A stretch of 64,000 nucleotides of DNA from an uncultured Candidatus Poseidoniales archaeon (GCA_902530535.1 CACAAP010000003.1:721-64720), one strand, 5' to 3'. Shown: positions 1 through 64,000, numbered from the stretch's first letter. Notes: a model not told the origin generated them from the letters alone. Made by a program: numbers and translations.

Positions 1-632
1 ACTTCGAGGTCCTCGCTCATCACGTGAACTGGGTCTTCGGTGAATTCCTCTGTAGCATCTAGTACCTCCTGTGGGAAGGTGGCGCTGAAGAGAAGAGTCT
101 GCTCCCTTTCGCCCATCTTCTCGACGATCCATAGGACGTCGGGAAAGAATCCCATGTCTAGCATCCTGTCTGCCTCGTCTAGGCAGAAGATTCCTATTTC
201 GGAGAGGTCTATGTGGCCCCTCTTGCTCATGTCGATCACACGCCCCGGGGTCCCTACGATCACGTCGACTCCCTTGTCCAGAAGCCTTGCCTGCTTCTCG
301 ATGTCCGTCCCTCCGTAGACAGTCTCGATTCTGAGTCCCTTCTTCCCTTGTAGGGCTTGGAACTCCTCTGCCACTTGTACGGCGAGTTCCCTGGTGGGGC
401 AGAGAACTATCGCCTGCGTCGAACCGTTTGGTTGGCAAGACTCGATGATAGGGATTCCGAAGGCGGCGGTTTTTCCAGAGCCCGTCCTGGCCTGTCCTAC
501 TACGTCCATGCCCTTTCTTGCGAATGGTATGGCCTCAACCTGTATCTGCGTCGGCTCTTCCCAGCCGAGTTGGCCTATGGCATCAGCCACGTGTTTCTCG
601 AGGTCCCAGTCATTGAATGATAGCGAGGTCAT
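1..632 (-). CDS. DEAD-box ATP-dependent RNA helicase (N-terminal part; C-terminus lies beyond the window start)
   Basis: Reverse-complement translation from ATG at 630-632 reads MTSLSFNDWDL...PTQIQ (Q motif), ARTGSGKT (motif I), PTRELA (Ia), DEAD (II), SAT (III). It is missing from the ORF track because there is no stop codon inside the window. Confidence 0.8.
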   Translation of the reverse strand, partial: MTSLSFNDWDLEKHVADAIGQLGWEEPTQIQVEAIPFARKGMDVVGQARTGSGKTAAFGIPIIESCQPNGSTQAIVLCPTRELAVQVAEEFQALQGKKGLRIETVYGGTDIEKQARLLDKGVDVIVGTPGRVIDMSKRGHIDLSEIGIFCLDEADRMLDMGFFPDVLWIVEKMGEREQTLLFSATFPQEVLDATEEFTEDPVHVMSEDLE

Positions 633-641
633 CTTTTGACC

Positions 642-929
642 TCAGGACCAGGTCTCAGCTTCTCTGATGTCCTTCTGGAGCTCGCCCATCCAGTATTTCC
701 TGCAATTATCCTTGGTCAGGAACTGGTCCTTGCTGGAGAAACCGTGGTTGTAGTGCCCCTTGTCCGCATTTGCCCACTGGTCTTTCCTGCGCTTGTGGAA
801 CTTCTGAAGGACGTGATTCCTCATGTACTGCCTGAACTTCAGGGCCTTTGTTCTGTTAACTCCTTTTGGGGTTACTCCTTCCCAGAGCCTCTCGAATCGC
901 TCAAGCTTCCCGTCGAAATCGTCACTCAT
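642..929 (-). CDS. small basic hypothetical protein (95 aa), probably co-transcribed with the helicase
   Basis: Intact ORF 10 nt upstream of the helicase start. Overlaps the upstream HEAT-repeat gene by 4 nt. No recognisable family. Confidence 0.4.
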   Translation of the reverse strand: MSDDFDGKLERFERLWEGVTPKGVNRTKALKFRQYMRNHVLQKFHKRRKDQWANADKGHYNHGFSSKDQFLTKDNCRKYWMGELQKDIREAETWS

Positions 930-2134
930 CTGCCTTCCTCGCTGCCCGGCCGACCTGACTGGCGTTTATCATCCTCACCCATGGCAGAAGGAGAGGGGAT
1001 GTCCTCTACATCGTCGTCTTTGGGCACGTAGTCCGCTGCAGCGAGTTTCAGATTCTTCTCTTGCTCTGTCCCTTCGAAGTCTGGATCCATAGCCAGGGAT
1101 TGCAGTCTCTTTTTGAGACGGGGGTCCTTCTCCTTCTTCAGGAGTTCTCCTGCCGCCTCCCTAAGCTCTTGTCCCGAGAGGATGATCGATATCTGCCTGA
1201 CGCACGCCCTCCTCATCTCGAGGTCCTTGTCAGCGGCTCCCTTGAGTATCATCTGAACTACCCTCGGACTCTGGATATCCAGCTTCTTCAGGGCCTTGAT
1301 CACGGCCCCTCTGATTTGCCTGTCATCCTCGCCGATGCTGGACTCCACCAGTATTGCGGCCACTCTTGGCTCTACGTCAGCGAGTACTGTAAGTGTCTTG
1401 GAAGCGTTTCTTCGTACTCTCACTTCCTCGTCTTGAAGCGACCACCCGATTAGGTCCCATGCCTCGGCACCCCCCTTGGATGCTATCGTCCTTAGGATCA
1501 GGGACCCTCTTATTCGTAGATCATCTTCCTCTTCCCTGATCAGCTCGTCAAGGTGTAGGCATCCTACCTCTGGCCACTCTCTTGATGCTAGCTTCAATGC
1601 CTCGAAGGCATTTCCCCTGTGGTCCTTCCTGCTGTCCCGAAGCTCCCTCCTTAGGATCTCCTCACATCCCGATGGGAATAGGGGTGCCACCTTCTTCAGA
1701 CATGTCATCGCCTCCTCTCTCACAGAATCCTCGTCGTCCACAAGCCTGTCAGAGAGGCAGTGGAGCAATATCCCCTGCCTCCTGAGTGAGAAAGAGGGCA
1801 GGGTCTTCAGAGCTGCGATCCTGACGTCTGGGAAGTCGTCCTCTAATGCATCGACCAAGGAATCGTAAGCACGCGCAGCGTCCTTTTCTGGAACCTTTGC
1901 TAGTGCCTTGATAGCGTCAATCCTTCCTAGGAGCCACCTCTTTCCGTCGGCCAAGATTTCAATCTTCCCAGACTCCCCGTTGGCGAGTGGCAGGATCTCG
2001 TGGGGCTCCAACCTCTGCCACGGCCCGCTATCTGGGGACAAGGCAGCGATCCCGACTCCCTTCCGAGCTCCTTTTCGCTTCGCTCCAATCCTCTCGCCGG
2101 TGCGCGGGTCGCGTGCGATGTACTCCCTAGCCAT
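926..2134 (-). CDS. HEAT/PBS-lyase-like repeat protein
   Basis: 402-aa ORF with repeated alpha-helical ~30-aa units (DxxVRxxAxxAL-type) typical of HEAT repeats. Confidence 0.5.
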   Translation of the reverse strand: MAREYIARDPRTGERIGAKRKGARKGVGIAALSPDSGPWQRLEPHEILPLANGESGKIEILADGKRWLLGRIDAIKALAKVPEKDAARAYDSLVDALEDDFPDVRIAALKTLPSFSLRRQGILLHCLSDRLVDDEDSVREEAMTCLKKVAPLFPSGCEEILRRELRDSRKDHRGNAFEALKLASREWPEVGCLHLDELIREEEDDLRIRGSLILRTIASKGGAEAWDLIGWSLQDEEVRVRRNASKTLTVLADVEPRVAAILVESSIGEDDRQIRGAVIKALKKLDIQSPRVVQMILKGAADKDLEMRRACVRQISIILSGQELREAAGELLKKEKDPRLKKRLQSLAMDPDFEGTEQEKNLKLAAADYVPKDDDVEDIPSPSAMGEDDKRQSGRPGSEEGR

Positions 2135-2230
2135 TGGAATCGCCCGCGGATAGTGCCATCACACTTCAATGAAGCGCGTTTTCGCTCAGGACAACCATCA
2201 AGCACATTGTCGTCTAGCCGGCCTTGAAAT

Positions 2231-2776
2231 ATGTCCCAGGATGTCGAAATTGAGATCTCGAAGCTCCTCCACTCCTCTTTCAGCGGAGGGACCGCTGTAA
2301 GTATGAGGGACCTTTCCAGAATGTGGTCCCTTGAGATGCAGTGGTTTTCTCCAGACTCTGCTTTATCCCTAGCAAGGCGCCTTCACTCGGCCGGTTGGCT
2401 GGTGGGTAGTCAGGCTTCCCTCGAGCCATCCTCCTCGATCCCAGATCACCGTCCCGAGATGGGTTGGCGACCATTCCTGTCAAGGTTCGAAGAGATGCCT
2501 GAGTCACCCGATACGGATGTGGAAGATGAAGCCCCGCCTCCTATGGATAATCCCGCTGAGAAGAATGAGGACGCGGAATCGTCAAGCATCGAAATCCCAT
2601 TGGCAAGAATGGCCTCTATTGTCTCGTCGATGTCCGGCCTCGAGAGGCACGAGGTCCTGAGGAGGGCCGAGAGGAAGAGGAGGGCATTGGGCCCTGTTTC
2701 TCTAGAGATCGCCATACTGCTCCTCGCCAGGGAGCAGAACCTGGAGGTGCGGGAGCTGATTGGGCTTTTGGACTAG
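2231..2776 (+). CDS. hypothetical protein, DUF2240-like (archaeal)
   Basis: 181-aa ORF. WFSPDxAxxLxxxxxxxGWL and acidic linker pattern resemble the archaeal DUF2240 family as I recall it. Weak. Confidence 0.35.
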   Translation: MSQDVEIEISKLLHSSFSGGTAVSMRDLSRMWSLEMQWFSPDSALSLARRLHSAGWLVGSQASLEPSSSIPDHRPEMGWRPFLSRFEEMPESPDTDVEDEAPPPMDNPAEKNEDAESSSIEIPLARMASIVSSMSGLERHEVLRRAERKRRALGPVSLEIAILLLAREQNLEVRELIGLLD

Positions 2777-5340
2777 GAGCCATTTCCATTGGTCCGCACC
2801 TCTGCCGCAAGCAGGCCCGGAAGTACCAGTAACGCAAGGACAAGCGAGAAGGTCACCGAGATGGAGCTCACGACCCCGAAGTCTCTGATTACTGGGATTG
2901 GGGAGAGCAGCAGAACCATGAATCCGCAAATGGTGGTGCCAGCTGACATCAGGAGCGCCGATCCGGTATGCGCGTACATGTCTCGCATTGCGGGCCAGAT
3001 TGCCATGCCTGAAGCCCTGTTGGACTCGAACCTCCTCCAGACGTGGATAGAGTAGTCGATTCCAAGACCTATGGTAAGTGCGGTGATCATAATCGTCAGG
3101 ACGTTCCAGTTGATTCCCAGGACCGCCATTGAGCCCACGACCCATGATCCAGCAAGGCCCACGGGCAGTATAACCAGCAGAGACTGGCCTATCCTGCGAG
3201 TAAGAGTAGCCAGAACGAGCAGAGAGACGGTTAGGCTGATCGCGGTGGAGCTTACGATAGAGGAAATTAGCCCGGACAGGAGGTTCGAGAGGGTCATCAG
3301 GTCGCCAACGGCGTACGCCCTACCCCCGGTATCCGACGAGACTATGGAAGCCTCCGCCCTCATCTCCTCAGAGATTTGCTCTACCATAGCGCTGCTCTGC
3401 GCCTCGACATCGACTCTGATTCTAAGGTACCTTATCGCAGTACCATCCTCGGTCAGTCCTACGTGCTCCTCGGCCCTCTCCGCCCAAGTGGTACCTCTGA
3501 GCTGGTCTCCAACTGTTTCGTTCTGTAGGAGCGATGAAATGGCCACGGCCAAGTCTCCCTCAACGAAGCTTTCGCTTGGTGCTAGGTCCTCGCCGAAGAC
3601 CTCCAGGTTGTTATCCACCCCGAATGAAGGATCCCGCTCTATCGCATCTGCCACTATCCTGTATATGCTGTCGTAAGAGGCCCATTCGTTGCTAGTGCCC
3701 GGGGCCTCCGTGACCACCGCCCCCTCCATCCTTGCCAAGGAGTCCTCCAGATCTCCAAGAGCCTCTATTAGCCCCTCCTCGCTATCGAATGAGGACTCCC
3801 CTTCGCTCGGCTCTAATAGGATGTAGACCGACTTCAGAGCGTTCACCTCGTAGGATCCGTAGAGGTCTTCCCTGACCTCCATGATATCCATCTCGTCCTC
3901 GGATAGGAAGTCAGTCAACTCAAAGCTGGTGTCAAGTCCCTGCATCGCGACGACTACTGATCCTGCTGTGATTATCGCTACAGATAGGAGGACCATGGGC
4001 GCCTTCCCCCTCTGGAATTCTGCTGCTCTCTCGGCTAGGTTACCCAGCTCAAGACCCCTGCTTCGAGAGGCTCCCATGGTCCTCTCTACGAAAACGTGCA
4101 TTGCCCCTACTGTTACAGTACTCGCCAGAAATGCAGATACTACCCCGAGAGCCAAGGTGGCGCCGAATGTCCTGAGGGGCGGCAAGGGGGAAAGAGAATT
4201 TGCCAGGAATGCGAAGACCGTGGTAGTTACAGCGAGTGATAGTGCAACTCTGAGCTCCATTAGGGCCTTGGCCCACGCCTCTGCGGAGCTGCTGGAACCT
4301 CCCTTGGCCCTCTCGTAAGCCCTCTGTAGGTGTATTGAGTAGTCTATACCTAGGCCGAGAACAACAGGGGCCACCGCTATCTCCAGGATCGAGAATTTCA
4401 TTCCCATCAGGGATATGGCGCCGTACGTCCAAACCAGAGAAGCCAGCAATGCGGTTAGTGGCGCCACAACCATAGTAGCGGATCTGAAGGTAAGTGCAAG
4501 GAGGACTACAACTACGATTACCGCAAGAAGAATTAGCCAGACCAGGTTATCTAGGGTGGACTCGTTGATGTCGTTACTGATTAGATCGTCAGAGATAACT
4601 CCGTACTCGAGAATGGACTGCTCGCTCAACATGCTCCTGATGTCGTTTGCATACCTCTGCCTGTCCTCGCTATCTACATCCCCCCCGATTTCGATGAGCC
4701 AAAGTGTACTGCTTGCGCTGGGTGTCGGGTTCCCAGTACCGCTTTCCAGCCAGTCACAAACCGGAGAGTAGTCCAAGTCTTCGTGTAGCAACGCAGATGA
4801 GGCGAACGCGGCATTAGCTATCGATCGCTCATCGCTTCCAATGGCGTCCCCACACTCTTCGTCTTCCAACACGCTTTCCAGCATTCCTTTCCAGTCATTG
4901 AAGTCCGTCAGATCCCCTGTGTAGTTCCTTTCCTCAAGGAACCTCTGTAGAATCTCAGCTGCATTGATTTGTGACGCGATGAAGTGCCCATTCTCGTCAG
5001 AGTGTGATTGGATTCTCTCATAGTCCTCTGATAGCCTGTGAAGTGCCTTCATCTCCAGTACATTCGCCAGCTGATCATCACTGGCTGACGGCTTCACGTT
5101 GATGTATACCAGATGCGGGGACGAACCTATCGACCCCTCGATCCTCTCCTGGGCCTCGTCGGCTTCCGTCTCGGGAGCGAAAGAAGACAGGTCAGTTGTG
5201 AAAGCAAGGCTTCCCGCTAGGAAATATGCCAGAAATCCAGTTAGGAAAAGACTCACAATTAGGATTGGCAGGGACATCCTGTCAAACGTCTCAGCCAATC
5301 GTCTTGTCATGGCATCCATCCCTGACATCGTCGCGCCCAA
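2773..5340 (-). CDS. MMPL/RND-superfamily exporter (two MMPL transmembrane modules with large extracytoplasmic loops)
   Basis: 855 aa. Duplicated 6-TM bundles, each with a GIDYSIH motif (GLGIDYSIH twice), as in MmpL/SecDF-like RND proteins. Confidence 0.75.
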   Translation of the reverse strand: MGATMSGMDAMTRRLAETFDRMSLPILIVSLFLTGFLAYFLAGSLAFTTDLSSFAPETEADEAQERIEGSIGSSPHLVYINVKPSASDDQLANVLEMKALHRLSEDYERIQSHSDENGHFIASQINAAEILQRFLEERNYTGDLTDFNDWKGMLESVLEDEECGDAIGSDERSIANAAFASSALLHEDLDYSPVCDWLESGTGNPTPSASSTLWLIEIGGDVDSEDRQRYANDIRSMLSEQSILEYGVISDDLISNDINESTLDNLVWLILLAVIVVVVLLALTFRSATMVVAPLTALLASLVWTYGAISLMGMKFSILEIAVAPVVLGLGIDYSIHLQRAYERAKGGSSSSAEAWAKALMELRVALSLAVTTTVFAFLANSLSPLPPLRTFGATLALGVVSAFLASTVTVGAMHVFVERTMGASRSRGLELGNLAERAAEFQRGKAPMVLLSVAIITAGSVVVAMQGLDTSFELTDFLSEDEMDIMEVREDLYGSYEVNALKSVYILLEPSEGESSFDSEEGLIEALGDLEDSLARMEGAVVTEAPGTSNEWASYDSIYRIVADAIERDPSFGVDNNLEVFGEDLAPSESFVEGDLAVAISSLLQNETVGDQLRGTTWAERAEEHVGLTEDGTAIRYLRIRVDVEAQSSAMVEQISEEMRAEASIVSSDTGGRAYAVGDLMTLSNLLSGLISSIVSSTAISLTVSLLVLATLTRRIGQSLLVILPVGLAGSWVVGSMAVLGINWNVLTIMITALTIGLGIDYSIHVWRRFESNRASGMAIWPAMRDMYAHTGSALLMSAGTTICGFMVLLLSPIPVIRDFGVVSSISVTFSLVLALLVLPGLLAAEVRTNGNGS

Positions 5341-5391
5341 AACCTCCCGATGTAAAACTTAGGGGAGGTTTGGTGCTCGTTTGGCTCTGCT

Positions 5392-5697
5392 TTGGCATGC
5401 AAGCCCTCAAAAGGGCCACTCATGTCGAGCGTCCGTCCCATGCCAGTAAAAGTATTGAAGAACGAGGGCAGAGAACTGCGAATTAGGGTCTTGGACGGAA
5501 ATCACACTGCATTACAGATGTTCAGGTCCCGTCTGAATGATAGGGACGACGTGGAGTATGCTAACTACTTCCAGAACCACCCAGATCTGGATGATCCGGA
5601 GCTGTATGTAAGGTCCGTCAAGGGTAAGAAGGCGGACAAAATTCTCAAAGACATATGCTCAGAGATCGCTAAGGAACTCTCCAGCATCAAGCTTTGA
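5392..5697 (+). CDS. rpoL: DNA-directed RNA polymerase subunit L (Rpb11 homologue); true start probably ATG at 5440
   Basis: MPVKVLKNEGRELRIRVLDGNHTALQMF...VEYANYFQNHPDLD matches the archaeal RpoL pattern (ExExEdHTlgN...V.fA.Y...HPl). Confidence 0.6.
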   Translation: MACKPSKGPLMSSVRPMPVKVLKNEGRELRIRVLDGNHTALQMFRSRLNDRDDVEYANYFQNHPDLDDPELYVRSVKGKKADKILKDICSEIAKELSSIKL

Positions 5698-5757
5698 GGG
5701 GGTGATTCCCTGAAAGGGAGCGAAATCGAAGAATATCTGGGACTTTCTACTTGGGTA

Positions 5758-7101
5758 GTGCCATCCGAGGGCATTGGCGGGCTGCTGAAAGCCCGAGTAG
5801 AGGACTTCCGGGTCGAGGAATCATCCAAGGTTCCCGCTTTTGACGAAAAGGGGAGGTTCACAGTCGCAAGGGTGACTATGACGAATTGGGAGACTAATCG
5901 GTACATCAGACGCATGGCGAGATCTTGCGGGATAAACAAGAACAGAATTTTCAGCTCCGGACTGAAGGATAAGAGGGCAATAACCACTCAGGTTTTGGTG
6001 ATAGACGCACCAAGGAAGAAGGTCGAGTCAGTACAGATACCAGATAGCACCATCGAGGTACTGGGGAGGACCCATCAGAAGGCAACCATGGGCGATCATG
6101 ATGGGAACCGATTCACAATTACCGTACGCGGTTGCTGCGATGAATCAGGAAATCCTATTGATGCCAAGGAGGCCATGCGCAGGGTCCACGAGATTAGAGA
6201 GGGCCTTTCCGAGGCCATAGGTTCAGATGCTTTCCCAAATTGGATCGGGCCTCAGCGCTTCGGTTCGGCCAGACCGGTTACACCTGAGGTAGGAAAGGCA
6301 GTAATCGAGGGGGACTTCGAAAGTGCGGTAGACCTCTACGTCGGCATGGAGGGTGCCCGAGAGGGCCAAGAGTCTGAGGACTTCAGATCTTCTTGGAGGA
6401 ATGAAAAGGACCCGGGAAAATCCCTCCAAATAGCCCCAGACAGGCTTGGATACGAGAAATCAATGCTGGAGCACCTTCTCAAGAAACCGGATGACTTTGT
6501 CGGCGCATTCAAGACCCTCCCCAACTCCTTGCAACTCTTGATGGTCCATTCAGCGCAGTCTCTCGCATTCAATCACTCCTTGTGTGGCAGGATGGAATCG
6601 GGAATGCCAATCATCGAACCTGTAGAGGGGGATTTGGTCGCACCGATTCTGTCTAACGGAAGGATTGACGTTGGCAAGATGGCCCGAGTCAGCAGTACGA
6701 ATCTTGAGAGGTGCCAACGAAACTGTGAACTCGGGAGGCTTGCAGTCACTGGTATCCTGCCTGGAAGTGATTCCAATCACGCCAGCTGTGAGCCCGGTGA
6801 TTTCGAAGTCCAAGGCATCGATGCTGCAGGTCTCTCTGATGTGGACTGGGTCGTGAAGGAGATCCCCCGGCTAACTACTTCAGGTACGAGGAGGGCACTT
6901 TCCGTCCCCTTCAGGGACTTGACCGTCGAGCAGGCACCCGATACAAACGACCTTTTCAATCGCTGGGAAGAAGGTCCACTCGAGGGCGATCGCTGGCATC
7001 CCGAAGGGGCTTCTCTCAGACTGAGATTCACCTTACCAGCAGGAGCATACGCAACCGTACTAATGCGTGAGTTCATGAGATCGCCACTCGACCACTACTG
7101 A
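5758..7101 (+). CDS. truD: tRNA pseudouridine(13) synthase TruD
   Basis: GLLKARVEDFRVEE near the N-terminus, GPQRFG catalytic-region motif, and C-terminal LRLRFTLPAGAYATVLMREF closely parallel E. coli TruD (GLLKANPEDFVVVE ... IRFWLPAGSFATSVVREL). Confidence 0.75.
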   Translation: MPSEGIGGLLKARVEDFRVEESSKVPAFDEKGRFTVARVTMTNWETNRYIRRMARSCGINKNRIFSSGLKDKRAITTQVLVIDAPRKKVESVQIPDSTIEVLGRTHQKATMGDHDGNRFTITVRGCCDESGNPIDAKEAMRRVHEIREGLSEAIGSDAFPNWIGPQRFGSARPVTPEVGKAVIEGDFESAVDLYVGMEGAREGQESEDFRSSWRNEKDPGKSLQIAPDRLGYEKSMLEHLLKKPDDFVGAFKTLPNSLQLLMVHSAQSLAFNHSLCGRMESGMPIIEPVEGDLVAPILSNGRIDVGKMARVSSTNLERCQRNCELGRLAVTGILPGSDSNHASCEPGDFEVQGIDAAGLSDVDWVVKEIPRLTTSGTRRALSVPFRDLTVEQAPDTNDLFNRWEEGPLEGDRWHPEGASLRLRFTLPAGAYATVLMREFMRSPLDHY

Positions 7102-7368
7102 TCAGAGGCGGCCCATTTCCAAGGCCTCGATTTGTCCCACTAGATCGTCGACCTGCTTGACCCTGTCTTCGAATCCGTCAACGATCCCCTCTCCTTCTCC
7201 CAGAACCGCCTGGACCTCTATATACATCATTCCGAATGCCAGTGGCTTGATCTCCACCTCTTGCACTTCTTCGAAGTCCGAGATTACGCTCGCTATCCCT
7301 TCGTAGTTCGGACCACCATCTTCAGGTTGGTCCAGAGTAACCTTGTACTTCACAACTACATGGCCCAT
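7102..7368 (-). CDS. ef1b: translation elongation factor aEF-1 beta
   Basis: About 89 aa from MGHVVVKYKV... with PLAFGMMYIEVQAVLGEGEG... and C-terminal ...EALEMGRL. Matches archaeal EF-1beta (MGDVVATIKV...PIAFGLVALNV...). The ORF-track start at 7377 is probably 9 nt too long. Confidence 0.7.
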   Translation of the reverse strand: MGHVVVKYKVTLDQPEDGGPNYEGIASVISDFEEVQEVEIKPLAFGMMYIEVQAVLGEGEGIVDGFEDRVKQVDDLVGQIEALEMGRL

Positions 7369-7636
7369 ATACATCACCTCAAGGCCCTACAAAATTGCAC
7401 TCAGGGCACATATACTTCACGGACTGAACCCTGCATTTCTGACTCCTCCCAAGAGGGGCCGAACATACCGGGCAGGGGAAAGAGGTGCTCTCGCTGCCCA
7501 CTAAGGGCGTCCCGGAGGACGCGCATACAGTTGCCCTTCCACTAGTCCCGGCCATTGACTTGCTGGCGTACTAGGGTCCCTTTTTAGCGTTGATTGTGGT
7601 AATCCAGTGACATCGGGGCATAGAATCTAGCCAAAA

Positions 7637-8128
7637 TTGCTGAAAATTGAAAAGATTGGACTAGTCGAGTTGAACATGGCCGAGGAAGAAATGAGCCTGA
7701 CTGGGGAGCAATCAGACCTATCAGATTACGTGAATGACGAAGGGGGCATTTGGAGTCTGAGGCAGGTAGAGAAGATCAGAGGTTGGAACAACATCGAGTA
7801 TGGGGCCGGACTCTCGGGAAAGAACACCCCTTCCACTGGGCTCTCTATGAACAGGGCATACATCCCGCCAGGAGGAATAGCGAAGGCACATATCCATGTT
7901 GACTTCGATGTCATGATATACCTCCTGAAGGGAAGTGTCAGGCACGAGTATGGGGAGGGCTGTCGCCAGTCCGTGGTACACAGTGCCGGGGACATGTTCT
8001 ACATCGAACCGGGCCTTCCTCACGAGGTGTTCAATTGCTCAGAAGACGAATGGGTGCATGCGATCGTTTCTAGGTCAGATGCATCTGAGTGGCAGAATAT
8101 CAAGCCATATGACAGAGACTCAGAGTAG
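7637..8128 (+). CDS. cupin-domain protein (start more likely ATG at 7676)
   Basis: GGIAKAHIHVDFDVMIYLLKGS...GDMFYIEPGLPHEV is a cupin_2 two-motif signature. Confidence 0.6.
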   Translation: MLKIEKIGLVELNMAEEEMSLTGEQSDLSDYVNDEGGIWSLRQVEKIRGWNNIEYGAGLSGKNTPSTGLSMNRAYIPPGGIAKAHIHVDFDVMIYLLKGSVRHEYGEGCRQSVVHSAGDMFYIEPGLPHEVFNCSEDEWVHAIVSRSDASEWQNIKPYDRDSE

Positions 8129-8905
8129 CTACTCCTTCTTGGGCAGTTTCCTGAATCCAACTATCGGATCAATCTCCTGGTCTAAGTCTTCTTCAACAAC
8201 TATTCCTATCGAGGCCAGATGATCTTCTACGTGCTGCATTGCAGACCCTTCTTTCTTTGGTTCTGGCAGCTTCCTCTGGCAGACGAGATACGTCTCAGAA
8301 GAAGCACTCCTGCTGGCAGTGGGGGAAAACCTCCCAACGGACGAGAATCTCAGCTTAGCAGCCTCAACGAGGCCCTCGATACCTGCTCCTTGGAAGACCT
8401 TCGTAACGAAGCCACCCCCCGGGGCCAGGAGATCCGATGCAACATCCAGTGCCATCGTTGAGAGCTCCAGGGATATTGCCTGATCAGTGTCATACCTGCC
8501 AGTAAGCCTAGGGGAAATGTCACTGATCACGCAGTTGAGTGGTCCTTCCGCAATCTCCCTTGTGATTTCCTCAATCGTTGAGTCATGAGTTATATCCCCG
8601 ACCAATACTGTGGCTCCCTCGACTGGAGATGTGACCAACAGGTCAACCCCGATTACCTTGCCACTCTCCCCGACCTCCTCTACTGCAACTTGAGTCCAAC
8701 CACCGGGGTGACAACCTATGTCCAATACGCAGTCTCCCTTGCGAATGATTCCGAACTTCTCTTGGATCTGCTTTAGCTTGTAAGCTGAGCGTGCCCGATA
8801 CCCCTTCGACTTCGCATCCCTCCTCCAAGGGTCGCGTTTGTTCTCCTGGTACCAGCGTTTGCTCATGCTATCACTCAAGGACTGGTGGTTAAGAATCCGA
8901 ACCAT
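8129..8905 (-). CDS. rlmE: 23S rRNA (uridine-2'-O)-methyltransferase RlmE/FtsJ
   Basis: RSRSAYKLKQIQEKF..., SAM motif VLDIGCHPGGWTQV, DISPRLTG, GGFVTKVFQG. Collinear with E. coli RlmE, with short N- and C-terminal extensions. Confidence 0.8.
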   Translation of the reverse strand: MVRILNHQSLSDSMSKRWYQENKRDPWRRDAKSKGYRARSAYKLKQIQEKFGIIRKGDCVLDIGCHPGGWTQVAVEEVGESGKVIGVDLLVTSPVEGATVLVGDITHDSTIEEITREIAEGPLNCVISDISPRLTGRYDTDQAISLELSTMALDVASDLLAPGGGFVTKVFQGAGIEGLVEAAKLRFSSVGRFSPTASRSASSETYLVCQRKLPEPKKEGSAMQHVEDHLASIGIVVEEDLDQEIDPIVGFRKLPKKE

Positions 8906-8942
8906 GGATTCCTTCTATTGGGGGCCGTTGTCCATGCCGAAC

Positions 8943-9884
8943 TCAAAGGCCGATTTCTAAAATGAGGTCCCTTGCAGTTTCTCTGATGGCATCCTCGGAC
9001 ATCGCTGTTGGCTCGAAGCCGCTGTCAAGCAGCCTGGTCACATCCAGGTAGGTCTTGGGGACATCTCCGGCCCAACCCCTCTTCCCTCCGGTGTAGGCTA
9101 TCTCGACCCTTTCTAGGCCGCTCTCTTCAATAACGATCTGCGCAATCTTAGAGACGGAGCATGTATCTCCCGTTCCCAAGTTATACAGTACAGAGCCCTC
9201 TTCACCCATCGAGATAATGTGCAGCATAGACCGAACGCAGTCGTGAGCAGACATGTATGACTTCTCCTGGTTCCCATCTCCCAAAACCTCGAGTCTACTA
9301 GGGTTCGACTTGAGTTTGTGAATGAAGTCGAATATCACGCCATGGGTCCCTCTCGGGCCGACAATGTTTGCGAATCTGTGAATGAAGCCCTTAGCTCCGA
9401 ATGTTCCTGCCCAAGCCGTGATTAGGGACTCGCTAGCTAGTTTCGAGGCTCCATACAAGGAAATAGGCATCACTGGGCCGTAGCTCTCCGGCGTAGGCAT
9501 TACGCTGGCCTCCCCATAAACTGCAGACGACGACGCAAAGGAAATCCTACCCACTTCGTTCAAGCGCATAGCCTCGAGGACGTTGTAAGTGGCAAGTGTT
9601 CCTTGCTTCAGGTCTGTATCGGTAACTTCTGTCCCCAGCCTGATATCCGGATTTGCAGCCATATGGTGCACGGTATCGATGCCCTCCATCGCAGCCATTA
9701 TCGCTTCTATATCTAACAGATCTTCATTGAAAATCTCCACAGAACCGTCATCCAGGTGATGTGAAAGGAACTCTTCTCTACCGCTACTGAAGTTGTCTAT
9801 TACTCTCACTTTCTTGCCCTGCTCTACCAAAGCATCGACCAAGTGGGAGCCGATGAAGCCGGCGCCTCCTGTGACAAGCTCCAT
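8943..9884 (-). CDS. NAD-dependent epimerase/dehydratase (UDP-sugar 4-epimerase family)
   Basis: MELVTGGAGFIGSHLVDAL Rossmann motif, YGASK catalytic YxxxK, 313 aa. Confidence 0.8.
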   Translation of the reverse strand: MELVTGGAGFIGSHLVDALVEQGKKVRVIDNFSSGREEFLSHHLDDGSVEIFNEDLLDIEAIMAAMEGIDTVHHMAANPDIRLGTEVTDTDLKQGTLATYNVLEAMRLNEVGRISFASSSAVYGEASVMPTPESYGPVMPISLYGASKLASESLITAWAGTFGAKGFIHRFANIVGPRGTHGVIFDFIHKLKSNPSRLEVLGDGNQEKSYMSAHDCVRSMLHIISMGEEGSVLYNLGTGDTCSVSKIAQIVIEESGLERVEIAYTGGKRGWAGDVPKTYLDVTRLLDSGFEPTAMSEDAIRETARDLILEIGL

Positions 9885-9996
9885 GATATCGGTCCATACA
9901 TCATACTATTGAGTACATCGGAAACCGAATTTTCCTTTTTGTCCATTAATCGGCACATCTGGATAACGCGTATCCGAACGCTTCATTTGGCTTGAG

Positions 9997-12900
9997 TTGG
10001 GGAAGGGGTCCGTGACTTCTGCGGATGGAAGACCTCAACAAGATGAAGAGCTTGTTTTCTGGTCTTGGTTCTTCGAAAGAATTAGTCCCTTCACCGATCG
10101 GTTATCGAGTCTAAGGAATGCCGTTGGAGATAGTCCCATTGGAGGTTTTATCGACACTGCGGGTCAGTTGATCAACGATATCTCGGATACCGCTCACATA
10201 GCGGCCCAGAGAGTAGTGGAGTTGACTTACAGTGCAATTCTCAGAAGTCCAGCATACCTGATAGTGACACTTCTATTGGCTTCTGCACTGATTGGATGGA
10301 GGGCCGAGGACTTCGAACACCAGATTAACGGGGATGTCGAGATTTATCTCCCCGACGGGGCCAACTCAACACTGTTGCTTAACGAGGTAAGGGAACAATG
10401 GGCCACGGACATAGTGATTCTTTACATTCAGACGAATAACGCAGCCATCGGTGCTAAGCATGGTGATGAAAACATCACAGATGCCGATATTTTGAACCAG
10501 ATTTCATGGATAGAAGGTGACGATAACAACGCCCAAGCTGGGGGATATGGGAGAGGTCTGGACTACAACAAGGAGGATCGTGGATCCTATTATTGTTCCA
10601 GCCCAATGAGCGGCTGTGATGGCGTTGTATGGATTTTATCCCCGGCCCAAATCGTGAAAGAGGCAAACTCCACCGACTATCGCTTCTCGTGCGCCGTGGA
10701 GAAGTACGGGCTACCAGGTTCAGATGGGGACTGTGATTTGGCTAGTCTGAATCCTAACGAGGGATACTCAATACCCCAAGGGGACGGAGCCCAGGATAGA
10801 ATCGATGGCTATGTCGAGAACTCCGGGGATCTGTTCTCAAACTTCGTCAGAGACACCAACAACGACGGGATATGGGATACTGGGGTGGTAATAATGGGGA
10901 TTTCATTCGATATGACCAACACCGACATCACCCCCAGGGCCGATCTCAAGACAGGTGAGGAGATCAGAGATCATAAGGCATTCATCGCGTATGTCAAAGC
11001 ACTTCTTTCCTCAGATCCAGCCAGAATCCACTGCGCTCTTTGCTTCGAAGTCTATGATGAAGTCTGGACAATGGACAAGGAGAGGTCGGACAAGATTCCT
11101 GAAAGGAGAGCAGTCACCGTCACGGGGCTAACGCCTGTCTTGCATGACGTTTCGGACGAGATATACAAGGCACTCAGGTACACTATGCTACCAGTCAGCC
11201 TAGTGCTCGTGGGCCTTACGATGTTCATTCTCCACAGGAGCTGGAAGGTAATCGTAATCTGCGGGACCCCGATAGCGATGAGCCTAGCCGTTACCTTCGG
11301 TTCCACCGTCATCTTCGACATCATGCTCACGCCCATGATCATCTCAGCAGGACCCATATTGGTGGGTCTCGGTGTGGACTATTCGTTGCACCTGACCAAT
11401 AGAATCGAGGAGAACAGGAAGGATATTCTGAAGGAGATGGAGGAGGAGGCATGGACATCGAAGAGAGACGGGGTAGAGGTCCCGGAGCCAGATCCTTTCG
11501 ACCCCCAGATTAGTCTGACTGCCAACGTCAGAGCAGCCATGACTACTGGAAACGCGATTTTCCTATCCGCATTGACTACAATAGTCGGTTTCAGCGTGCT
11601 TACCTGGCATAGTCTAGTCCCCATCGAACCAATGAGGACCGTTGGGAAGACCCTACTGATTGGCATCTCGACCACCTTCATCATCTCGATGCTAATGGTC
11701 CCTGCATGGATAGAACTCCTACGCTACAGGAAAGGGGACTCAGATGGCCTGCTTTCGAGCGGAGTGGTGGAGTCTGCTAGGAGGAAGAGGATCACGGCAA
11801 GGAGGGAGTCAAAGGAAAGAGAAACGCCTTGGATGAAGAGGGAGGAATCCGCCATAGATACCTCTGACGTTTTCGGCACAATCCTTGGGATTAACAGCAT
11901 ATTCTTCTATCTAGCTTCCACATTAATCTTCACCGGTACTCTGTTCCTCATCACCGATCTAACAAGATTGGATCTATCCCCATCAAACCTCTTGATCCTG
12001 GGTTTCACCCTTTCGACAACCCTGACCTTCTCACTACTAGATGAGTTCTGGGAGTCTGTGGGCAAGGTCCCCCTCAAGGCCACTGTTTTGGTGATCCTCA
12101 TTTCCACGGCGGCCACAGTGTGGGGCGGTATGATGTTCAAGGAGCAGTTGGGGAAGGACATCACCGGATCTTCTGACGAGGTCCCCCCTAATCTCGAGTC
12201 TTATGAAGCACTAAGGGAGTACAGCATCGTTTTCGAGGGCGGTCAGACTAACATGTTCATCGTTGACGCCACTGAATACGTAACCGAGAACGACACGGCC
12301 CCAATCAGAGATCTGCCAATCCTAGATTCGATTGAGAGGATGCAGACCATCAGGATCGACAACGTGGAGAATACAACAACCATCAGTCTCGTGAATATAC
12401 TCAAGGCAATACATGTAGACGTACAGATCGGAAATCTCGAACTATACGATCAGAGCCTCTGGGACCTAATCCATGACGAGTGTTGGGACGAGTCCACCAA
12501 CCCACTCCGTCCAGATTGCTGGCCCTACACAGTAAGCAGTAGAGAGGACATGGTGAACATCGCATTCGACACCCTGAGCCCCGAAATTAGATCGATGCTG
12601 ATGAACTCAGACGACGGCGATGGTGAGACTAAGACCCTAGTCTATGTCAACCAACCATACATCAATCTCGCAGTAGCAGGAGGCCTAAGGGACACTATCG
12701 ACGGCCACCTAGACGAGGGTGGATGCTCCGATGCACTGAGATGCAACGCTCTTGGCATACAGGGGGTCTACAACTCTCTACTAACGGGCGGTCTCCCGGT
12801 TTCCCTGGACATTAACGACGGGATTCACGAGGCCCAGTCAAAGACAACTATTGCCACGATGCTGATACTGCTACTCGTAATGGCCATACTATTCAGATCC

Positions 12901-13392
12901 GCAAGACTAGCATTATTCACCATGACTGCAGTCGGAGTCGTTGTTCTCTGGCAACCCCTGCTGATGTGGTTCTACAAGGTCAACGTCAACGTATTCACGG
13001 CAATGATAGGTACACTTGTGTTCGGCATAGGTGTCGATGACTCAATCCACATAATTGATCGAATAAAGGACGAACGAGAGACTCCATCGGGAATTCAGAA
13101 GTCGGTTTCCAGAACGGGCAGAACAATTTTCGAGACCACCGCGACGACTTGCACAGGACTGGCCGCTGGGCTTTTCGTAGCAATTCCAGGCCTGCAGAAC
13201 TTCTTCTTACTGATGATGCTACTTCTGGTCTTGGCACTTTTGACCAGCTCCATCCTCCTCCCGAGCCTGATCGTCGCCTATCACGAGATTTCCCATGCTC
13301 TTCGAGGCAAGTCCTTCGGAACATGGCAGGACTATGACGAGAGCGGCTCTATCGCAGATTCGGCGCCCCTAGACGCAGTCATCTTCAGATAG
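9997..13392 (+). CDS. large MMPL/RND-superfamily exporter (1131 aa) with extended extracytoplasmic domains; TTG (9997) or GTG (10012) start
   Basis: Two 6-TM MMPL bundles (GVDYSLH and GVDDSIH motifs) separated by large soluble domains. Paralogue of 2773-5340. Confidence 0.75.
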   Translation: MGKGSVTSADGRPQQDEELVFWSWFFERISPFTDRLSSLRNAVGDSPIGGFIDTAGQLINDISDTAHIAAQRVVELTYSAILRSPAYLIVTLLLASALIGWRAEDFEHQINGDVEIYLPDGANSTLLLNEVREQWATDIVILYIQTNNAAIGAKHGDENITDADILNQISWIEGDDNNAQAGGYGRGLDYNKEDRGSYYCSSPMSGCDGVVWILSPAQIVKEANSTDYRFSCAVEKYGLPGSDGDCDLASLNPNEGYSIPQGDGAQDRIDGYVENSGDLFSNFVRDTNNDGIWDTGVVIMGISFDMTNTDITPRADLKTGEEIRDHKAFIAYVKALLSSDPARIHCALCFEVYDEVWTMDKERSDKIPERRAVTVTGLTPVLHDVSDEIYKALRYTMLPVSLVLVGLTMFILHRSWKVIVICGTPIAMSLAVTFGSTVIFDIMLTPMIISAGPILVGLGVDYSLHLTNRIEENRKDILKEMEEEAWTSKRDGVEVPEPDPFDPQISLTANVRAAMTTGNAIFLSALTTIVGFSVLTWHSLVPIEPMRTVGKTLLIGISTTFIISMLMVPAWIELLRYRKGDSDGLLSSGVVESARRKRITARRESKERETPWMKREESAIDTSDVFGTILGINSIFFYLASTLIFTGTLFLITDLTRLDLSPSNLLILGFTLSTTLTFSLLDEFWESVGKVPLKATVLVILISTAATVWGGMMFKEQLGKDITGSSDEVPPNLESYEALREYSIVFEGGQTNMFIVDATEYVTENDTAPIRDLPILDSIERMQTIRIDNVENTTTISLVNILKAIHVDVQIGNLELYDQSLWDLIHDECWDESTNPLRPDCWPYTVSSREDMVNIAFDTLSPEIRSMLMNSDDGDGETKTLVYVNQPYINLAVAGGLRDTIDGHLDEGGCSDALRCNALGIQGVYNSLLTGGLPVSLDINDGIHEAQSKTTIATMLILLLVMAILFRSARLALFTMTAVGVVVLWQPLLMWFYKVNVNVFTAMIGTLVFGIGVDDSIHIIDRIKDERETPSGIQKSVSRTGRTIFETTATTCTGLAAGLFVAIPGLQNFFLLMMLLLVLALLTSSILLPSLIVAYHEISHALRGKSFGTWQDYDESGSIADSAPLDAVIFR

Positions 13393-13394
13393 TT

Positions 13395-13700
13395 GGCGAG
13401 GGTGCAGGGAGTAAGCCCCTTTCTGTTCACCTTTCGGCTGGTCGCATTCAACTATGCATCCTACCCGGTCCTGTCGATGCCATTCGGACCTGCTTGGACT
13501 TGCTCCGGCGTGGTTGCCCGTTCCAGCCACACTCAGGAAACCTCCCCCTCGCGGGTTCACCGTACTCCTGGCATGGTTCGTTTCTGCTGCAGAGCCGGCC
13601 CTCCCGGACCCTCGTCTTGTGACGAGACGCCTGCATCGCGGAGAGGGGACTTTCCTCAGTGTCTAACACTGTCAGCGACCCTCCTGCTCCCTCGGCTGTG
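13395..13700 (-). ncRNA. rnpB: RNase P RNA, archaeal type A (about 305 nt)
   Basis: Minus-strand reading gives ...GCUGACAGUGUUAGACACUG (P3 hairpin) AGGAAAGUCCCCUCUCC (CR-I/P4 5' strand) ... CCACGCCGGAGCAAGUCCAAGCAGG (compare E. coli M1 CCACCCGGAGCAAGGCCAAAUAGG) ... GACCGGGUAGGAUGC ... UGAAUG ... ACAGAAAGGGGCUUAC (CR-V/P4 3' strand; compare ACAGAACCCGGCUUA). P4 shows covariation CCCCU/AGGGG. A terminal helix CGAGGG/CCCUCG closes the molecule. There is no credible ORF in this 380-bp gap. Confidence 0.75.
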
Positions 13701-13774
13701 CGGATGCACCATACCCGAAGAACCCACCGCATGACAAGGGCAAGCATCATGCACGTCCTACTAGACGCGGTTTC

Positions 13775-14476
13775 ATGTCCGATGTAGAGCTCTTGAAGGA
13801 GCAAGCAGGCATCGCAGCATGCCGCTTCGTCAAAGATGGCATGGCACTCGGACTCGGCACCGGCTCTACAGTTAGGTACTCTATCATAGAGATAGCAAGG
13901 CTGATCACTGAGGAAGGGATGAACCTCGTTGGGGTCCCTACTAGTGAAGATACGAGGAGGCTTTCGGAAGAGCTGGGTATTCCTTTGTTGAAGATCGAGG
14001 ACTCAGGAACCCTAGATCTAACAATAGACGGGGCCGATGAGTTTGACCACAACTTCGATCTGATAAAGGGAGGGGGAGGCGCTCTAACTAGGGAAAAGGT
14101 AGTAGCTCTGAAATCCAAATCGATGGTTGTTGTGGCAGATCACACCAAGAAAGTGGAAGTACTGGGCGAATTCGACCTACCAGTTGAGGTCGACTCGGAC
14201 CTCTGGGAAGGAGTTAGAGATGGCATTTCTCGAATTTGTCCCGGACAAGTCAGCCTGAGGACAAACGGTTCAGAACCGTTCGAGACAGATAACAACGGCC
14301 TCATCTTGGATTGCTCCTTCGGCCCAACAATCTCCGATCCAACATCCTTGGAGAGAGCTATTTCCGATATTCCAGGAGTGGTCGAGGTAGGGCTCTTCAT
14401 AGGCATATGCGATGCAGTAATCGTCGCTTCGAGTGATGGAATCGAAGAGCTGATCAAGTCTGATGGAAGAATTTAG
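13775..14476 (+). CDS. rpiA: ribose-5-phosphate isomerase A
   Basis: GLGTGSTV phosphate-binding motif, IDGADE, KGGGGALTREK. 233 aa, full-length match to RpiA. Confidence 0.85.
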   Translation: MSDVELLKEQAGIAACRFVKDGMALGLGTGSTVRYSIIEIARLITEEGMNLVGVPTSEDTRRLSEELGIPLLKIEDSGTLDLTIDGADEFDHNFDLIKGGGGALTREKVVALKSKSMVVVADHTKKVEVLGEFDLPVEVDSDLWEGVRDGISRICPGQVSLRTNGSEPFETDNNGLILDCSFGPTISDPTSLERAISDIPGVVEVGLFIGICDAVIVASSDGIEELIKSDGRI

Positions 14477-14515
14477 CATCCGTCGTCGTTAAAGAGGGCC
14501 TGCCAATCCCGAGCC

Positions 14516-14592
14516 GGGTCTGTAGCTTAGTCAGGTAGAGCACCCGGCTCTTAACCGGGCGGTCGCGGGTTCGAACCCCGTCAGACCCGCCA
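14516..14592 (+). tRNA. tRNA-Lys (anticodon CUU), genomically encoded CCA
   Basis: Cloverleaf by hand. Acceptor GGGUCUG/CAGACCC, D arm GCUU..GAGC, anticodon stem CCCGG/CCGGG with loop CUCUUAA (anticodon CUU), T arm GCGGG-UUCGAAC-CCCGU, discriminator G, then CCA. Confidence 0.85.
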
Positions 14593-15984
14593 ATGTATAT
14601 GCCGAGCAATCGAGGATTCATAACCGATGGTCTGAGACGGACGATTGGCGACGCTATGGGGAAAGAGTACTGGATTGGAGATGTTAGGGCTGGCTCCCAT
14701 GATGCCAAAGAGGTGGTTCTCAAGGGGTGGGTCCACAGGACCCGGGGCTCCAACAAGATTCGGTTCATCGTTGTTCGAGACTCTACAGGCCACGTCCAAT
14801 GCGTGGCGAAGAGGGACGTAGTAGGTGACGAGTGCTTCGAATCTCTCAGGAACGCTCTAATCGAATCTAGTGTCGAGGTAACAGGTGTGGTAGAGCCAAC
14901 TGATCGAGAGCACGGCCATGAGGTCCAGGTTACTTCAGCCACTGTGGTCGGTCCCGTGAACCCCGATCGCCCCTTCCCTATCACCGAATCAGCGATGGAG
15001 GACTCGGATGGCGGTGAGACCGAGTTCCTACTGGACAACAGGCACCTCTACCTTCGAACGAGCCGAATGACGACCATGCTGAAGATTAGAAGCACCGTAT
15101 TCGGGGCAATCCACTCATACTTCCGTGACAGAGACTTCACTGAGTACCAGGCCCCAAACTTCGTTGCAGGGGCCGTGGAAGGTGGAAGTACACTGTTCGA
15201 AGTCCCATACTTCGGCAAGAAGGCATACCTCACCCAGTCTTGGCAGCTCTATGCAGAGGCAGCGATGCCGGCCCTAGAGCGACTGTACACGATGGCCCCC
15301 TCATTCCGAGCAGAGAAGAGCAGGACAAGGAGGCACCTAACAGAGTTCTGGCATGCTGAGATGGAGATAGCATGGGCTTCCAATGACGAGGTGATGGAAC
15401 ACGGGGAAGGAGTGGTGCGACACGTCGCGAGTACCCTACTCGAACAGAGATCAGAGGAACTCGAGGAATTGGGCCGAGATTTGTCCATGGTAGCCAGATT
15501 CGCGGAAAGCGAGTACCCCAGGATGCGCTATGACGAGGCCATTGAGACACTTCAGTCGAAGGGAGTAGAGGTCGAGTGGGGTCAGGACTTGGACTACTCC
15601 AAAGAGAAGATTCTAACCTCTGACTTCGAGGTCCCCCACTTCCTCACTCACTACCCGAGGGTGGCCAAGCCATTCTATCACCGTCCCGATCCTGAAGAAC
15701 CGAAATACGTCCTATGTCACGACCTTCTGGCTCCCGAGGGCTATGGCGAGATAATAGGAGGGGGAGAGAGGACATGGTCCGAGGAGGAAATACTCGAGAG
15801 AATTGACGAGGAGGGAACCCCTCGTGAGCCGTACGAATTCTACATCGATATCCGGAGATACGGAGGAGTCCCCCACGGAGGCTTCGGATTAGGGGTTGAC
15901 AGGCTATGCACCTGGCTTTCTGGTGCTGAGCACATCAGAGAGGCCATCCCGTTCCCAAGGGATAGCAGAAGGGTCACTCCATAG
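14593..15984 (+). CDS. asnS: class IIb aminoacyl-tRNA synthetase, most likely asparagine--tRNA ligase (a non-discriminating AspRS is not excluded)
   Basis: Motif 2 FRAEKSRTRRHLTEFWHAEMEIAW (AsnRS-like FRAExSxTRRHLxEFWMxEPE). Motif 3 GGGER...RRYGGVPHGGFGLGVDRL. N-terminal OB fold. The C-terminal FPRDSRRVTP is AspRS-like, hence the ambiguity. Start is ATG 14593 or 14599, directly abutting the tRNA-Lys 3' end. Confidence 0.6.
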   Translation: MYMPSNRGFITDGLRRTIGDAMGKEYWIGDVRAGSHDAKEVVLKGWVHRTRGSNKIRFIVVRDSTGHVQCVAKRDVVGDECFESLRNALIESSVEVTGVVEPTDREHGHEVQVTSATVVGPVNPDRPFPITESAMEDSDGGETEFLLDNRHLYLRTSRMTTMLKIRSTVFGAIHSYFRDRDFTEYQAPNFVAGAVEGGSTLFEVPYFGKKAYLTQSWQLYAEAAMPALERLYTMAPSFRAEKSRTRRHLTEFWHAEMEIAWASNDEVMEHGEGVVRHVASTLLEQRSEELEELGRDLSMVARFAESEYPRMRYDEAIETLQSKGVEVEWGQDLDYSKEKILTSDFEVPHFLTHYPRVAKPFYHRPDPEEPKYVLCHDLLAPEGYGEIIGGGERTWSEEEILERIDEEGTPREPYEFYIDIRRYGGVPHGGFGLGVDRLCTWLSGAEHIREAIPFPRDSRRVTP

Positions 15985-15995
15985 GAAGTGGTAGT

Positions 15996-16397
15996 ATGGA
16001 CTCAGAGCAGACGCGACCCCTCACTAGGCTGGTAGCGCTCTCAGCGATAACAGCCAGCCTCTGCTGCCTACCCTCAGTCGTTTGGGTCATGCTCGCGGGT
16101 TCCTCAGCCATAGTCGCAGCGGATCAGCTCTCGAACGACCTCTACTACTCGTGGGTCCGATATGCTCTATACATGGTATCACTCTCCATGCTCTCCTACG
16201 GCCTAGTAGTTTACTTCCGCAATAGGGGAGTTTGCACCCTGGACGACGTAAAGAGGGAGAAGAGGAGGGTGATCAACACAACCCTGGCAGTTTTTACAGC
16301 CGCCATTCTTACTTACCTGATTTGGAACTTCGTCATTCTGGAGGTCGTCGGGATAGCCATCGGGCTTCCTTGGGAGGACTCTGCCTTCTGGAACTAG
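15996..16397 (+). CDS. small membrane protein (about 4 TM), hypothetical
   Basis: 133-aa ORF with four hydrophobic helices. No family recognised. Confidence 0.4.
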   Translation: MDSEQTRPLTRLVALSAITASLCCLPSVVWVMLAGSSAIVAADQLSNDLYYSWVRYALYMVSLSMLSYGLVVYFRNRGVCTLDDVKREKRRVINTTLAVFTAAILTYLIWNFVILEVVGIAIGLPWEDSAFWN

Positions 16398-16412
16398 AGC
16401 CCCGCACAACGA

Positions 16413-17661
16413 ATGTCTCTTACGACGACCACCCCTACCAGCGTTATGCCCGAGAGTTGGCGAGACATGGATATCGCAAATCCCACCGAGGAACACTCGA
16501 TGCTGAGGGAGATGGTTCGAAACTTTGTCAGAGAAAGAGTAGAGCCCCAGGCCCTCGAGAGCGACAGAGAAGAGAGATTCAATTTGGAACTATTCAGAGA
16601 AATGGGGTCGATGGGGCTCCTAGGGTTAACCGCCCCCCCCTGATTACGGTGGCGCGGGGATGGATGCGACATCTGTAGCGATTGTCAACGAGGAATTATC
16701 CTATTCCGACCCGGGCCTATGCCTCGCATTTCTAGCACATGACCAACTTTTCGTGAACAACCTAGTTCATAGCGGAAGTGAATCTCAGAAGGAGCGGATA
16801 CTCCCAAAGGTCTGCAGTGGCGAGTGGGTAGGATGCCTGGGAATGAGTGAACCAAACCAAGGCACGGACGTACTTGGCATGGAAACATCTGCCAAACAAT
16901 CCGACGACGGGTCTTGGATTATCAATGGCAGGAAGATGTGGATAACAAACGGCATCATTGACGAGGAGGGTACTCCGGCAGACATCGTCTGGCTTTATGC
17001 TAGGACCGGTACTGATGAAAGAGGCAGGGCAGAAATAACCACTTTCCTGGTCGAGAACGGAATGGAGGGGTACTCCGCAGGACAAAAGATAGAGGATAAG
17101 CTGGGTATGAGGGCGAGCACCACAGCCGAGTTGGTTTTCGAGAACTGTGTCGTGCCGAGCGAGAATATCATCGGAATGCCAGGCGAGTCGAAAATCCACC
17201 TTATGAGGAACCTTGAGCATGAGAGGGTAGCATTGGCTGCAATGAGTGTCGGAATCGCCAGGAGATGCCTAGCAGACATGAACTCATACGCTAGCGAAAG
17301 GGAGGCATTCGGAAAACAAATCAGAAATTTCGGCCAGATCCAGAGACATATCGGTGAATCTTGGGCTGATTACAGGGCAATGCGGGCATATGTATACGAT
17401 ACAGCGAGACAAATCGATCTCTCAAAAGCGGGCCAGAGGCTGGACTCGGACGGTGTGAAACTCTTCGCCACAACTGCCGCCAAGAATATAGCAGACAAGG
17501 CAATTCAGGTAATGGGCGGATATGGCTACGTCGGAGAGTATGTAGTCGAGCGTCTTTGGAGGGACGCGAAGCTACTGGAAATAGGAGGAGGGACCATCGA
17601 GAGTCACCAGAAGAACATCACAAAGGACCTTTCAATTGATTCCTCCGTAATAAATCGGTAA
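16413..17661 (+). pseudogene. acyl-CoA dehydrogenase interrupted by a +1 frameshift in a C8 homopolymer (pseudogene or sequencing error)
   Basis: ORF 16413-16643 is the ACAD N-terminus (..ELFREMGSMGLLGLTAPP*). ORF 16660-17661 carries the rest (SEPNQGTDV, WITNG, ...IYEGT-like C-terminus). Deleting one C from cccccccc at 16633-16640 gives a continuous LTAPPDYGGAGMDATS, the canonical PxxYGGxGxD. Confidence 0.75.
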
Positions 17662-18063
17662 TCAGTCGACATCCTCGATTATCTGCATCTTAAGATCCCC
17701 ATTGGAGGCGGAGTATTCCACTGATTTGATGGCGACTTTCACTTCTCTTCCATCAAACGGGTCGATGATATTGGGTTGACCGCTCCTGAATACTGAAATT
17801 AGCTCATTGTACTCAGAAACCGAAGCAGTGCACAGGACATCGTAGACTGCAGACTCTGAACCCTCATCCAGCAAGTCGTCTCCCTCGCCACCCCTAATGA
17901 CAGTTCTTTGTATCCTTCTTTCTATTTTTATCGTAATTTCCTTACACGGAAGGATTAATTCGACATCTTTTGCTTTCTTTGGTTTGAGAATTGAACCCCC
18001 TTCCTCGAACACCTTACCAATCATTGTCAGGCTAAGGGGCCTGACCAACCTATCCTCGCTCAT
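17662..18063 (-). CDS. hypothetical cytoplasmic protein (133 aa), first gene of the low-GC island
   Basis: Intact ORF, about 45% GC. No family recognised. Confidence 0.4.
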   Translation of the reverse strand: MSEDRLVRPLSLTMIGKVFEEGGSILKPKKAKDVELILPCKEITIKIERRIQRTVIRGGEGDDLLDEGSESAVYDVLCTASVSEYNELISVFRSGQPNIIDPFDGREVKVAIKSVEYSASNGDLKMQIIEDVD

Positions 18064-18100
18064 GATATTCGTTTAGGGTCTCATTTAATCAACATTGCAG

Positions 18101-18883
18101 TTATGGTTCAGAAACCATTGTTGCTGTTGGTTTGAATTGATGTACAGAAATCAGGATCGTAATTTCCTCTGAGTCGTCTGCAGGGCCGAACCCGCCGTAT
18201 GAGTTTACGTCAAGGTTGATTTGCACAGAAATCACTCCGCTACCCCATCCCTCTACCGTCCAAGGTGAAAGGGCTTGGTACTCATTAACAGCCGTTTGGT
18301 TGAAGCTCTGATGTTGGTAGTAGTTTGGATATGTGACTATCCTCAAGTAAATCGGTTCGCAGTCACTATCCGAACCCGAGAGCGTATTCCCCGAGTCAAA
18401 CCACTGTCCGGTCAAAGTCGAATTATCCCCCAGAAGCGTAGCACCTATGGAGTCACACTCCCACTCCCCCCCGTCAGAAATCCAAATTCCGTTCTCACAT
18501 CTACCTTCACTGCCTGCTCTTCCATTGCATTCTTCTGGAATAACCTTCACGTCTATGTAGCCGACAAAATAACCATCATCCACCGATATTTCGTCTAAAA
18601 AGAAGTCGATCACTTTGACGTCACCGTCTGCCCATATGTCATCAAACTCGAACGTGAGGTTATCCCCATTATCGTCCACAACATTGTTTTCGAACGTAAT
18701 ATTCCAACTCTTTTCGGTCTTGACGTAGTCTACTAAGTCAGTCTGATTTAGAACCAAGTCAGCCGAGGTATAAGAGAAAATAAGCGCGGTTGCTAAGATG
18801 CAAGGCAAATACGCTGCCTTAGTCCCATTATCTTTGAATAAATTTGAGATTATTGCACCAAAAGAACCGTCGAAATCACTCAT
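18101..18883 (-). CDS. hypothetical secreted/membrane-anchored protein (260 aa) with N-terminal signal anchor and Cys-containing beta-rich ectodomain
   Basis: N-terminal hydrophobic segment AAYLPCILATALIFSYTSA. Rest is Asn/Asp/Gly-rich with 4 Cys (CNGRAGSEGRCENG...WECDS). Low GC. Confidence 0.45.
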   Translation of the reverse strand: MSDFDGSFGAIISNLFKDNGTKAAYLPCILATALIFSYTSADLVLNQTDLVDYVKTEKSWNITFENNVVDDNGDNLTFEFDDIWADGDVKVIDFFLDEISVDDGYFVGYIDVKVIPEECNGRAGSEGRCENGIWISDGGEWECDSIGATLLGDNSTLTGQWFDSGNTLSGSDSDCEPIYLRIVTYPNYYQHQSFNQTAVNEYQALSPWTVEGWGSGVISVQINLDVNSYGGFGPADDSEEITILISVHQFKPTATMVSEP

Positions 18884-18891
18884 CTTATCAC

Positions 18892-20226
18892 CTAAATCAC
18901 CGCAGAATAAAGGGCACAGATAATTAGGCTAAAGAAAACTACACTAGCAATGCTCGCACTCATTATATCATAATCCCTATCATCTATTTTTGGTATAACT
19001 AACTCGTCCATCCCAATTAACTTCTTCGACACTGTATCTCCCTCTCTCATGAGATTAGTCATTATCCGTTCCTCCCAGCCAATGAAAATCGCTACCACCA
19101 TGGCCAGAGCTGCCGATGAGATCATCTCCGGAACTGGAAGAAATGATTGTAGGAGTTCAATAACGCTGGAGGATACAATCAACAACATCAAGATTACCAT
19201 TATTCTTGTTAGCCATCGATTTTCCGATGCATCGGAGTTAATAATGTCGAAATTTAGTAGTATGTACATAAAAATAAGAGGTGTGAACAAGTAGATCAGA
19301 GTCTCAGATGTGAAATCGTACCATATCTCAAACGCCGCAGGAAAACTTTCACATTCAGTTTCCACACAACTCCTGACTATGTCCATAATCGCGTAGTCTA
19401 CAATTCCGGCAGTGAATCCAACAATTCCGACAAGGTACACGATTATTGAGAATCCACTAATCCCGGTATGATAGGTCCTCCAACTTTCGAAAAACAGCAA
19501 TATCAGTATCGTGCTCGCACCCATGGAAAGTACCAAATTTGTACCCAGCCATCCAAATGTAGATGGTTCCCAGAGACTCCATTCAACCGCAAATCTAGCG
19601 AGAAAGTCGTTGTTTATCGAAATAACCTGTGCCAACCAGTACGTCATTTGTTCCCCTAACATCGCGATTAGTAGTAATCCCGCAACCAAAGACATCCTCC
19701 TGTGAGAATTTTCCCCAGTTTCAATCTCCATCAAAAGGAAGCGGATGTAGACCAGAACGAGAATCATCATTCCAGGAATCATCAAAAACCACTCTCCATC
19801 ACTGTGCCTGTAATTTGTGAGTATGGATATAGTACTAAGGACGATTGATAGTACACATATCATAGCAGTTACTACCTTAATATTCCATTTTCTTTGGAGA
19901 ATTGGGTACGGGTAAATGAATGGAAGGAAAACCAGCAAGAGAATAGATATGGTCTTGCAAGTCCTTTGGGCGAATCTGAAGAATGAATCCTGTAAATTAT
20001 TGCTAGAATCAATTATCCACAATCCTTCATTAGCGACGATTGCTTCCATAACAGACGTGAAAGTGTATTCTAGCCCTTTCAAAACCAGAATCCATCCAAT
20101 TAGCAAACCCGCAAATTTCTCCACCCATTCCTTTTCGCCAGATCTTCTGACGAGAGCTATGGTAACAAAACCGAGAATCAAATCAACTATCGCGGCAACA
20201 GGGACAAGTGACTGACCCTCTGCCAT
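18892..20226 (-). CDS. hypothetical polytopic membrane protein (444 aa, about 10-12 TM), low-GC
   Basis: Very hydrophobic, about 35-38% GC, ends 8 nt upstream of the previous gene. No family recognised by eye. Confidence 0.5.
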   Translation of the reverse strand: MAEGQSLVPVAAIVDLILGFVTIALVRRSGEKEWVEKFAGLLIGWILVLKGLEYTFTSVMEAIVANEGLWIIDSSNNLQDSFFRFAQRTCKTISILLLVFLPFIYPYPILQRKWNIKVVTAMICVLSIVLSTISILTNYRHSDGEWFLMIPGMMILVLVYIRFLLMEIETGENSHRRMSLVAGLLLIAMLGEQMTYWLAQVISINNDFLARFAVEWSLWEPSTFGWLGTNLVLSMGASTILILLFFESWRTYHTGISGFSIIVYLVGIVGFTAGIVDYAIMDIVRSCVETECESFPAAFEIWYDFTSETLIYLFTPLIFMYILLNFDIINSDASENRWLTRIMVILMLLIVSSSVIELLQSFLPVPEMISSAALAMVVAIFIGWEERIMTNLMREGDTVSKKLIGMDELVIPKIDDRDYDIMSASIASVVFFSLIICALYSAVI

Positions 20227-20367
20227 ATTCTTTCTGGAACACCATTTTTTTTCAAGTCTATGTCGATGATTCTGGGAAATTGCGCCTTTCCAGGTATGCT
20301 AAGAACTCCGAGAAATCACCGGTATTTGCCCAGTATGCAATACAATTTCAAATATCTTACAATTTTT

Positions 20368-20443
20368 TGGTAGTCCCGCCCGGATTCGAACCAGGGTCCC
20401 CGGGACCAAAACCCGAGATGATGGACCACTACACTACGGGACT
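20368..20443 (-). tRNA. tRNA-Gln (anticodon UUG), genomically encoded CCA
   Basis: Minus-strand sequence AGUCCCGUAGUGUAGUGGUCCAUCAUCUCGGGUUUUGGUCCCGGGGACCCUGGUUCGAAUCCGGGCGGGACUACCA. Acceptor AGUCCCG/CGGGACU, anticodon stem UCGGG/CCCGG, loop UUUUGGU (anticodon UUG), T loop UUCGAAU. Resembles archaeal tRNA-Gln. Confidence 0.85.
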
Positions 20444-20529
20444 CCGTTACCCCCCTCGCACACCCACTCTTTGTATTTGACGGGACGGTTATCCGTCAAT
20501 ATCAAGCCATATTCTTCCTGCCGTGAACT

Positions 20530-23500
20530 GTGCGAGGCAGACTTGTACTGTTATCGATGGTTTTGCTACTGGCCTCTTCATTGTCTTCTTTGGCCTATGG
20601 GGCAACTCCAGACAACAATAACGATATCTCAGAAATCTCAGAAAACGAGCATAAAGTTCAGGGAACCCATAATCCATGGATAGAACAGTCACTTTTCGAT
20701 AGGTTCGAAACCGGACAGAAGAATATCCGTGTCACTGCCATCACTAGTTCTCTTGGGCACTTGGACACGTGGCAGAGGCAGATCGGAGCTATAGACAGGC
20801 AAGCTCCAGCCAGCCCGGGGGAAAGACTCTCTCATCATGAAACGACCTCCACTGGAACGGATCACCGGACCTTTTGGGTCAACTCCTCTTTTTTGCCAAA
20901 GCTAATCCAGGTTTCAGGAATCGTGGCTTTGCTGGATGCAGAGAATTCTCCAGAGCCCTATGGAATCTTACCCATCGAGCCGAGTCCCAATACTGTAAGA
21001 TCCGGAGAGATACACGGTGCGAATGATGCTTGGGAGATGGGATTCTCAGGCGAGGGGCTAATAGTCGCAGTTGCAGATACGGGGGTCGACTTCGCCCATC
21101 CCGATCTGAATGGGACCCAGGCCAGAGTTGGATTCCAGAACTCTTCATACTACGGCTGGCCTCTGATGTTCGATCACAACAGCATGTATACTTGGATGGT
21201 AGATGGAAAGGCCTACCCTGAGTCAAATACGTGGTATGCCGATACATCCATCGTAGATTTCGATAATGACTCGGACGGGATACTCGACGAATCGGGTTTG
21301 AACATCACAGGAGTGAACGAATCCCTATCAGGAGAGTATCACCTTGGGGAGCATCCTGACTGGCGCCTGCGTGACAGGGCCGGTGGCGACGTCCCGATTC
21401 TGGTCGTTGATGATCGATTATCAGGGGTATACGAGACCGTTTGGCCCGACACGGATAGAGACGGTTGGTTCGGCAACGAGACTCCCATGCGACCGGGAGA
21501 GGAGACATCTGGTAGGGATACGGATGGCGATGGTCTCTGGGACGTCTCCGCCGGACTCGTATACTGGGTATCCGATGGAGTAAACGGAGTCCCGTACGGA
21601 GGGACCTACTCTGCTAGACACGGGTACTCAGACAGGATCGCAGGACCCGGAAACCTGACTCTTTTCATGCTAGAGTCAGGAACACATGGGACCCTTTGTG
21701 CCAGTGCCATCTCCGCCCAGGGCGTCGTTGATGATGGCAGAGTACTAGGAATGGCACCAAATGCTACGATTTCCTCAATTGGAAACCACTACTCAGGAGG
21801 GCACTCATTGGATGCATGGAGATTCATTGCCGAGGGTTATGACGGAGATCCAAGCACACCAGATCAACCGAACATAGGGTCTTTCTCTTTCGGGTACTCT
21901 TCTGTCGACGACTCTGGGGCCGATGGATATTCCCTATACCTAGATTGGATAACCAGAGTTTACAACTCAAATGCATCGTACGCCGTAGCGATCGGAAACG
22001 GGGGTCACGGCTTCGGGACAACAAAGGTGCCAGGCGCTGCCCACGGGGTATTCTCAGTGGGTGCGTTCAGTAGCCGCTCCTCTGACTCATGGGGGCAGAG
22101 CGCACCATGGTCGAACAGAGGTCCAAACGCCGTTGGAAGGATGGATCCCGACATCGTAGCAGTCGGTTGGTCGGCAACTGGAGATATGCCACTCAACAAC
22201 TACGACAATGCAAACCAGGCATGGACGACATGGGGAGGGACCAGCCTGGCCACACCTGTAGTGGCTGGACTCCTCGCTCTGGTGGAGGAGGCTTGGCTGG
22301 AGAATAGGGGCTACCATCCTAAATCTCAGGAGCTCCGTGACTTCGTCCTATCAACCTCAGATGACAGAGGGTACGAGTCCTTTGTTCAGGGAGGCGGATG
22401 GATGAACGCCTCTCGTGCGGTCAAGACCCTAGCCGCAGAGAACGGAACGTGGTCTGCATCCCCTGCACAATGGAACACAGGTTGGTTCCATGGCAAGCAT
22501 AGAGACGCAAATCTGAATTCCATATCACCAGGAGAATCACAGACATTCGATGTCAAATTCGAAAACCCCGGGTCATCAGAACTCCAACTCAATCTGACAC
22601 CTGTCTCCTTCCAGCCCCTTGCTCACGAGGTCCTAGTCTGGAACAGCACAGGAAACGGATCAGGAGGCGGGGAGAACGACTCATGGGACGGACACCAAGG
22701 CGATAGACCGGACTTGCTCATACCCATACACATAACCAACGACTCCTCCCACAGACTTCACCCAGATACGGTGCAATTCAGAGCAAGAGCCACAATCCAG
22801 TATGACGCATTCGACGAGGATCTCGACAGGTCTTCAATGGAGCGGGTATATCTAGAGGTCTTCAGATGGAGTGATTTCGATGGCGATGGCACCTATCACA
22901 ACGACAGCGACAGCGATGGAATGGTTGACGAGTCAGAGTGGGAGGACTCAGAAGAGCTCGAGGAAGTGACCTACTGGTGGTATCATGGACCCCAAGCGGA
23001 GGTAAGAGTGGGCCTTCCTTTCGAAGATGCTCGAGATGGACTGCTACTTGGGGTCTGGAGGTACGATGCAAGTCCTTCGGGACTAGACCCAGTTCGGATA
23101 GAAATCGATTGGACCTCCTTCGGGATCTCCGATGACGAATGGATATCCACAAGCGAGAACATCGAAATCGAACCAGGCTCCAATCACACCGTACCCGTCA
23201 CTGTTTCAGTGCCACAAGACTCCACCCCAGGCCTCCATCAACACGGCATTCTCGTCCAATCACAATCAGCAGATGATCCCAATAATTCCAGAAGCTGGAC
23301 TCTGCCAATAGTAACAAACGTCCCTTGGGAGGGTCCCTTCTCCCTGCTCCCGAAACCCCTAGACGGCAACGTAACCAACCAGACCCTGTACACCGAATCC
23401 TGGATAAGTGGTGCGATGAGATGGGGCTGGAGGCCCGAGAGCGGGGACTGGAGGTTCCTCACAGTCGACTGGCCCGAGGAACTAGGCCAAGACGGGGCGA

Positions 23501-26496
23501 TCATCCTAGATGTTGATTGGGGTGACAACCCTTACACGGACATAGATGTGCTATGGCTTACTGAGACGGCTCACGGATACTACGATGACGATCCGGACTC
23601 GTATGGGCCTAGCACATTCTTCATCGAAGAACGATCGGTGAACAACCACGCAACGAGCGGACAGCACAACTGGGGGACATACACGGGTACCTCCAGAGAG
23701 ACCTTCGCAGTCCCAGCAACTTCCGGAACTCACCAAATGATCCTCCACACCGCACTGCACGGAGTAGAGACCAACGACAACCCCCTCAACATCTCAGTCG
23801 GATACATTTCAGCAGAATCCTCAGGCTTCAGCAGGACCGTTTCAGACTGGTCCGAGTCTGAAGGGAACGATACCGCCCTCGTGGTCTCTACAATGCCAAT
23901 GCCCGTGGAGTCCGTTTCTTCTCACGGTTGGGTCAGGCCCATCTACCTGGACAACCAGGTAGCATTCCAGGACGACCCAGGTGACAAGATGACAGCATCT
24001 TGGTGGTACAACTTGACCATGGAGGAGGCATCCGAGCTCACTGTCTCTATGGACTCTTATGATAGCGTGGATCTCGACCTATTCCTCTTCAGAGACGGAG
24101 ACGGAGACGGCATTTTCTCCTCAGGCGAAGAAGTCACGAGATCATGGAGCGGGACCTCTTCGGAAACGATTTCAGTAACAGATCCGGAGGACGGACTGTA
24201 CGGCGTAGCAGTCCACGGATATTCGGTGGATGGAGAAGGGACCGACTTCTGGATTGACATCGAGGTCGTCGCGGGGTCATCCTTGGACGTACCCTCATTC
24301 CACGATCTGAACGAATCAGTGATTTCCGATATCTGGCCTTCTGGTTCAGATTCCTTAGGGGGGCGAGTCCCCACCGGAGCGGTAGAGCTGAACATCAGCT
24401 ACCTAAGGCCTCCCGAGGAAGGGAACTGGACAGGCTTCATCGACCTATCCCTCGAAGGAGGTGCACTGATCCGACTCCCATATCACTACGAGTTAGTCGA
24501 ACTAGACCCAGAGATATCGTTCACAGCTCCCCTGAACCTCACTGAGACCAATACACAACTGCCAATAAAACTGCATGCAGCAGATATCGGAATAGGATTC
24601 AACATATCCGATCTGACTTGGACATGGCCGTCAAACAATACGACATTCCCAGCTGACTCGGTTTGGGGGTTATCCACAAACGGGACCCTCCACGACCTCA
24701 CCTCTATCTGGAATGGTGTCAGCAACTTATCCGACAACCTACTCCTGAGGGAGGCTTGGGTGAACTCGACACTCCCCGCTACCGAGCAATGGTTCGAATT
24801 CCACGCGATTGTCTCGGACGCATCCGGACGCACCTCCTCTTCGGACCTAGCCGTCTCCTACGATGTCACATCCCCGATGCTGGCCATTCACGGGGTTCCC
24901 TGGATAACAAACACCGAGACTCTGGACTTCCAGATACAAACCGAGCCCGGCTCGAACCTAGTGGTCGAAGGCTCCGTGGTCGAGACGAACGAGGAAGGCC
25001 TGGCAAACCTCTCCTTCGTACTGGAGGAATCGGAGATGGGCATATTCACTGGACAGTCTGGAGAACAGTCTTTCTACTACAACAGCGACCCTAACGTTTT
25101 CGAAGTCTCCTCTACGGACAATGCAGGCAACTCCGCCACGGCCTCTTTCCAGGTCGTTTACGACCCCTCACCTCCTTCAGAAGTATCCCTAATCACACTG
25201 CAGGACCAGGCATACTACAGCTACGGCCCAACCGAACTGCAACACCCGATCAACATAACAAGCGGCGAGGTGATCCTCGAAATCCCAGCCGATACGATGG
25301 AATGGTGCGTCTTCGTAATGTACTTCTCATGGGTCCAGACTTCAGATTGCACAGAAGAAACATCCCTGCCCCCAATCCTGAACGCGAGCACAGGATTCCC
25401 ACTTCCAGGCATTAACCAATATGAAGAAACCACAGAAATCTCCGTCCCACTCTCCCTAGAAGGGCTGGGACAGGGTGATGTAGCCATATCGATATCACTC
25501 GAGGACTGGGCCGGAAACACACACCATAGAAATTGGTCCCTGACTATGGACTCAATTGCCCCGGAAATATCCTGGGTACTCTCCCCATCCAGCGGAGATA
25601 CACTGGGGGACCACGTGCAGAACCTTTCGTGGTGGTCTTCGGAGGAAGTGTCCCTGAGGGTGTTCGTAAACGGAGTTGAGGTGACGACTCAGACCGGATC
25701 CTCCGGGTCCCGAGCGATGATTCTGAACTCCACAGGGAGCCAAACATTCTGCCTTCACGCCATTGACCGGACCTCTCCTCAGGAAAACAACAACTCATTC
25801 CACGAGTGCAGGGAAATGCAACTGCCTGAGTCAAACTACGACACATCGGTATCGGGAAGTAGCCAACCCTTGGTCTCACTCGATAGCATAGACATCATCC
25901 TAGACAGGCACCCGTCACAAGAAGTCCGCTGGACCAGCCTCACAACAGGATCAACGGGAGTGGTAGAACCGGGTACAGTCTACCCAGTCCTATCGCTCGA
26001 TCTGGTTGAAGGTCAGAACGAATTCCTAATCGAGATAGACTCACTAGATAGCACGGACTCCTACACAATTTCTGTAGAGCTAGACTCTACCCCTCCAGTA
26101 CTGGCATTCTCGGAGAAGACGTACCAGGGCTCCACACTGTCGAATCTCAGGGAGGTATCCGGAGAATGCGAACCCGGCCTTCTAGTTAGAATAAGCAGCG
26201 AAGTCCAATCGAGAGACTTAATCTGTCCTGAGACAGGCATCTTCCATCAGAACATCACCGTCCCCGACTCCCCAGGACAGCACATCTTGGAGGGATTCTC
26301 GATGGACCAAGCCAAGAACTCAAATCAATACCAGATTGACGTACTGAAGCAAGACTGGATAGACTGGGCCATAGACGATGCTCAGAACTCCGGGACCATG
26401 CTGTGGGTATTCTCCCTGAGTGGTATTGCGACTCTCTCCGTCATCATTGCAATAACGCTGAGAATAGCCAGAAGAAGGATGGTTCGGTCGGAGTAG
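20530..26496 (+). CDS. giant secreted subtilisin-like (S8) serine protease with about 1350-aa C-terminal beta-rich extension and C-terminal TM anchor (1988 aa; GTG start)
   Basis: Signal peptide MRGRLVLLSMVLLLASSLSSLAYG. Catalytic Asp in AVADTGVDFAHPDL (about 21070), His in ESGTHGTLCAS (about 21690), Ser in GGTSLATPVVAGLLAL (about 22240), with a large insert between Asp and His. C-terminal MLWVFSLSGIATLSVIIAITL + RIARRRMVRSE (TM plus basic tail). Confidence 0.85.
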   Translation: MRGRLVLLSMVLLLASSLSSLAYGATPDNNNDISEISENEHKVQGTHNPWIEQSLFDRFETGQKNIRVTAITSSLGHLDTWQRQIGAIDRQAPASPGERLSHHETTSTGTDHRTFWVNSSFLPKLIQVSGIVALLDAENSPEPYGILPIEPSPNTVRSGEIHGANDAWEMGFSGEGLIVAVADTGVDFAHPDLNGTQARVGFQNSSYYGWPLMFDHNSMYTWMVDGKAYPESNTWYADTSIVDFDNDSDGILDESGLNITGVNESLSGEYHLGEHPDWRLRDRAGGDVPILVVDDRLSGVYETVWPDTDRDGWFGNETPMRPGEETSGRDTDGDGLWDVSAGLVYWVSDGVNGVPYGGTYSARHGYSDRIAGPGNLTLFMLESGTHGTLCASAISAQGVVDDGRVLGMAPNATISSIGNHYSGGHSLDAWRFIAEGYDGDPSTPDQPNIGSFSFGYSSVDDSGADGYSLYLDWITRVYNSNASYAVAIGNGGHGFGTTKVPGAAHGVFSVGAFSSRSSDSWGQSAPWSNRGPNAVGRMDPDIVAVGWSATGDMPLNNYDNANQAWTTWGGTSLATPVVAGLLALVEEAWLENRGYHPKSQELRDFVLSTSDDRGYESFVQGGGWMNASRAVKTLAAENGTWSASPAQWNTGWFHGKHRDANLNSISPGESQTFDVKFENPGSSELQLNLTPVSFQPLAHEVLVWNSTGNGSGGGENDSWDGHQGDRPDLLIPIHITNDSSHRLHPDTVQFRARATIQYDAFDEDLDRSSMERVYLEVFRWSDFDGDGTYHNDSDSDGMVDESEWEDSEELEEVTYWWYHGPQAEVRVGLPFEDARDGLLLGVWRYDASPSGLDPVRIEIDWTSFGISDDEWISTSENIEIEPGSNHTVPVTVSVPQDSTPGLHQHGILVQSQSADDPNNSRSWTLPIVTNVPWEGPFSLLPKPLDGNVTNQTLYTESWISGAMRWGWRPESGDWRFLTVDWPEELGQDGAIILDVDWGDNPYTDIDVLWLTETAHGYYDDDPDSYGPSTFFIEERSVNNHATSGQHNWGTYTGTSRETFAVPATSGTHQMILHTALHGVETNDNPLNISVGYISAESSGFSRTVSDWSESEGNDTALVVSTMPMPVESVSSHGWVRPIYLDNQVAFQDDPGDKMTASWWYNLTMEEASELTVSMDSYDSVDLDLFLFRDGDGDGIFSSGEEVTRSWSGTSSETISVTDPEDGLYGVAVHGYSVDGEGTDFWIDIEVVAGSSLDVPSFHDLNESVISDIWPSGSDSLGGRVPTGAVELNISYLRPPEEGNWTGFIDLSLEGGALIRLPYHYELVELDPEISFTAPLNLTETNTQLPIKLHAADIGIGFNISDLTWTWPSNNTTFPADSVWGLSTNGTLHDLTSIWNGVSNLSDNLLLREAWVNSTLPATEQWFEFHAIVSDASGRTSSSDLAVSYDVTSPMLAIHGVPWITNTETLDFQIQTEPGSNLVVEGSVVETNEEGLANLSFVLEESEMGIFTGQSGEQSFYYNSDPNVFEVSSTDNAGNSATASFQVVYDPSPPSEVSLITLQDQAYYSYGPTELQHPINITSGEVILEIPADTMEWCVFVMYFSWVQTSDCTEETSLPPILNASTGFPLPGINQYEETTEISVPLSLEGLGQGDVAISISLEDWAGNTHHRNWSLTMDSIAPEISWVLSPSSGDTLGDHVQNLSWWSSEEVSLRVFVNGVEVTTQTGSSGSRAMILNSTGSQTFCLHAIDRTSPQENNNSFHECREMQLPESNYDTSVSGSSQPLVSLDSIDIILDRHPSQEVRWTSLTTGSTGVVEPGTVYPVLSLDLVEGQNEFLIEIDSLDSTDSYTISVELDSTPPVLAFSEKTYQGSTLSNLREVSGECEPGLLVRISSEVQSRDLICPETGIFHQNITVPDSPGQHILEGFSMDQAKNSNQYQIDVLKQDWIDWAIDDAQNSGTMLWVFSLSGIATLSVIIAITLRIARRRMVRSE

Positions 26497-26539
26497 CCGC
26501 ATCCCAAACCTCATCTCCCCGTCCATCCCGGAGTCAAAC

Positions 26540-27388
26540 ATGGCAGTTCACTCGGTAGGAGTCGTCGGCTCTGGGCAGATGGGGAACGGAATCGCTCAGG
26601 TCGCTGCTTGTAGCGGCAAGGAAGTCATGATGGTTGACATCAAAGAGGAGTTCCTCGAGAGAGCGGTGTCAACGATTTCCAACTCCCTGGATAAGCTTGC
26701 TTCCAAGGGAAGAATTACCGACGAGCAAGCCTCTTCCGCACTGTCCAGGATCAGTACATCAGTGAGCATGGACGCACTCTCTGCATGCGATCTAGTCGTC
26801 GAGGCGATACCCGAGATACCAGAACTGAAGTTCAGCACCTTCAGCCAACTGGACTCCATCTGCAAGCCAGAGGCAATCCTGGCAAGCAACACCTCGAGCA
26901 TCTCGATAAACGAGATAGCCAGCCACACAAAAAGGGCTGACCGAGTAATCGGGATGCACTTCATGAACCCAGTCCCGATCATGAAACTAGTAGAGGTCAT
27001 CAACGGCGAAGAAACCTCCGAAGAGGTCACTTCCGAAGTGATCTCAGCCTCCGAGGAGATGGGTAAGATCGCGCTTTCCTGCATGGACTCCCCCGGATTC
27101 GTCAGCAACAGGATCCTAATGCCAATGATCAACGAGGCAATCCTGACTCTGCAGGAGGGCGTAGCAGAGCCAGAGGCAATAGACGGGATAATGAAGCTGG
27201 GGATGAACCACCCAATAGGCCCACTTGCTCTTGCTGACCTGATTGGTCTGGATACGGTAATGCACATTCTGAACGTACTCGAAGAAGGCATGGAAGACGA
27301 CAAGTACGCACCCGCAGATCTACTCGTGGAGAAGGTATCCAAAGGAGAGCTAGGGAGGAAGTCCGGCACAGGATTCTACCATTACTAA
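26540..27388 (+). CDS. hbd: 3-hydroxyacyl-CoA (3-hydroxybutyryl-CoA) dehydrogenase
   Basis: VGVVGSGQMGNGIAQV NAD-binding motif. 282 aa, collinear with bacterial Hbd/FadB-type 3HCDH. Confidence 0.85.
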   Translation: MAVHSVGVVGSGQMGNGIAQVAACSGKEVMMVDIKEEFLERAVSTISNSLDKLASKGRITDEQASSALSRISTSVSMDALSACDLVVEAIPEIPELKFSTFSQLDSICKPEAILASNTSSISINEIASHTKRADRVIGMHFMNPVPIMKLVEVINGEETSEEVTSEVISASEEMGKIALSCMDSPGFVSNRILMPMINEAILTLQEGVAEPEAIDGIMKLGMNHPIGPLALADLIGLDTVMHILNVLEEGMEDDKYAPADLLVEKVSKGELGRKSGTGFYHY

Positions 27389-27406
27389 AACGATGCACTC
27401 GCACGC

Positions 27407-27430
27407 GGTGTGTTTTTTGCACCATTTTTC
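27407..27430 (+). terminator. terminator-like element after hbd: hairpin GGTGT-GTTTTTT-GCACC followed by ATTTTTC
   Basis: Sits 19 nt after the hbd stop codon. The same GGTGT-N7(T-rich)-GCACC plus T-run motif recurs after the next giant gene (31141). Confidence 0.4.
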
Positions 27431-30400
27431 ACCAACCTTCAATACACTCGGGCCTACGCCATAACCATGGGCGATACGGCAGCGACCGCTAGGGCACTGG
27501 CCACGATCTTGATTCTGAGCCTAATCTCCTCGATTGCAATCGCTGACGACGCAGGCTCGGGTTCAGACGCCGGTGGATCAGCTAGCACATCGACCTCCCT
27601 AAGCGCTACCAACTCAACCTACTCGGGAAACCTGTCCGCTACTGACACATCTGACTTCTACTCCATATCCATGCCCAATGGAACCGGAGTATCCGTTGGC
27701 CTGACCTCTCCCTCGGGGGCCGATTTCGACCTTTACCTATACGACTCGGGCAACTCGCAAATAGACTCCAGCCTCTCGACCTCTTCATACGACGAGGTCA
27801 CATCAAACGGCACCAGTATTGGCGGCACCACAGTCTACATCGAGGCTAGGAGGTGGTCGGGATCCGGGCAATACTCCCTACAGGTTTGGATATTCTCAGA
27901 ACCGCAAGCGCCTACCCAGAACGATGCGGGTACAGGAGGGGACGCTGGAGACGCCGCGACTTCTGCCACTGCTCTGAATTCGAGCAATCAGTCGGTATCA
28001 GGGTGGATCTCGGATACATTTGACACCCAGGATTGGTACAACATCTCAGTTCCATCTGGTAACGGCATCTTCGTTACCATGAGCTTCCCTAACGGATCCA
28101 CATCGGGCTCGCAACTCTCGCTCATCGAGTCAAGCGCAACCTACTACATCCAATACGACTACTCTTCCCCCTACGAGGTTTCGAGCAATGGCTCCAGCGT
28201 AGGGGGTAGCTACGTATACATCAGGGTACTTACCAACACAGACGAGGGCGACTACAACCTCACAATCACCCTGTTCTCCACTTCGGGGCAGCCTGGCTCC
28301 TCACAAGACGACGCTGGCTCAGGATTAGATGCAGGGGACTCATCTTCAACTGCCCTGCAGATAAACATGACCGGGAATCTCTCGACGTTCGAGGGATGGG
28401 TGGACAACAACTGGGACACAAGCGACTACTACTCCGTTTTCGTCCCTAACAACTGGACCACTTGGGCCTCATTGTCCTGGACGAACTCGTCGGCAGATCT
28501 GGACCTTTACCTCTATGACTCGAACCAGAACACCCTGTCTTACTCTTACTACGACAATCCCGAGACGGTATCAGCCAACTCATCTTCCGTTGGTGGAACA
28601 ACGGTTTACTACAACGTGTACGCCTACTCTGGCAATGACGTGTACTACAACCTGACAATAGGGCTGGCAAACCTCTCATCCAGCCCCGCCTACAATCAGA
28701 ACGACGCCAACTCCGGAGGAGACGCAGGAGATGACGTATCCACTGCACTCGACCTGGCTAACCAGAATGGGACATACTACGGATGGGTATCGGACACCTC
28801 CGACAACTACGACTTCTACTCCGTCCAAGTCCCCTCCAGCGTCGCCATAGAGGTAGAGCTTTCCTGGAACAACTCCGCAAACGACTTCGATCTCGGTCTG
28901 TACGATGAGGGCCAGTCACTGATAGACTCCAGCGTGTCTGACAACCCAGAATTCGTCGAGAGCGGCTCCACAGACGTAAGCAACACCACAGTCTACATCC
29001 TGGTTCAGTCCGTTTCGGGCACCTGGGGCAACGGAGGGGAGGGGGGATACACTCTGAACATCACATTCGTAAACCAGTCTGCCGTTCCCGGCCTGAACCA
29101 GAACGACGCATACACGGGAGGGGATGCGGGAGACGAGTACTCGAACGCCACCCCTCTAGTCAACGCAACGACCGGTTTCTCCGTATGGCCCGGGTACGTG
29201 GACAGCGGTTCAGACGACTACGACTACTACCAAGTCTACGTCCCCGTAGACCACGGAATTTCCCTCGAGCTATCTCCTGGGGCCGGTCAGTCGGACTGGC
29301 TGACACTCGCCCTCTATGACAGTTCCAACAGCCAGATAGACTCCTCCCTGTCCTCTAACCCCCAGGTCGTTTCCACAAATGCTTCCGGGACCTTCACGGG
29401 AGGGGAGAACCTCGTCATAGAGGTGTGGGCATACAGCGGGGGGGACAACTACAACCTGTCAATGTGGATATTCACCCTGGATGCGGATGGAGACGGTTAC
29501 TATGACCAAGTGGAGTACTCGTGCGGTTCCGATCCAAATGACAACTCCAGCACCCCCTCGGACGTAGACAACGACGGGATATGCGACCCGCTCGACGAGG
29601 ACATCGATGGTGACGGGGTGGACAACGCGAACGACACATTCCCGGAGGACGCGAACGAGACTACCGACAGCGATGGCGATGGAATCGGCGACAACGCGGA
29701 TACGGACGATGACAACGATGGGTGGTCAGACTCCGACGAGTACACGTGCGGTTCGGATTCGAACGACGCAGACTCATACCCCGATGACTTCGACGCAGAC
29801 TGGATTTGCGATGTTCTCGACGGGGACATTGATGGAGACGGGTACGATAACCAGTTCGACAGCTTCGACTTCGACCCCAACGAGTGGAACGACACCGACT
29901 CAGACGGAATAGGGGACAACTCAGACGGAGACGATGACGGTGACGGATTCAACGACGGAGTAGAGGAAGACTGTCTTTCCGACCCATTGGATCCCTCCTC
30001 GACACCGGAGGACACCGACTCAGACGGAGTATGCGACGAGCTAGACGATGACGTGGACGGGGACGGGATAGGCAACGACCTCGATGACTTCCCATTCGAC
30101 GATTCCGAGAGCACCGACACCGATGGGGACGGGATAGGCGACTCGTCCGACCCAGATGACGACAATGACGGATACCAGGACGACTTCGACGCCTTCCCAC
30201 TGGACTCAAGCGAGTGGAACGACAACGACGGCGACGGCCGGGGCGACAACGCGGACCTAGACGACGACAACGACGGATGGGACGATGCGGACGAGGAGTC
30301 CTGCGGTACCAACCCCTCTCTGGTGCAATCTGCCCCACAAGACTGGGACGGTGACAGGCTCTGTGACGTAAACGACCCCGACGACGACAATGACGCATGG

Positions 30401-31135
30401 AACGACACCGTTGACGCATTCCCCTACGACCCCAACGAGTGGGACGACCTGGATGCCGATGGACTGGGGTCCAACTCCGATCTCGATGACGACGGTGACG
30501 GTTGGAGCGACGACGACGAACTCAGCATATGCGGGACCGACCCCCGTGACCGGCTCTCCGTCCCAGCCGACTTCGACGGAGACAGGATTTGCGACAACCT
30601 AGACGACGATGACGACGACGACCTAGTACTGGACTTCGACGACGCCTTCCCGAAGGACCCAACAGAGACCAAGGACACGGATGGAGATGGCATCGGAGAC
30701 GGCTCAGACACCGATGACGATGGCGACGGATGGGCCGATTCCACCGAGGTGGTCTGCCAGACATCCCCAATCTCCGCCACAGAAGAGCCGTCGGACTTCG
30801 ACGACGATGGGACATGCGACCTGATAGACCCAGACGACGACAACGACGGGTGGACTGATCTCCAGGACGCCTTCCCATTCGATAGCCTCGAGTGGGAGGA
30901 CAGGAACTCTGACGGGCTAGGGGACAATGCTCACCCTCTCACGATCATGGACAAGATGAAGCTGAACCCGGGAGTATCGATAATGGCAATCGGATCGGTA
31001 GCAGCGATGCTATCTGGAACACTCGCATTCTTCTTCGGGAGAAGCAGGATGAAGGAGCAATTCGACGACGACCGGGGTTGGGACGAGGGACCCGAAGAGG
31101 ACGACGGATACTACGACGAATGGGAGTACCAGTAG
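27410..31135 (+). CDS. giant secreted protein: five tandem PPC (pre-peptidase C-terminal) domains plus thrombospondin type-3-like Ca-binding repeat array, then TM anchor and acidic tail (start probably ATG 27467)
   Basis: Five ~125-aa repeats, each QNDAGxGGDAGD...D.SD.Y...VP......DFDLYLYD...G.YNLTI (PPC signature DxDLYLYD) at about 27540-29480. Then about 30 copies of DxDGDGxGDNxDxDDDNDG (TSP3-like) at 29480-30900. C-terminal GVSIMAIGSVAAMLSGTLAFFFG plus acidic tail. Confidence 0.8.
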   Translation: MFFAPFFTNLQYTRAYAITMGDTAATARALATILILSLISSIAIADDAGSGSDAGGSASTSTSLSATNSTYSGNLSATDTSDFYSISMPNGTGVSVGLTSPSGADFDLYLYDSGNSQIDSSLSTSSYDEVTSNGTSIGGTTVYIEARRWSGSGQYSLQVWIFSEPQAPTQNDAGTGGDAGDAATSATALNSSNQSVSGWISDTFDTQDWYNISVPSGNGIFVTMSFPNGSTSGSQLSLIESSATYYIQYDYSSPYEVSSNGSSVGGSYVYIRVLTNTDEGDYNLTITLFSTSGQPGSSQDDAGSGLDAGDSSSTALQINMTGNLSTFEGWVDNNWDTSDYYSVFVPNNWTTWASLSWTNSSADLDLYLYDSNQNTLSYSYYDNPETVSANSSSVGGTTVYYNVYAYSGNDVYYNLTIGLANLSSSPAYNQNDANSGGDAGDDVSTALDLANQNGTYYGWVSDTSDNYDFYSVQVPSSVAIEVELSWNNSANDFDLGLYDEGQSLIDSSVSDNPEFVESGSTDVSNTTVYILVQSVSGTWGNGGEGGYTLNITFVNQSAVPGLNQNDAYTGGDAGDEYSNATPLVNATTGFSVWPGYVDSGSDDYDYYQVYVPVDHGISLELSPGAGQSDWLTLALYDSSNSQIDSSLSSNPQVVSTNASGTFTGGENLVIEVWAYSGGDNYNLSMWIFTLDADGDGYYDQVEYSCGSDPNDNSSTPSDVDNDGICDPLDEDIDGDGVDNANDTFPEDANETTDSDGDGIGDNADTDDDNDGWSDSDEYTCGSDSNDADSYPDDFDADWICDVLDGDIDGDGYDNQFDSFDFDPNEWNDTDSDGIGDNSDGDDDGDGFNDGVEEDCLSDPLDPSSTPEDTDSDGVCDELDDDVDGDGIGNDLDDFPFDDSESTDTDGDGIGDSSDPDDDNDGYQDDFDAFPLDSSEWNDNDGDGRGDNADLDDDNDGWDDADEESCGTNPSLVQSAPQDWDGDRLCDVNDPDDDNDAWNDTVDAFPYDPNEWDDLDADGLGSNSDLDDDGDGWSDDDELSICGTDPRDRLSVPADFDGDRICDNLDDDDDDDLVLDFDDAFPKDPTETKDTDGDGIGDGSDTDDDGDGWADSTEVVCQTSPISATEEPSDFDDDGTCDLIDPDDDNDGWTDLQDAFPFDSLEWEDRNSDGLGDNAHPLTIMDKMKLNPGVSIMAIGSVAAMLSGTLAFFFGRSRMKEQFDDDRGWDEGPEEDDGYYDEWEYQ

Positions 31136-31140
31136 AATTG

Positions 31141-31172
31141 GTGTACTTTTTGCACCTTGTGTGTTTTTTTTA
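31141..31172 (+). terminator. terminator-like element after gene 27410-31135: GGTGT-ACTTTTT-GCACC then TTGTGTGTTTTTTTT
   Basis: Sits 6 nt after the stop codon. It has an oligo-T tract, typical of archaeal termination, and shares its core motif with 27407-27430. Confidence 0.45.
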
Positions 31173-31333
31173 CTGAAATATCAACAAATCATCTTTTCAT
31201 TGGATTTACATAAACAGGAAAAAAATAATGATAAAATTTACTTTATCCGAAAAAAACTTCCTAAACAGGTTATTTTATGAGTATTATTTTCCGGAATAGT
31301 GAAAAATTATCAAGATGAGCATTCTGAGAGATG

Positions 31334-31341
31334 TTTATATT
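31334..31341 (+). promoter_or_regulatory. archaeal TATA box (TTTATATT) for gene 31376-36721
   Basis: Lies within a 240-bp, about 28% GC spacer, about 35 nt upstream of the ATG, preceded by a purine-rich BRE-like AGATG. Confidence 0.45.
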
Positions 31342-31366
31342 TGATACAAGTCGTGATAGTCACTAA

Positions 31367-34300
31367 GTGACGCCTATGAATGAAAATGCAACAAGATCAG
31401 TAAATCTGACACTGCTAATGATTGTCTCGGTTTGCCTACCGATGCTAGGGGCCCTAGATGCCCCAGCAGAGCTCGACAGAGCCGGTGAGCGAAGCGAGAC
31501 CCTCGCCAACTGCCAGGGGAACGACGCCTGCAGGGGTGTGGATGCCGGTAACTCGGCTGATACCTACATCAACCTGACAGACGACTTCTCGTGGACCGGT
31601 GAGGAGACGATAACATATTACGGAGACGAATACAACGCCACTGGCTATTCGTCATCCAGTGCCAACAACTATGACGGCTACATTATCGATCTGCCCGTTG
31701 GGTACGGTTTCACGGCAGAAGTCGTATGGAACCACACAGGTGCCTCCTTCTGGCACAACTACGCCTTCATGCTGGCATTGGGCCCAGGTGACGGGTGCAT
31801 GGTGAACTACTTCGCCTGTGACTGGGGATACAACTACTACTCCCTCACAGGAAACCTGGTGATGGGTACCGATGGAGAGAAGGAAGGCGGCAACTACGGC
31901 GGATGGTACGGCGCAGACCCGCCCATTGACCTAGTTGGCGACTCCGCAGTCGTCATGGTATGGTGCTACTACTGCTTCCAGTCCGGAGTATCCATGGACT
32001 ACACCCTGAACATCACGGTGTGGACCGGTGACGGCGGACAGAAGGGAGACGTAACATCCCCACAGTACAACGTACTTCTGGACATGCCAGACGAGCCATC
32101 CTCATGGAGCTACCAGTCAGACACGTTTGACCTCAGCTCCGGAGAATCGGCAGACCTCGTCGTGACCTACTGCGACGTATGGTGCAACCCCGAGACGTCG
32201 ATAGTGATCACCAAGCCAGACTCGACCACGGATACATTCTACCTCCAGGACTACTTCACTGGGTGGCTAGCCACCTACTCCGATGCCGGAGAATACACCG
32301 TCGAGAAGATCGACACATACGGTGACGGCGGCATGGGGCTCACAATAGGGGTCTCCCTAGGTAACTTCAGCAGTCTGCTATCGGTAGACGATTTCGTGTA
32401 CGATGATATGGCGTCCGGACACGTAGACTCAACCGACACATCAGACATCTACGCTGTCTGGCTACCGGAGAACTACAAGGCCAACATCACCCTTCACTGG
32501 GACAACAGCGCAGATCTAGACCTGCAGCTTTACTCAGACTACGACGCAGCTACCGAGACCCTATCGGGGATGTTCGACTACTCGTGGTTCGACCAGCCCG
32601 AGTTCATCGACATCGGACAGCTGGGAGACGAGACAATGTTCTTCGCAGAGGTCATCCACTACAGCGGACCATCCTCGGGATACATCTTGGAATACCAGAC
32701 GGAGCCAGGCGCACCGCCACCATGCTTCTTCCAGGACGACGGTAAGGCACCCGGCGACGGGGTCTTCACCGGAAACGGGGAAGACGCGACCGAGGGCGCA
32801 TACGCCCCTGACGACACACCGACCGACGTCACCGGATTGGTGGACGCAGACGGAAACGGCGTGTTCCAGGGCATGATGTGCGCTGGATACGACGAGGCAG
32901 ACTGGTACCAGATCAGCGTCGCAGCAGGCGACGGAGTCTGGGCCATGCTGGAGTGGCCAGAGGGCATCGACTCAAACTTCAACGACACCATAGAGATCGA
33001 GGGGGACATCTCCTTCGGAATGTACATGGTGACCTCGTCGGGCTACACGTCCTTCGTGAGCTCCTCCTACGGGTTCCACCCGCAGACAGTGGCCACCAAC
33101 GAGTCCTACTCATGGACGAACGACCTAGGAGTGGACTCCACAGTGTACCTGAGGCTTCTGCTCAACGAGATGAACGAGGACTACGAGAGCAACTACACAG
33201 TCACCTTCTCGACCTACAACGCTACCGAGGAGCCCTGGCAGATGGCCTGCCAGGACGACGCCGGGCAAGCACCGATCGGAGGATGCCTCGACGCAGGCGA
33301 CAGCTACAACGAGCCAGTGAACCTGACAACGGTAAACCAGACATTCGAGGGATGGGGCCACGACAGCATGGATGCCTACGACTTCTACAAGGTCTACCTG
33401 CCCAACAACTACGCCTTCGAGGTCTGCGTGGAGTTCCCAGAGCAGAACGACATCGACCTAGGCCTGTTCTACCTGCACCCCACATACGGGTACTTCTACT
33501 CGATCGGGAACTCGTACAACGACAACCCAGAATGCGTTTGGGCACAGTACGACGACGCCGGACAGGACATCTACATGAGGGTCTGGACGGACCGCGGGTC
33601 CGGTGACTACGAGGTCACAATCACCCTGGCCACGCCCGGCCTCGAACCAGGCGGCAACCAGGACGACTGCGGAATGGCCGGATCAGTACCAGGCGGAGAC
33701 GCCGCTGACCTGGTCTACCCTGGCGCATGGAGCGGACACACCTTCACCAACGAGAGCACCCAGGCGGATCTTAACCCGCTCGACGAGAACGGGTCACTCA
33801 GGGAATACTGGGAAGGAGGCGTCTGCACAGGCTGGATCTCATACACATGGGACTCCTACGACATGTACAGCATCTCGGTCCCAGAGGGACACTACGTGAA
33901 CGTCGAGTACGACTTCGACCTAGAGGGAGAGGGCGACCCATCGACCTACCACCGCGTCTACATGCTGATGTGCCAGAACCAGCACATGCCATGCCAGTAC
34001 CCCGCCAATGGGGCATTCTTCATCGAGCAGGACTACGGATACGGCATGGACGTCATTGAGCAGAACTCCGGACTATGGCCGGTAGGCACCCTGCACAACG
34101 CCTCGGGCTGCGACACCGCATACCCGAACCCCGTGTGCGCGGCAAACGGATGGGACGCTAGCAACGCTGTGTCCGACACGGCCGGTTGGGTCTACATCTA
34201 CATCTGGACCTGCTGCAGCAGCGCCCCCGACCACGAGTACGAGATGAACATCACCTTCGCCCCGCTTTCGGAGCTCGAGGGAGGATCTCAGAACGACGCC

Positions 34301-36721
34301 AACTCCGGAATGGACGCAGGCCCAGGACCATCCACAGCGATACACGTCAACGACTACGTGAACGCCACGAACAACACGCTATCGTGGAACGGATGGAACA
34401 AGGCAGGCCTAGACTCCACTGACAGGTTCACGTTCGACGTGCCTGCTAACCACGGGGTCAACATCGACCTGAGCCACGGCTACGACGTCCCCGACGTCTG
34501 GATGATCCTGGACATCTTCGACTCGTCCTGGAACCAGATAGGAATGTCGGCATATGGGTCCGGAGGCCAGACCTTCAACACCACCACGGTCGCTTCGCCG
34601 GCCGACTCATGGATGGGCATCGGAGTGAGGAACTGGGGCAGCTACGACACCACGGGGACCAACTACACGGTCAACGTGACATTCTACACCCTCGACGCGG
34701 ACGGCGACGGCTGGCTAGACCAGCTGGAGATCGACTGCGGCACGGATCCGAACGACGCCAACAGCACCCCAACCGACACCGACGGTGACGGAGTGTGCGA
34801 CTCGCTAGACGATGACATCGACGGAGACGGAATAGGCAACGACCTCGACGAGATGCCTCTCGACGAGAACGGGTCCTCCGATCTGGACGGAGACGGAATA
34901 TCCGACGAGGTAGACCCAGACATCGATGGCGACGGATGGTCCAACATCGCAGAGCAGATCTGCCTAGGCGCAACGAGCATGGCGCACATGGACGCCAACG
35001 TCACGCCAGGAGACTACGATGGCGACGACCTGTGCGACATCACGGCGGACTCCGACCTGGAGCACAGCTCCGCCAGCACATACCTGGACTCCGACGGTGA
35101 CAACGACGGCACGGACGACGAGACGGACGACTTCGACTTCGACGAGTGCGCCGACACCGACACCGACAGGGACGGGTTGCCCGACTCCATCGACACGGGA
35201 CTGCTGGACGCATCTAACAACACCATCTGCCTGCCAGAGACCCCAACGAACCTCACAGAGGACACGGACGACGACGGCGATGGCTTCGAGGACCTGTACG
35301 AGATCGACTGCGGAAGCAATCCGCTGCTCGCAATGGAGATGCCAACCGACAACGACGGCGACGACGAGTGCGACGCACTGGACGTTGACGACGACAACGA
35401 CGGCGTCAACGACACCGACGACCTGTGGCCGCTGGACTACACAGAGTGGTCCGACAACGACGGCGACGGACAGGGCGACAACAGGGACATGGACGACGAC
35501 AACGACGGATGGTGGGACTCCTGCGACCAGAGCGCATGGATGGCCGCCCAGAACTCGAGCCTGAACACGCCCTCTCACGTGGAGGGAGTCAACTACTTCT
35601 CAGGACAGCCTGCTGGAATAGCCAGCAACTGCCCGGACAACACGGACGCCTTCCCACTGGACGGCGCCGAGTGGATAGACACCGACGGCGACGGAGTCGG
35701 CAACAACGCTGACATAGACGACGACGGACAGATCTCCGGAAGCGCCGAGGCCCCAGGAAACAACGACTGGACCGACGCCGAGGAGGCTGCCTGCGGAACC
35801 GACCCACTGGACCACACGAGCGTCCCAGCGGACAACGACGGCGACTACATCTGCGATGCGGTCGACACGGACGACGACAACGACGGCGTGCCAGACGAGC
35901 TGGACGCGTTCCCGACTGACGAGACCGAGGCCGCTGACGCGGACGGCGACGGACAGGGCGACGCAACGGACGAAGACGACGACGATGACGGATGGACCGA
36001 CGTCGACGAGGCATCCTGCCTGACGGACCCAATGGACACCATGGACGTCCCAGCGGACAACGATGGGGACGGCGAGTGCGACCTGACCGACGGCGACGAC
36101 GACAACGACGGAGTGATCGACCTGGACGACGCGTTCCCGAACAACCCGATGGAGAGGGAAGACACCGACGGAGACGGAATCGGCGACAACACCGACAACG
36201 ACGACGACGGAGACGGATGGCTGGACGCCCAGGAGGTCGCTTGCGCCAACGCAGGCGGCTCGGGCGACAAGGACTCGGCCGCTGAGGAGCCCGTCGACCT
36301 AGACGGCGACGGACTCTGCGACGCAGTCGACCCAGACGACGACAACGACGGCTTCCCGGACCCAGCGTGCGTGAACACAGGCATCGGAACGCCATCCCAA
36401 CTCGCGTACGTCGAGTGCGCCGATGGCGACGAGGACAGATTCCCACGAGACAGCACGGAGTGGTTCGACGCCAACGAGGACGAGCAGGGAGACAACGCAA
36501 ACCCAGTCACCCTGATCGACAACGTGATGTTCGATCCCGCCCCATACGCGGGTATCGCAGTGGCAATCGGTGCCGCTGGATACGGCCTGCTACAGCTGAA
36601 CAGAAACGCTGGACAGGGAACAGAGGACGAGGCCGAGGACTACACTGAGGAGTTCGAGGACTTCGACTTCGAGGAGGACGACGAGCCATCTGACGACGAG
36701 GAAGATGGAGAGGAGGACTGA
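31367..36721 (+). CDS. giant secreted protein (1784 aa), paralogue of the previous gene: PPC-like/P-domain-like beta domains plus TSP3-like repeat array, TM anchor, poly-acidic tail (start probably ATG 31376)
   Basis: Signal peptide MNENATRSVNLTLLMIVSVCLPMLGALDA. PPC-like units (DSTDTSDIYAVWLP...DLDLQLYSD etc.) to about 34690. Junction YTLDADGDGWLDQLEIDCGTDPND... is homologous to the same junction in gene 27410-31135. TSP3 array 34690-36500. C-terminal hydrophobic helix then EDEAEDYTEEFEDFDFEEDDEPSDDEEDGEED. Confidence 0.8.
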   Translation: MTPMNENATRSVNLTLLMIVSVCLPMLGALDAPAELDRAGERSETLANCQGNDACRGVDAGNSADTYINLTDDFSWTGEETITYYGDEYNATGYSSSSANNYDGYIIDLPVGYGFTAEVVWNHTGASFWHNYAFMLALGPGDGCMVNYFACDWGYNYYSLTGNLVMGTDGEKEGGNYGGWYGADPPIDLVGDSAVVMVWCYYCFQSGVSMDYTLNITVWTGDGGQKGDVTSPQYNVLLDMPDEPSSWSYQSDTFDLSSGESADLVVTYCDVWCNPETSIVITKPDSTTDTFYLQDYFTGWLATYSDAGEYTVEKIDTYGDGGMGLTIGVSLGNFSSLLSVDDFVYDDMASGHVDSTDTSDIYAVWLPENYKANITLHWDNSADLDLQLYSDYDAATETLSGMFDYSWFDQPEFIDIGQLGDETMFFAEVIHYSGPSSGYILEYQTEPGAPPPCFFQDDGKAPGDGVFTGNGEDATEGAYAPDDTPTDVTGLVDADGNGVFQGMMCAGYDEADWYQISVAAGDGVWAMLEWPEGIDSNFNDTIEIEGDISFGMYMVTSSGYTSFVSSSYGFHPQTVATNESYSWTNDLGVDSTVYLRLLLNEMNEDYESNYTVTFSTYNATEEPWQMACQDDAGQAPIGGCLDAGDSYNEPVNLTTVNQTFEGWGHDSMDAYDFYKVYLPNNYAFEVCVEFPEQNDIDLGLFYLHPTYGYFYSIGNSYNDNPECVWAQYDDAGQDIYMRVWTDRGSGDYEVTITLATPGLEPGGNQDDCGMAGSVPGGDAADLVYPGAWSGHTFTNESTQADLNPLDENGSLREYWEGGVCTGWISYTWDSYDMYSISVPEGHYVNVEYDFDLEGEGDPSTYHRVYMLMCQNQHMPCQYPANGAFFIEQDYGYGMDVIEQNSGLWPVGTLHNASGCDTAYPNPVCAANGWDASNAVSDTAGWVYIYIWTCCSSAPDHEYEMNITFAPLSELEGGSQNDANSGMDAGPGPSTAIHVNDYVNATNNTLSWNGWNKAGLDSTDRFTFDVPANHGVNIDLSHGYDVPDVWMILDIFDSSWNQIGMSAYGSGGQTFNTTTVASPADSWMGIGVRNWGSYDTTGTNYTVNVTFYTLDADGDGWLDQLEIDCGTDPNDANSTPTDTDGDGVCDSLDDDIDGDGIGNDLDEMPLDENGSSDLDGDGISDEVDPDIDGDGWSNIAEQICLGATSMAHMDANVTPGDYDGDDLCDITADSDLEHSSASTYLDSDGDNDGTDDETDDFDFDECADTDTDRDGLPDSIDTGLLDASNNTICLPETPTNLTEDTDDDGDGFEDLYEIDCGSNPLLAMEMPTDNDGDDECDALDVDDDNDGVNDTDDLWPLDYTEWSDNDGDGQGDNRDMDDDNDGWWDSCDQSAWMAAQNSSLNTPSHVEGVNYFSGQPAGIASNCPDNTDAFPLDGAEWIDTDGDGVGNNADIDDDGQISGSAEAPGNNDWTDAEEAACGTDPLDHTSVPADNDGDYICDAVDTDDDNDGVPDELDAFPTDETEAADADGDGQGDATDEDDDDDGWTDVDEASCLTDPMDTMDVPADNDGDGECDLTDGDDDNDGVIDLDDAFPNNPMEREDTDGDGIGDNTDNDDDGDGWLDAQEVACANAGGSGDKDSAAEEPVDLDGDGLCDAVDPDDDNDGFPDPACVNTGIGTPSQLAYVECADGDEDRFPRDSTEWFDANEDEQGDNANPVTLIDNVMFDPAPYAGIAVAIGAAGYGLLQLNRNAGQGTEDEAEDYTEEFEDFDFEEDDEPSDDEEDGEED

Positions 36722-36725
36722 TAAT

Positions 36726-39700
36726 ATGGAAAAAGCAACACAGACAGCAAGAACGCTGCTTATGGTGGCTGTGATGGTAGCGGCAGCTATCGTCCCAATG
36801 GCCCCAGAGGCAGTAGAACTACGAGATGAAGCCAGGGCAATGGGGGCGTCGATTTCGACCGACGTCACCAGCCTAACCCTAGACGAGGGCGGTTCGAATT
36901 GGTACGAGGTGTCGCTAGACGAGGCACCTGATGGCACACTGGTCATCACGCCCTCTTCCGACAACTCGGTAGTCACCGTTGATCCATCGTACATCAAGTT
37001 CACGAAGGTCAACTGGGACATGCCCCAGTACATCTGGGTCGACATAACCGACACGGATGACGACGGCGCGGACACCACGGCTACTATCAGCCACAGCATC
37101 AGCGGATCCGACACAGTGTTCGCCTCCGCGACCATCGGCGACGTCTCAGTCACGGGTACCGACTACGACATCGACACGGACGGCGACGGCCTGCACGACG
37201 GCCTGGACACCGACGATGACGGCGACGGCATCGGCGACGGCAACGACGCATTCCCCCTGGACTCATCCGAGGACACCGACACCGACGGCGACGGAACGGG
37301 CGACAACGCCGACACCGACGACGACGGCGACGGCACCGCGGACTCCGACGACTGGGCACCCCTTGACGACTCGGAGGACACCGACACCGACGGCGACGGC
37401 ACCGGCGACAACGCCGACATCGACGACGACGGCGACGGCGTGAACGACTCCGACGAGGACGACGGCTGCGACCTGCTCGTAGACTGCGACGGCGACGGCG
37501 TGAACGACGACACGGACGCCTTCGACTCCGACGCCAACGAGTCAGCAGACGCTGACGGCGACGGCGTGGGTGACAACGCAGACGACTTCGACTCCGACGC
37601 GACCGAGGACACAGACACCGACGGCGACGGCGTGGGCGACAACGGGGACGCTTTCCCCGACGACTCCACCGAGACTACCGACTCCGACGGCGACGGCGTG
37701 GGAGACAACGGGGACGCTTTCCCCAACGACGCCTCCGAGACTACCGACACCGACGGCGACGGCGTGGGCGACAACTCCGACTGGAACGCCACAGACTCCA
37801 CCGAGTCCAACGACAACGACGGCGACGGCGTGGGCGACAACGCGGACACCGATGACGACGACGACGGCGTCCTGGACGTGGACGAAGACTCCAACGCGAC
37901 CCTCGACTGCAGCATCCTATCGGACTGCGACGGCGACGGGGTTGGCGACGCTACAGACGCATTCGACGTGGACCCAGAGGCATGGGACGACCTGGATGGA
38001 GACGGCCTTGCCGACACCTTCCCGAACCTGCTCGTGAACAGCTACGAGACGATCCAGCTTTGCGGACCAGAGGGCGGCACCGAGTTCTACGACGCGACTG
38101 CATACTCTGACGGCCCAACGGGCGACTACCTCGCAGTTTCGAGCTCCGACGACGACTCAAACGGAAACAACTACGAAGACACGGAGTGCACTTTCACTGT
38201 ACCATCGGGCTACACGGCCGATGTCTACCTTCAGACTGCCAGCTACGGAAGCGAGGCTAGGGTCACAGTGGACGGCACAACCTACTCGGGCTTTTCTACA
38301 GGCTCCGACAATGACGTAGTTTCCCTATCTGCAGGGACATACACCCTGTACTACGAGGACTCATACGGCGACGGATGCAACCCGAGCTCCTACTACGGGG
38401 CTTGCTTCGTGCAGGTCAGCTACGAGAACCTAGTCGGTCAGGTAGTGCCATCCACGAGCGGATTCGGCACAGACCTCGACAACGACGACGATGGCGATGG
38501 CTTCTCCGACGCAGACGAGGACACCTGCGGAACGGACTCCATGAATTCCACCGACGCCCCCACGGACACGGACTCGGATGGCCTCTGCGATGCAGGGGTC
38601 GATGACGACGATGACGACGACGGCGTGCTGGACTCCGACGAGGAGACCGGCTGCGACCTGCTGACGGACTGCGACGGAGACGGCGTGGGCGATGCAACGG
38701 ACACGCATGACAACGACGCTACAGAGACCTCCGACATGGACGGCGACGGCATCGGCGACAACTCCGACGACGACAGGGACGGCGACGGATACCTGAACTC
38801 CAACGACGAGTTCCCAGACGACGACTCGGAGTGGACTGACAACGACGGCGACGGGACGGGCGACAACGCCGACACCGACGACGACACCTGCCCAGAGGCC
38901 GACGGCACCGACGATGACGGCGACGGGACAGCCGACCACACCTGCGGCACCTTCACTGGGCTCGGATCCACTATGGGATACGACTTCTACCCAGGCGACG
39001 GCGTTGCGGACGTCGACGACGCTTTCCCCATGACTCCCGCAGAGTCCGCCGACAACGACGGCGACGGCTGGGGCGACAACGCGGACGCTGACGACGACAA
39101 CGACGGAATCAGCGACGCACAGGACGACGACATGGACGGCGACGGCTTCACCAACGACGACGAGGACACTAACTGCGTCGGCGATGGCGGAGACTCGACC
39201 AGCGCAGGCACCACCCCGGACGACATGGACGGCGACGGCACCTGCGACTACCTGGACGACGACACAGACGGCGACGGCACCGACGACACGTCAGACGCCT
39301 TCCCAGAGGACGCGTGCGCAGACACCGACACCGACGGGGACGGAGACCCAGACACGCTAGTGTCCGGCTGCTCCACCACACTGACGGAGGACGGCAACGA
39401 CGACTACGATCCAAGTGCCGCTCCTACTCCCACTTCTGTCTGCTCGATAGGATCAGGAAGCTTCGCTTCCGACAGCTGCACCTTCACGGTAGCCGCTGGC
39501 GACGAGCTAACAATCGAGATGACCACCACCAGCTGGGCTAGCGAGGCAGGACTGACTCTGCTCGAGCCAGGAGAGACGGCAGCCACCAACCTAGAGCTGC
39601 TAACGACATCCGGTTCCTTCAGCAACTACGGCAGCTACTCCTGGACCTACACTGATGCCGGTGAGTACACACTCACCATCACGGACAGCTATGGCGATGG

Positions 39701-42700
39701 CGGACAGTCAGCAAGCGCGGAGACGGTCGGAGCAACCCCCATATGGACTGACTCTGATGAGGCGACCTGTGGCACAGACCCACTAGATTCCACGGACGAG
39801 CCAACGGACACCGATGGCGATGGACTTTGCGACGACGCCCAGGACGACGACAACGACGGCGACGGCTTCTCCAACGCAGACGAGACGACCAACTGCGGCG
39901 AGGGCAACGACGCCCTGGACAGCACGGACTCCCCAACGGACACCGATGCCGATGGATCGTGCGACGCCCTCGACACCGATGACGACGGCGACGGAGTGGA
40001 TGACGCCAACGACGCCTGCCCTCTAGACGACGGCGAGTCAGTCGACACAGACGGGGACACCGTCTGCGACGGCGACGACACCGACGACGACGGCGACGGC
40101 ACGGCCGATGCAAGCGACGCATTCCCACTGGACTCGACTGAGGACACCGACACTGACAGCGACGGAATAGGCGACAACGCGGACACCGACGACGACAACG
40201 ACACAGTCGCTGACGCCAACGACGCATTCCCACTTGACGCCACCGAGACCACCGACACCGACGGCGACGGAACCGGCGACAACGCCGACACCGACGACGA
40301 CGGCGACGGCGTGGACGACGCAAGCGACGCATGCCCGCTCGATGGAGACGAGTCCGTCGACACCGACGGAGACGGCGTCTGCAACGGCGACGACACCGAC
40401 GACGACGGAGACGGCGTGGACGACGCGGACGAGGCAGATGGATCTGGCCTCGCTACCGCTACGGACTGCACACTAGTCACCGACTGCGACGGGGACGGAG
40501 TGGACGACGCGGACGAGGCAGATGGATCCGCACTGGACCTGGACGGCGATGGGACGGCTGACGGCATCGACTGCGCTGTCGACACCGACTGCGACGACGA
40601 CGGCACTGCCGACGACACCGACGCATTCCCTGTGGACGCTTCAGAGGCACTAGACACCGACGGCGACGGTACCGGCGACAACGCCGACACCGACGACGAC
40701 GGCGACGGCTACTCGGACGCTGACGAGACGACCAACTGCGGCGATGGCACCACCACGACCGCTTACTCGTCCTCCAGCGACCCGCTAAACGCATCCGACA
40801 CGCCCGACGACATGGACGGCGACGGGATCTGCGACTACACGGACACCGACAGGGACGGCGACGGACTGGCCAACGGCTGGGACGCATGCCCCGATGACGG
40901 ATCAGGATACACCGACACCGACGGCGACGGAGCCTGCGACGAGTCCGATACTGACGACGACGACGACGGCACCCTCGACGTGAATGACGCATTCCCGCTC
41001 GACGCTTCAGAGGACACCGACACCGACGGAGACGGCGTGGGGGACAACTCCGACGCTGACGACGACGGCGACGGCACTGACGACCAGGGCGACGAGTGCC
41101 CGCTCGACTCGAGCGGGATCACCGACAACGACGGCGACGGAGCCTGCGACGAGTCAGATACGGACGACGACGACGACACGGTCCTGGATGCCGACGAGGA
41201 TTCCGGCTGCGAGTTCGTGACGGACTGCGACGGAGACGGCGTGGGCGACGAGGTCGATGCGTTCGACACCGACGCCGAGGCGACGACCGACACAGACGGC
41301 GACGGCATGCCAGACTCTATCACCGGAGCAACACTGACCTCTGAGACATACACCCTAGAGGCTTGGGACGCAGCAGGATACACTGTCGTGTACGCCGAGG
41401 AGATCAACGGAGGCACGCTGTGCGTCATCGACTCCTCGCTCTTCGAGGACACATGCACATTCTCGACCTCGGTCGGAGTGAACGTCTACGCGGACAACAC
41501 GCAGTACTCCAGCTACCTGGCTGGAGACGGCGGAGCGATCCTGACGACCTCGGACGGAACCGAGCTAGTAAACGAGTCACTCGTGTACCAGTGGTACTAC
41601 GACAGCTACTTCGGAGTATACGACCTGTACTCGGACTCCGCGGTGACGACCACCGACGGTCTGGAGCTAGACGCGGACGACGACGGAGACGGATACGGGG
41701 ACGCAGCAGAGGACACCGACTGCTCAACAGGCGACTCCACCGACAGCAGCGTCACACCAGACGACAACGACGCTGACGGCATCTGCGACGATCTGGATGA
41801 CGACGACGACAACGACGGCTACAGCGACTCTCACGAGTCGGCCTGCGGCACTGACTCATTGACGGCGGACGACGTCTCAGACTTCGACGGCGACGGCACC
41901 TGCGACAGCGAGGACGCCGACGACGACGGAGACGGAACCGACGACGGCGACGACTGGGCTCCCTTCGACGGAAGCGAGTGGCTCGACACGGACAACGACG
42001 GAACCGGCGACAACGCCGATGACGACGCTGACGGCGACGGCACACCAGACTCCGACGACGTGGACGAGACCGACAGGTGCTCCAGCACGGACACCGATGG
42101 CGACGGGATGACCGACTCGTACGACGACTGCTCGGACATGGGCTTCTACTCCACGCTCGACGCTGATGCCGGTGACAACGCCGGCGAGGGCTTCGACGAC
42201 GGGGACCACGTAGGAATCACCGACGACACCACACTGTTCGGAGGCGCAGCCGCCGGCAACCAGTGGTTCCAGGTGGCTGACACAGACGGCGTGTTCAGGA
42301 TGTACTTCGACCACGCCACAGGCGTGTCCGCGGTATCTGCCTGGATAGCCCTAGCGAGCACCGACTACGAGGACGAGGACTACTACGCGTCCTACTGGGT
42401 CGGCGACGACGGCACCACCACAAAGATCGGCGACTCCCGCGACAGCTGGGGCAACATCGACAACTGCTGGTGCGAGGGATTCTGGGGCCAATGGGTCGTG
42501 GAAGTTCCCTCTGAGGACGGATACCTGATGCTCGAGGCCAGCAACGACGACGACGCCGAGCACTGGGGACTTGACAACGTGGCATACCACGACAACAACT
42601 GGGACGTAATATCGATGGTCACCTTCGAGGACTCGGTAGGGGACATGGGAGTCTACACGACCCCATCCACTCCGGCGCTCCTCGCGGGCACATACACCGT

Positions 42701-45700
42701 CCAGATCGACGACTCGTGGGGCGACGGCGGACACGGCATCACCGTGACCAACGGCGCAGACACGCTATGCACCATAGGCCAGTACGACTACACGTCCACA
42801 GCCAGCTGCACGTTCGACCTGACTGCCTACTCCGACGAGGAGATCTCGGTAGCGGTCGACACTGACAGCTACGCATCCGAGGGCACTCTTACGGTGACCT
42901 TCGACGACGGAAGCACTGCGGTTGAGACATGGTCTGGGGACACCTCGTTCGACTACGCGCACGTGGGCGACGAGCTCCTCGAGCAGGAAGGCGAGTACAC
43001 CATCACGATCTCCGACCCAGGTTGGGGAGACGGCGGTCACGGCGTCGAGGCATACTTCAACGGAGAGAGCGTCTGCTCGATAGGGCAGTACGACTACTCG
43101 AGCTCCGCGTCATGCACCTTCACCGGAACCGGATTCCCGGACTCGGTGCTGGACATCGACATCGATACCGACAGCTACCCATCAGAGGGACAGCTGGACG
43201 TGACGTTCCCAGACGGAACGACCGCTACGGAGACATGGTCCGCTGACACATCGTTCAGCTACGCAAGCCACTCGGGCACGGACGTGCAGCCAGTGGCAGG
43301 CGAGGTCATGCTGAGCAACGGGCACGGCGCCACAGTGAGCCTGGACACCTCGTCCTACCACACTGGGACCGTGGACGACGACGACGACAACGACGGCTTC
43401 GCCGACGATGACGACGCGTTCCCGACCGATGACAGCGAGTGGGACGACATGGACGGCGACGGGGTCGGATCGAACACCGACAACGACGACGACGGCGACG
43501 GCACCAACGATGGCGTAGACGACTTCCCACGCCACGCGCATGCTCAAACCGATACAGATGACGACGGTATGCCCGACGAGATAGGATGGACAAACGGAGA
43601 AATCTTCGAACACTTCGATGCTGGAAACTATACTGGTATGGACGATTACACAGACAATGGATGGGATAGATCAGGAGATTCTCTGTTCGGAATATCATCT
43701 GCTGGCTTCTTAGATGGATATGCCGCTAGAGCAGGGGCAATTTCAGATAATGAGTCCTCTTCCTTAGAGTTAGTAATTGAAACTGCAGGAGGATACCTTT
43801 CATTCGATTACATAATCGATACTGAAGAGCGCTATGACGTACTTTCATTCAGCATAGATGGGATGGAATACTTCAGTGCTAGCGGACAGGAATATCACTG
43901 GGAGTTCATTTGCGATACTGCTGGCTCATACTCAGACACATCTTGGGAAGCAAACTCTCTGAATGACGGTTCGATCCCAGGAGACTGGGTTAACGACGGA
44001 TACGCTGACTGTGGAGATACTGATGGCGATGGAATTTCAGACGATGAAGGCCAGAGTGACTGGTATTCGAAGATTGAAGGGACCTTTGAGACATGGATCG
44101 ATGAAGGAAACCACACTCTAACATGGACATACACTAAGGATGGCTCTGTTTCAGGAGGTAGCGATCGGTCATACATAGATAACATCGTCTTCCCGTACTA
44201 CGTTATTGGCGATGGAGAGTGCTCCGACGGCACAGATGACTGCAACATAGAGGACATGGACGACGACAACGACGGCGTCGACGACTGGGACGACGACTGC
44301 CCGACCGACGCAGGAGAGCAGACCGACACAGATGGTGACGGATGGTGCGACAACGCTGACGCGGACGACGACAACGACGGCACGTACGACTACAACGACG
44401 CCATGCCGCTGGACCCCAACGAGACCAGCGACTTCGATGGCGACGGAATAGGCGACAACGCCGACCCAGACGACGACAACGACGGATGCGACGACGAGGT
44501 GGACGATCTGCCTTACGACGACTCCGACTGCGTCGACACCGACGGCGATGGGGTCGGCGATGATGCCGACCTGGATGACGACGGCGACAACGTCATGGAC
44601 GTCGATGACCCATTCCCGCTAGACGGATCAGCTTGGGCAGACAACGACGGCGACGGGGAAGCAGACGTAACTGGCGACCCACCGTTCCTAGGCAACTTCG
44701 AGGGAGCCTCGATTCCAGCCGGATGGACCACATTCGGCGACGCAGACTGGTTCGTTTGCGGCATGGGAACCTGCGGCACCACCTCAGGCAACGCAATCAA
44801 CGGCTCTTACATGGCCGAGTCAGGAGACATCGCCGACGCGGAAACGAGCTCTATCGAAGTCTCAATCGACACCCTAGCAGGGGACGTCTCGTTCGCTTAC
44901 GAGACCTCCACGGAGACCAACTGGGACTACCTGAGGTTCTACGTGGATGGCAGCCTGACCATGAGCTGGTCGGGCGTGACCTCCGGAACGTACACGACCA
45001 CGGTCAGCGCTGGATACCACACTTTCGAGTGGATGTACTACAAGGACTTCAGCGTCAGCAGCAACGCCGACACAGTCTGGATCGACGACGTGAGCCTGCC
45101 AGTATCGCAGGTCACTAACAACAGCGACCCAGACGACGACAACGACGGCGTGTACGACGAGTTCGACATCGACCCGTTGGATCCATGCGTGAGCCTGGAC
45201 ACCGACGGCGACGGCGAGCCAGACTGGGTTATGACAGGACTGTTCGACATGAGCGGAACGGGCGACGAGCAGTTCATCGTGGACTGCGACGCATCGATGT
45301 GGTCCGAGGACTGGGACGACGACGGCGACGGATGGAGCGATGAGCTGGAAGAACTATGCGGATCGAACCACCTAGACGGAGACGAGATGCCGATGGACAT
45401 GGATCAGGACTTCGTCTGCGACGATCTTGACGACGACTTGGACAACGACGGGGCTGTCAACCCGGTGAACAACTGCGAACTGTACCTGAACTCAGGAGAG
45501 ACGGACGCCTTCATCGACTGCATAAGCGATAGCTTCCACGCAGTCGATGCCGACGGCGATGGAGAGGCATCCTACATGGAACTCATGCACGCATGGACCT
45601 TCCAGTGGGCCTCCTCCGACATTGACGACGGGGACGACATGGTCACCTTCTTCTGCGGCGACGGCTCGGAGATACCCTTCGAGTGGGTCAACGATGAGAT

Positions 45701-47639
45701 GGATGACTGCGAGGACGGAGCCGATGAGCAGCAGTACGACGAGAACGGCGATCCGATCAACTGGTTCGACTGCTATGACGGCACCCAGGTGTGGATCTAC
45801 CAGGTCAACGACGGCTATCCAGACTGCCCAGACGGGGATGACGAGATGCCTGACGACGACTGGGACGACGAGGGCGACGACGACTGGGACGACGAGGACG
45901 ACGACGGCGGCGATGACGAAGGTAGCGAGGACATGGGCGGAATCGGATCACGTGACAACCACGAGAACGGCACCGACGAGAACGGCACCGACGAGAACGG
46001 CACCGACGACGGCGACGACCACGACCACGGCGACGACCACGACCACGGCGACGAGAACGGCACCGACGACGACGGCGATGACGGCGGCGATATGGTCTGC
46101 TACAACATCATGACCCATTCGGTGACCAACGACACCAGCGAGGAAAGCTGCGACGGGTACGCGTACTACGAGAACGCCTCCTTCAACGGGGCGAACTTCA
46201 CTGGATGCTACAACATGGTAACACACGTGGTGACCGGTGACGACGAGGCAACCTGCGATTCATACATGTGGGTCAGCGCATCTGGAGGACCAGGTGACGG
46301 AGGAGATGGTACCGACGACGGGGACGATGACACTGAAGAGCCCGAGGAGCCCGAGGAACCCGAGTCATGGCCAAGCCAAGACGACATGGCTGAATTCGAC
46401 ATGATGTTCTGGGACTGGGTCTCCCAGTGGGACGCGGACGCTAGCGACTCCCTGAGCTTCGACGAATTCTGGCAGATCAACAATGATACTGAGGAAGACT
46501 GGGACTTCGAGAACCCAGGTTGGTCAGAGGACACGACCGATTGGGACCAGTTCCCCTTCGACCCATCAGAGCAGACTGACACCGACATGGACGGAATGGG
46601 CGACAACTCCGACACAGACGACGATAACGACGGCGTCCCGGACGGCCTCGACGCCTTCCCATACGACCCGACCGAGTCTGCCGACCTGGACGGTGACGGA
46701 ATCGGGGACAACTCCGACAACGACACAGACGGTGACGGAATCGACAACGATCAGGACGACTTCGACAGCGATCCAAACGCTGCCGCGGACAACGACCAGG
46801 ACGGCGTCGACGACGCTTCTGACTCGGACGACGACAACGACGGCGTGCCCGACGTTGCAGACTGGGCGCCTTTCGACGCCTCCGAGCAGTACGACACAGA
46901 TGGCGATGGAGTTGGTGACAACGCAGACACGGACGACGACAACGACGGAACCGCTGACGCTGACGACGCCTTCCCGCTGGATGCCAGCGAGAACGCGGAT
47001 GCTGACGGCGACGGGGTTGGGGACAACTCCGACCCAGACGACGACAACGACGGCACACCTGATGGTCTGGACGACTTCCCGAACGATGCCACTGAGCAGA
47101 GGGACTCTGACGGAGACGGAATCGGAGACATAGCCGATCCTGACAGGGACGAGGACGGATACCTGAACTCGGACGACGCGTTCCCGATGAACGCCAACGA
47201 GTGGATGGACACCGACGGCGACAACATCGGCGACAACTCCGATCCAGATATTGACGGAGACAACGTCCTGAATGACGACGACTGGTCACCCTACGATGAA
47301 AACTGCAGAGTTTCCATCGAGAACTGTGAGTGGATGGACACCGACGGCGACGGAACCGGGGACAACGCTGACTCAGACGACGATGACGATACATGGTCGG
47401 ATGCAGACGAGTACTCCTGCGGAACTGACTCGAAGAATGCGAACGCAGTTCCATCGGACTTCGACGGCGACGGAATCTGCGACGCCCTGGACTCCGAGGA
47501 CAACAGGGGAGACGCCGGAGCCGGAGCTGCACCAGACGTGGTCCAGGAGGAACCAGGCTTCACGCCAGGCTTCGCATCCGTGCTAGCAGTCGTGTCCCTA
47601 CTGGGCGCAGCCGCACTAGGACGACGCGAAGAGGACTGA
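36726..47639 (+). CDS. giant secreted mosaic protein (about 3640 aa): more than 40 TSP3-like Ca-binding repeats interspersed with P-domain-like repeats, two MAM-like domains, LDL-receptor-A-like modules and a hyper-acidic region; C-terminal PGF-CTERM sorting signal
   Basis: Signal peptide MEKATQTARTLLMVAVMVAAAIVPMA. Start is 4 nt after the stop of the previous gene, with GGAGG 11 nt upstream. TSP3 motif arrays are throughout. C-terminus reads EEPGFTPGFASVLAVVSLLGAAALGRREED (PGF motif, TM helix, basic residues). Confidence 0.8.
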   Translation: MEKATQTARTLLMVAVMVAAAIVPMAPEAVELRDEARAMGASISTDVTSLTLDEGGSNWYEVSLDEAPDGTLVITPSSDNSVVTVDPSYIKFTKVNWDMPQYIWVDITDTDDDGADTTATISHSISGSDTVFASATIGDVSVTGTDYDIDTDGDGLHDGLDTDDDGDGIGDGNDAFPLDSSEDTDTDGDGTGDNADTDDDGDGTADSDDWAPLDDSEDTDTDGDGTGDNADIDDDGDGVNDSDEDDGCDLLVDCDGDGVNDDTDAFDSDANESADADGDGVGDNADDFDSDATEDTDTDGDGVGDNGDAFPDDSTETTDSDGDGVGDNGDAFPNDASETTDTDGDGVGDNSDWNATDSTESNDNDGDGVGDNADTDDDDDGVLDVDEDSNATLDCSILSDCDGDGVGDATDAFDVDPEAWDDLDGDGLADTFPNLLVNSYETIQLCGPEGGTEFYDATAYSDGPTGDYLAVSSSDDDSNGNNYEDTECTFTVPSGYTADVYLQTASYGSEARVTVDGTTYSGFSTGSDNDVVSLSAGTYTLYYEDSYGDGCNPSSYYGACFVQVSYENLVGQVVPSTSGFGTDLDNDDDGDGFSDADEDTCGTDSMNSTDAPTDTDSDGLCDAGVDDDDDDDGVLDSDEETGCDLLTDCDGDGVGDATDTHDNDATETSDMDGDGIGDNSDDDRDGDGYLNSNDEFPDDDSEWTDNDGDGTGDNADTDDDTCPEADGTDDDGDGTADHTCGTFTGLGSTMGYDFYPGDGVADVDDAFPMTPAESADNDGDGWGDNADADDDNDGISDAQDDDMDGDGFTNDDEDTNCVGDGGDSTSAGTTPDDMDGDGTCDYLDDDTDGDGTDDTSDAFPEDACADTDTDGDGDPDTLVSGCSTTLTEDGNDDYDPSAAPTPTSVCSIGSGSFASDSCTFTVAAGDELTIEMTTTSWASEAGLTLLEPGETAATNLELLTTSGSFSNYGSYSWTYTDAGEYTLTITDSYGDGGQSASAETVGATPIWTDSDEATCGTDPLDSTDEPTDTDGDGLCDDAQDDDNDGDGFSNADETTNCGEGNDALDSTDSPTDTDADGSCDALDTDDDGDGVDDANDACPLDDGESVDTDGDTVCDGDDTDDDGDGTADASDAFPLDSTEDTDTDSDGIGDNADTDDDNDTVADANDAFPLDATETTDTDGDGTGDNADTDDDGDGVDDASDACPLDGDESVDTDGDGVCNGDDTDDDGDGVDDADEADGSGLATATDCTLVTDCDGDGVDDADEADGSALDLDGDGTADGIDCAVDTDCDDDGTADDTDAFPVDASEALDTDGDGTGDNADTDDDGDGYSDADETTNCGDGTTTTAYSSSSDPLNASDTPDDMDGDGICDYTDTDRDGDGLANGWDACPDDGSGYTDTDGDGACDESDTDDDDDGTLDVNDAFPLDASEDTDTDGDGVGDNSDADDDGDGTDDQGDECPLDSSGITDNDGDGACDESDTDDDDDTVLDADEDSGCEFVTDCDGDGVGDEVDAFDTDAEATTDTDGDGMPDSITGATLTSETYTLEAWDAAGYTVVYAEEINGGTLCVIDSSLFEDTCTFSTSVGVNVYADNTQYSSYLAGDGGAILTTSDGTELVNESLVYQWYYDSYFGVYDLYSDSAVTTTDGLELDADDDGDGYGDAAEDTDCSTGDSTDSSVTPDDNDADGICDDLDDDDDNDGYSDSHESACGTDSLTADDVSDFDGDGTCDSEDADDDGDGTDDGDDWAPFDGSEWLDTDNDGTGDNADDDADGDGTPDSDDVDETDRCSSTDTDGDGMTDSYDDCSDMGFYSTLDADAGDNAGEGFDDGDHVGITDDTTLFGGAAAGNQWFQVADTDGVFRMYFDHATGVSAVSAWIALASTDYEDEDYYASYWVGDDGTTTKIGDSRDSWGNIDNCWCEGFWGQWVVEVPSEDGYLMLEASNDDDAEHWGLDNVAYHDNNWDVISMVTFEDSVGDMGVYTTPSTPALLAGTYTVQIDDSWGDGGHGITVTNGADTLCTIGQYDYTSTASCTFDLTAYSDEEISVAVDTDSYASEGTLTVTFDDGSTAVETWSGDTSFDYAHVGDELLEQEGEYTITISDPGWGDGGHGVEAYFNGESVCSIGQYDYSSSASCTFTGTGFPDSVLDIDIDTDSYPSEGQLDVTFPDGTTATETWSADTSFSYASHSGTDVQPVAGEVMLSNGHGATVSLDTSSYHTGTVDDDDDNDGFADDDDAFPTDDSEWDDMDGDGVGSNTDNDDDGDGTNDGVDDFPRHAHAQTDTDDDGMPDEIGWTNGEIFEHFDAGNYTGMDDYTDNGWDRSGDSLFGISSAGFLDGYAARAGAISDNESSSLELVIETAGGYLSFDYIIDTEERYDVLSFSIDGMEYFSASGQEYHWEFICDTAGSYSDTSWEANSLNDGSIPGDWVNDGYADCGDTDGDGISDDEGQSDWYSKIEGTFETWIDEGNHTLTWTYTKDGSVSGGSDRSYIDNIVFPYYVIGDGECSDGTDDCNIEDMDDDNDGVDDWDDDCPTDAGEQTDTDGDGWCDNADADDDNDGTYDYNDAMPLDPNETSDFDGDGIGDNADPDDDNDGCDDEVDDLPYDDSDCVDTDGDGVGDDADLDDDGDNVMDVDDPFPLDGSAWADNDGDGEADVTGDPPFLGNFEGASIPAGWTTFGDADWFVCGMGTCGTTSGNAINGSYMAESGDIADAETSSIEVSIDTLAGDVSFAYETSTETNWDYLRFYVDGSLTMSWSGVTSGTYTTTVSAGYHTFEWMYYKDFSVSSNADTVWIDDVSLPVSQVTNNSDPDDDNDGVYDEFDIDPLDPCVSLDTDGDGEPDWVMTGLFDMSGTGDEQFIVDCDASMWSEDWDDDGDGWSDELEELCGSNHLDGDEMPMDMDQDFVCDDLDDDLDNDGAVNPVNNCELYLNSGETDAFIDCISDSFHAVDADGDGEASYMELMHAWTFQWASSDIDDGDDMVTFFCGDGSEIPFEWVNDEMDDCEDGADEQQYDENGDPINWFDCYDGTQVWIYQVNDGYPDCPDGDDEMPDDDWDDEGDDDWDDEDDDGGDDEGSEDMGGIGSRDNHENGTDENGTDENGTDDGDDHDHGDDHDHGDENGTDDDGDDGGDMVCYNIMTHSVTNDTSEESCDGYAYYENASFNGANFTGCYNMVTHVVTGDDEATCDSYMWVSASGGPGDGGDGTDDGDDDTEEPEEPEEPESWPSQDDMAEFDMMFWDWVSQWDADASDSLSFDEFWQINNDTEEDWDFENPGWSEDTTDWDQFPFDPSEQTDTDMDGMGDNSDTDDDNDGVPDGLDAFPYDPTESADLDGDGIGDNSDNDTDGDGIDNDQDDFDSDPNAAADNDQDGVDDASDSDDDNDGVPDVADWAPFDASEQYDTDGDGVGDNADTDDDNDGTADADDAFPLDASENADADGDGVGDNSDPDDDNDGTPDGLDDFPNDATEQRDSDGDGIGDIADPDRDEDGYLNSDDAFPMNANEWMDTDGDNIGDNSDPDIDGDNVLNDDDWSPYDENCRVSIENCEWMDTDGDGTGDNADSDDDDDTWSDADEYSCGTDSKNANAVPSDFDGDGICDALDSEDNRGDAGAGAAPDVVQEEPGFTPGFASVLAVVSLLGAAALGRREED
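37620..37751 (+). repeat. 66-bp in-frame tandem duplication (2 copies, about 93% identical, with a partial third) inside the TSP3 array
   Basis: gacggcgacggcgtgggcgacaacggggacgctttccccgacgactccaccgagactaccgactcc is repeated with 4-5 substitutions. Confidence 0.8.
45963..46007 (+). repeat. 15-bp microsatellite (gagaacggcaccgac x3 = ENGTD x3), followed by an 18-bp x2 (DHDHGD x2) repeat
   Basis: Perfect direct repeats seen directly in the hyper-acidic region of the 3644-aa gene. Confidence 0.85.
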
Positions 47640-47663
47640 TCCGAAAGGATCCACACAACGTAA

Positions 47664-47699
47664 CCCCGGGCCGGGGGCCACCCGGCACCCGGCCCGGGG
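47664..47699 (+). terminator. perfect GC-rich inverted repeat (12-bp stem CCCCGGGCCGGG / CCCGGCCCGGGG) downstream of the 3644-aa gene
   Basis: Sits 25 nt after the stop codon. Seen directly in the sequence. Its function as a terminator, RNA-stability element or protein site is inferred. Confidence 0.4.
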
Positions 47700-47709
47700 C
47701 CACAACCCA

Positions 47710-48129
47710 ATGCTGATAAGTCCCCCATATCACAAGGGAATCATGCCAGGCACGACAAGGGCCGAGATCAGGACGCTGAAGATAGGGAGATACGTAGCGA
47801 TCGAGGAAGACGCATACAAGATTCTCAGCATGTCCAAGTCCAAACCGGGCAAGCACGGCTCAGCCAAGGCCAGGATAGAGCTGGAGGACATCTTCACAGG
47901 TCAGAAGAAGTCACACGTCGGTACCGTTACCGATACCATAAACATCCCACTCATCGAGAAGGGATCTGCCATAATCACCCACATCCAGGGCAACGAGGTC
48001 CATGCAATGGACAACAAGACCTACCAGACGCTCATCCTACCAGTCGAGGAAGGTATGAACCTGCAGTCCGGAGGGGAGATCCAATGGATGGAGGCAATGG
48101 GCAGGTACAAGATCAGCAGGGACCACTAG
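47710..48129 (+). CDS. eif5a: translation initiation factor 5A (aIF-5A); start probably ATG 47743
   Basis: SKSKPGKHGSAKARIE hypusine loop (the K in GKHG). Collinear with archaeal aIF-5A (MAGTKQVNVGSLKVGQYV... compared with MPGTTRAEIRTLKIGRYV...). Confidence 0.85.
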   Translation: MLISPPYHKGIMPGTTRAEIRTLKIGRYVAIEEDAYKILSMSKSKPGKHGSAKARIELEDIFTGQKKSHVGTVTDTINIPLIEKGSAIITHIQGNEVHAMDNKTYQTLILPVEEGMNLQSGGEIQWMEAMGRYKISRDH

Positions 48130-48163
48130 TCGCGTTTTCCAGTCCATAGTACGTCTCGCCCAC

Positions 48164-50584
48164 GTGAAGTATAAGCGTCGTTCTCGTACGCTCGGAACGA
48201 GAGACATGTCTGACGTTGAGCGTTCGGCCTACAGGCAGCCAGTAACTGCCTCCGGACTAGAGGCGATAGAGTCCGGAACACTAACCTGGCTAGACGAGGA
48301 CATGTACAACAACCTGAACACCGGGGTCCTAGAGCAGTACCTGGAGGAGAAGAACCTCTCCGAATCTTTCGAGGTAAGCCACTGGGACACTCGCAAGGTC
48401 CTCATCGGGATCCTCGTAGGGGCGGTCTTCAGCGGAGTCACTGCCTACATCGGCCTCAAGATAGGGCTAGCCGTCTCAGCAGCATGGTACGTAGCATACC
48501 TGCTGGGGATGGCCCTCCAGTGGTCACCCTCCGAGGTGAACATAGCTACTAGCGCCACCACGGGTGCGACAAACGCGTCAATAGGCTTCATCTTCACATT
48601 CCCCGCCATCTTCCTACTGGCCTACTCAGACGACTACAGGGTCGGTGACGGGCATCTCCTGAGCTCCGTCGATACCCTGAATCTCGCATTCGTGGGAATA
48701 ATAGCCTCGATGTTCGCGGGTTTCCTGGGTGTGATGTACTTCATCATATTCAGACGAGTCTGGCTGGTCGAGGACCCACTGCCCATGCCCGGATTCGAGG
48801 CCACCCTCAAGATGCTGGACATATCCTCGGACGTTAGCGCAGGCTCGGCCGATGCAGCACGAGACTCCCTACGAACCGTAGGGGTGTGGACGGTTCTGAC
48901 GATGGGGATCATGTTCGTAATCGACTACCCCATTCGCTGGTCAAAGAAGCTCGCAGGAGTGCCGAGCAGCATCGCTGACTGGTTCGCGATGACACTGTCC
49001 GGTGAGAAGTGGGGCCTTGCTTCGGTCTACACAGAGAGGTGGATCCACCAGCCGAGCGAACTAGTCGAGGGCAAGTACGCCCCCTTCAACGGCATAACCC
49101 CCTACGAAGAGGGGAATCCCATGTCCTACACCTTCCTCGGCGTGGAGATCAGCCCGACCCTATTCGCAATAGGATGGTTCATGAAGTTCAGAGCAGCCCT
49201 ACTAGTAAACCTCGGGGCAATCCTCGCATGGTTCTGGCTTATCCCCCTTGCAGTGCTTCAGGACGTCCCTGTGTACGACCCAGAGCAGGGAGTCTACAAG
49301 GACATCACTGAGATGGGCCCCATCGTCCAATGGCAGGCCTTCGGCTCAATAATCCGTACCGTCGCGATAGGAGCGATCCTTGGAGGGGGATTCCTGGGAC
49401 TGTTCAAGATGGCCCCGACGTTCATCGGAATCTTCGGCGACATCACGCAGGCCTTCTCGGGAGAGCAGGGGGAGGAATACGTGGAAGGAAAGGGTTGGTA
49501 CGAATGGCCGCTGTACCACATCCCCATTTTCATGGCGATCTCGCTAGTTGCAATCACGGCCATCTTCGTCATAGGGGGATACCCTGTGTTGCCTTCGTTG
49601 ATATTCTCAGTCGTACTGCTATCGACTACTTTCCTCCTGGGTGCCATCGCCGTTAGGGTGATGGGGGAGACGGGAATCGAGCCAGTCTCAGGGACCTCGT
49701 TCATCGTCCTCCTTATTCTGCTGATGATATTCCTGAACCTGGACGTAGGGCTCAGCAAGGAGGAGTCAATACTGATGTCCCTCGTGGGGACTACGGTATT
49801 CGGCTCGGCGATCAGCATGAGTGGAACCGTTGTGGGTGACTACAAGAACAGCCTCTACATCGGAAACAGGCCATACCACATCTCCAAGGGCAACATAATG
49901 GGAGTAGTGCCCGGAGCCATTCTCGGTGCCGGAGTAGCCATATTCCTATCCAAGCTCCTAGCCGACGGTACAATAGAGCTGCTAGCCCCACAGGCAAATG
50001 CATTCGCATACTTCACCACCATACTGGCAGAGGGCCAGGGCAACTGGAGCGCACTACTTCTTGGCATGGCCCTCGGAGCCTTCGCCGAGTGGGCCACAGG
50101 GATGGGCACGTCATTCGGCTTGGGAATGTACCTCCCCACTCCTGCAACATTTCCGATGTTGATCGGCGGCGCCTACCGCTCTTGGTGGGAGGAGCGGAGG
50201 CTCAAGCCCATCGTGGAGTCTGTCAGGAAGGAGAAGGGAAACGCTGCTGCAGAGAAGAAGAGCGCGAGAATGCTCCTCCTGACGTTCATGATTGCAGCGG
50301 GAGCATTGACCGGTGAGGCATTCTACGGCGTCGAGGCTGCAATACTAGCCGTCCTAGACGAGATTTCGCTTGGAGGGGAGTTGCTCAAGACGTACTCCTG
50401 GTGGCCCTTTGCAAGACTGGCAGGCTTCGTAATCATCAATGTGGCACTAGGAATGATCGTTTACGTCCTTTTCAGAAAGGCCGGAATCATAGGGGGAGGG
50501 TCCAACGAAACTCCCCCTGAGACAAAGGCCACCACGCCTAAGGTTCCTTCCTGGGTCCCCTTGGATGCCGAGCTGGCGGACTGA
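48164..50584 (+). CDS. OPT-family oligopeptide transporter
   Basis: 806 aa, about 16 TM. N-terminal ...VLIGILVGAVFSGVTAYIGLKIGLAVSAAW matches the OPT-superfamily first-helix signature (AxNxYxGLKxGxTxSAS). Confidence 0.6.
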   Translation: MKYKRRSRTLGTRDMSDVERSAYRQPVTASGLEAIESGTLTWLDEDMYNNLNTGVLEQYLEEKNLSESFEVSHWDTRKVLIGILVGAVFSGVTAYIGLKIGLAVSAAWYVAYLLGMALQWSPSEVNIATSATTGATNASIGFIFTFPAIFLLAYSDDYRVGDGHLLSSVDTLNLAFVGIIASMFAGFLGVMYFIIFRRVWLVEDPLPMPGFEATLKMLDISSDVSAGSADAARDSLRTVGVWTVLTMGIMFVIDYPIRWSKKLAGVPSSIADWFAMTLSGEKWGLASVYTERWIHQPSELVEGKYAPFNGITPYEEGNPMSYTFLGVEISPTLFAIGWFMKFRAALLVNLGAILAWFWLIPLAVLQDVPVYDPEQGVYKDITEMGPIVQWQAFGSIIRTVAIGAILGGGFLGLFKMAPTFIGIFGDITQAFSGEQGEEYVEGKGWYEWPLYHIPIFMAISLVAITAIFVIGGYPVLPSLIFSVVLLSTTFLLGAIAVRVMGETGIEPVSGTSFIVLLILLMIFLNLDVGLSKEESILMSLVGTTVFGSAISMSGTVVGDYKNSLYIGNRPYHISKGNIMGVVPGAILGAGVAIFLSKLLADGTIELLAPQANAFAYFTTILAEGQGNWSALLLGMALGAFAEWATGMGTSFGLGMYLPTPATFPMLIGGAYRSWWEERRLKPIVESVRKEKGNAAAEKKSARMLLLTFMIAAGALTGEAFYGVEAAILAVLDEISLGGELLKTYSWWPFARLAGFVIINVALGMIVYVLFRKAGIIGGGSNETPPETKATTPKVPSWVPLDAELAD

Positions 50585-50586
50585 AA

Positions 50587-51537
50587 ATGCCCGAGCAAAA
50601 GGAAATCCCGGCAAGCGCGTGGCTGATACTCTCTGTAGCAGTAATCGCAGTTTCTAGCGCAGGGATAGTGCTACAGGAGATGTCCAACGTCAAGCCTCTC
50701 CTACGTGCCTCATGGAGGATGCAGGGGACGGCACTGGTATTGCTTCCCGGATTCCTGTACCAGTTCAACCGTCTAGAGACTCCCTCGCTGACCATGAACG
50801 ACTGGCTTCTGATCATCGCTTCCAGCGGGTTCTTGGCAATTCACTTCGGAAGCTGGGTATGGTCTTTGGATAACACCAGCCTAGTCCACAGCCTCCTGTT
50901 CGTGAACACTCACCCGCTAATCGTGGTCGCACTGATGCCAATAATGGGAGAAGTAGTTCGTAGAGGACACCTAGAGGGGGTAATCATTGGCTTCGCAGGA
51001 GCCCTTGTAGCCCTGATGGACCTGGGAGATGGGGGAGAAGTGACCCTGATGGGAGATTTTGCCGCATTCCTGGGGGCAGTAACCATTGTCGGCTACATCC
51101 TAGTGGGCAGGGAGCTCAGATCTAACAGGGACATGCCGATTTTCGTCTATGCATTCCCCGTGACCATGGGCGCAGGAATCTGGCTGTCTCTTGGAACCGT
51201 GCTGTTCGAAGGCTCAGCCGTTACTTCCTTGCACCCCGAATCCTCGATCTTCGGATGGACAGACCCCTTCTGGATAGTTTGGGTTGGATACCTGTCTCTC
51301 GGTCCGGGACTCTGCGGGCATACAGGCTTCAACACGGTTCTGCGATGGATACCTCCGATAATAGTCTCAATCACGATGCTTTTGGAGCCCGTGATAGGGG
51401 CCATAATCGGCTACATGTGGACTGGAGATTCTTTGATAGGACTACCCACAGTAATAGGTGGACTGATGATGATGGCAGGAGCGATGCACGTGACTCTACA
51501 AGGAAAATCGAAATCCGAGGGGGAATCGGTTTCTTAA
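50587..51537 (+). CDS. EamA/DMT-superfamily permease
   Basis: 316 aa, 10 predicted TM in a 5+5 duplicated arrangement. Confidence 0.55.
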   Translation: MPEQKEIPASAWLILSVAVIAVSSAGIVLQEMSNVKPLLRASWRMQGTALVLLPGFLYQFNRLETPSLTMNDWLLIIASSGFLAIHFGSWVWSLDNTSLVHSLLFVNTHPLIVVALMPIMGEVVRRGHLEGVIIGFAGALVALMDLGDGGEVTLMGDFAAFLGAVTIVGYILVGRELRSNRDMPIFVYAFPVTMGAGIWLSLGTVLFEGSAVTSLHPESSIFGWTDPFWIVWVGYLSLGPGLCGHTGFNTVLRWIPPIIVSITMLLEPVIGAIIGYMWTGDSLIGLPTVIGGLMMMAGAMHVTLQGKSKSEGESVS

Positions 51538-51558
51538 CCGCCCCATCGTGCGGAAAAC

Positions 51559-52485
51559 ATGCCAAGGTTCCCCATTCTCCTTACCAATGACGACGGCATT
51601 CACTCCCCCGGACTTCAGCATCTGGCATCGTCATTGCACTCTCTTGGACACCCGATAGCCATACTAGCACCTCTTACAGAGCAATCAGCGGTAGGGATGA
51701 AGCTCACTCTAAGAGATGACATGGCCTTCGAAGAGCACACTGATATCACTGAAAAAATCAGGACCGACGAGGCAGTTCCCCTGCGCGTGTTCTCGCTCGA
51801 TGGGTCTCCCTGCGACTGCGTCATCGTTGCTATCGATGGGGGGTTGAGGTCCTGGGCACCAGAGATACGGCCGTGGCTCTGCATTTCCGGCATCAACCGA
51901 GGGCCAAACCTCTCTGTGGACGTTCTTCACTCCGGAACGGTTTCCGCTGCTCGCGAGGCATCTCTATATGGCCTGCCATCTCTTTCCGTAAGCCTAGCCA
52001 CATACTCTCACCAAGACTACTCGCAATCCATAGAGGCAACCCTGGCTCTGGTGGAAAGACTATCCGAACTGGTCACAGTAGAACCGAGCAACATCCTGAG
52101 GCCAGCGGGTTCGAGGACAAGGCCGATTGAGGGAACCGGTCCACACTCTCTTAGATCATGGTTCATGCAGGGGAACATGTTCCTGAACCTAAACATCCCT
52201 GAAAATTGGAACGGCACATTCCAGACCGTGCCCCTAGGTGCTAGATGGTACCACAACGCGACTGACATGATAGATCAGAAATCCATGGGGGTGGCCTTTG
52301 AGGTCGGGGCAGCCAGAATCGTCGACGAGGAAATTGAAATGACTGACTGCCATGCAATCGCGTCCGGGAGCGCATCGATTACCCCTTTGGCAAGCTGGCC
52401 CCAGAATCACCCGCTCGGAGTCCCGCAATCGATTATGGAAGCGTCTACGGTGATGGATGCTGATGGGATGCCTTCATGGATCTAG
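51559..52485 (+). CDS. surE: 5'/3'-nucleotidase SurE
   Basis: N-terminal ILLTNDDGIHSPGL (SurE NDDG metal-binding motif) and SGINRGPNL. Confidence 0.85.
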   Translation: MPRFPILLTNDDGIHSPGLQHLASSLHSLGHPIAILAPLTEQSAVGMKLTLRDDMAFEEHTDITEKIRTDEAVPLRVFSLDGSPCDCVIVAIDGGLRSWAPEIRPWLCISGINRGPNLSVDVLHSGTVSAAREASLYGLPSLSVSLATYSHQDYSQSIEATLALVERLSELVTVEPSNILRPAGSRTRPIEGTGPHSLRSWFMQGNMFLNLNIPENWNGTFQTVPLGARWYHNATDMIDQKSMGVAFEVGAARIVDEEIEMTDCHAIASGSASITPLASWPQNHPLGVPQSIMEASTVMDADGMPSWI

Positions 52486-53099
52486 GACTCGTCAAGGAGA
52501 TGATGGATTATGGAGATGCAGGAGTGCCCCTGCAACCACTCTCTTCCCAGCGAGAGTGAATATAAACTGCGAACACTGGCCTTGTCATGATCCGAAAGGG
52601 GCTGATCATCCGATAGAATGAACCCTAGGTCATTGGGATGTTGTATCGAATTGAAATCTCTCCCTTCAGCATCTAGCAATACTGGGATAACCCCTCTTTC
52701 CTCCCAATCCTGGAGGGTCTGGTTGATATCCCCTCCAGAGTGCAGTATCCCACTTGAGAACTCTTTGAATCGATCCCTCGGAGGAATCGGAAGCTTGTTT
52801 ATTCCCTTAATCTGCCCAGCAATTGATCTTTCATCCGGCCTTAATCCCCCTATTCTGGTACCATCGAACCATATCCTCCTATTCGGACCTCCTCCTCCCA
52901 TCAGGTGAAGAATCACATGGCAATAATCGCGAATTCCATGTGAGACAAACAGGGCAGCATTTACCGCTCTAACAAGGACGTCCATCCTGCCTCCAGAACC
53001 AGGAAGGTCATTCAGATTAAGCGGCCCTTCGCTTGGAGCCCTATGGCCGATTATAGCGAACCATCTCTCCAGAAGATCACCCCAGATCGATCTCTTCAT
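52482..53099 (-). CDS. trmY: tRNA (pseudouridine54-N1)-methyltransferase TrmY (SPOUT, DUF358)
   Basis: NLNDLPGSGGRMDVLVRAVNAALFVSHGIRD ... WFDGTRIGGLRPDERSIAGQI parallels haloarchaeal TrmY ([27 protein letters not shown]...FDGSTLRGLHPDERNVAARI). Confidence 0.65.
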   Translation of the reverse strand: MKRSIWGDLLERWFAIIGHRAPSEGPLNLNDLPGSGGRMDVLVRAVNAALFVSHGIRDYCHVILHLMGGGGPNRRIWFDGTRIGGLRPDERSIAGQIKGINKLPIPPRDRFKEFSSGILHSGGDINQTLQDWEERGVIPVLLDAEGRDFNSIQHPNDLGFILSDDQPLSDHDKASVRSLYSLSLGREWLQGHSCISIIHHLLDES

Positions 53100-54432
53100 C
53101 GAGCCCCATCATGGACTCCATCTGGCGTCTCATCTTCCTATCTCCTCTGAATCCACGCATCATCTTCTTGCTCCTATTCCATTGAGTAATGAGTTCCTTG
53201 ACCTCTCTTTCCTCACATCCAGAACCTCTGGCGATCCTCCTAATTCTACTCGACTTCAGGAGCAGGGGGTCGTCCTTCTCCTCTTGGGTCATCGAGTCCA
53301 TAACTATCCTGTACTTATCCAGGTTAGACTGCATCTGCTTCTTCTGAGCCACTCCCATATTGCCCATTCCTCCGAACATAGCGTCTGGGAGGTGTGATAG
53401 GACCTTGTCAAGAGTTCCAATTTTGCTCATCATCTCCATCTGCGCATACATGTCGGTGAGAGTGAATCTCCCTGACATCAACCTCTTTGTCAGGCGCATT
53501 GCCTCCTGCTCGTCTAGGTCCTCGGGGGCTAGGTCGATGAGGCCCTTGATGTCACCCATTCCAAGAAGCCTGGAAATGAACCGATCAGACTCGAATTTCT
53601 CTATATCACCAATCCTCTCCCCCTCTCCCACGAAGACGATCGGCGCACCTGTCGTAGAAACCGCGCTTAACGCCCCCCCTCCTCTAGCAGTTCCATCTAA
53701 CTTGGTCACGATTGTCCCAGTAACTCCTACCAACTCATGAAAGGTCTCGGCCATAGGCCCGGCAGCCTGCCCGACTTGAGCGTCAATTACCAGAAAGCGC
53801 TCTGAAGCGTTCGCAATACTTGCAATCTCCAGTAGTTCTTCCTTAAGCTCCCCATCTAGGCTGTCCCTGCCGGCGGTGTCTATGATCACGATGTCTGCGG
53901 TTCCAACCTTGCTGAGGCCATTTCTAACTATCTGGGATGCAACCTTTTCTCCAGGCTCTCCGTATACCTCTATGCCAGTACCCTCGAGCATCTGACTGAG
54001 TTGTTCGAACGCTCCTGGCCTATGCACGTCCGCTTCGATAACTGCAACCTTTGCTCCGTGCGCTTTTCTCCACCAGTCTGCCAATTTTGCGGTGGTGGTT
54101 GTCTTTCCCTGACCATAGAGGCCTACCATAAGCACTGTTTGGTTGTGTGGCTTGATCTCCCTAGGCGGTCCAAGAATCCTTACTAGTTCAGAATATATGA
54201 GGTTCATAGCATGAGTTTCGAGCTTCACTCCCGGTCGCGACTCCTCTTCCAAAATCCCCCTTTCTACCCTTTCAGTCAGCTCCTTTGCCTGTCTGACATT
54301 GAAATCTGCTTCTAGTAGGGCCCTCCTGAGTGACTTGCTAAGATCCTTGACGGTGTCCTGATCGACTTTCCTCTTTCCCTTCAGGAGCCCTATTGATCCT
54401 AGAACTCTACGCTTGAATCCCTCCAGAGCCAT
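53077..54432 (-). CDS. srp54: signal recognition particle protein SRP54
   Basis: GLYGQGKTTTTAKLA (G1), DTAGR (G3), TKLDG (G4), Met-rich M-domain at the C-terminus. 451 aa. Confidence 0.9.
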   Translation of the reverse strand: MALEGFKRRVLGSIGLLKGKRKVDQDTVKDLSKSLRRALLEADFNVRQAKELTERVERGILEEESRPGVKLETHAMNLIYSELVRILGPPREIKPHNQTVLMVGLYGQGKTTTTAKLADWWRKAHGAKVAVIEADVHRPGAFEQLSQMLEGTGIEVYGEPGEKVASQIVRNGLSKVGTADIVIIDTAGRDSLDGELKEELLEIASIANASERFLVIDAQVGQAAGPMAETFHELVGVTGTIVTKLDGTARGGGALSAVSTTGAPIVFVGEGERIGDIEKFESDRFISRLLGMGDIKGLIDLAPEDLDEQEAMRLTKRLMSGRFTLTDMYAQMEMMSKIGTLDKVLSHLPDAMFGGMGNMGVAQKKQMQSNLDKYRIVMDSMTQEEKDDPLLLKSSRIRRIARGSGCEEREVKELITQWNRSKKMMRGFRGDRKMRRQMESMMGLDEEIDLG

Positions 54433-54535
54433 ATTGTCCGGCTACAATCGTGCCGTTTGAACGTTATCTGGTTATTCGAGCCATTTGACGCTTACTTATC
54501 CGCTGTACTGAAAGGGTGCGCGTCATGGGAAGTGT

Positions 54536-55327
54536 GTGGCTGACGCTCCTATTGAGATGTGGGAGATGCAACTGGCTTTTGCAATAGGATTGCTGGGCAT
54601 CTACGTAGGCTGGAGGGGAACTATAGCCAGGATGACGGGTTTCTATGACCTATCTGGTGCTGCAAAGTCATTGTTATTTGGAATTGTCTCAGGAGTGCTT
54701 GCCGCTTCAGCAATCGACGCACTAATTCTAGCCGAAGTTAGGAATCAATCTCAGAACATCATCTCACTTAGCTCGATAGCTTTCATGATAGCTCTGGCTG
54801 AATCGTCTTTCGTACTTTTTCTGCTCGGTAGAACTAGAACTGTTGGATTGAGGGCTTGCGCCCCTTACGGATGGACTCTAGGTTTGGGTTTCGGTGCAAT
54901 GCGCTCAGCCCACCTCAACGTACGTCTATTCGATCCAGTAGTCTGGGAAGGTACCGGATTCAGTGCTCAGAACATCGCTCTAGCGTGTTTACTGACAATT
55001 ACTACCTGCCTAGCGCATGCATCCATAGGTACTTGGCAAGGGTCTAGAATTCTGGATAATCAAAGATTTCGACCTCTTGTATACGCCTCATTCGCTAGGA
55101 TGGTAGTTATTCTAGTGACGGTGCTTTCTGTCTTCTTCCCATTGACCATCGCTCTCTTGGCCCCATTCGTCGTTTGGTCTTGGTTTCCAGCCCAGGAGTC
55201 TTGGCTGCCGTCTGGTATGACTCCAGCAGCCAGACAGGCATACAGGCGCACACTTCGGCAATCCGTCGTCAACCGGTCTCGAGCACAAACCAGAATTAGG
55301 GGAGAAACCGTGGAATCAGAAGAATAG
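54536..55327 (+). CDS. hypothetical integral membrane protein (about 7 TM)
   Basis: 263-aa hydrophobic ORF. No confident family. Confidence 0.4.
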   Translation: MADAPIEMWEMQLAFAIGLLGIYVGWRGTIARMTGFYDLSGAAKSLLFGIVSGVLAASAIDALILAEVRNQSQNIISLSSIAFMIALAESSFVLFLLGRTRTVGLRACAPYGWTLGLGFGAMRSAHLNVRLFDPVVWEGTGFSAQNIALACLLTITTCLAHASIGTWQGSRILDNQRFRPLVYASFARMVVILVTVLSVFFPLTIALLAPFVVWSWFPAQESWLPSGMTPAARQAYRRTLRQSVVNRSRAQTRIRGETVESEE

Positions 55328-55404
55328 TTCCGTTCTAGGACACTTTAGGCCTTTTTCCACATATGGCGCAGGATTATATCCAGTCCGCATATTCATTTGT
55401 TTGA

Positions 55405-56829
55405 ATGCGAGTGATTATCGCAGGTGCCGGCGAGGTCGGCCGGGGTGTTGCCGCAGCGCTTCGAGGCGAGAAGCGAGGAGTTGCGATGATCGATCCCGAC
55501 CCCAATGCAATTAGCGACTCCCAATCTCTAGATTGCTTGCTGATAACGGGCAACGCCCTATCAAGGGACTCTCTAGTAAGAGCTGGAATCAATGATGCTG
55601 AGATCATCGTCTTCGCAACCAATGATGACAATGTCAACATCTTAGGATGCGCTTTCGCCAAGAGGGTGTTCAGCGAACAGGTGGGCGACAGAACTGCTTC
55701 CGGGCTGATCACTATCGCCAATGTACGTGACTCAGAGATAACTCACCCTTCGAGGGGTGCCGGACCGTTGGAGAATTGGGCTCGTACAAACTTTGTTGTT
55801 TCACCTTCGACAGATGTTGTAGAACAACTAATCTCCGGATTAGTATCCCCTACCCTTTCTGATATCATCCCAATGGGTGATAACGCTTGGATTGTCGAGT
55901 CTGCTGTATCAGTTGGCTCTCCTATGGTTGGCTCAACAATCGAAGATGCCAATTCGAGCTCCACAAAAGATCCGGATTATCCCCGAATCATAGCAATGAA
56001 AGCGGGTAGCAGGAAGGGGCGAATAGTTTCAGGAAATGAAATAATCCAACAGGGGGACATGTTGGTCTTTGTTACAGGTTCAACCAAATTCTTCGGTGAG
56101 ATTGCCCGATTGGTCGGGGATGAGAATTCTGAGATGCCGGATAAGCCGACTGTGGCAATTTTCGGAGCAACCAACTTCGGTAGCAAACTAGCGGAGCACT
56201 ACCTCAATATGGGCTCGAACGTAGTAATCATTGAACCCGATCTAGACTCAGCTAACGCAATAGTTGGATCCCGCATTGGTGTCAATAAGAGGTTGGACGT
56301 GATACACGGTGATCCTCAGGACGAGGATCTTCTACGCGAACTCGCAGTGGAAGATCACGATATTGCAATCTCTACTCTCAGTGATGATAATCTGAATATT
56401 TCGATAGCTATGAGGACATTCGACAAAGGCGTTTCCAGAACTGGCTTAATTCTCAAGGATAGGGCCCTAGTAGAGGCAATTCAGCGTATTGGACTAAGGC
56501 CGGTGAGTAAGCGCAGAGTGGCAATAAAGTCGATTCTCAAAGCCATCCACATGCATGTCCCAGGACTATACGAGCCAATTCCCAGAATCCCATCTTTGGT
56601 ATCTATGTCTGCTGAGATAAATGCCGGAAACGGACTACTAGGGAAGGAATTGCCAGAAGTAGAGGACATAATTGGGGCTAACCTAGTTATGCTGGAGAGG
56701 CTAGATAATGATGGAACATTCAACAACATAATCGAGGAAAACATCGGAACCATCCAAGAAGGTGACAGGCTCTACTTGATTCTTGAGATAGATGATGTAG
56801 GCAAGGCCGAGGAGATATTGCGGAGCTAG
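55405..56829 (+). CDS. trkA: Trk potassium uptake system NAD-binding subunit TrkA (two TrkA-N/TrkA-C pairs)
   Basis: MRVIIAGAGEVGRGVA and a second VAIFGATNFGSKLA Rossmann motif. 474 aa. Confidence 0.85.
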   Translation: MRVIIAGAGEVGRGVAAALRGEKRGVAMIDPDPNAISDSQSLDCLLITGNALSRDSLVRAGINDAEIIVFATNDDNVNILGCAFAKRVFSEQVGDRTASGLITIANVRDSEITHPSRGAGPLENWARTNFVVSPSTDVVEQLISGLVSPTLSDIIPMGDNAWIVESAVSVGSPMVGSTIEDANSSSTKDPDYPRIIAMKAGSRKGRIVSGNEIIQQGDMLVFVTGSTKFFGEIARLVGDENSEMPDKPTVAIFGATNFGSKLAEHYLNMGSNVVIIEPDLDSANAIVGSRIGVNKRLDVIHGDPQDEDLLRELAVEDHDIAISTLSDDNLNISIAMRTFDKGVSRTGLILKDRALVEAIQRIGLRPVSKRRVAIKSILKAIHMHVPGLYEPIPRIPSLVSMSAEINAGNGLLGKELPEVEDIIGANLVMLERLDNDGTFNNIIEENIGTIQEGDRLYLILEIDDVGKAEEILRS

Positions 56830-56830
56830 T

Positions 56831-58432
56831 ATGCGTTGGGGAGTAGTTAGCCTAATTCTCGGCTGGACTATCGGGCTCGTCTCAGTACCATTAGTGGTTG
56901 TCGGTCTTTACAGCCTCTATGTCGAGGGATTTGAACAAGCTATTCGCACCTTCGCTCTTCCGGCGACTATTTCACTTTCATTGGGCTATTTGATGATTTT
57001 CCGCTCAGGCGTATCTGAGCCTTCATCCCTGGTTCGAGATAGAGAGGCATTCGCTTCTGTGGCCCTTGGTTGGATCCCTGTGGTCATAGTGGGGGCTCTT
57101 CCTCTTTGGCTAGGGGGAATGTTTCACGGCCCCTTCGGGGATTTCTGGAACCCAGGGGGAGCAAACTCAAACTCTCAGATGATGTATGGGCTACTCCACT
57201 CTTGGTTCGAGTCGATGTCTGGATTCACAACTACGGGGGCTTCCATTGTAGACCCAGCAACTAGCCCTGTTTGCGGTTCTGGAGCCGCCGTGTTAAACGA
57301 TTTCAGTGGTGACTGCCTTGGTAGTCAGAGGAAAAGCCTGATTCTATGGAGGTCAGTTTCTCAATGGATTGGCGGGATGGGGGTCATTATGCTCGGGCTT
57401 CTCATCTTCTCAAGGGCCCTAGGAGGGGGCATGGCATTAGCGAGAGCAGAATTGACAGGGCCATCTGTGTCGAACCTTGGAACTACTCTCGAGAGCACGG
57501 CTAGGAAACTCTGGGGGATATACGTAGGTCTCACAGTACTCCAGGCGATACTCCTCTCACAACTGACTAGTATGGACCCATTCGATGCGGTCAACTATGC
57601 TCTAACAACAATGCCTTCAGGTGGTTTTGGAACAACTGATTCTGGAATAATGCAGTTTGATGACTACATTATTGAGTCGATTGTGATGCTCTTCATGCTT
57701 CTAACTTGTATTAACTTCAGCCTCCTGTATTTCGCATTTTCAGGAAGGTCGAATGAGATTTGGAAGGACGAGGAGCTTCGAACTTATCTGCTAATTGTCT
57801 TCATCGCATGGATTGCCATGGCAGTCAATATATCTCGCTCTAGCGATTTAGATTATGGAATATTGGAATCCATCAGATACTCCATATTTCAGGCAATCTC
57901 AATCACCAGTACTGGTTACTCTAGTGCAGATTTCTCCCAGTGGCCAGTATTCAGTCAATTTGTTCTGCTACTGCTGATGATAATCGGGGCCAGTGCTGGA
58001 TCTACTGGTGGCGGACTCAAGGTGCTTAGGATCCGCATTGCCTTCGAACTGGCGAAGAGGGAGGTCATGAAGATAATTCAGCCAAGGAAGGTTGTTGCGA
58101 TTAGGTTCAATAGATCCGTTGTTGATGAGCAGCGGGTTTGGATAATTCTTGGAATGGTAAGCTCATGGATGGTCTTGGTCACAGCGTCAATGCTCACTAT
58201 TTCCTTCCTAGAGCCAGATTTGACTATGACAGATGTACTCTCTGTTTCCATCTCCCTTCTCGGTAATACTGGTCCCGCATTGGGAGAATTCGGACCTTCC
58301 GGTGCTGCTGCTGCATGGGCTGGGATGAGTATTCCTTCGTTACTGGCTTCTACGATATTGATGTGGCTAGGTCGTCTCGAACTTCTGACTGTACTCGTTC
58401 TTCTCCATCCAAGGACTTGGGATTCAGACTAA
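56831..58432 (+). CDS. trkH: Trk/Ktr potassium transporter membrane subunit TrkH
   Basis: 533 aa. Repeated M1-P-M2 units with selectivity-filter-like GFTTTGASI, TMPSGGFGT, ITSTGYSS, GNTGPALG. Start is 2 nt after the trkA stop. Confidence 0.85.
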   Translation: MRWGVVSLILGWTIGLVSVPLVVVGLYSLYVEGFEQAIRTFALPATISLSLGYLMIFRSGVSEPSSLVRDREAFASVALGWIPVVIVGALPLWLGGMFHGPFGDFWNPGGANSNSQMMYGLLHSWFESMSGFTTTGASIVDPATSPVCGSGAAVLNDFSGDCLGSQRKSLILWRSVSQWIGGMGVIMLGLLIFSRALGGGMALARAELTGPSVSNLGTTLESTARKLWGIYVGLTVLQAILLSQLTSMDPFDAVNYALTTMPSGGFGTTDSGIMQFDDYIIESIVMLFMLLTCINFSLLYFAFSGRSNEIWKDEELRTYLLIVFIAWIAMAVNISRSSDLDYGILESIRYSIFQAISITSTGYSSADFSQWPVFSQFVLLLLMIIGASAGSTGGGLKVLRIRIAFELAKREVMKIIQPRKVVAIRFNRSVVDEQRVWIILGMVSSWMVLVTASMLTISFLEPDLTMTDVLSVSISLLGNTGPALGEFGPSGAAAAWAGMSIPSLLASTILMWLGRLELLTVLVLLHPRTWDSD

Positions 58433-59928
58433 CCAAAACTATCTAGCGTGGATTGGCTCTCATCATTGCTTTCCTCCACTATGTCCTTTGATACGTCCTC
58501 CTCTATCTCGAACTTCTCTTCAAGCTGTCCGAACTCCTCCAGTATTGTCTTCCCAACTTTGCTGGTCTTCGGAATACCTAGAACTGCAAGATGATCTTCC
58601 CCCGTCATCCCTATCTTCTTCGCTACAGTAAAGTCGCTCTCAGATGCTCCGAGGCTCTTATCGTGAATCGCCAGAAGAGCAGGCCATAGATCTTCTCTGA
58701 ATGATGATTTGCTAGTTCCTAGGGATCCCGCTAGTCTCTCAATCAAGTCGATATTCCTCCAAGTTTCACCCCCCCTTCTCAGGAATTCTGGAAAACTAAT
58801 GAAGACGCCCCCATCGTTCTTTGAATTAGAGACCGCTGCAATGGCCTGAGTTGGCAATGATGAGCCCCAATACCAAGATCTGAAAGCACGATTGGTGAAT
58901 TTTGTAGCCAGATAGGAATCCGAGTTGCACATAGCTCCAGAGATCGCCTCAAGACCCCTGCTGCTAATCACCGATTGATTGTTCCACGAGAACCATGCTA
59001 GAATCTCGTCTGGGTCCTTGTCTGAGTTTAGGATGGCCTCTGATGCTAGAAGGCCCGAATCAGAATTGTAGGCTCTTTTCAGGGATTCGAACACGTTAAT
59101 CTGTGAGTCCCTGAGTACCGATCCAGATAGCTCACTCACTGAGGCCATGTCTACGTGCCCATTTGCAGTAACCGATAGAGATTGTAAATCCTTCACGAGA
59201 GCCCTGAGGTCTCCGGGATTCCTTCGAATTAGAGCATCTAGAGCCTCCGGATCAATTCCTACACTTTCCGAATCAAGAACTCTTAGGGCTATCCTCCTAA
59301 GATCTGTAGGCCCGACTCTCTCGAATATGATGTTTTCAGATACTCTGTTTACCCTATCCCTATTCCTTCTCCAATTCCCTCTCCCCCAGAGCTTCATCGG
59401 ATCATTACAGGTCATAATTACTGGATTTTCAGTTTTGTTGAGTAGATTGAGTAACTCCGCCTTCCCCCCCGAGTCCCCCTTCAGTACTGGTCCTTCTTCT
59501 GACCCCATGGTGGTGTGGATTCTTTCTTCTGATACCTGTGAGAAGCCTCCGCTAAGGTGATCTACCTCATCTAGGAGTATCACAGTTTTTCCAGTAGTTT
59601 CAGATCCCCTGGAGAAGTTCTCTAGTGAGACGTATTGCGAGCCCCTAGTTGCAGAGGATCTTATGGCGGCCGCATTCCTTTGCTCGGAGGCATTCAATTC
59701 TACAATCGACCAACCCTTCTCTTTTGCTATTGCATGTGCCAGCGTAGTTTTCCCCACTCCCGGGGGGCCAGAGAGCAGCAGCCCCCTCTTTTTCGGAGCC
59801 TTCCCAGAATCCCATCCTTCTAGCCAAATCCTCACTCTTCTTATCTTATCCCCATTACCCTCCATATCCGACAAAGTGGAAGGGCGGTATCTCTCCGCCC
59901 AGTCACCATCCTCCTTGCCCTGCTCCAT
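58429..59928 (-). CDS. rfcL: replication factor C large subunit
   Basis: LLLSGPPGVGKTTLAHAIAKE Walker A, ILLDEVD (DEVD box), RFC box VII/VIII. 499 aa with an archaeal RFC-L specific C-terminal domain. Confidence 0.8.
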   Translation of the reverse strand: MEQGKEDGDWAERYRPSTLSDMEGNGDKIRRVRIWLEGWDSGKAPKKRGLLLSGPPGVGKTTLAHAIAKEKGWSIVELNASEQRNAAAIRSSATRGSQYVSLENFSRGSETTGKTVILLDEVDHLSGGFSQVSEERIHTTMGSEEGPVLKGDSGGKAELLNLLNKTENPVIMTCNDPMKLWGRGNWRRNRDRVNRVSENIIFERVGPTDLRRIALRVLDSESVGIDPEALDALIRRNPGDLRALVKDLQSLSVTANGHVDMASVSELSGSVLRDSQINVFESLKRAYNSDSGLLASEAILNSDKDPDEILAWFSWNNQSVISSRGLEAISGAMCNSDSYLATKFTNRAFRSWYWGSSLPTQAIAAVSNSKNDGGVFISFPEFLRRGGETWRNIDLIERLAGSLGTSKSSFREDLWPALLAIHDKSLGASESDFTVAKKIGMTGEDHLAVLGIPKTSKVGKTILEEFGQLEEKFEIEEDVSKDIVEESNDESQSTLDSFG

Positions 59929-59964
59929 GAGAGAAAATTCGCGCGGCGACTCTTGAAGATTAGC

Positions 59965-61683
59965 CTAGAACATCGAGGATAAAGAACCCGATTTCAGGCC
60001 ACCAATCAAACCATCTAGATCGGTACGTACTTGCTTCTGATCATCTCTTCTCCTGATTGTTACAGTGTTGTCCTCTAATGATTGGTGATCAATTGTCACT
60101 GCCCAAGGAATCCCAATCTCATCGGCCCTGGCATACCTTCTTCCTATCGATCTGCTGGTATCTATTTCTGCGATTATTCCTCTGAATGAGTTTATCTGTG
60201 CCATAATGTCCCTAGCCATTTGGTCCATTCCGTCTTTATCGAAAAGAGGTAGAATAACTAGATCGGCAGGGGCAATCGCGGGATTTAGTGACAAGATCGT
60301 GTACCCCTCGCCCTCTTTGTCCACTTCCTTGTAGTTATGATCAAGAATATGCCATATTATCCTATCAATCCCAAATGCTGGCTCGATAACATGTGGCGTG
60401 AAATATTCCCCAGAAATTATGGAATCCTCTACGGCGGTATTAACCATATCTTCTCCAATATGCACCATGGTCCCATCCGGGAGTTCCAAGTCAAACGGGA
60501 ATGACGATGGAATCTCTTGTAATTGAGATAGGGCAGAAGAAACCTCGCCTGCCCTTTCTCTGAAAGTTGGACCAATCACAGAACCTACTGGCTTGAGAAC
60601 TTCCGACTTTTTCTTTACTGGTTTTTCGTATGTCCTCCAAGCGCGTAAAAGACTCGATTTCGACAGCTCTTCGTGAGATTCCAGGTCATGACAGGTCCTA
60701 TTGGCAATTCCTACGACTTCCACCCAACCATGCTCTCCCATAAGCTCACAGTCCCAGCAATCAGATGCATAGTGAGCCATCTCAGAGCCTGCATGTTGCC
60801 TGAATCGAACCTTTGCCCTGTCTATCCCTACAGACACGAGAAACTCCATGGTCATTGCCAGGAACCACGCTACAGTGGGGTGCTTAACAATTCCAGACTC
60901 TAACGCTTCCTTGAATGACATCTCAAATTCTCCGGGTCTTGGACCGTCAGGATCGGGGACCATGCAAACTCTATCTGGCCATTTGCTGAGGTCGTCAATC
61001 GGCGGGTCATCTGGGTCAATGAAGTACTCAAGCTCAGCCATATTGAATTCTCTAAGCCTAATCATCCCCTGTCTCGGACTGATCTCGTTCCTGTATCCCT
61101 TCCCCGTCTGCATCGCACCGAAAGGCAACTTCTGTCTGAAGTGCCTGTATAGGGCAGGGAATAGCATGAACATTCCCTGAGCGGTTTCCGGTCTCAGAAA
61201 TGCGATCCTCGATCCGCCCATTGCTCCAATGCTGGTCTGGAACATTAGACTCATCGGCATTGCCTTTTTCCAGTCTAATGAGTCACAGCTCGGACAACGC
61301 ACGCCCTCTCTTTCAATCAGCTCATCCAGTTCACTGGAGCTAAGAGTGTCTGGAGCCTCGTGGAACTCAGCCACAAGGTGATCGCTCCTGAAAGCACCAC
61401 CGCAAGATCTGCATTCTGACATTTTGTCGTTGAACTCTCCAACATGTCCGCTGGCGATAAGTACAGGCTCCGGAGTGATAGTGGGGGAGTCTATCTCTAC
61501 AACGTTTGTAATGCTGCCCCAATGTTCAATCCAGGCATCAATTACTCTTCTCTTTATCCTTGCACCAACTGGTCCGTAGTCAACAAGACCGGAAACTCCT
61601 CCGTAAATTTCGAATGATGGAAGAACTAATCCTCTGCGCCTTAGGAGTGAGACAAGTCTAGACATCCTTTCTCTGTCTTCCAC
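59965..61683 (-). CDS. glyS: glycine--tRNA ligase (archaeal/eukaryotic-type homodimeric GlyRS)
   Basis: N-terminal RRRGLVLPSFEIYGGVSGLVDYGPVG, class II motifs, C-terminal anticodon-binding domain. 572 aa. Confidence 0.85.
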   Translation of the reverse strand: MEDRERMSRLVSLLRRRGLVLPSFEIYGGVSGLVDYGPVGARIKRRVIDAWIEHWGSITNVVEIDSPTITPEPVLIASGHVGEFNDKMSECRSCGGAFRSDHLVAEFHEAPDTLSSSELDELIEREGVRCPSCDSLDWKKAMPMSLMFQTSIGAMGGSRIAFLRPETAQGMFMLFPALYRHFRQKLPFGAMQTGKGYRNEISPRQGMIRLREFNMAELEYFIDPDDPPIDDLSKWPDRVCMVPDPDGPRPGEFEMSFKEALESGIVKHPTVAWFLAMTMEFLVSVGIDRAKVRFRQHAGSEMAHYASDCWDCELMGEHGWVEVVGIANRTCHDLESHEELSKSSLLRAWRTYEKPVKKKSEVLKPVGSVIGPTFRERAGEVSSALSQLQEIPSSFPFDLELPDGTMVHIGEDMVNTAVEDSIISGEYFTPHVIEPAFGIDRIIWHILDHNYKEVDKEGEGYTILSLNPAIAPADLVILPLFDKDGMDQMARDIMAQINSFRGIIAEIDTSRSIGRRYARADEIGIPWAVTIDHQSLEDNTVTIRRRDDQKQVRTDLDGLIGGLKSGSLSSMF

Positions 61684-61852
61684 ACACTTACCACAACCAA
61701 CGTGGTTTTCAAGCCATCCTCGTATACAGCGCCCTTGTTGTTATTGTGGGACCATAGGAGATTCCCCAGCATTTGCGTACGAAAAACGCTGAAATTAGAG
61801 AAGCATTCATTTATCCAATCGATAGCCTGAGTCGCAAGGTGGCTATGAAAAA

Positions 61853-64000
61853 ATGCCTGAAATAAAGTATGTATCTGAGATTTCGGAATCTGAGGATATC
61901 CTGTCCAAACTTTCATCCCCGGTGAGAAATTGGTTCTTGGACAAGTTTCCAGACTTTACTGAGCCCCAGAAAGTGGCGATCCCACAGATTCTTGCAGGCG
62001 AGCATCTACTACTGTGTTCCCCCACTGGTTCCGGAAAGACCCTAACTGCGTTTCTTTCGATAATTGACGATCTGGTTCGCCAGTCAATGGCAGGATCTCT
62101 TTCCGATACAGTGCATTGCATCTACATCTCTCCAATAAAGGCTCTAGCAAACGATATCCAGAAGAATCTGATAGGGCCACTTAATGAGATCAAGGAGAGA
62201 TTCCTACCCGGAAGGGCTCAGGATATCAAAGTGGGACTCAGGACTGGGGACACTCCCCAGAAAGAGCGAGAGAGAATGCTCAGAAAACCTCCACATATCC
62301 TAATCACAACCCCCGAGTCTCTAGGACTTGCGTTGGCATCCAAGAGATTCCGGCCCCTATTGAATGACTTGAAATGGCTGATAGTGGATGAGTTGCACTC
62401 TCTTGTACCGACTAAAAGAGGGACTCACCTTTCATTGAGTCTAGCATTGATGGATTCTGTTGTGGAATCTGATGTTCAGAGAATCGGGATTAGCGCAACA
62501 ATGGAGCCTCTGAACGAGGTTGCTGAATTTCTGGTAGCAAGCGATTCAAGGGAAGACGAGGGAAATACCCAGAGAGTCTCGATAGCAAAGATCTCCGGAT
62601 CTAGGAAACTAGACCTCGACATCATCTTGCCTACCCCTAGATTCACATCGATCCCGGTGAAGGAGATTCTAGATCACAATATTGATCGAATCAAGGAACT
62701 AGTCGAGTCTCATACTACGACACTTGTCTTCGTGAATACTAGGAATATGACTGAGACATTCGTCCAACGCCTCAAAGTTGCTGGATTGGAGGGAGTAGAG
62801 GGGCATCACGGATCAATGGACAAATCGATCCGACTGGATGTAGAGCAGCAACTCAAGGAAGGCATGCTGAGATGCGTTGTCTCTTCATCCAGCCTGGAGA
62901 TGGGGATAGATATCGGATCCGTTGACCTTGTCATTCAGGTCGGCTCCCCAGGTTCGATTGCCACTGCCCTGCAAAGGATAGGGAGGGCTGGACACCAAGT
63001 AGGGGGACTTCCCAGAGCTAGATTCCTCCCGACTTCCTCGCACGACTTGCTTGAGATTGTAGCCCTCCAGAACGGAATCCTCTCCGGCAATATGGACTTG
63101 CTAAAGTTCCCGCAGAATTGCCTAGATGTACTCGCTCAGTTCTTAATCGGGCTCACAATCATTCGAGAATGGGACATAGATGAGGCTTACGAATTGGTTC
63201 AGGCATCTTGGCCATATCGGAACCTTCCATACGACGATTACATCGAGGTTCTAGACCTGCTAGAGGAAGAAAGGAGAATATGGGTAGATTGGGAGGAGAA
63301 TCGTTTCGGAAAGAGGGGATACGCCCAGATGATCTACTACACCAATATCGGTACAATATCTCCTGACAACAATTATCTAGTTTTCACATCTGATGGCACG
63401 CTGGTAGGACAACTCTCCTCATCCTTCGTTTCAAGCCTGAGGAACGGGGATGTATTTCTCCTTGGAGGGTCTACCTACAGGGTCTCAAGTGTAATTGGAA
63501 CTAGGGTAAATGTCACGCCCGCGACAGGATTCAGGCCCACCATCCCTTCATGGACAGGAGAGGCTATGAGCAGGACCAGCGAACTAAGTTTCGAGGTCCT
63601 AGAACTACTCAGCATCCTAACTGTCCAGTATAGGAGGGGGAACTCGATCACTCCCTTCCTAATCGATGTTCTAGGCCTGAACAAGCCAGTAGCCAACGCA
63701 CTTTCCCAATTTCTGGATGAGCACTCAGCAACTACGTTCCAAGTTCCTTCCAAAGATAGAATCCTCGTCGAACAGGTCGAAGCTCCATTGCCCACCTATG
63801 TCGTAACTACTTGTAGGGGTCGAGCATTCAACCTCGCTCTCGGATACCTTTTCGCAGGAATGGCAGTCAGGGACGAGATTACGGTTCACGAACTTTCATT
63901 CGACGAGAATGGGTTCATGGCCAAATTAAGTCATGAGGTGGAGATTTCATCTATACCCGAGGTTTTTCGTAGCAGAGGGAGCGAGGAAATTCTGAATAAA
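61853..64000 (+). CDS. lhr: Lhr-family ATP-dependent DNA helicase (N-terminal about 715 aa; continues beyond the window end)
   Basis: Manual translation from ATG 61853 gives MPEIKYVSEI...FTEPQKVAIPQILAGEHLLLCSPTGSGKTLTAFLSIID (Lhr motif I region), later LIVDELHSL (DExH). It is missing from the ORF track because it has no in-window stop. Confidence 0.75.
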   Translation, partial: MPEIKYVSEISESEDILSKLSSPVRNWFLDKFPDFTEPQKVAIPQILAGEHLLLCSPTGSGKTLTAFLSIIDDLVRQSMAGSLSDTVHCIYISPIKALANDIQKNLIGPLNEIKERFLPGRAQDIKVGLRTGDTPQKERERMLRKPPHILITTPESLGLALASKRFRPLLNDLKWLIVDELHSLVPTKRGTHLSLSLALMDSVVESDVQRIGISATMEPLNEVAEFLVASDSREDEGNTQRVSIAKISGSRKLDLDIILPTPRFTSIPVKEILDHNIDRIKELVESHTTTLVFVNTRNMTETFVQRLKVAGLEGVEGHHGSMDKSIRLDVEQQLKEGMLRCVVSSSSLEMGIDIGSVDLVIQVGSPGSIATALQRIGRAGHQVGGLPRARFLPTSSHDLLEIVALQNGILSGNMDLLKFPQNCLDVLAQFLIGLTIIREWDIDEAYELVQASWPYRNLPYDDYIEVLDLLEEERRIWVDWEENRFGKRGYAQMIYYTNIGTISPDNNYLVFTSDGTLVGQLSSSFVSSLRNGDVFLLGGSTYRVSSVIGTRVNVTPATGFRPTIPSWTGEAMSRTSELSFEVLELLSILTVQYRRGNSITPFLIDVLGLNKPVANALSQFLDEHSATTFQVPSKDRILVEQVEAPLPTYVVTTCRGRAFNLALGYLFAGMAVRDEITVHELSFDENGFMAKLSHEVEISSIPEVFRSRGSEEILNK

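Follow-up and report, generated by a model that had tools for sequence, protein, structure and literature searches.

A PGF-CTERM sorting signal on a giant TSP3-repeat protein of Poseidoniales archaea, beside neighbours with transmembrane anchors and cytoplasmic tails

On sequence and profile evidence, the last ~30 residues of a giant 3644-aa protein of an uncultured Candidatus Poseidoniales archaeon are a genuine PGF-CTERM sorting signal. The gene lies in a stretch of 64,000 nucleotides (GCA_902530535.1, CACAAP010000003.1:721-64720), hereafter the window. The signal is conserved, is restricted to its lineage and contrasts with the C-termini of the neighbouring membrane proteins. We consider it probable that the signal is read by an ArtA-type enzyme and that the giant protein is lipid-anchored, with the S8 protease and the paralogues p2 and p3 remaining permanent type-I membrane proteins. 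The existence of the enzyme, the cleavage and the lipidation would follow by analogy with the haloarchaeal system. Archaea of Marine Group II (MGII) are among the most abundant of the surface ocean; to our knowledge none has been brought into culture, and what is known of their envelope therefore comes from sequence only.

The final residues of the translated ORF read ...EEPGFTPGFASVLAVVSLLGAAALGRREED, followed by the stop codon, and the C-terminal end is ...VVQEEPGFTPGFASVLAVVSLLGAAALGRREED. The tripartite layout proposed for this end in the preliminary description, namely a PGF motif, an abutting hydrophobic helix and an Arg-containing cluster (GRR, then EED), was confirmed by the sequence and by PF18204, which scored 19.8 bits against a gathering cutoff of 18.8. 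Of the two PGF copies (Table 1), the second is the one aligned to the motif of TIGR04126 and PF18204; 24 residues separate its start from the stop codon, compared with 28 for the first, which places the signal at the extreme C-terminus. The Poseidoniales flavour of the signal consists of PGF, 10 residues, GAA, 2 residues, GRR and x-[DEN]-[DE]-COOH, with a typical ending of GRR[KRE][DEN][DE]-COOH, and in the giant protein its PGF is duplicated. Scoring of the last 99 aa with TIGR04126, which had been suggested as a check, gave a divided result: it was the top sorting-signal family (E 2.3e-5), but its 23.9 bits stayed under the curated cutoff of 24.5. The same model reached 18.6 bits in a 50-aa context and was absent from the matches of the full-length protein to NCBIfam at E<=0.001. 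The expectation that only one protein of the locus would carry the signal held, as the C-termini of the S8 protease and of the 1241-aa and 1784-aa proteins gave no sorting-signal match even at E<=10, and the giant was the sole ORF in the window with PGF, helix and basic C-terminus. A back-translated signal pattern had a single match in the window and none in 100 shuffles.

Table 1. Features of the surface-protein locus, with positions counted from the first nucleotide of the window.
Feature	Position	Strand	Basis or detail
S8 subtilase, 1988 aa	20530..26496	+	Peptidase_S8 1.9e-33; TM helix 26398-26460; basic tail RIARRRMVRSE 26461-26493
3-hydroxyacyl-CoA dehydrogenase	26540..27388	+	Left conserved anchor of variable surface-protein block
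1241-aa paralogue p2	27410..31135	+	Stalk EWEDRNSDGLGDNAHPLTIMDKMKLNP; TM helix 30974-31039; tail 31040-31132
1784-aa paralogue p3 (PPC-like domains and TSP3 repeats)	31367..36721	+	Stalk 36443-36544; TM helix 36545-36598
Giant secreted TSP3-repeat protein with PGF-CTERM	36705..47639	+	3644 codons; ORF and profile searches
N-terminal signal/anchor region of giant, MERRTDNMEKATQTARTLLMVAVMVAAAIVPMAP	36705..36806	+	Putative Sec-type by inspection; read from sequence
Tandem PGF-T-PGF signature	47553..47573	+	PGF at 47553-47561 and 47565-47573
Hydrophobic helix ASVLAVVSLLGAAAL, 15 residues, abutting PGF	47574..47618	+	Kyte-Doolittle 17-mer peak 2.19
GRR basic cluster, then acidic EED and stop codon	47619..47639	+	Sequence
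GC-rich hairpin between giant's stop and aIF5A	47660..47703	+	-41 kcal/mol, z -4.45
aIF5A	47743..48129	+	Right conserved anchor of surface-protein block

The carrier of the signal is extremely acidic, with a pI of about 4 and a D+E content of 30.5%. The first 17 nt of its ORF overlap the end of the preceding gene, and inspection of the N-terminus, ...TARTLLMVAVMVAAAIVPMAP, revealed basic residues followed by a hydrophobic core, from which export is predicted. A regular expression for calcium-binding motifs of the TSP3-like DxDxDGxxDxxD type matched the giant 82 times, p2 19 times and p3 20 times, so that all three proteins contain the repeated motif described by PF02412 / PF18884. Against these Pfam TSP_3 models, the whole giant protein scored 24.3 bits, just under the gathering cutoff of 25 because of its composition.

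A strict DNA pattern of the signal variant was run on 185,579 species-representative genomes (596 Gb). It yielded 71 matches, every one a true, in-frame ORF end, of which 70 were on contigs titled Poseidoniales, MGII or unclassified marine archaeal MAGs; in at least 66 of the 71, the PGF-CTERM gene is the one just before aIF5A, the arrangement seen in the window. The signal is thus conserved in positional orthologues across Poseidoniales, and the variant is essentially diagnostic for the order. Among 66 orthologous tails, 46 matched TIGR04126 at E<=0.01, compared with five, four and one for the MYXO, Heimdall and Loki CTERM models, respectively, and a marine homologue class, TPGFGLVLATLAMLCAAMIVGRRR, passed the curated TIGR04126 cutoff (25.9 against 24.5). 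We suggest that this NCBIfam model under-annotates the lineage. When the last 844 aa of the giant were used as a homology query, independently of the strict pattern, 120 matches were returned, roughly 35 of which, as read by eye and unscripted, end in PGF, helix and RR[KR][DE]; all or nearly all of these are archaeal-type, with variable linkers and in several sequence classes. Unrelated proteins on MGII contigs bear the signal as well, namely a fasciclin/plastocyanin protein (L014) and a TSP3 protein (L016, PF18204 16.8 bits). In addition to these two, the lineage as a whole shows at least five classes of tail, borne by different ectodomains, whereas the window has a single carrier. Order-wide, therefore, a giant TSP3 protein encoded at one and the same place in the genome bears a conserved PGF-CTERM tag, which provides a concrete prediction of lipid-anchored surface proteins in MGII, and the variant itself offers an easy way to recognise MGII contigs by sequence.

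Homologues of the repeat region are also found in bacteria. TSP3 proteins of marine Gammaproteobacteria and Bacteroidota share homologous repeats with the giant at 43-58% identity in the best BLASTP local alignments, which cover about 28-42% of the 844-aa query, but they differ from it in signals, enzymes and envelope architectures. The gammaproteobacterial homologues carry the GlyGly-CTERM signal of the rhombosortase system (21.7 against a cutoff of 15.5) and those of Bacteroidota a T9SS tail (33.6 against 23). As each group bears the signal of its own phylum, PGF-CTERM looks like the native sorting tag of the Poseidoniales lineage. The top whole-protein NCBIfam match of the giant was the TSP3 region of the Myxococcus MYXO-CTERM cohesion protein MtsC (NF047638), at 63.5 bits far under the equivalog cutoff of 350. 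MtsC is likewise a TSP3 surface protein with a short tripartite C-terminal signal, but this signal has an invariant Cys motif, its myxosortase is a CPBP protease and its host is a diderm bacterium.

The neighbouring proteins end differently. The TM-plus-tail ends assigned to them earlier were recovered as described for the S8 protease (RIARRRMVRSE), for p2, whose C-terminus is a TM helix followed by RSRMKEQFDDDRGWDEGPEEDDGYYDEWEYQ (RSRMKEQ, then an acidic/aromatic stretch), and for p3, whose tail is acidic. The poly-Glu/Asp character of the latter stood, with 23 D/E by hand count, but its length is 40 residues (36599-36718; NRNAGQG, then about 33 residues, including a conserved core, EDYTEEFEDFDFE), slightly less than the roughly 45 aa reported. 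Describing these acidic tails as unusual was apt but in one respect understated, since beyond composition their orthologues keep sequence modules with an aromatic-acidic core. The view of the locus as four paralogous giant proteins had to be abandoned: p2 and p3 are true paralogues (27% over 837 aa by BLASTP, plus a common C-terminal stalk), the S8 protease gave no BLASTP HSP with p2, p3 or the giant, and the giant matched p2 and p3 through short TSP3 repeats only. TM helix and tail of p2 and p3 are kept in orthologues (for p2, L008, P0150 and P0163), as is the contrast of one PGF-CTERM protein with TM-plus-tail neighbours in orthologous loci, and neither tail matched any Pfam or NCBIfam family. 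The S8 protease and the two PPC/TSP3 paralogues, p2 and p3, are best explained as permanent type-I membrane proteins with conserved cytoplasmic tails that probably have an intracellular binding partner. Acidic clusters also occur in the cytoplasmic tails of other type-I membrane proteins, such as eukaryotic furin. The p2 and p3 ends would resemble furin-type tails in their single C-terminal TM helix, few basic residues and conserved acidic tail with aromatics, as an analogy and not by homology; we know of no archaeal binding partner. That the three anchor types correspond to different surface layers or release modes is speculation.

The closest known system is that of Haloferax volcanii, where proteins are cleaved and lipidated in an ArtA-dependent manner that requires the PGF motif as well as PssA and PssD (PMC6098224, PMC7157517), the substrates being the S-layer glycoprotein Csg and eight others. 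In both cases, an extreme C-terminal PGF abuts a hydrophobic helix followed by an Arg cluster on a secreted, very acidic surface protein. The HMMs that matched this C-terminus best were PF18204 and TIGR04126, together with the C-terminal ends of models for ArtA-dependent S-layer glycoproteins. Full-length similarity to the latter (TIGR04216 / NF041335) was not found for the giant, of which the last ~30-48 residues alone align, with 12-18 bits where the cutoffs are 400 and 1100; as a TSP3 adhesin-like protein, it resembles S-layer glycoproteins in the signal only. It further differs in that the haloarchaeal Thr-rich O-glycosylation linker is absent, PGF is duplicated, the PGF-x10-GAA-xx-GRR spacing is fixed and the terminus is acidic, and its host is a marine Thermoplasmatota archaeon instead of a halophile or methanogen. 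The 3644-aa product is best explained as an extremely acidic TSP3-repeat protein of adhesin type that binds Ca2+ and is exported by the Sec route. By analogy with H. volcanii, it would most likely be kept in the membrane after export by its C-terminal helix. A gene elsewhere in the genome would supply an intramembrane cysteine protease of archaeosortase A type, and this enzyme would recognise PGF beside the helix and cut off the helix with the basic/acidic end, after which an archaeal lipid would be joined to the new C-terminus. With the helix removed and the lipid in place, the protein would sit on the outer face, held by the lipid, and no part of it would reach the cytoplasm. In vivo, helix removal and lipid attachment have been described in H. 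volcanii and some methanogens only (PMC6098224, PMC7157517).

The sorting enzyme was searched for in the window and about 1 Mb of related loci. Archaeosortase models TIGR04125, TIGR04178 and PF09721 found no match among the scanned ORFs of the window. Filtering of 89 related loci left 26 candidate membrane ORFs, and the five of them that were scanned contained no archaeosortase either; the same held for nine loci (L001-L006, L158-L160) whose gene tables carry Pfam annotation. Cleavage and lipid anchoring are therefore processes that we infer. This negative result, the TIGR04126 score under the cutoff and the plain TM anchoring of the neighbouring genes would all accord with a permanent TM anchor bearing a short charged stub, whose likeness to PGF-CTERM arose by descent or convergence, with neither cleavage nor lipidation in Poseidoniales. 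We regard such an anchor as unlikely, given that it does not need a conserved PGF abutting the helix, yet this PGF is kept across tail classes and unrelated ectodomains. Moreover, the stub of the giant is about 6 residues, compared with conserved tails of 11-40 residues on the adjacent anchors, and the homologues in other phyla all bear processed sorting signals.

A little less likely still is processing by a non-canonical enzyme, either another archaeosortase subfamily or an unrelated intramembrane protease, possibly with release into the medium as the outcome. There are precedents in rhombosortase and the CPBP myxosortases, which are unrelated readers of other tripartite signals (bioRxiv 10.1101/2023.06.07.544157); the variant is limited to one order and scores sub-threshold for a model trained on halophiles and methanogens, and the sequence examined yielded no ArtA. 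This absence, however, refers to the window and the related loci scanned, PGF abutting the helix is the specific hallmark of ArtA substrates (bioRxiv 10.1101/2023.06.07.544157), and 31 of the 66 orthologous tails matched the C-terminal ends of models for ArtA-dependent S-layer glycoproteins of haloarchaea. Two unknown membrane proteins of the window (18892..20226 and 54536..55327) had no exosortase match (Pfam E<=1, NCBIfam E<=0.001), and the product of the latter, a 263-aa conserved membrane protein, lacks invariant Cys, His and Ser residues as well as any motif resembling that of a protease, which argues against its being such an enzyme. Comparably doubtful is a broader proposal, in which Poseidoniales would lack canonical ArtA, a divergent or unrelated enzyme would read the order-specific variant, and the acidic [YF]TEEF and Pro-rich tails would be a second, new module coupling adhesins to a cytoplasmic partner. 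In keeping with this proposal, anchor modules appear to have been exchanged among stalks that are homologous, with P0131-type proteins as the example. Should Poseidoniales genomes prove to have no archaeosortase, a new sorting enzyme would be implied. It is highly improbable that the likeness arose by chance or that the end of this low-complexity ORF was miscalled, as low scores of short-motif models and the highly repetitive gene might suggest; this reading is effectively refuted by the shuffles, the in-frame ORF ends of all 71 matches and the conserved synteny, in addition to the Pfam gathering cutoff being passed.

The lipid-anchored reading would extend a known signal type to an order for which PGF-CTERM is not discussed in the searchable literature. 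Counting against that reading, the literature searched describes archaeosortases in halophiles and methanogens only (bioRxiv 10.1101/2023.06.07.544157) and contained no paper linking them to MGII. Genes for "thrombospondin" proteins are widespread in Poseidoniales and tied to adhesion, with their mode of attachment not stated (Rinke et al., PMC6461757).

With respect to genomic context, no T-tract terminator was found between the giant gene and aIF5A. The window is nearly identical to Marine Group II SAG AH-287-M04 and MAG REDSEA-S42_B7, and two related loci (L005 and L006) have the same gene order. Separately, the signal pattern exposed one mis-binned contig.

Between 20.5 and 47.6 kb of the window, ORF calling yielded four large co-oriented genes, encoding an S8 subtilase, a 1241-aa protein (p2), a 1784-aa protein (p3) and a 3644-aa protein with thrombospondin-type-3 (TSP3) repeats (the giant). 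All four proteins are hydrophobic at the N-terminus, with a pI near 4, and the giant contains 30.5% Asp+Glu and approximately 82 thrombospondin-type-3-like calcium-binding motifs. Its translation ends in ...VVQEEPGFTPGFASVLAVVSLLGAAALGRREED*, which comprises two tandem PGF motifs, a hydrophobic stretch of 15 residues and, 3' of the latter, GRR followed by EED. A preliminary description had assigned a PGF-CTERM signal to just one of four large paralogous surface proteins, with three anchoring solutions in one locus. Every C-terminus quoted there matched the translation of the four ORFs, and the PGF-CTERM-type end was found on the giant only, without a similar end on any other ORF of the window. 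The p3 tail was acidic and long, as described, with a length of 40 residues past the helix instead of about 45. The proposed paralogy of all four proteins was wrong: only p2 and p3 are true paralogues, whose PPC-like domains align in BLASTP over 837 aa (27% identity) and which share a C-terminal stalk ([FW]-x-D-x-N-x-D-G-x-GDNA-x-P-[LV]-T-[LI]-x-D ... P, followed by the helix). The protease gave no BLASTP similarity to p2, p3 or the giant, and the giant has individual TSP3 repeats in common with p2/p3 and nothing more.

Coordinates of the features discussed, in the window and in related loci (L-numbers) from other genomes and metagenomes
Feature	Sequence	Coordinates	Strand	Remarks
RNase P RNA, archaeal	window	13400..13691	-	235.7 bits
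tRNA-Lys(CTT)	window	14516..14592	+	
444-aa polytopic membrane protein	window	18892..20226	-	family unassigned
tRNA-Gln(TTG)	window	20368..20443	-	
S8 subtilase, 1988 aa	window	20530..26496		C-terminus: TM + RIARRRMVRSE (translation)
Block of p2, p3 and giant genes	window	27410..47639		20 kb, dehydrogenase to aIF5A
p2, 1241 aa	window	27410..31135		3' of 3-hydroxyacyl-CoA dehydrogenase gene; C-terminus: TM + RSRMKEQ + acidic/aromatic tail
p3, 1784 aa	window	31367..36721		C-terminus: TM + NRNAGQG + ~33 mostly acidic residues
p3 acidic tail	window	36599..36718		orthologues among P0121-P0177 (homologous proteins retrieved by search)
Overlap of p3 and giant genes	window	36705..36721		17 nt
Giant, 3644 aa	window	36705..47639		C-terminus: PGF-CTERM signal (translation)
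Tandem PGF motifs (two) of giant	window	47553-47573		
Hydrophobic stretch of giant	window	47574-47618		15 residues; hydropathy peak 2.19
Hairpin	window	47660..47703		GC-rich, perfect; between giant stop and aIF5A
263-aa membrane protein	window	54536..55327	+	~7 TM; no Pfam/NCBIfam family; adjoins SRP54
p2 orthologue with PPPPPGF tail	L011	9013-12918		
p2 orthologue with PPPPPGF tail	L013	10850-14140		
p2 orthologue with PPPPPGF tail	L015	1446-4715		
Dehydrogenase-aIF5A junction	L014	5716-7110		three-gene block absent
Dehydrogenase-aIF5A junction	L018	8364-10802		three-gene block absent
Small p3-stalk protein with PGF-CTERM	L158	10001-10939		gene context unrelated

The full-length giant was scored against the Pfam PGF-CTERM model (PF18204), where it reached 19.8 bits, above the gathering cutoff of 18.8. 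Scoring against the NCBIfam model TIGR04126, as the preliminary description had suggested, was also performed; this model was the top NCBIfam match for the last 99 residues of the giant (E 2.3e-5), with 23.9 bits versus a curated cutoff of 24.5. The C-termini of the S8 protease, p2 and p3, which served as internal negative controls, had no match to the sorting-signal models at E<=10, and the back-translated signal pattern was found once in the window and in 0 of 100 shuffles. In an alignment of 66 distinct orthologous C-terminal tails from Poseidoniales, 46 matched TIGR04126 at E<=0.01 (best E 3.7e-5) and 31 matched the C-terminus of the model for the haloarchaeal S-layer glycoprotein dependent on archaeosortase A (ArtA), compared with just 5, 4 and 1 for the MYXO-, Heimdall- and Loki-CTERM models, respectively. 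These tails were fragments of 50–60 residues, a context that depresses TIGR04126 scores (the window tail fell from 23.9 bits in 99 aa to 18.6 when cut to 50 aa), and seldom attained the curated cutoff of 24.5 bits. Among the tails scored individually, the TPGFG class was the only one to exceed it (25.9 bits). Annotation resting on TIGR04126 probably under-calls PGF-CTERM substrates in Poseidoniales.

Conservation was assessed with the last 844 residues of the giant as a homology query, which returned 2079 proteins, the best 120 of which were inspected. Among the matches listed, named homologues of the giant came from 'Candidatus Thalassarchaeaceae', 'Candidatus Poseidoniales' and 'Euryarchaeota archaeon' MAGs, and those of archaeal type fell into several classes of PGF-CTERM-like end, preceded by widely differing linkers, namely PGFTPGF[AP]SVLAAISLLGAA.LGRRK[DE]D, VPGFPALFAAIALVGAALLGRRKDD, LPGFT.VISTLALLGAAIGVGLSGRRKND, TPGFGLVLATLAMLCAAMIVGRRR and PAPGIGFALVAMLGAAMLAGRRNE. 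In addition, the strict DNA pattern PGF-x10-GAA-xx-GRR-x-[DEN]-[DE]-stop was scanned against 185,579 species-representative genomes, resulting in 71 matches, each of them an ORF end in frame. Seventy of these lay in contigs titled as Poseidoniales, Marine Group II (MGII) or unclassified marine 'Euryarchaeota', 'Methanobacteriota' or 'Thermoplasmatota' archaeon MAGs. The other contig (L148; JABSQH010000054.1, 4.5 kb), titled as an 'Ilumatobacteraceae bacterium' MAG, carried an MGII-type PGF-CTERM gene end and an aIF5A 77% identical to that of the window, and is probably a mis-binned archaeal contig, as it also encodes this MGII-like aIF5A. As the invariant columns P-G-F, G-A-A and G-R-R of the tail alignment were imposed by the search pattern, they were not counted as evidence, and the homology-based set was used instead.

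As in the window, whose flanks encode archaeal aIF5A, RFC large subunit, TrmY and SRP54, the aIF5A gene was found directly 3' of the PGF-CTERM gene in at least 66 of the 71 pattern matches. Two contigs of 72.8 kb and 1.6 Mb had the common order PGF-CTERM gene, aIF5A, OPT, EamA, SurE/TrmY, SRP54, 263-aa membrane protein, TrkA and TrkH. The closest loci, from SAG AH-287-M04 and the MAG 'Marine group II euryarchaeote REDSEA-S42_B7', had an identical signal, with aIF5A 100% and OPT 98–99% identical to the window. From the archaeal flanking genes and RNase P RNA, the named homologues of the giant and these closest loci, the window was assigned to an MGII archaeon (Thermoplasmatota, Poseidoniales). 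Based on the lineage of the pattern matches, the aIF5A synteny and the common gene order, the giant is a positional orthologue retained across the order, and its signal variant is essentially diagnostic of Poseidoniales.

The bacterial proteins retrieved with the same query resembled the giant in the TSP3-repeat region but differed in the sorting signal, as each ended in that of its own phylum. Homologues from Agarivorans, Colwellia and Pseudoalteromonas bore GlyGly-CTERM (18–21.7 bits versus a cutoff of 15.5), and in Saccharicrinis a T9SS type-A tail was present (33.6 versus a cutoff of 23). The best NCBIfam match of the whole giant was the TSP3 region of MtsC, a myxobacterial MYXO-CTERM protein. 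That archaeal members bear PGF-CTERM where bacterial homologues bear the signal of their own phylum argues for a working sorting tag of Poseidoniales and against a decorative resemblance.

The anchors of the neighbours were compared in dehydrogenase-anchored metagenome loci and through a second homologue search. Orthologues of the S8 protease retained the TM and basic residues, with longer tails in some, and those of p2 retained GR[SR]..KE.[YF]DED..W...YY.DWE. Common to the p3 orthologues were the helix, R..GG[RK] and an acidic tail containing an aromatic core ([DE][YF]TE[ED]F or YDETE[EQ]F), the core being present in nearly all of the approximately 24 complete tails when read by eye and in 15 of 25 with a stricter regex. 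No Pfam or NCBIfam family covered the p3 acidic tail. Given the motifs retained in p2 and p3 orthologues, these tails are selected sequence modules rather than mere acidic filler. In other MGII lineages, p2 orthologues retained the stalk and TM helix and had a cytoplasmic tail of 130–170 aa in which PPPPPGF is repeated; of the three compared, L013 and L015 also had a conserved terminal domain, SSWE.LPPGG.YT.TDPL.Y.G.GIGTWVERD.ESWEKI. Four proteins of approximately 312 aa (P0131, P0143, P0145 and P0147) possessed a p3-type stalk, with 67% identity, but a PGF-CTERM end, ..LPGFGLLLTLVALTIGAVIRRPLRA. As p3-type stalks thus end either in PGF-CTERM or in TM plus acidic tail, anchor modules have apparently been exchanged on homologous stalks. 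In two loci, aIF5A directly followed the dehydrogenase gene, so that the block encoding p2, p3 and the giant behaves as a variable surface-protein island.

In Haloferax volcanii, ArtA cleaves the C-terminal helix off PGF-CTERM proteins, which also receive a lipid; processing is abolished by PGF permutation and needs PssA and PssD, and whether it is a one-step transpeptidation is undecided (PMC6098224, PMC7157517, bioRxiv 10.1101/2023.06.07.544157). Archaeosortases have been placed in halophiles and methanogens (bioRxiv 10.1101/2023.06.07.544157). The sequences themselves show the signal, how it is conserved and how the neighbouring anchors differ from it. By analogy, we infer an enzyme, cleavage and a lipid for the giant, which would be exported by Sec, then held in the membrane by its C-terminal helix, cut at PGF or close to it and retained on a lipid anchor without a cytoplasmic part; no peptides would then be expected to cover ASVLAVVSLLGAAALGR. 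The S8 protease, p2 and p3 would stay type-I membrane proteins, with tails able to contact cytoplasmic partners.

NCBIfam and Pfam scans of the plausible window ORFs gave no match to the archaeosortase/exosortase models TIGR04125 and PF09721. Among the membrane-protein ORFs extracted from 89 related loci of MGII type, 26 were non-homologous to window proteins, and approximately 21 of these were judged spurious antisense ORFs of D-rich genes; Pfam scans of the remaining five revealed no archaeosortase, nor did the Pfam-annotated gene tables of the related loci contain one. Likewise, none linked to MGII was found in the literature searched or in MGII comparative-genomics supplements. The sequence covered is a small part of a genome presumed to span approximately 2 Mb, so these negative results say little genome-wide. 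That canonical ArtA is missing, and hence that a new sorting enzyme operates, together with a new tail-coupling module, is viewed as rather improbable. The giant's signal is of a known kind, in an order-specific variant that falls narrowly under one curated cutoff. Its finding in another euryarchaeal-grade lineage would be no surprise to the specialist, and in the literature searched the signal was not discussed for Poseidoniales. Useful and testable aspects are the conservation of position throughout the order, the use of the variant as a diagnostic marker, its under-annotation by TIGR04126 and the conserved cytoplasmic tails of the neighbours.

The 263-aa membrane protein was conserved beside SRP54 in 15 Poseidoniales loci with approximately 50% identity, and its invariant polar residues include R27, D38, D61, E89, R106 and R130. 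It was rejected as a sorting enzyme because it has no family match and because no Cys, His or Ser was invariant across 16 orthologues. The 444-aa membrane protein is encoded divergently from the S8 protease gene, likewise in two MAG contigs (L001 and L002). The ATG of the giant gene overlaps the end of the p3 gene, an arrangement suggestive of co-transcription with coupled translation, and a second in-frame start (MEKATQ...) is found 21 nt downstream. The hairpin has a computed stability of -41 kcal/mol (z-score -4.45; equally stable in 0 of 200 shuffles), and no T-tract was found 3' of it. Look-ups of identical proteins gave no match for aIF5A, the dehydrogenase, GlyRS and the giant, probably owing to differing start codons or sequences, nor for the proteins at the two window edges. 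Finally, the RpiA of the window has exact protein copies in marine MAGs and a Tara Oceans assembly.
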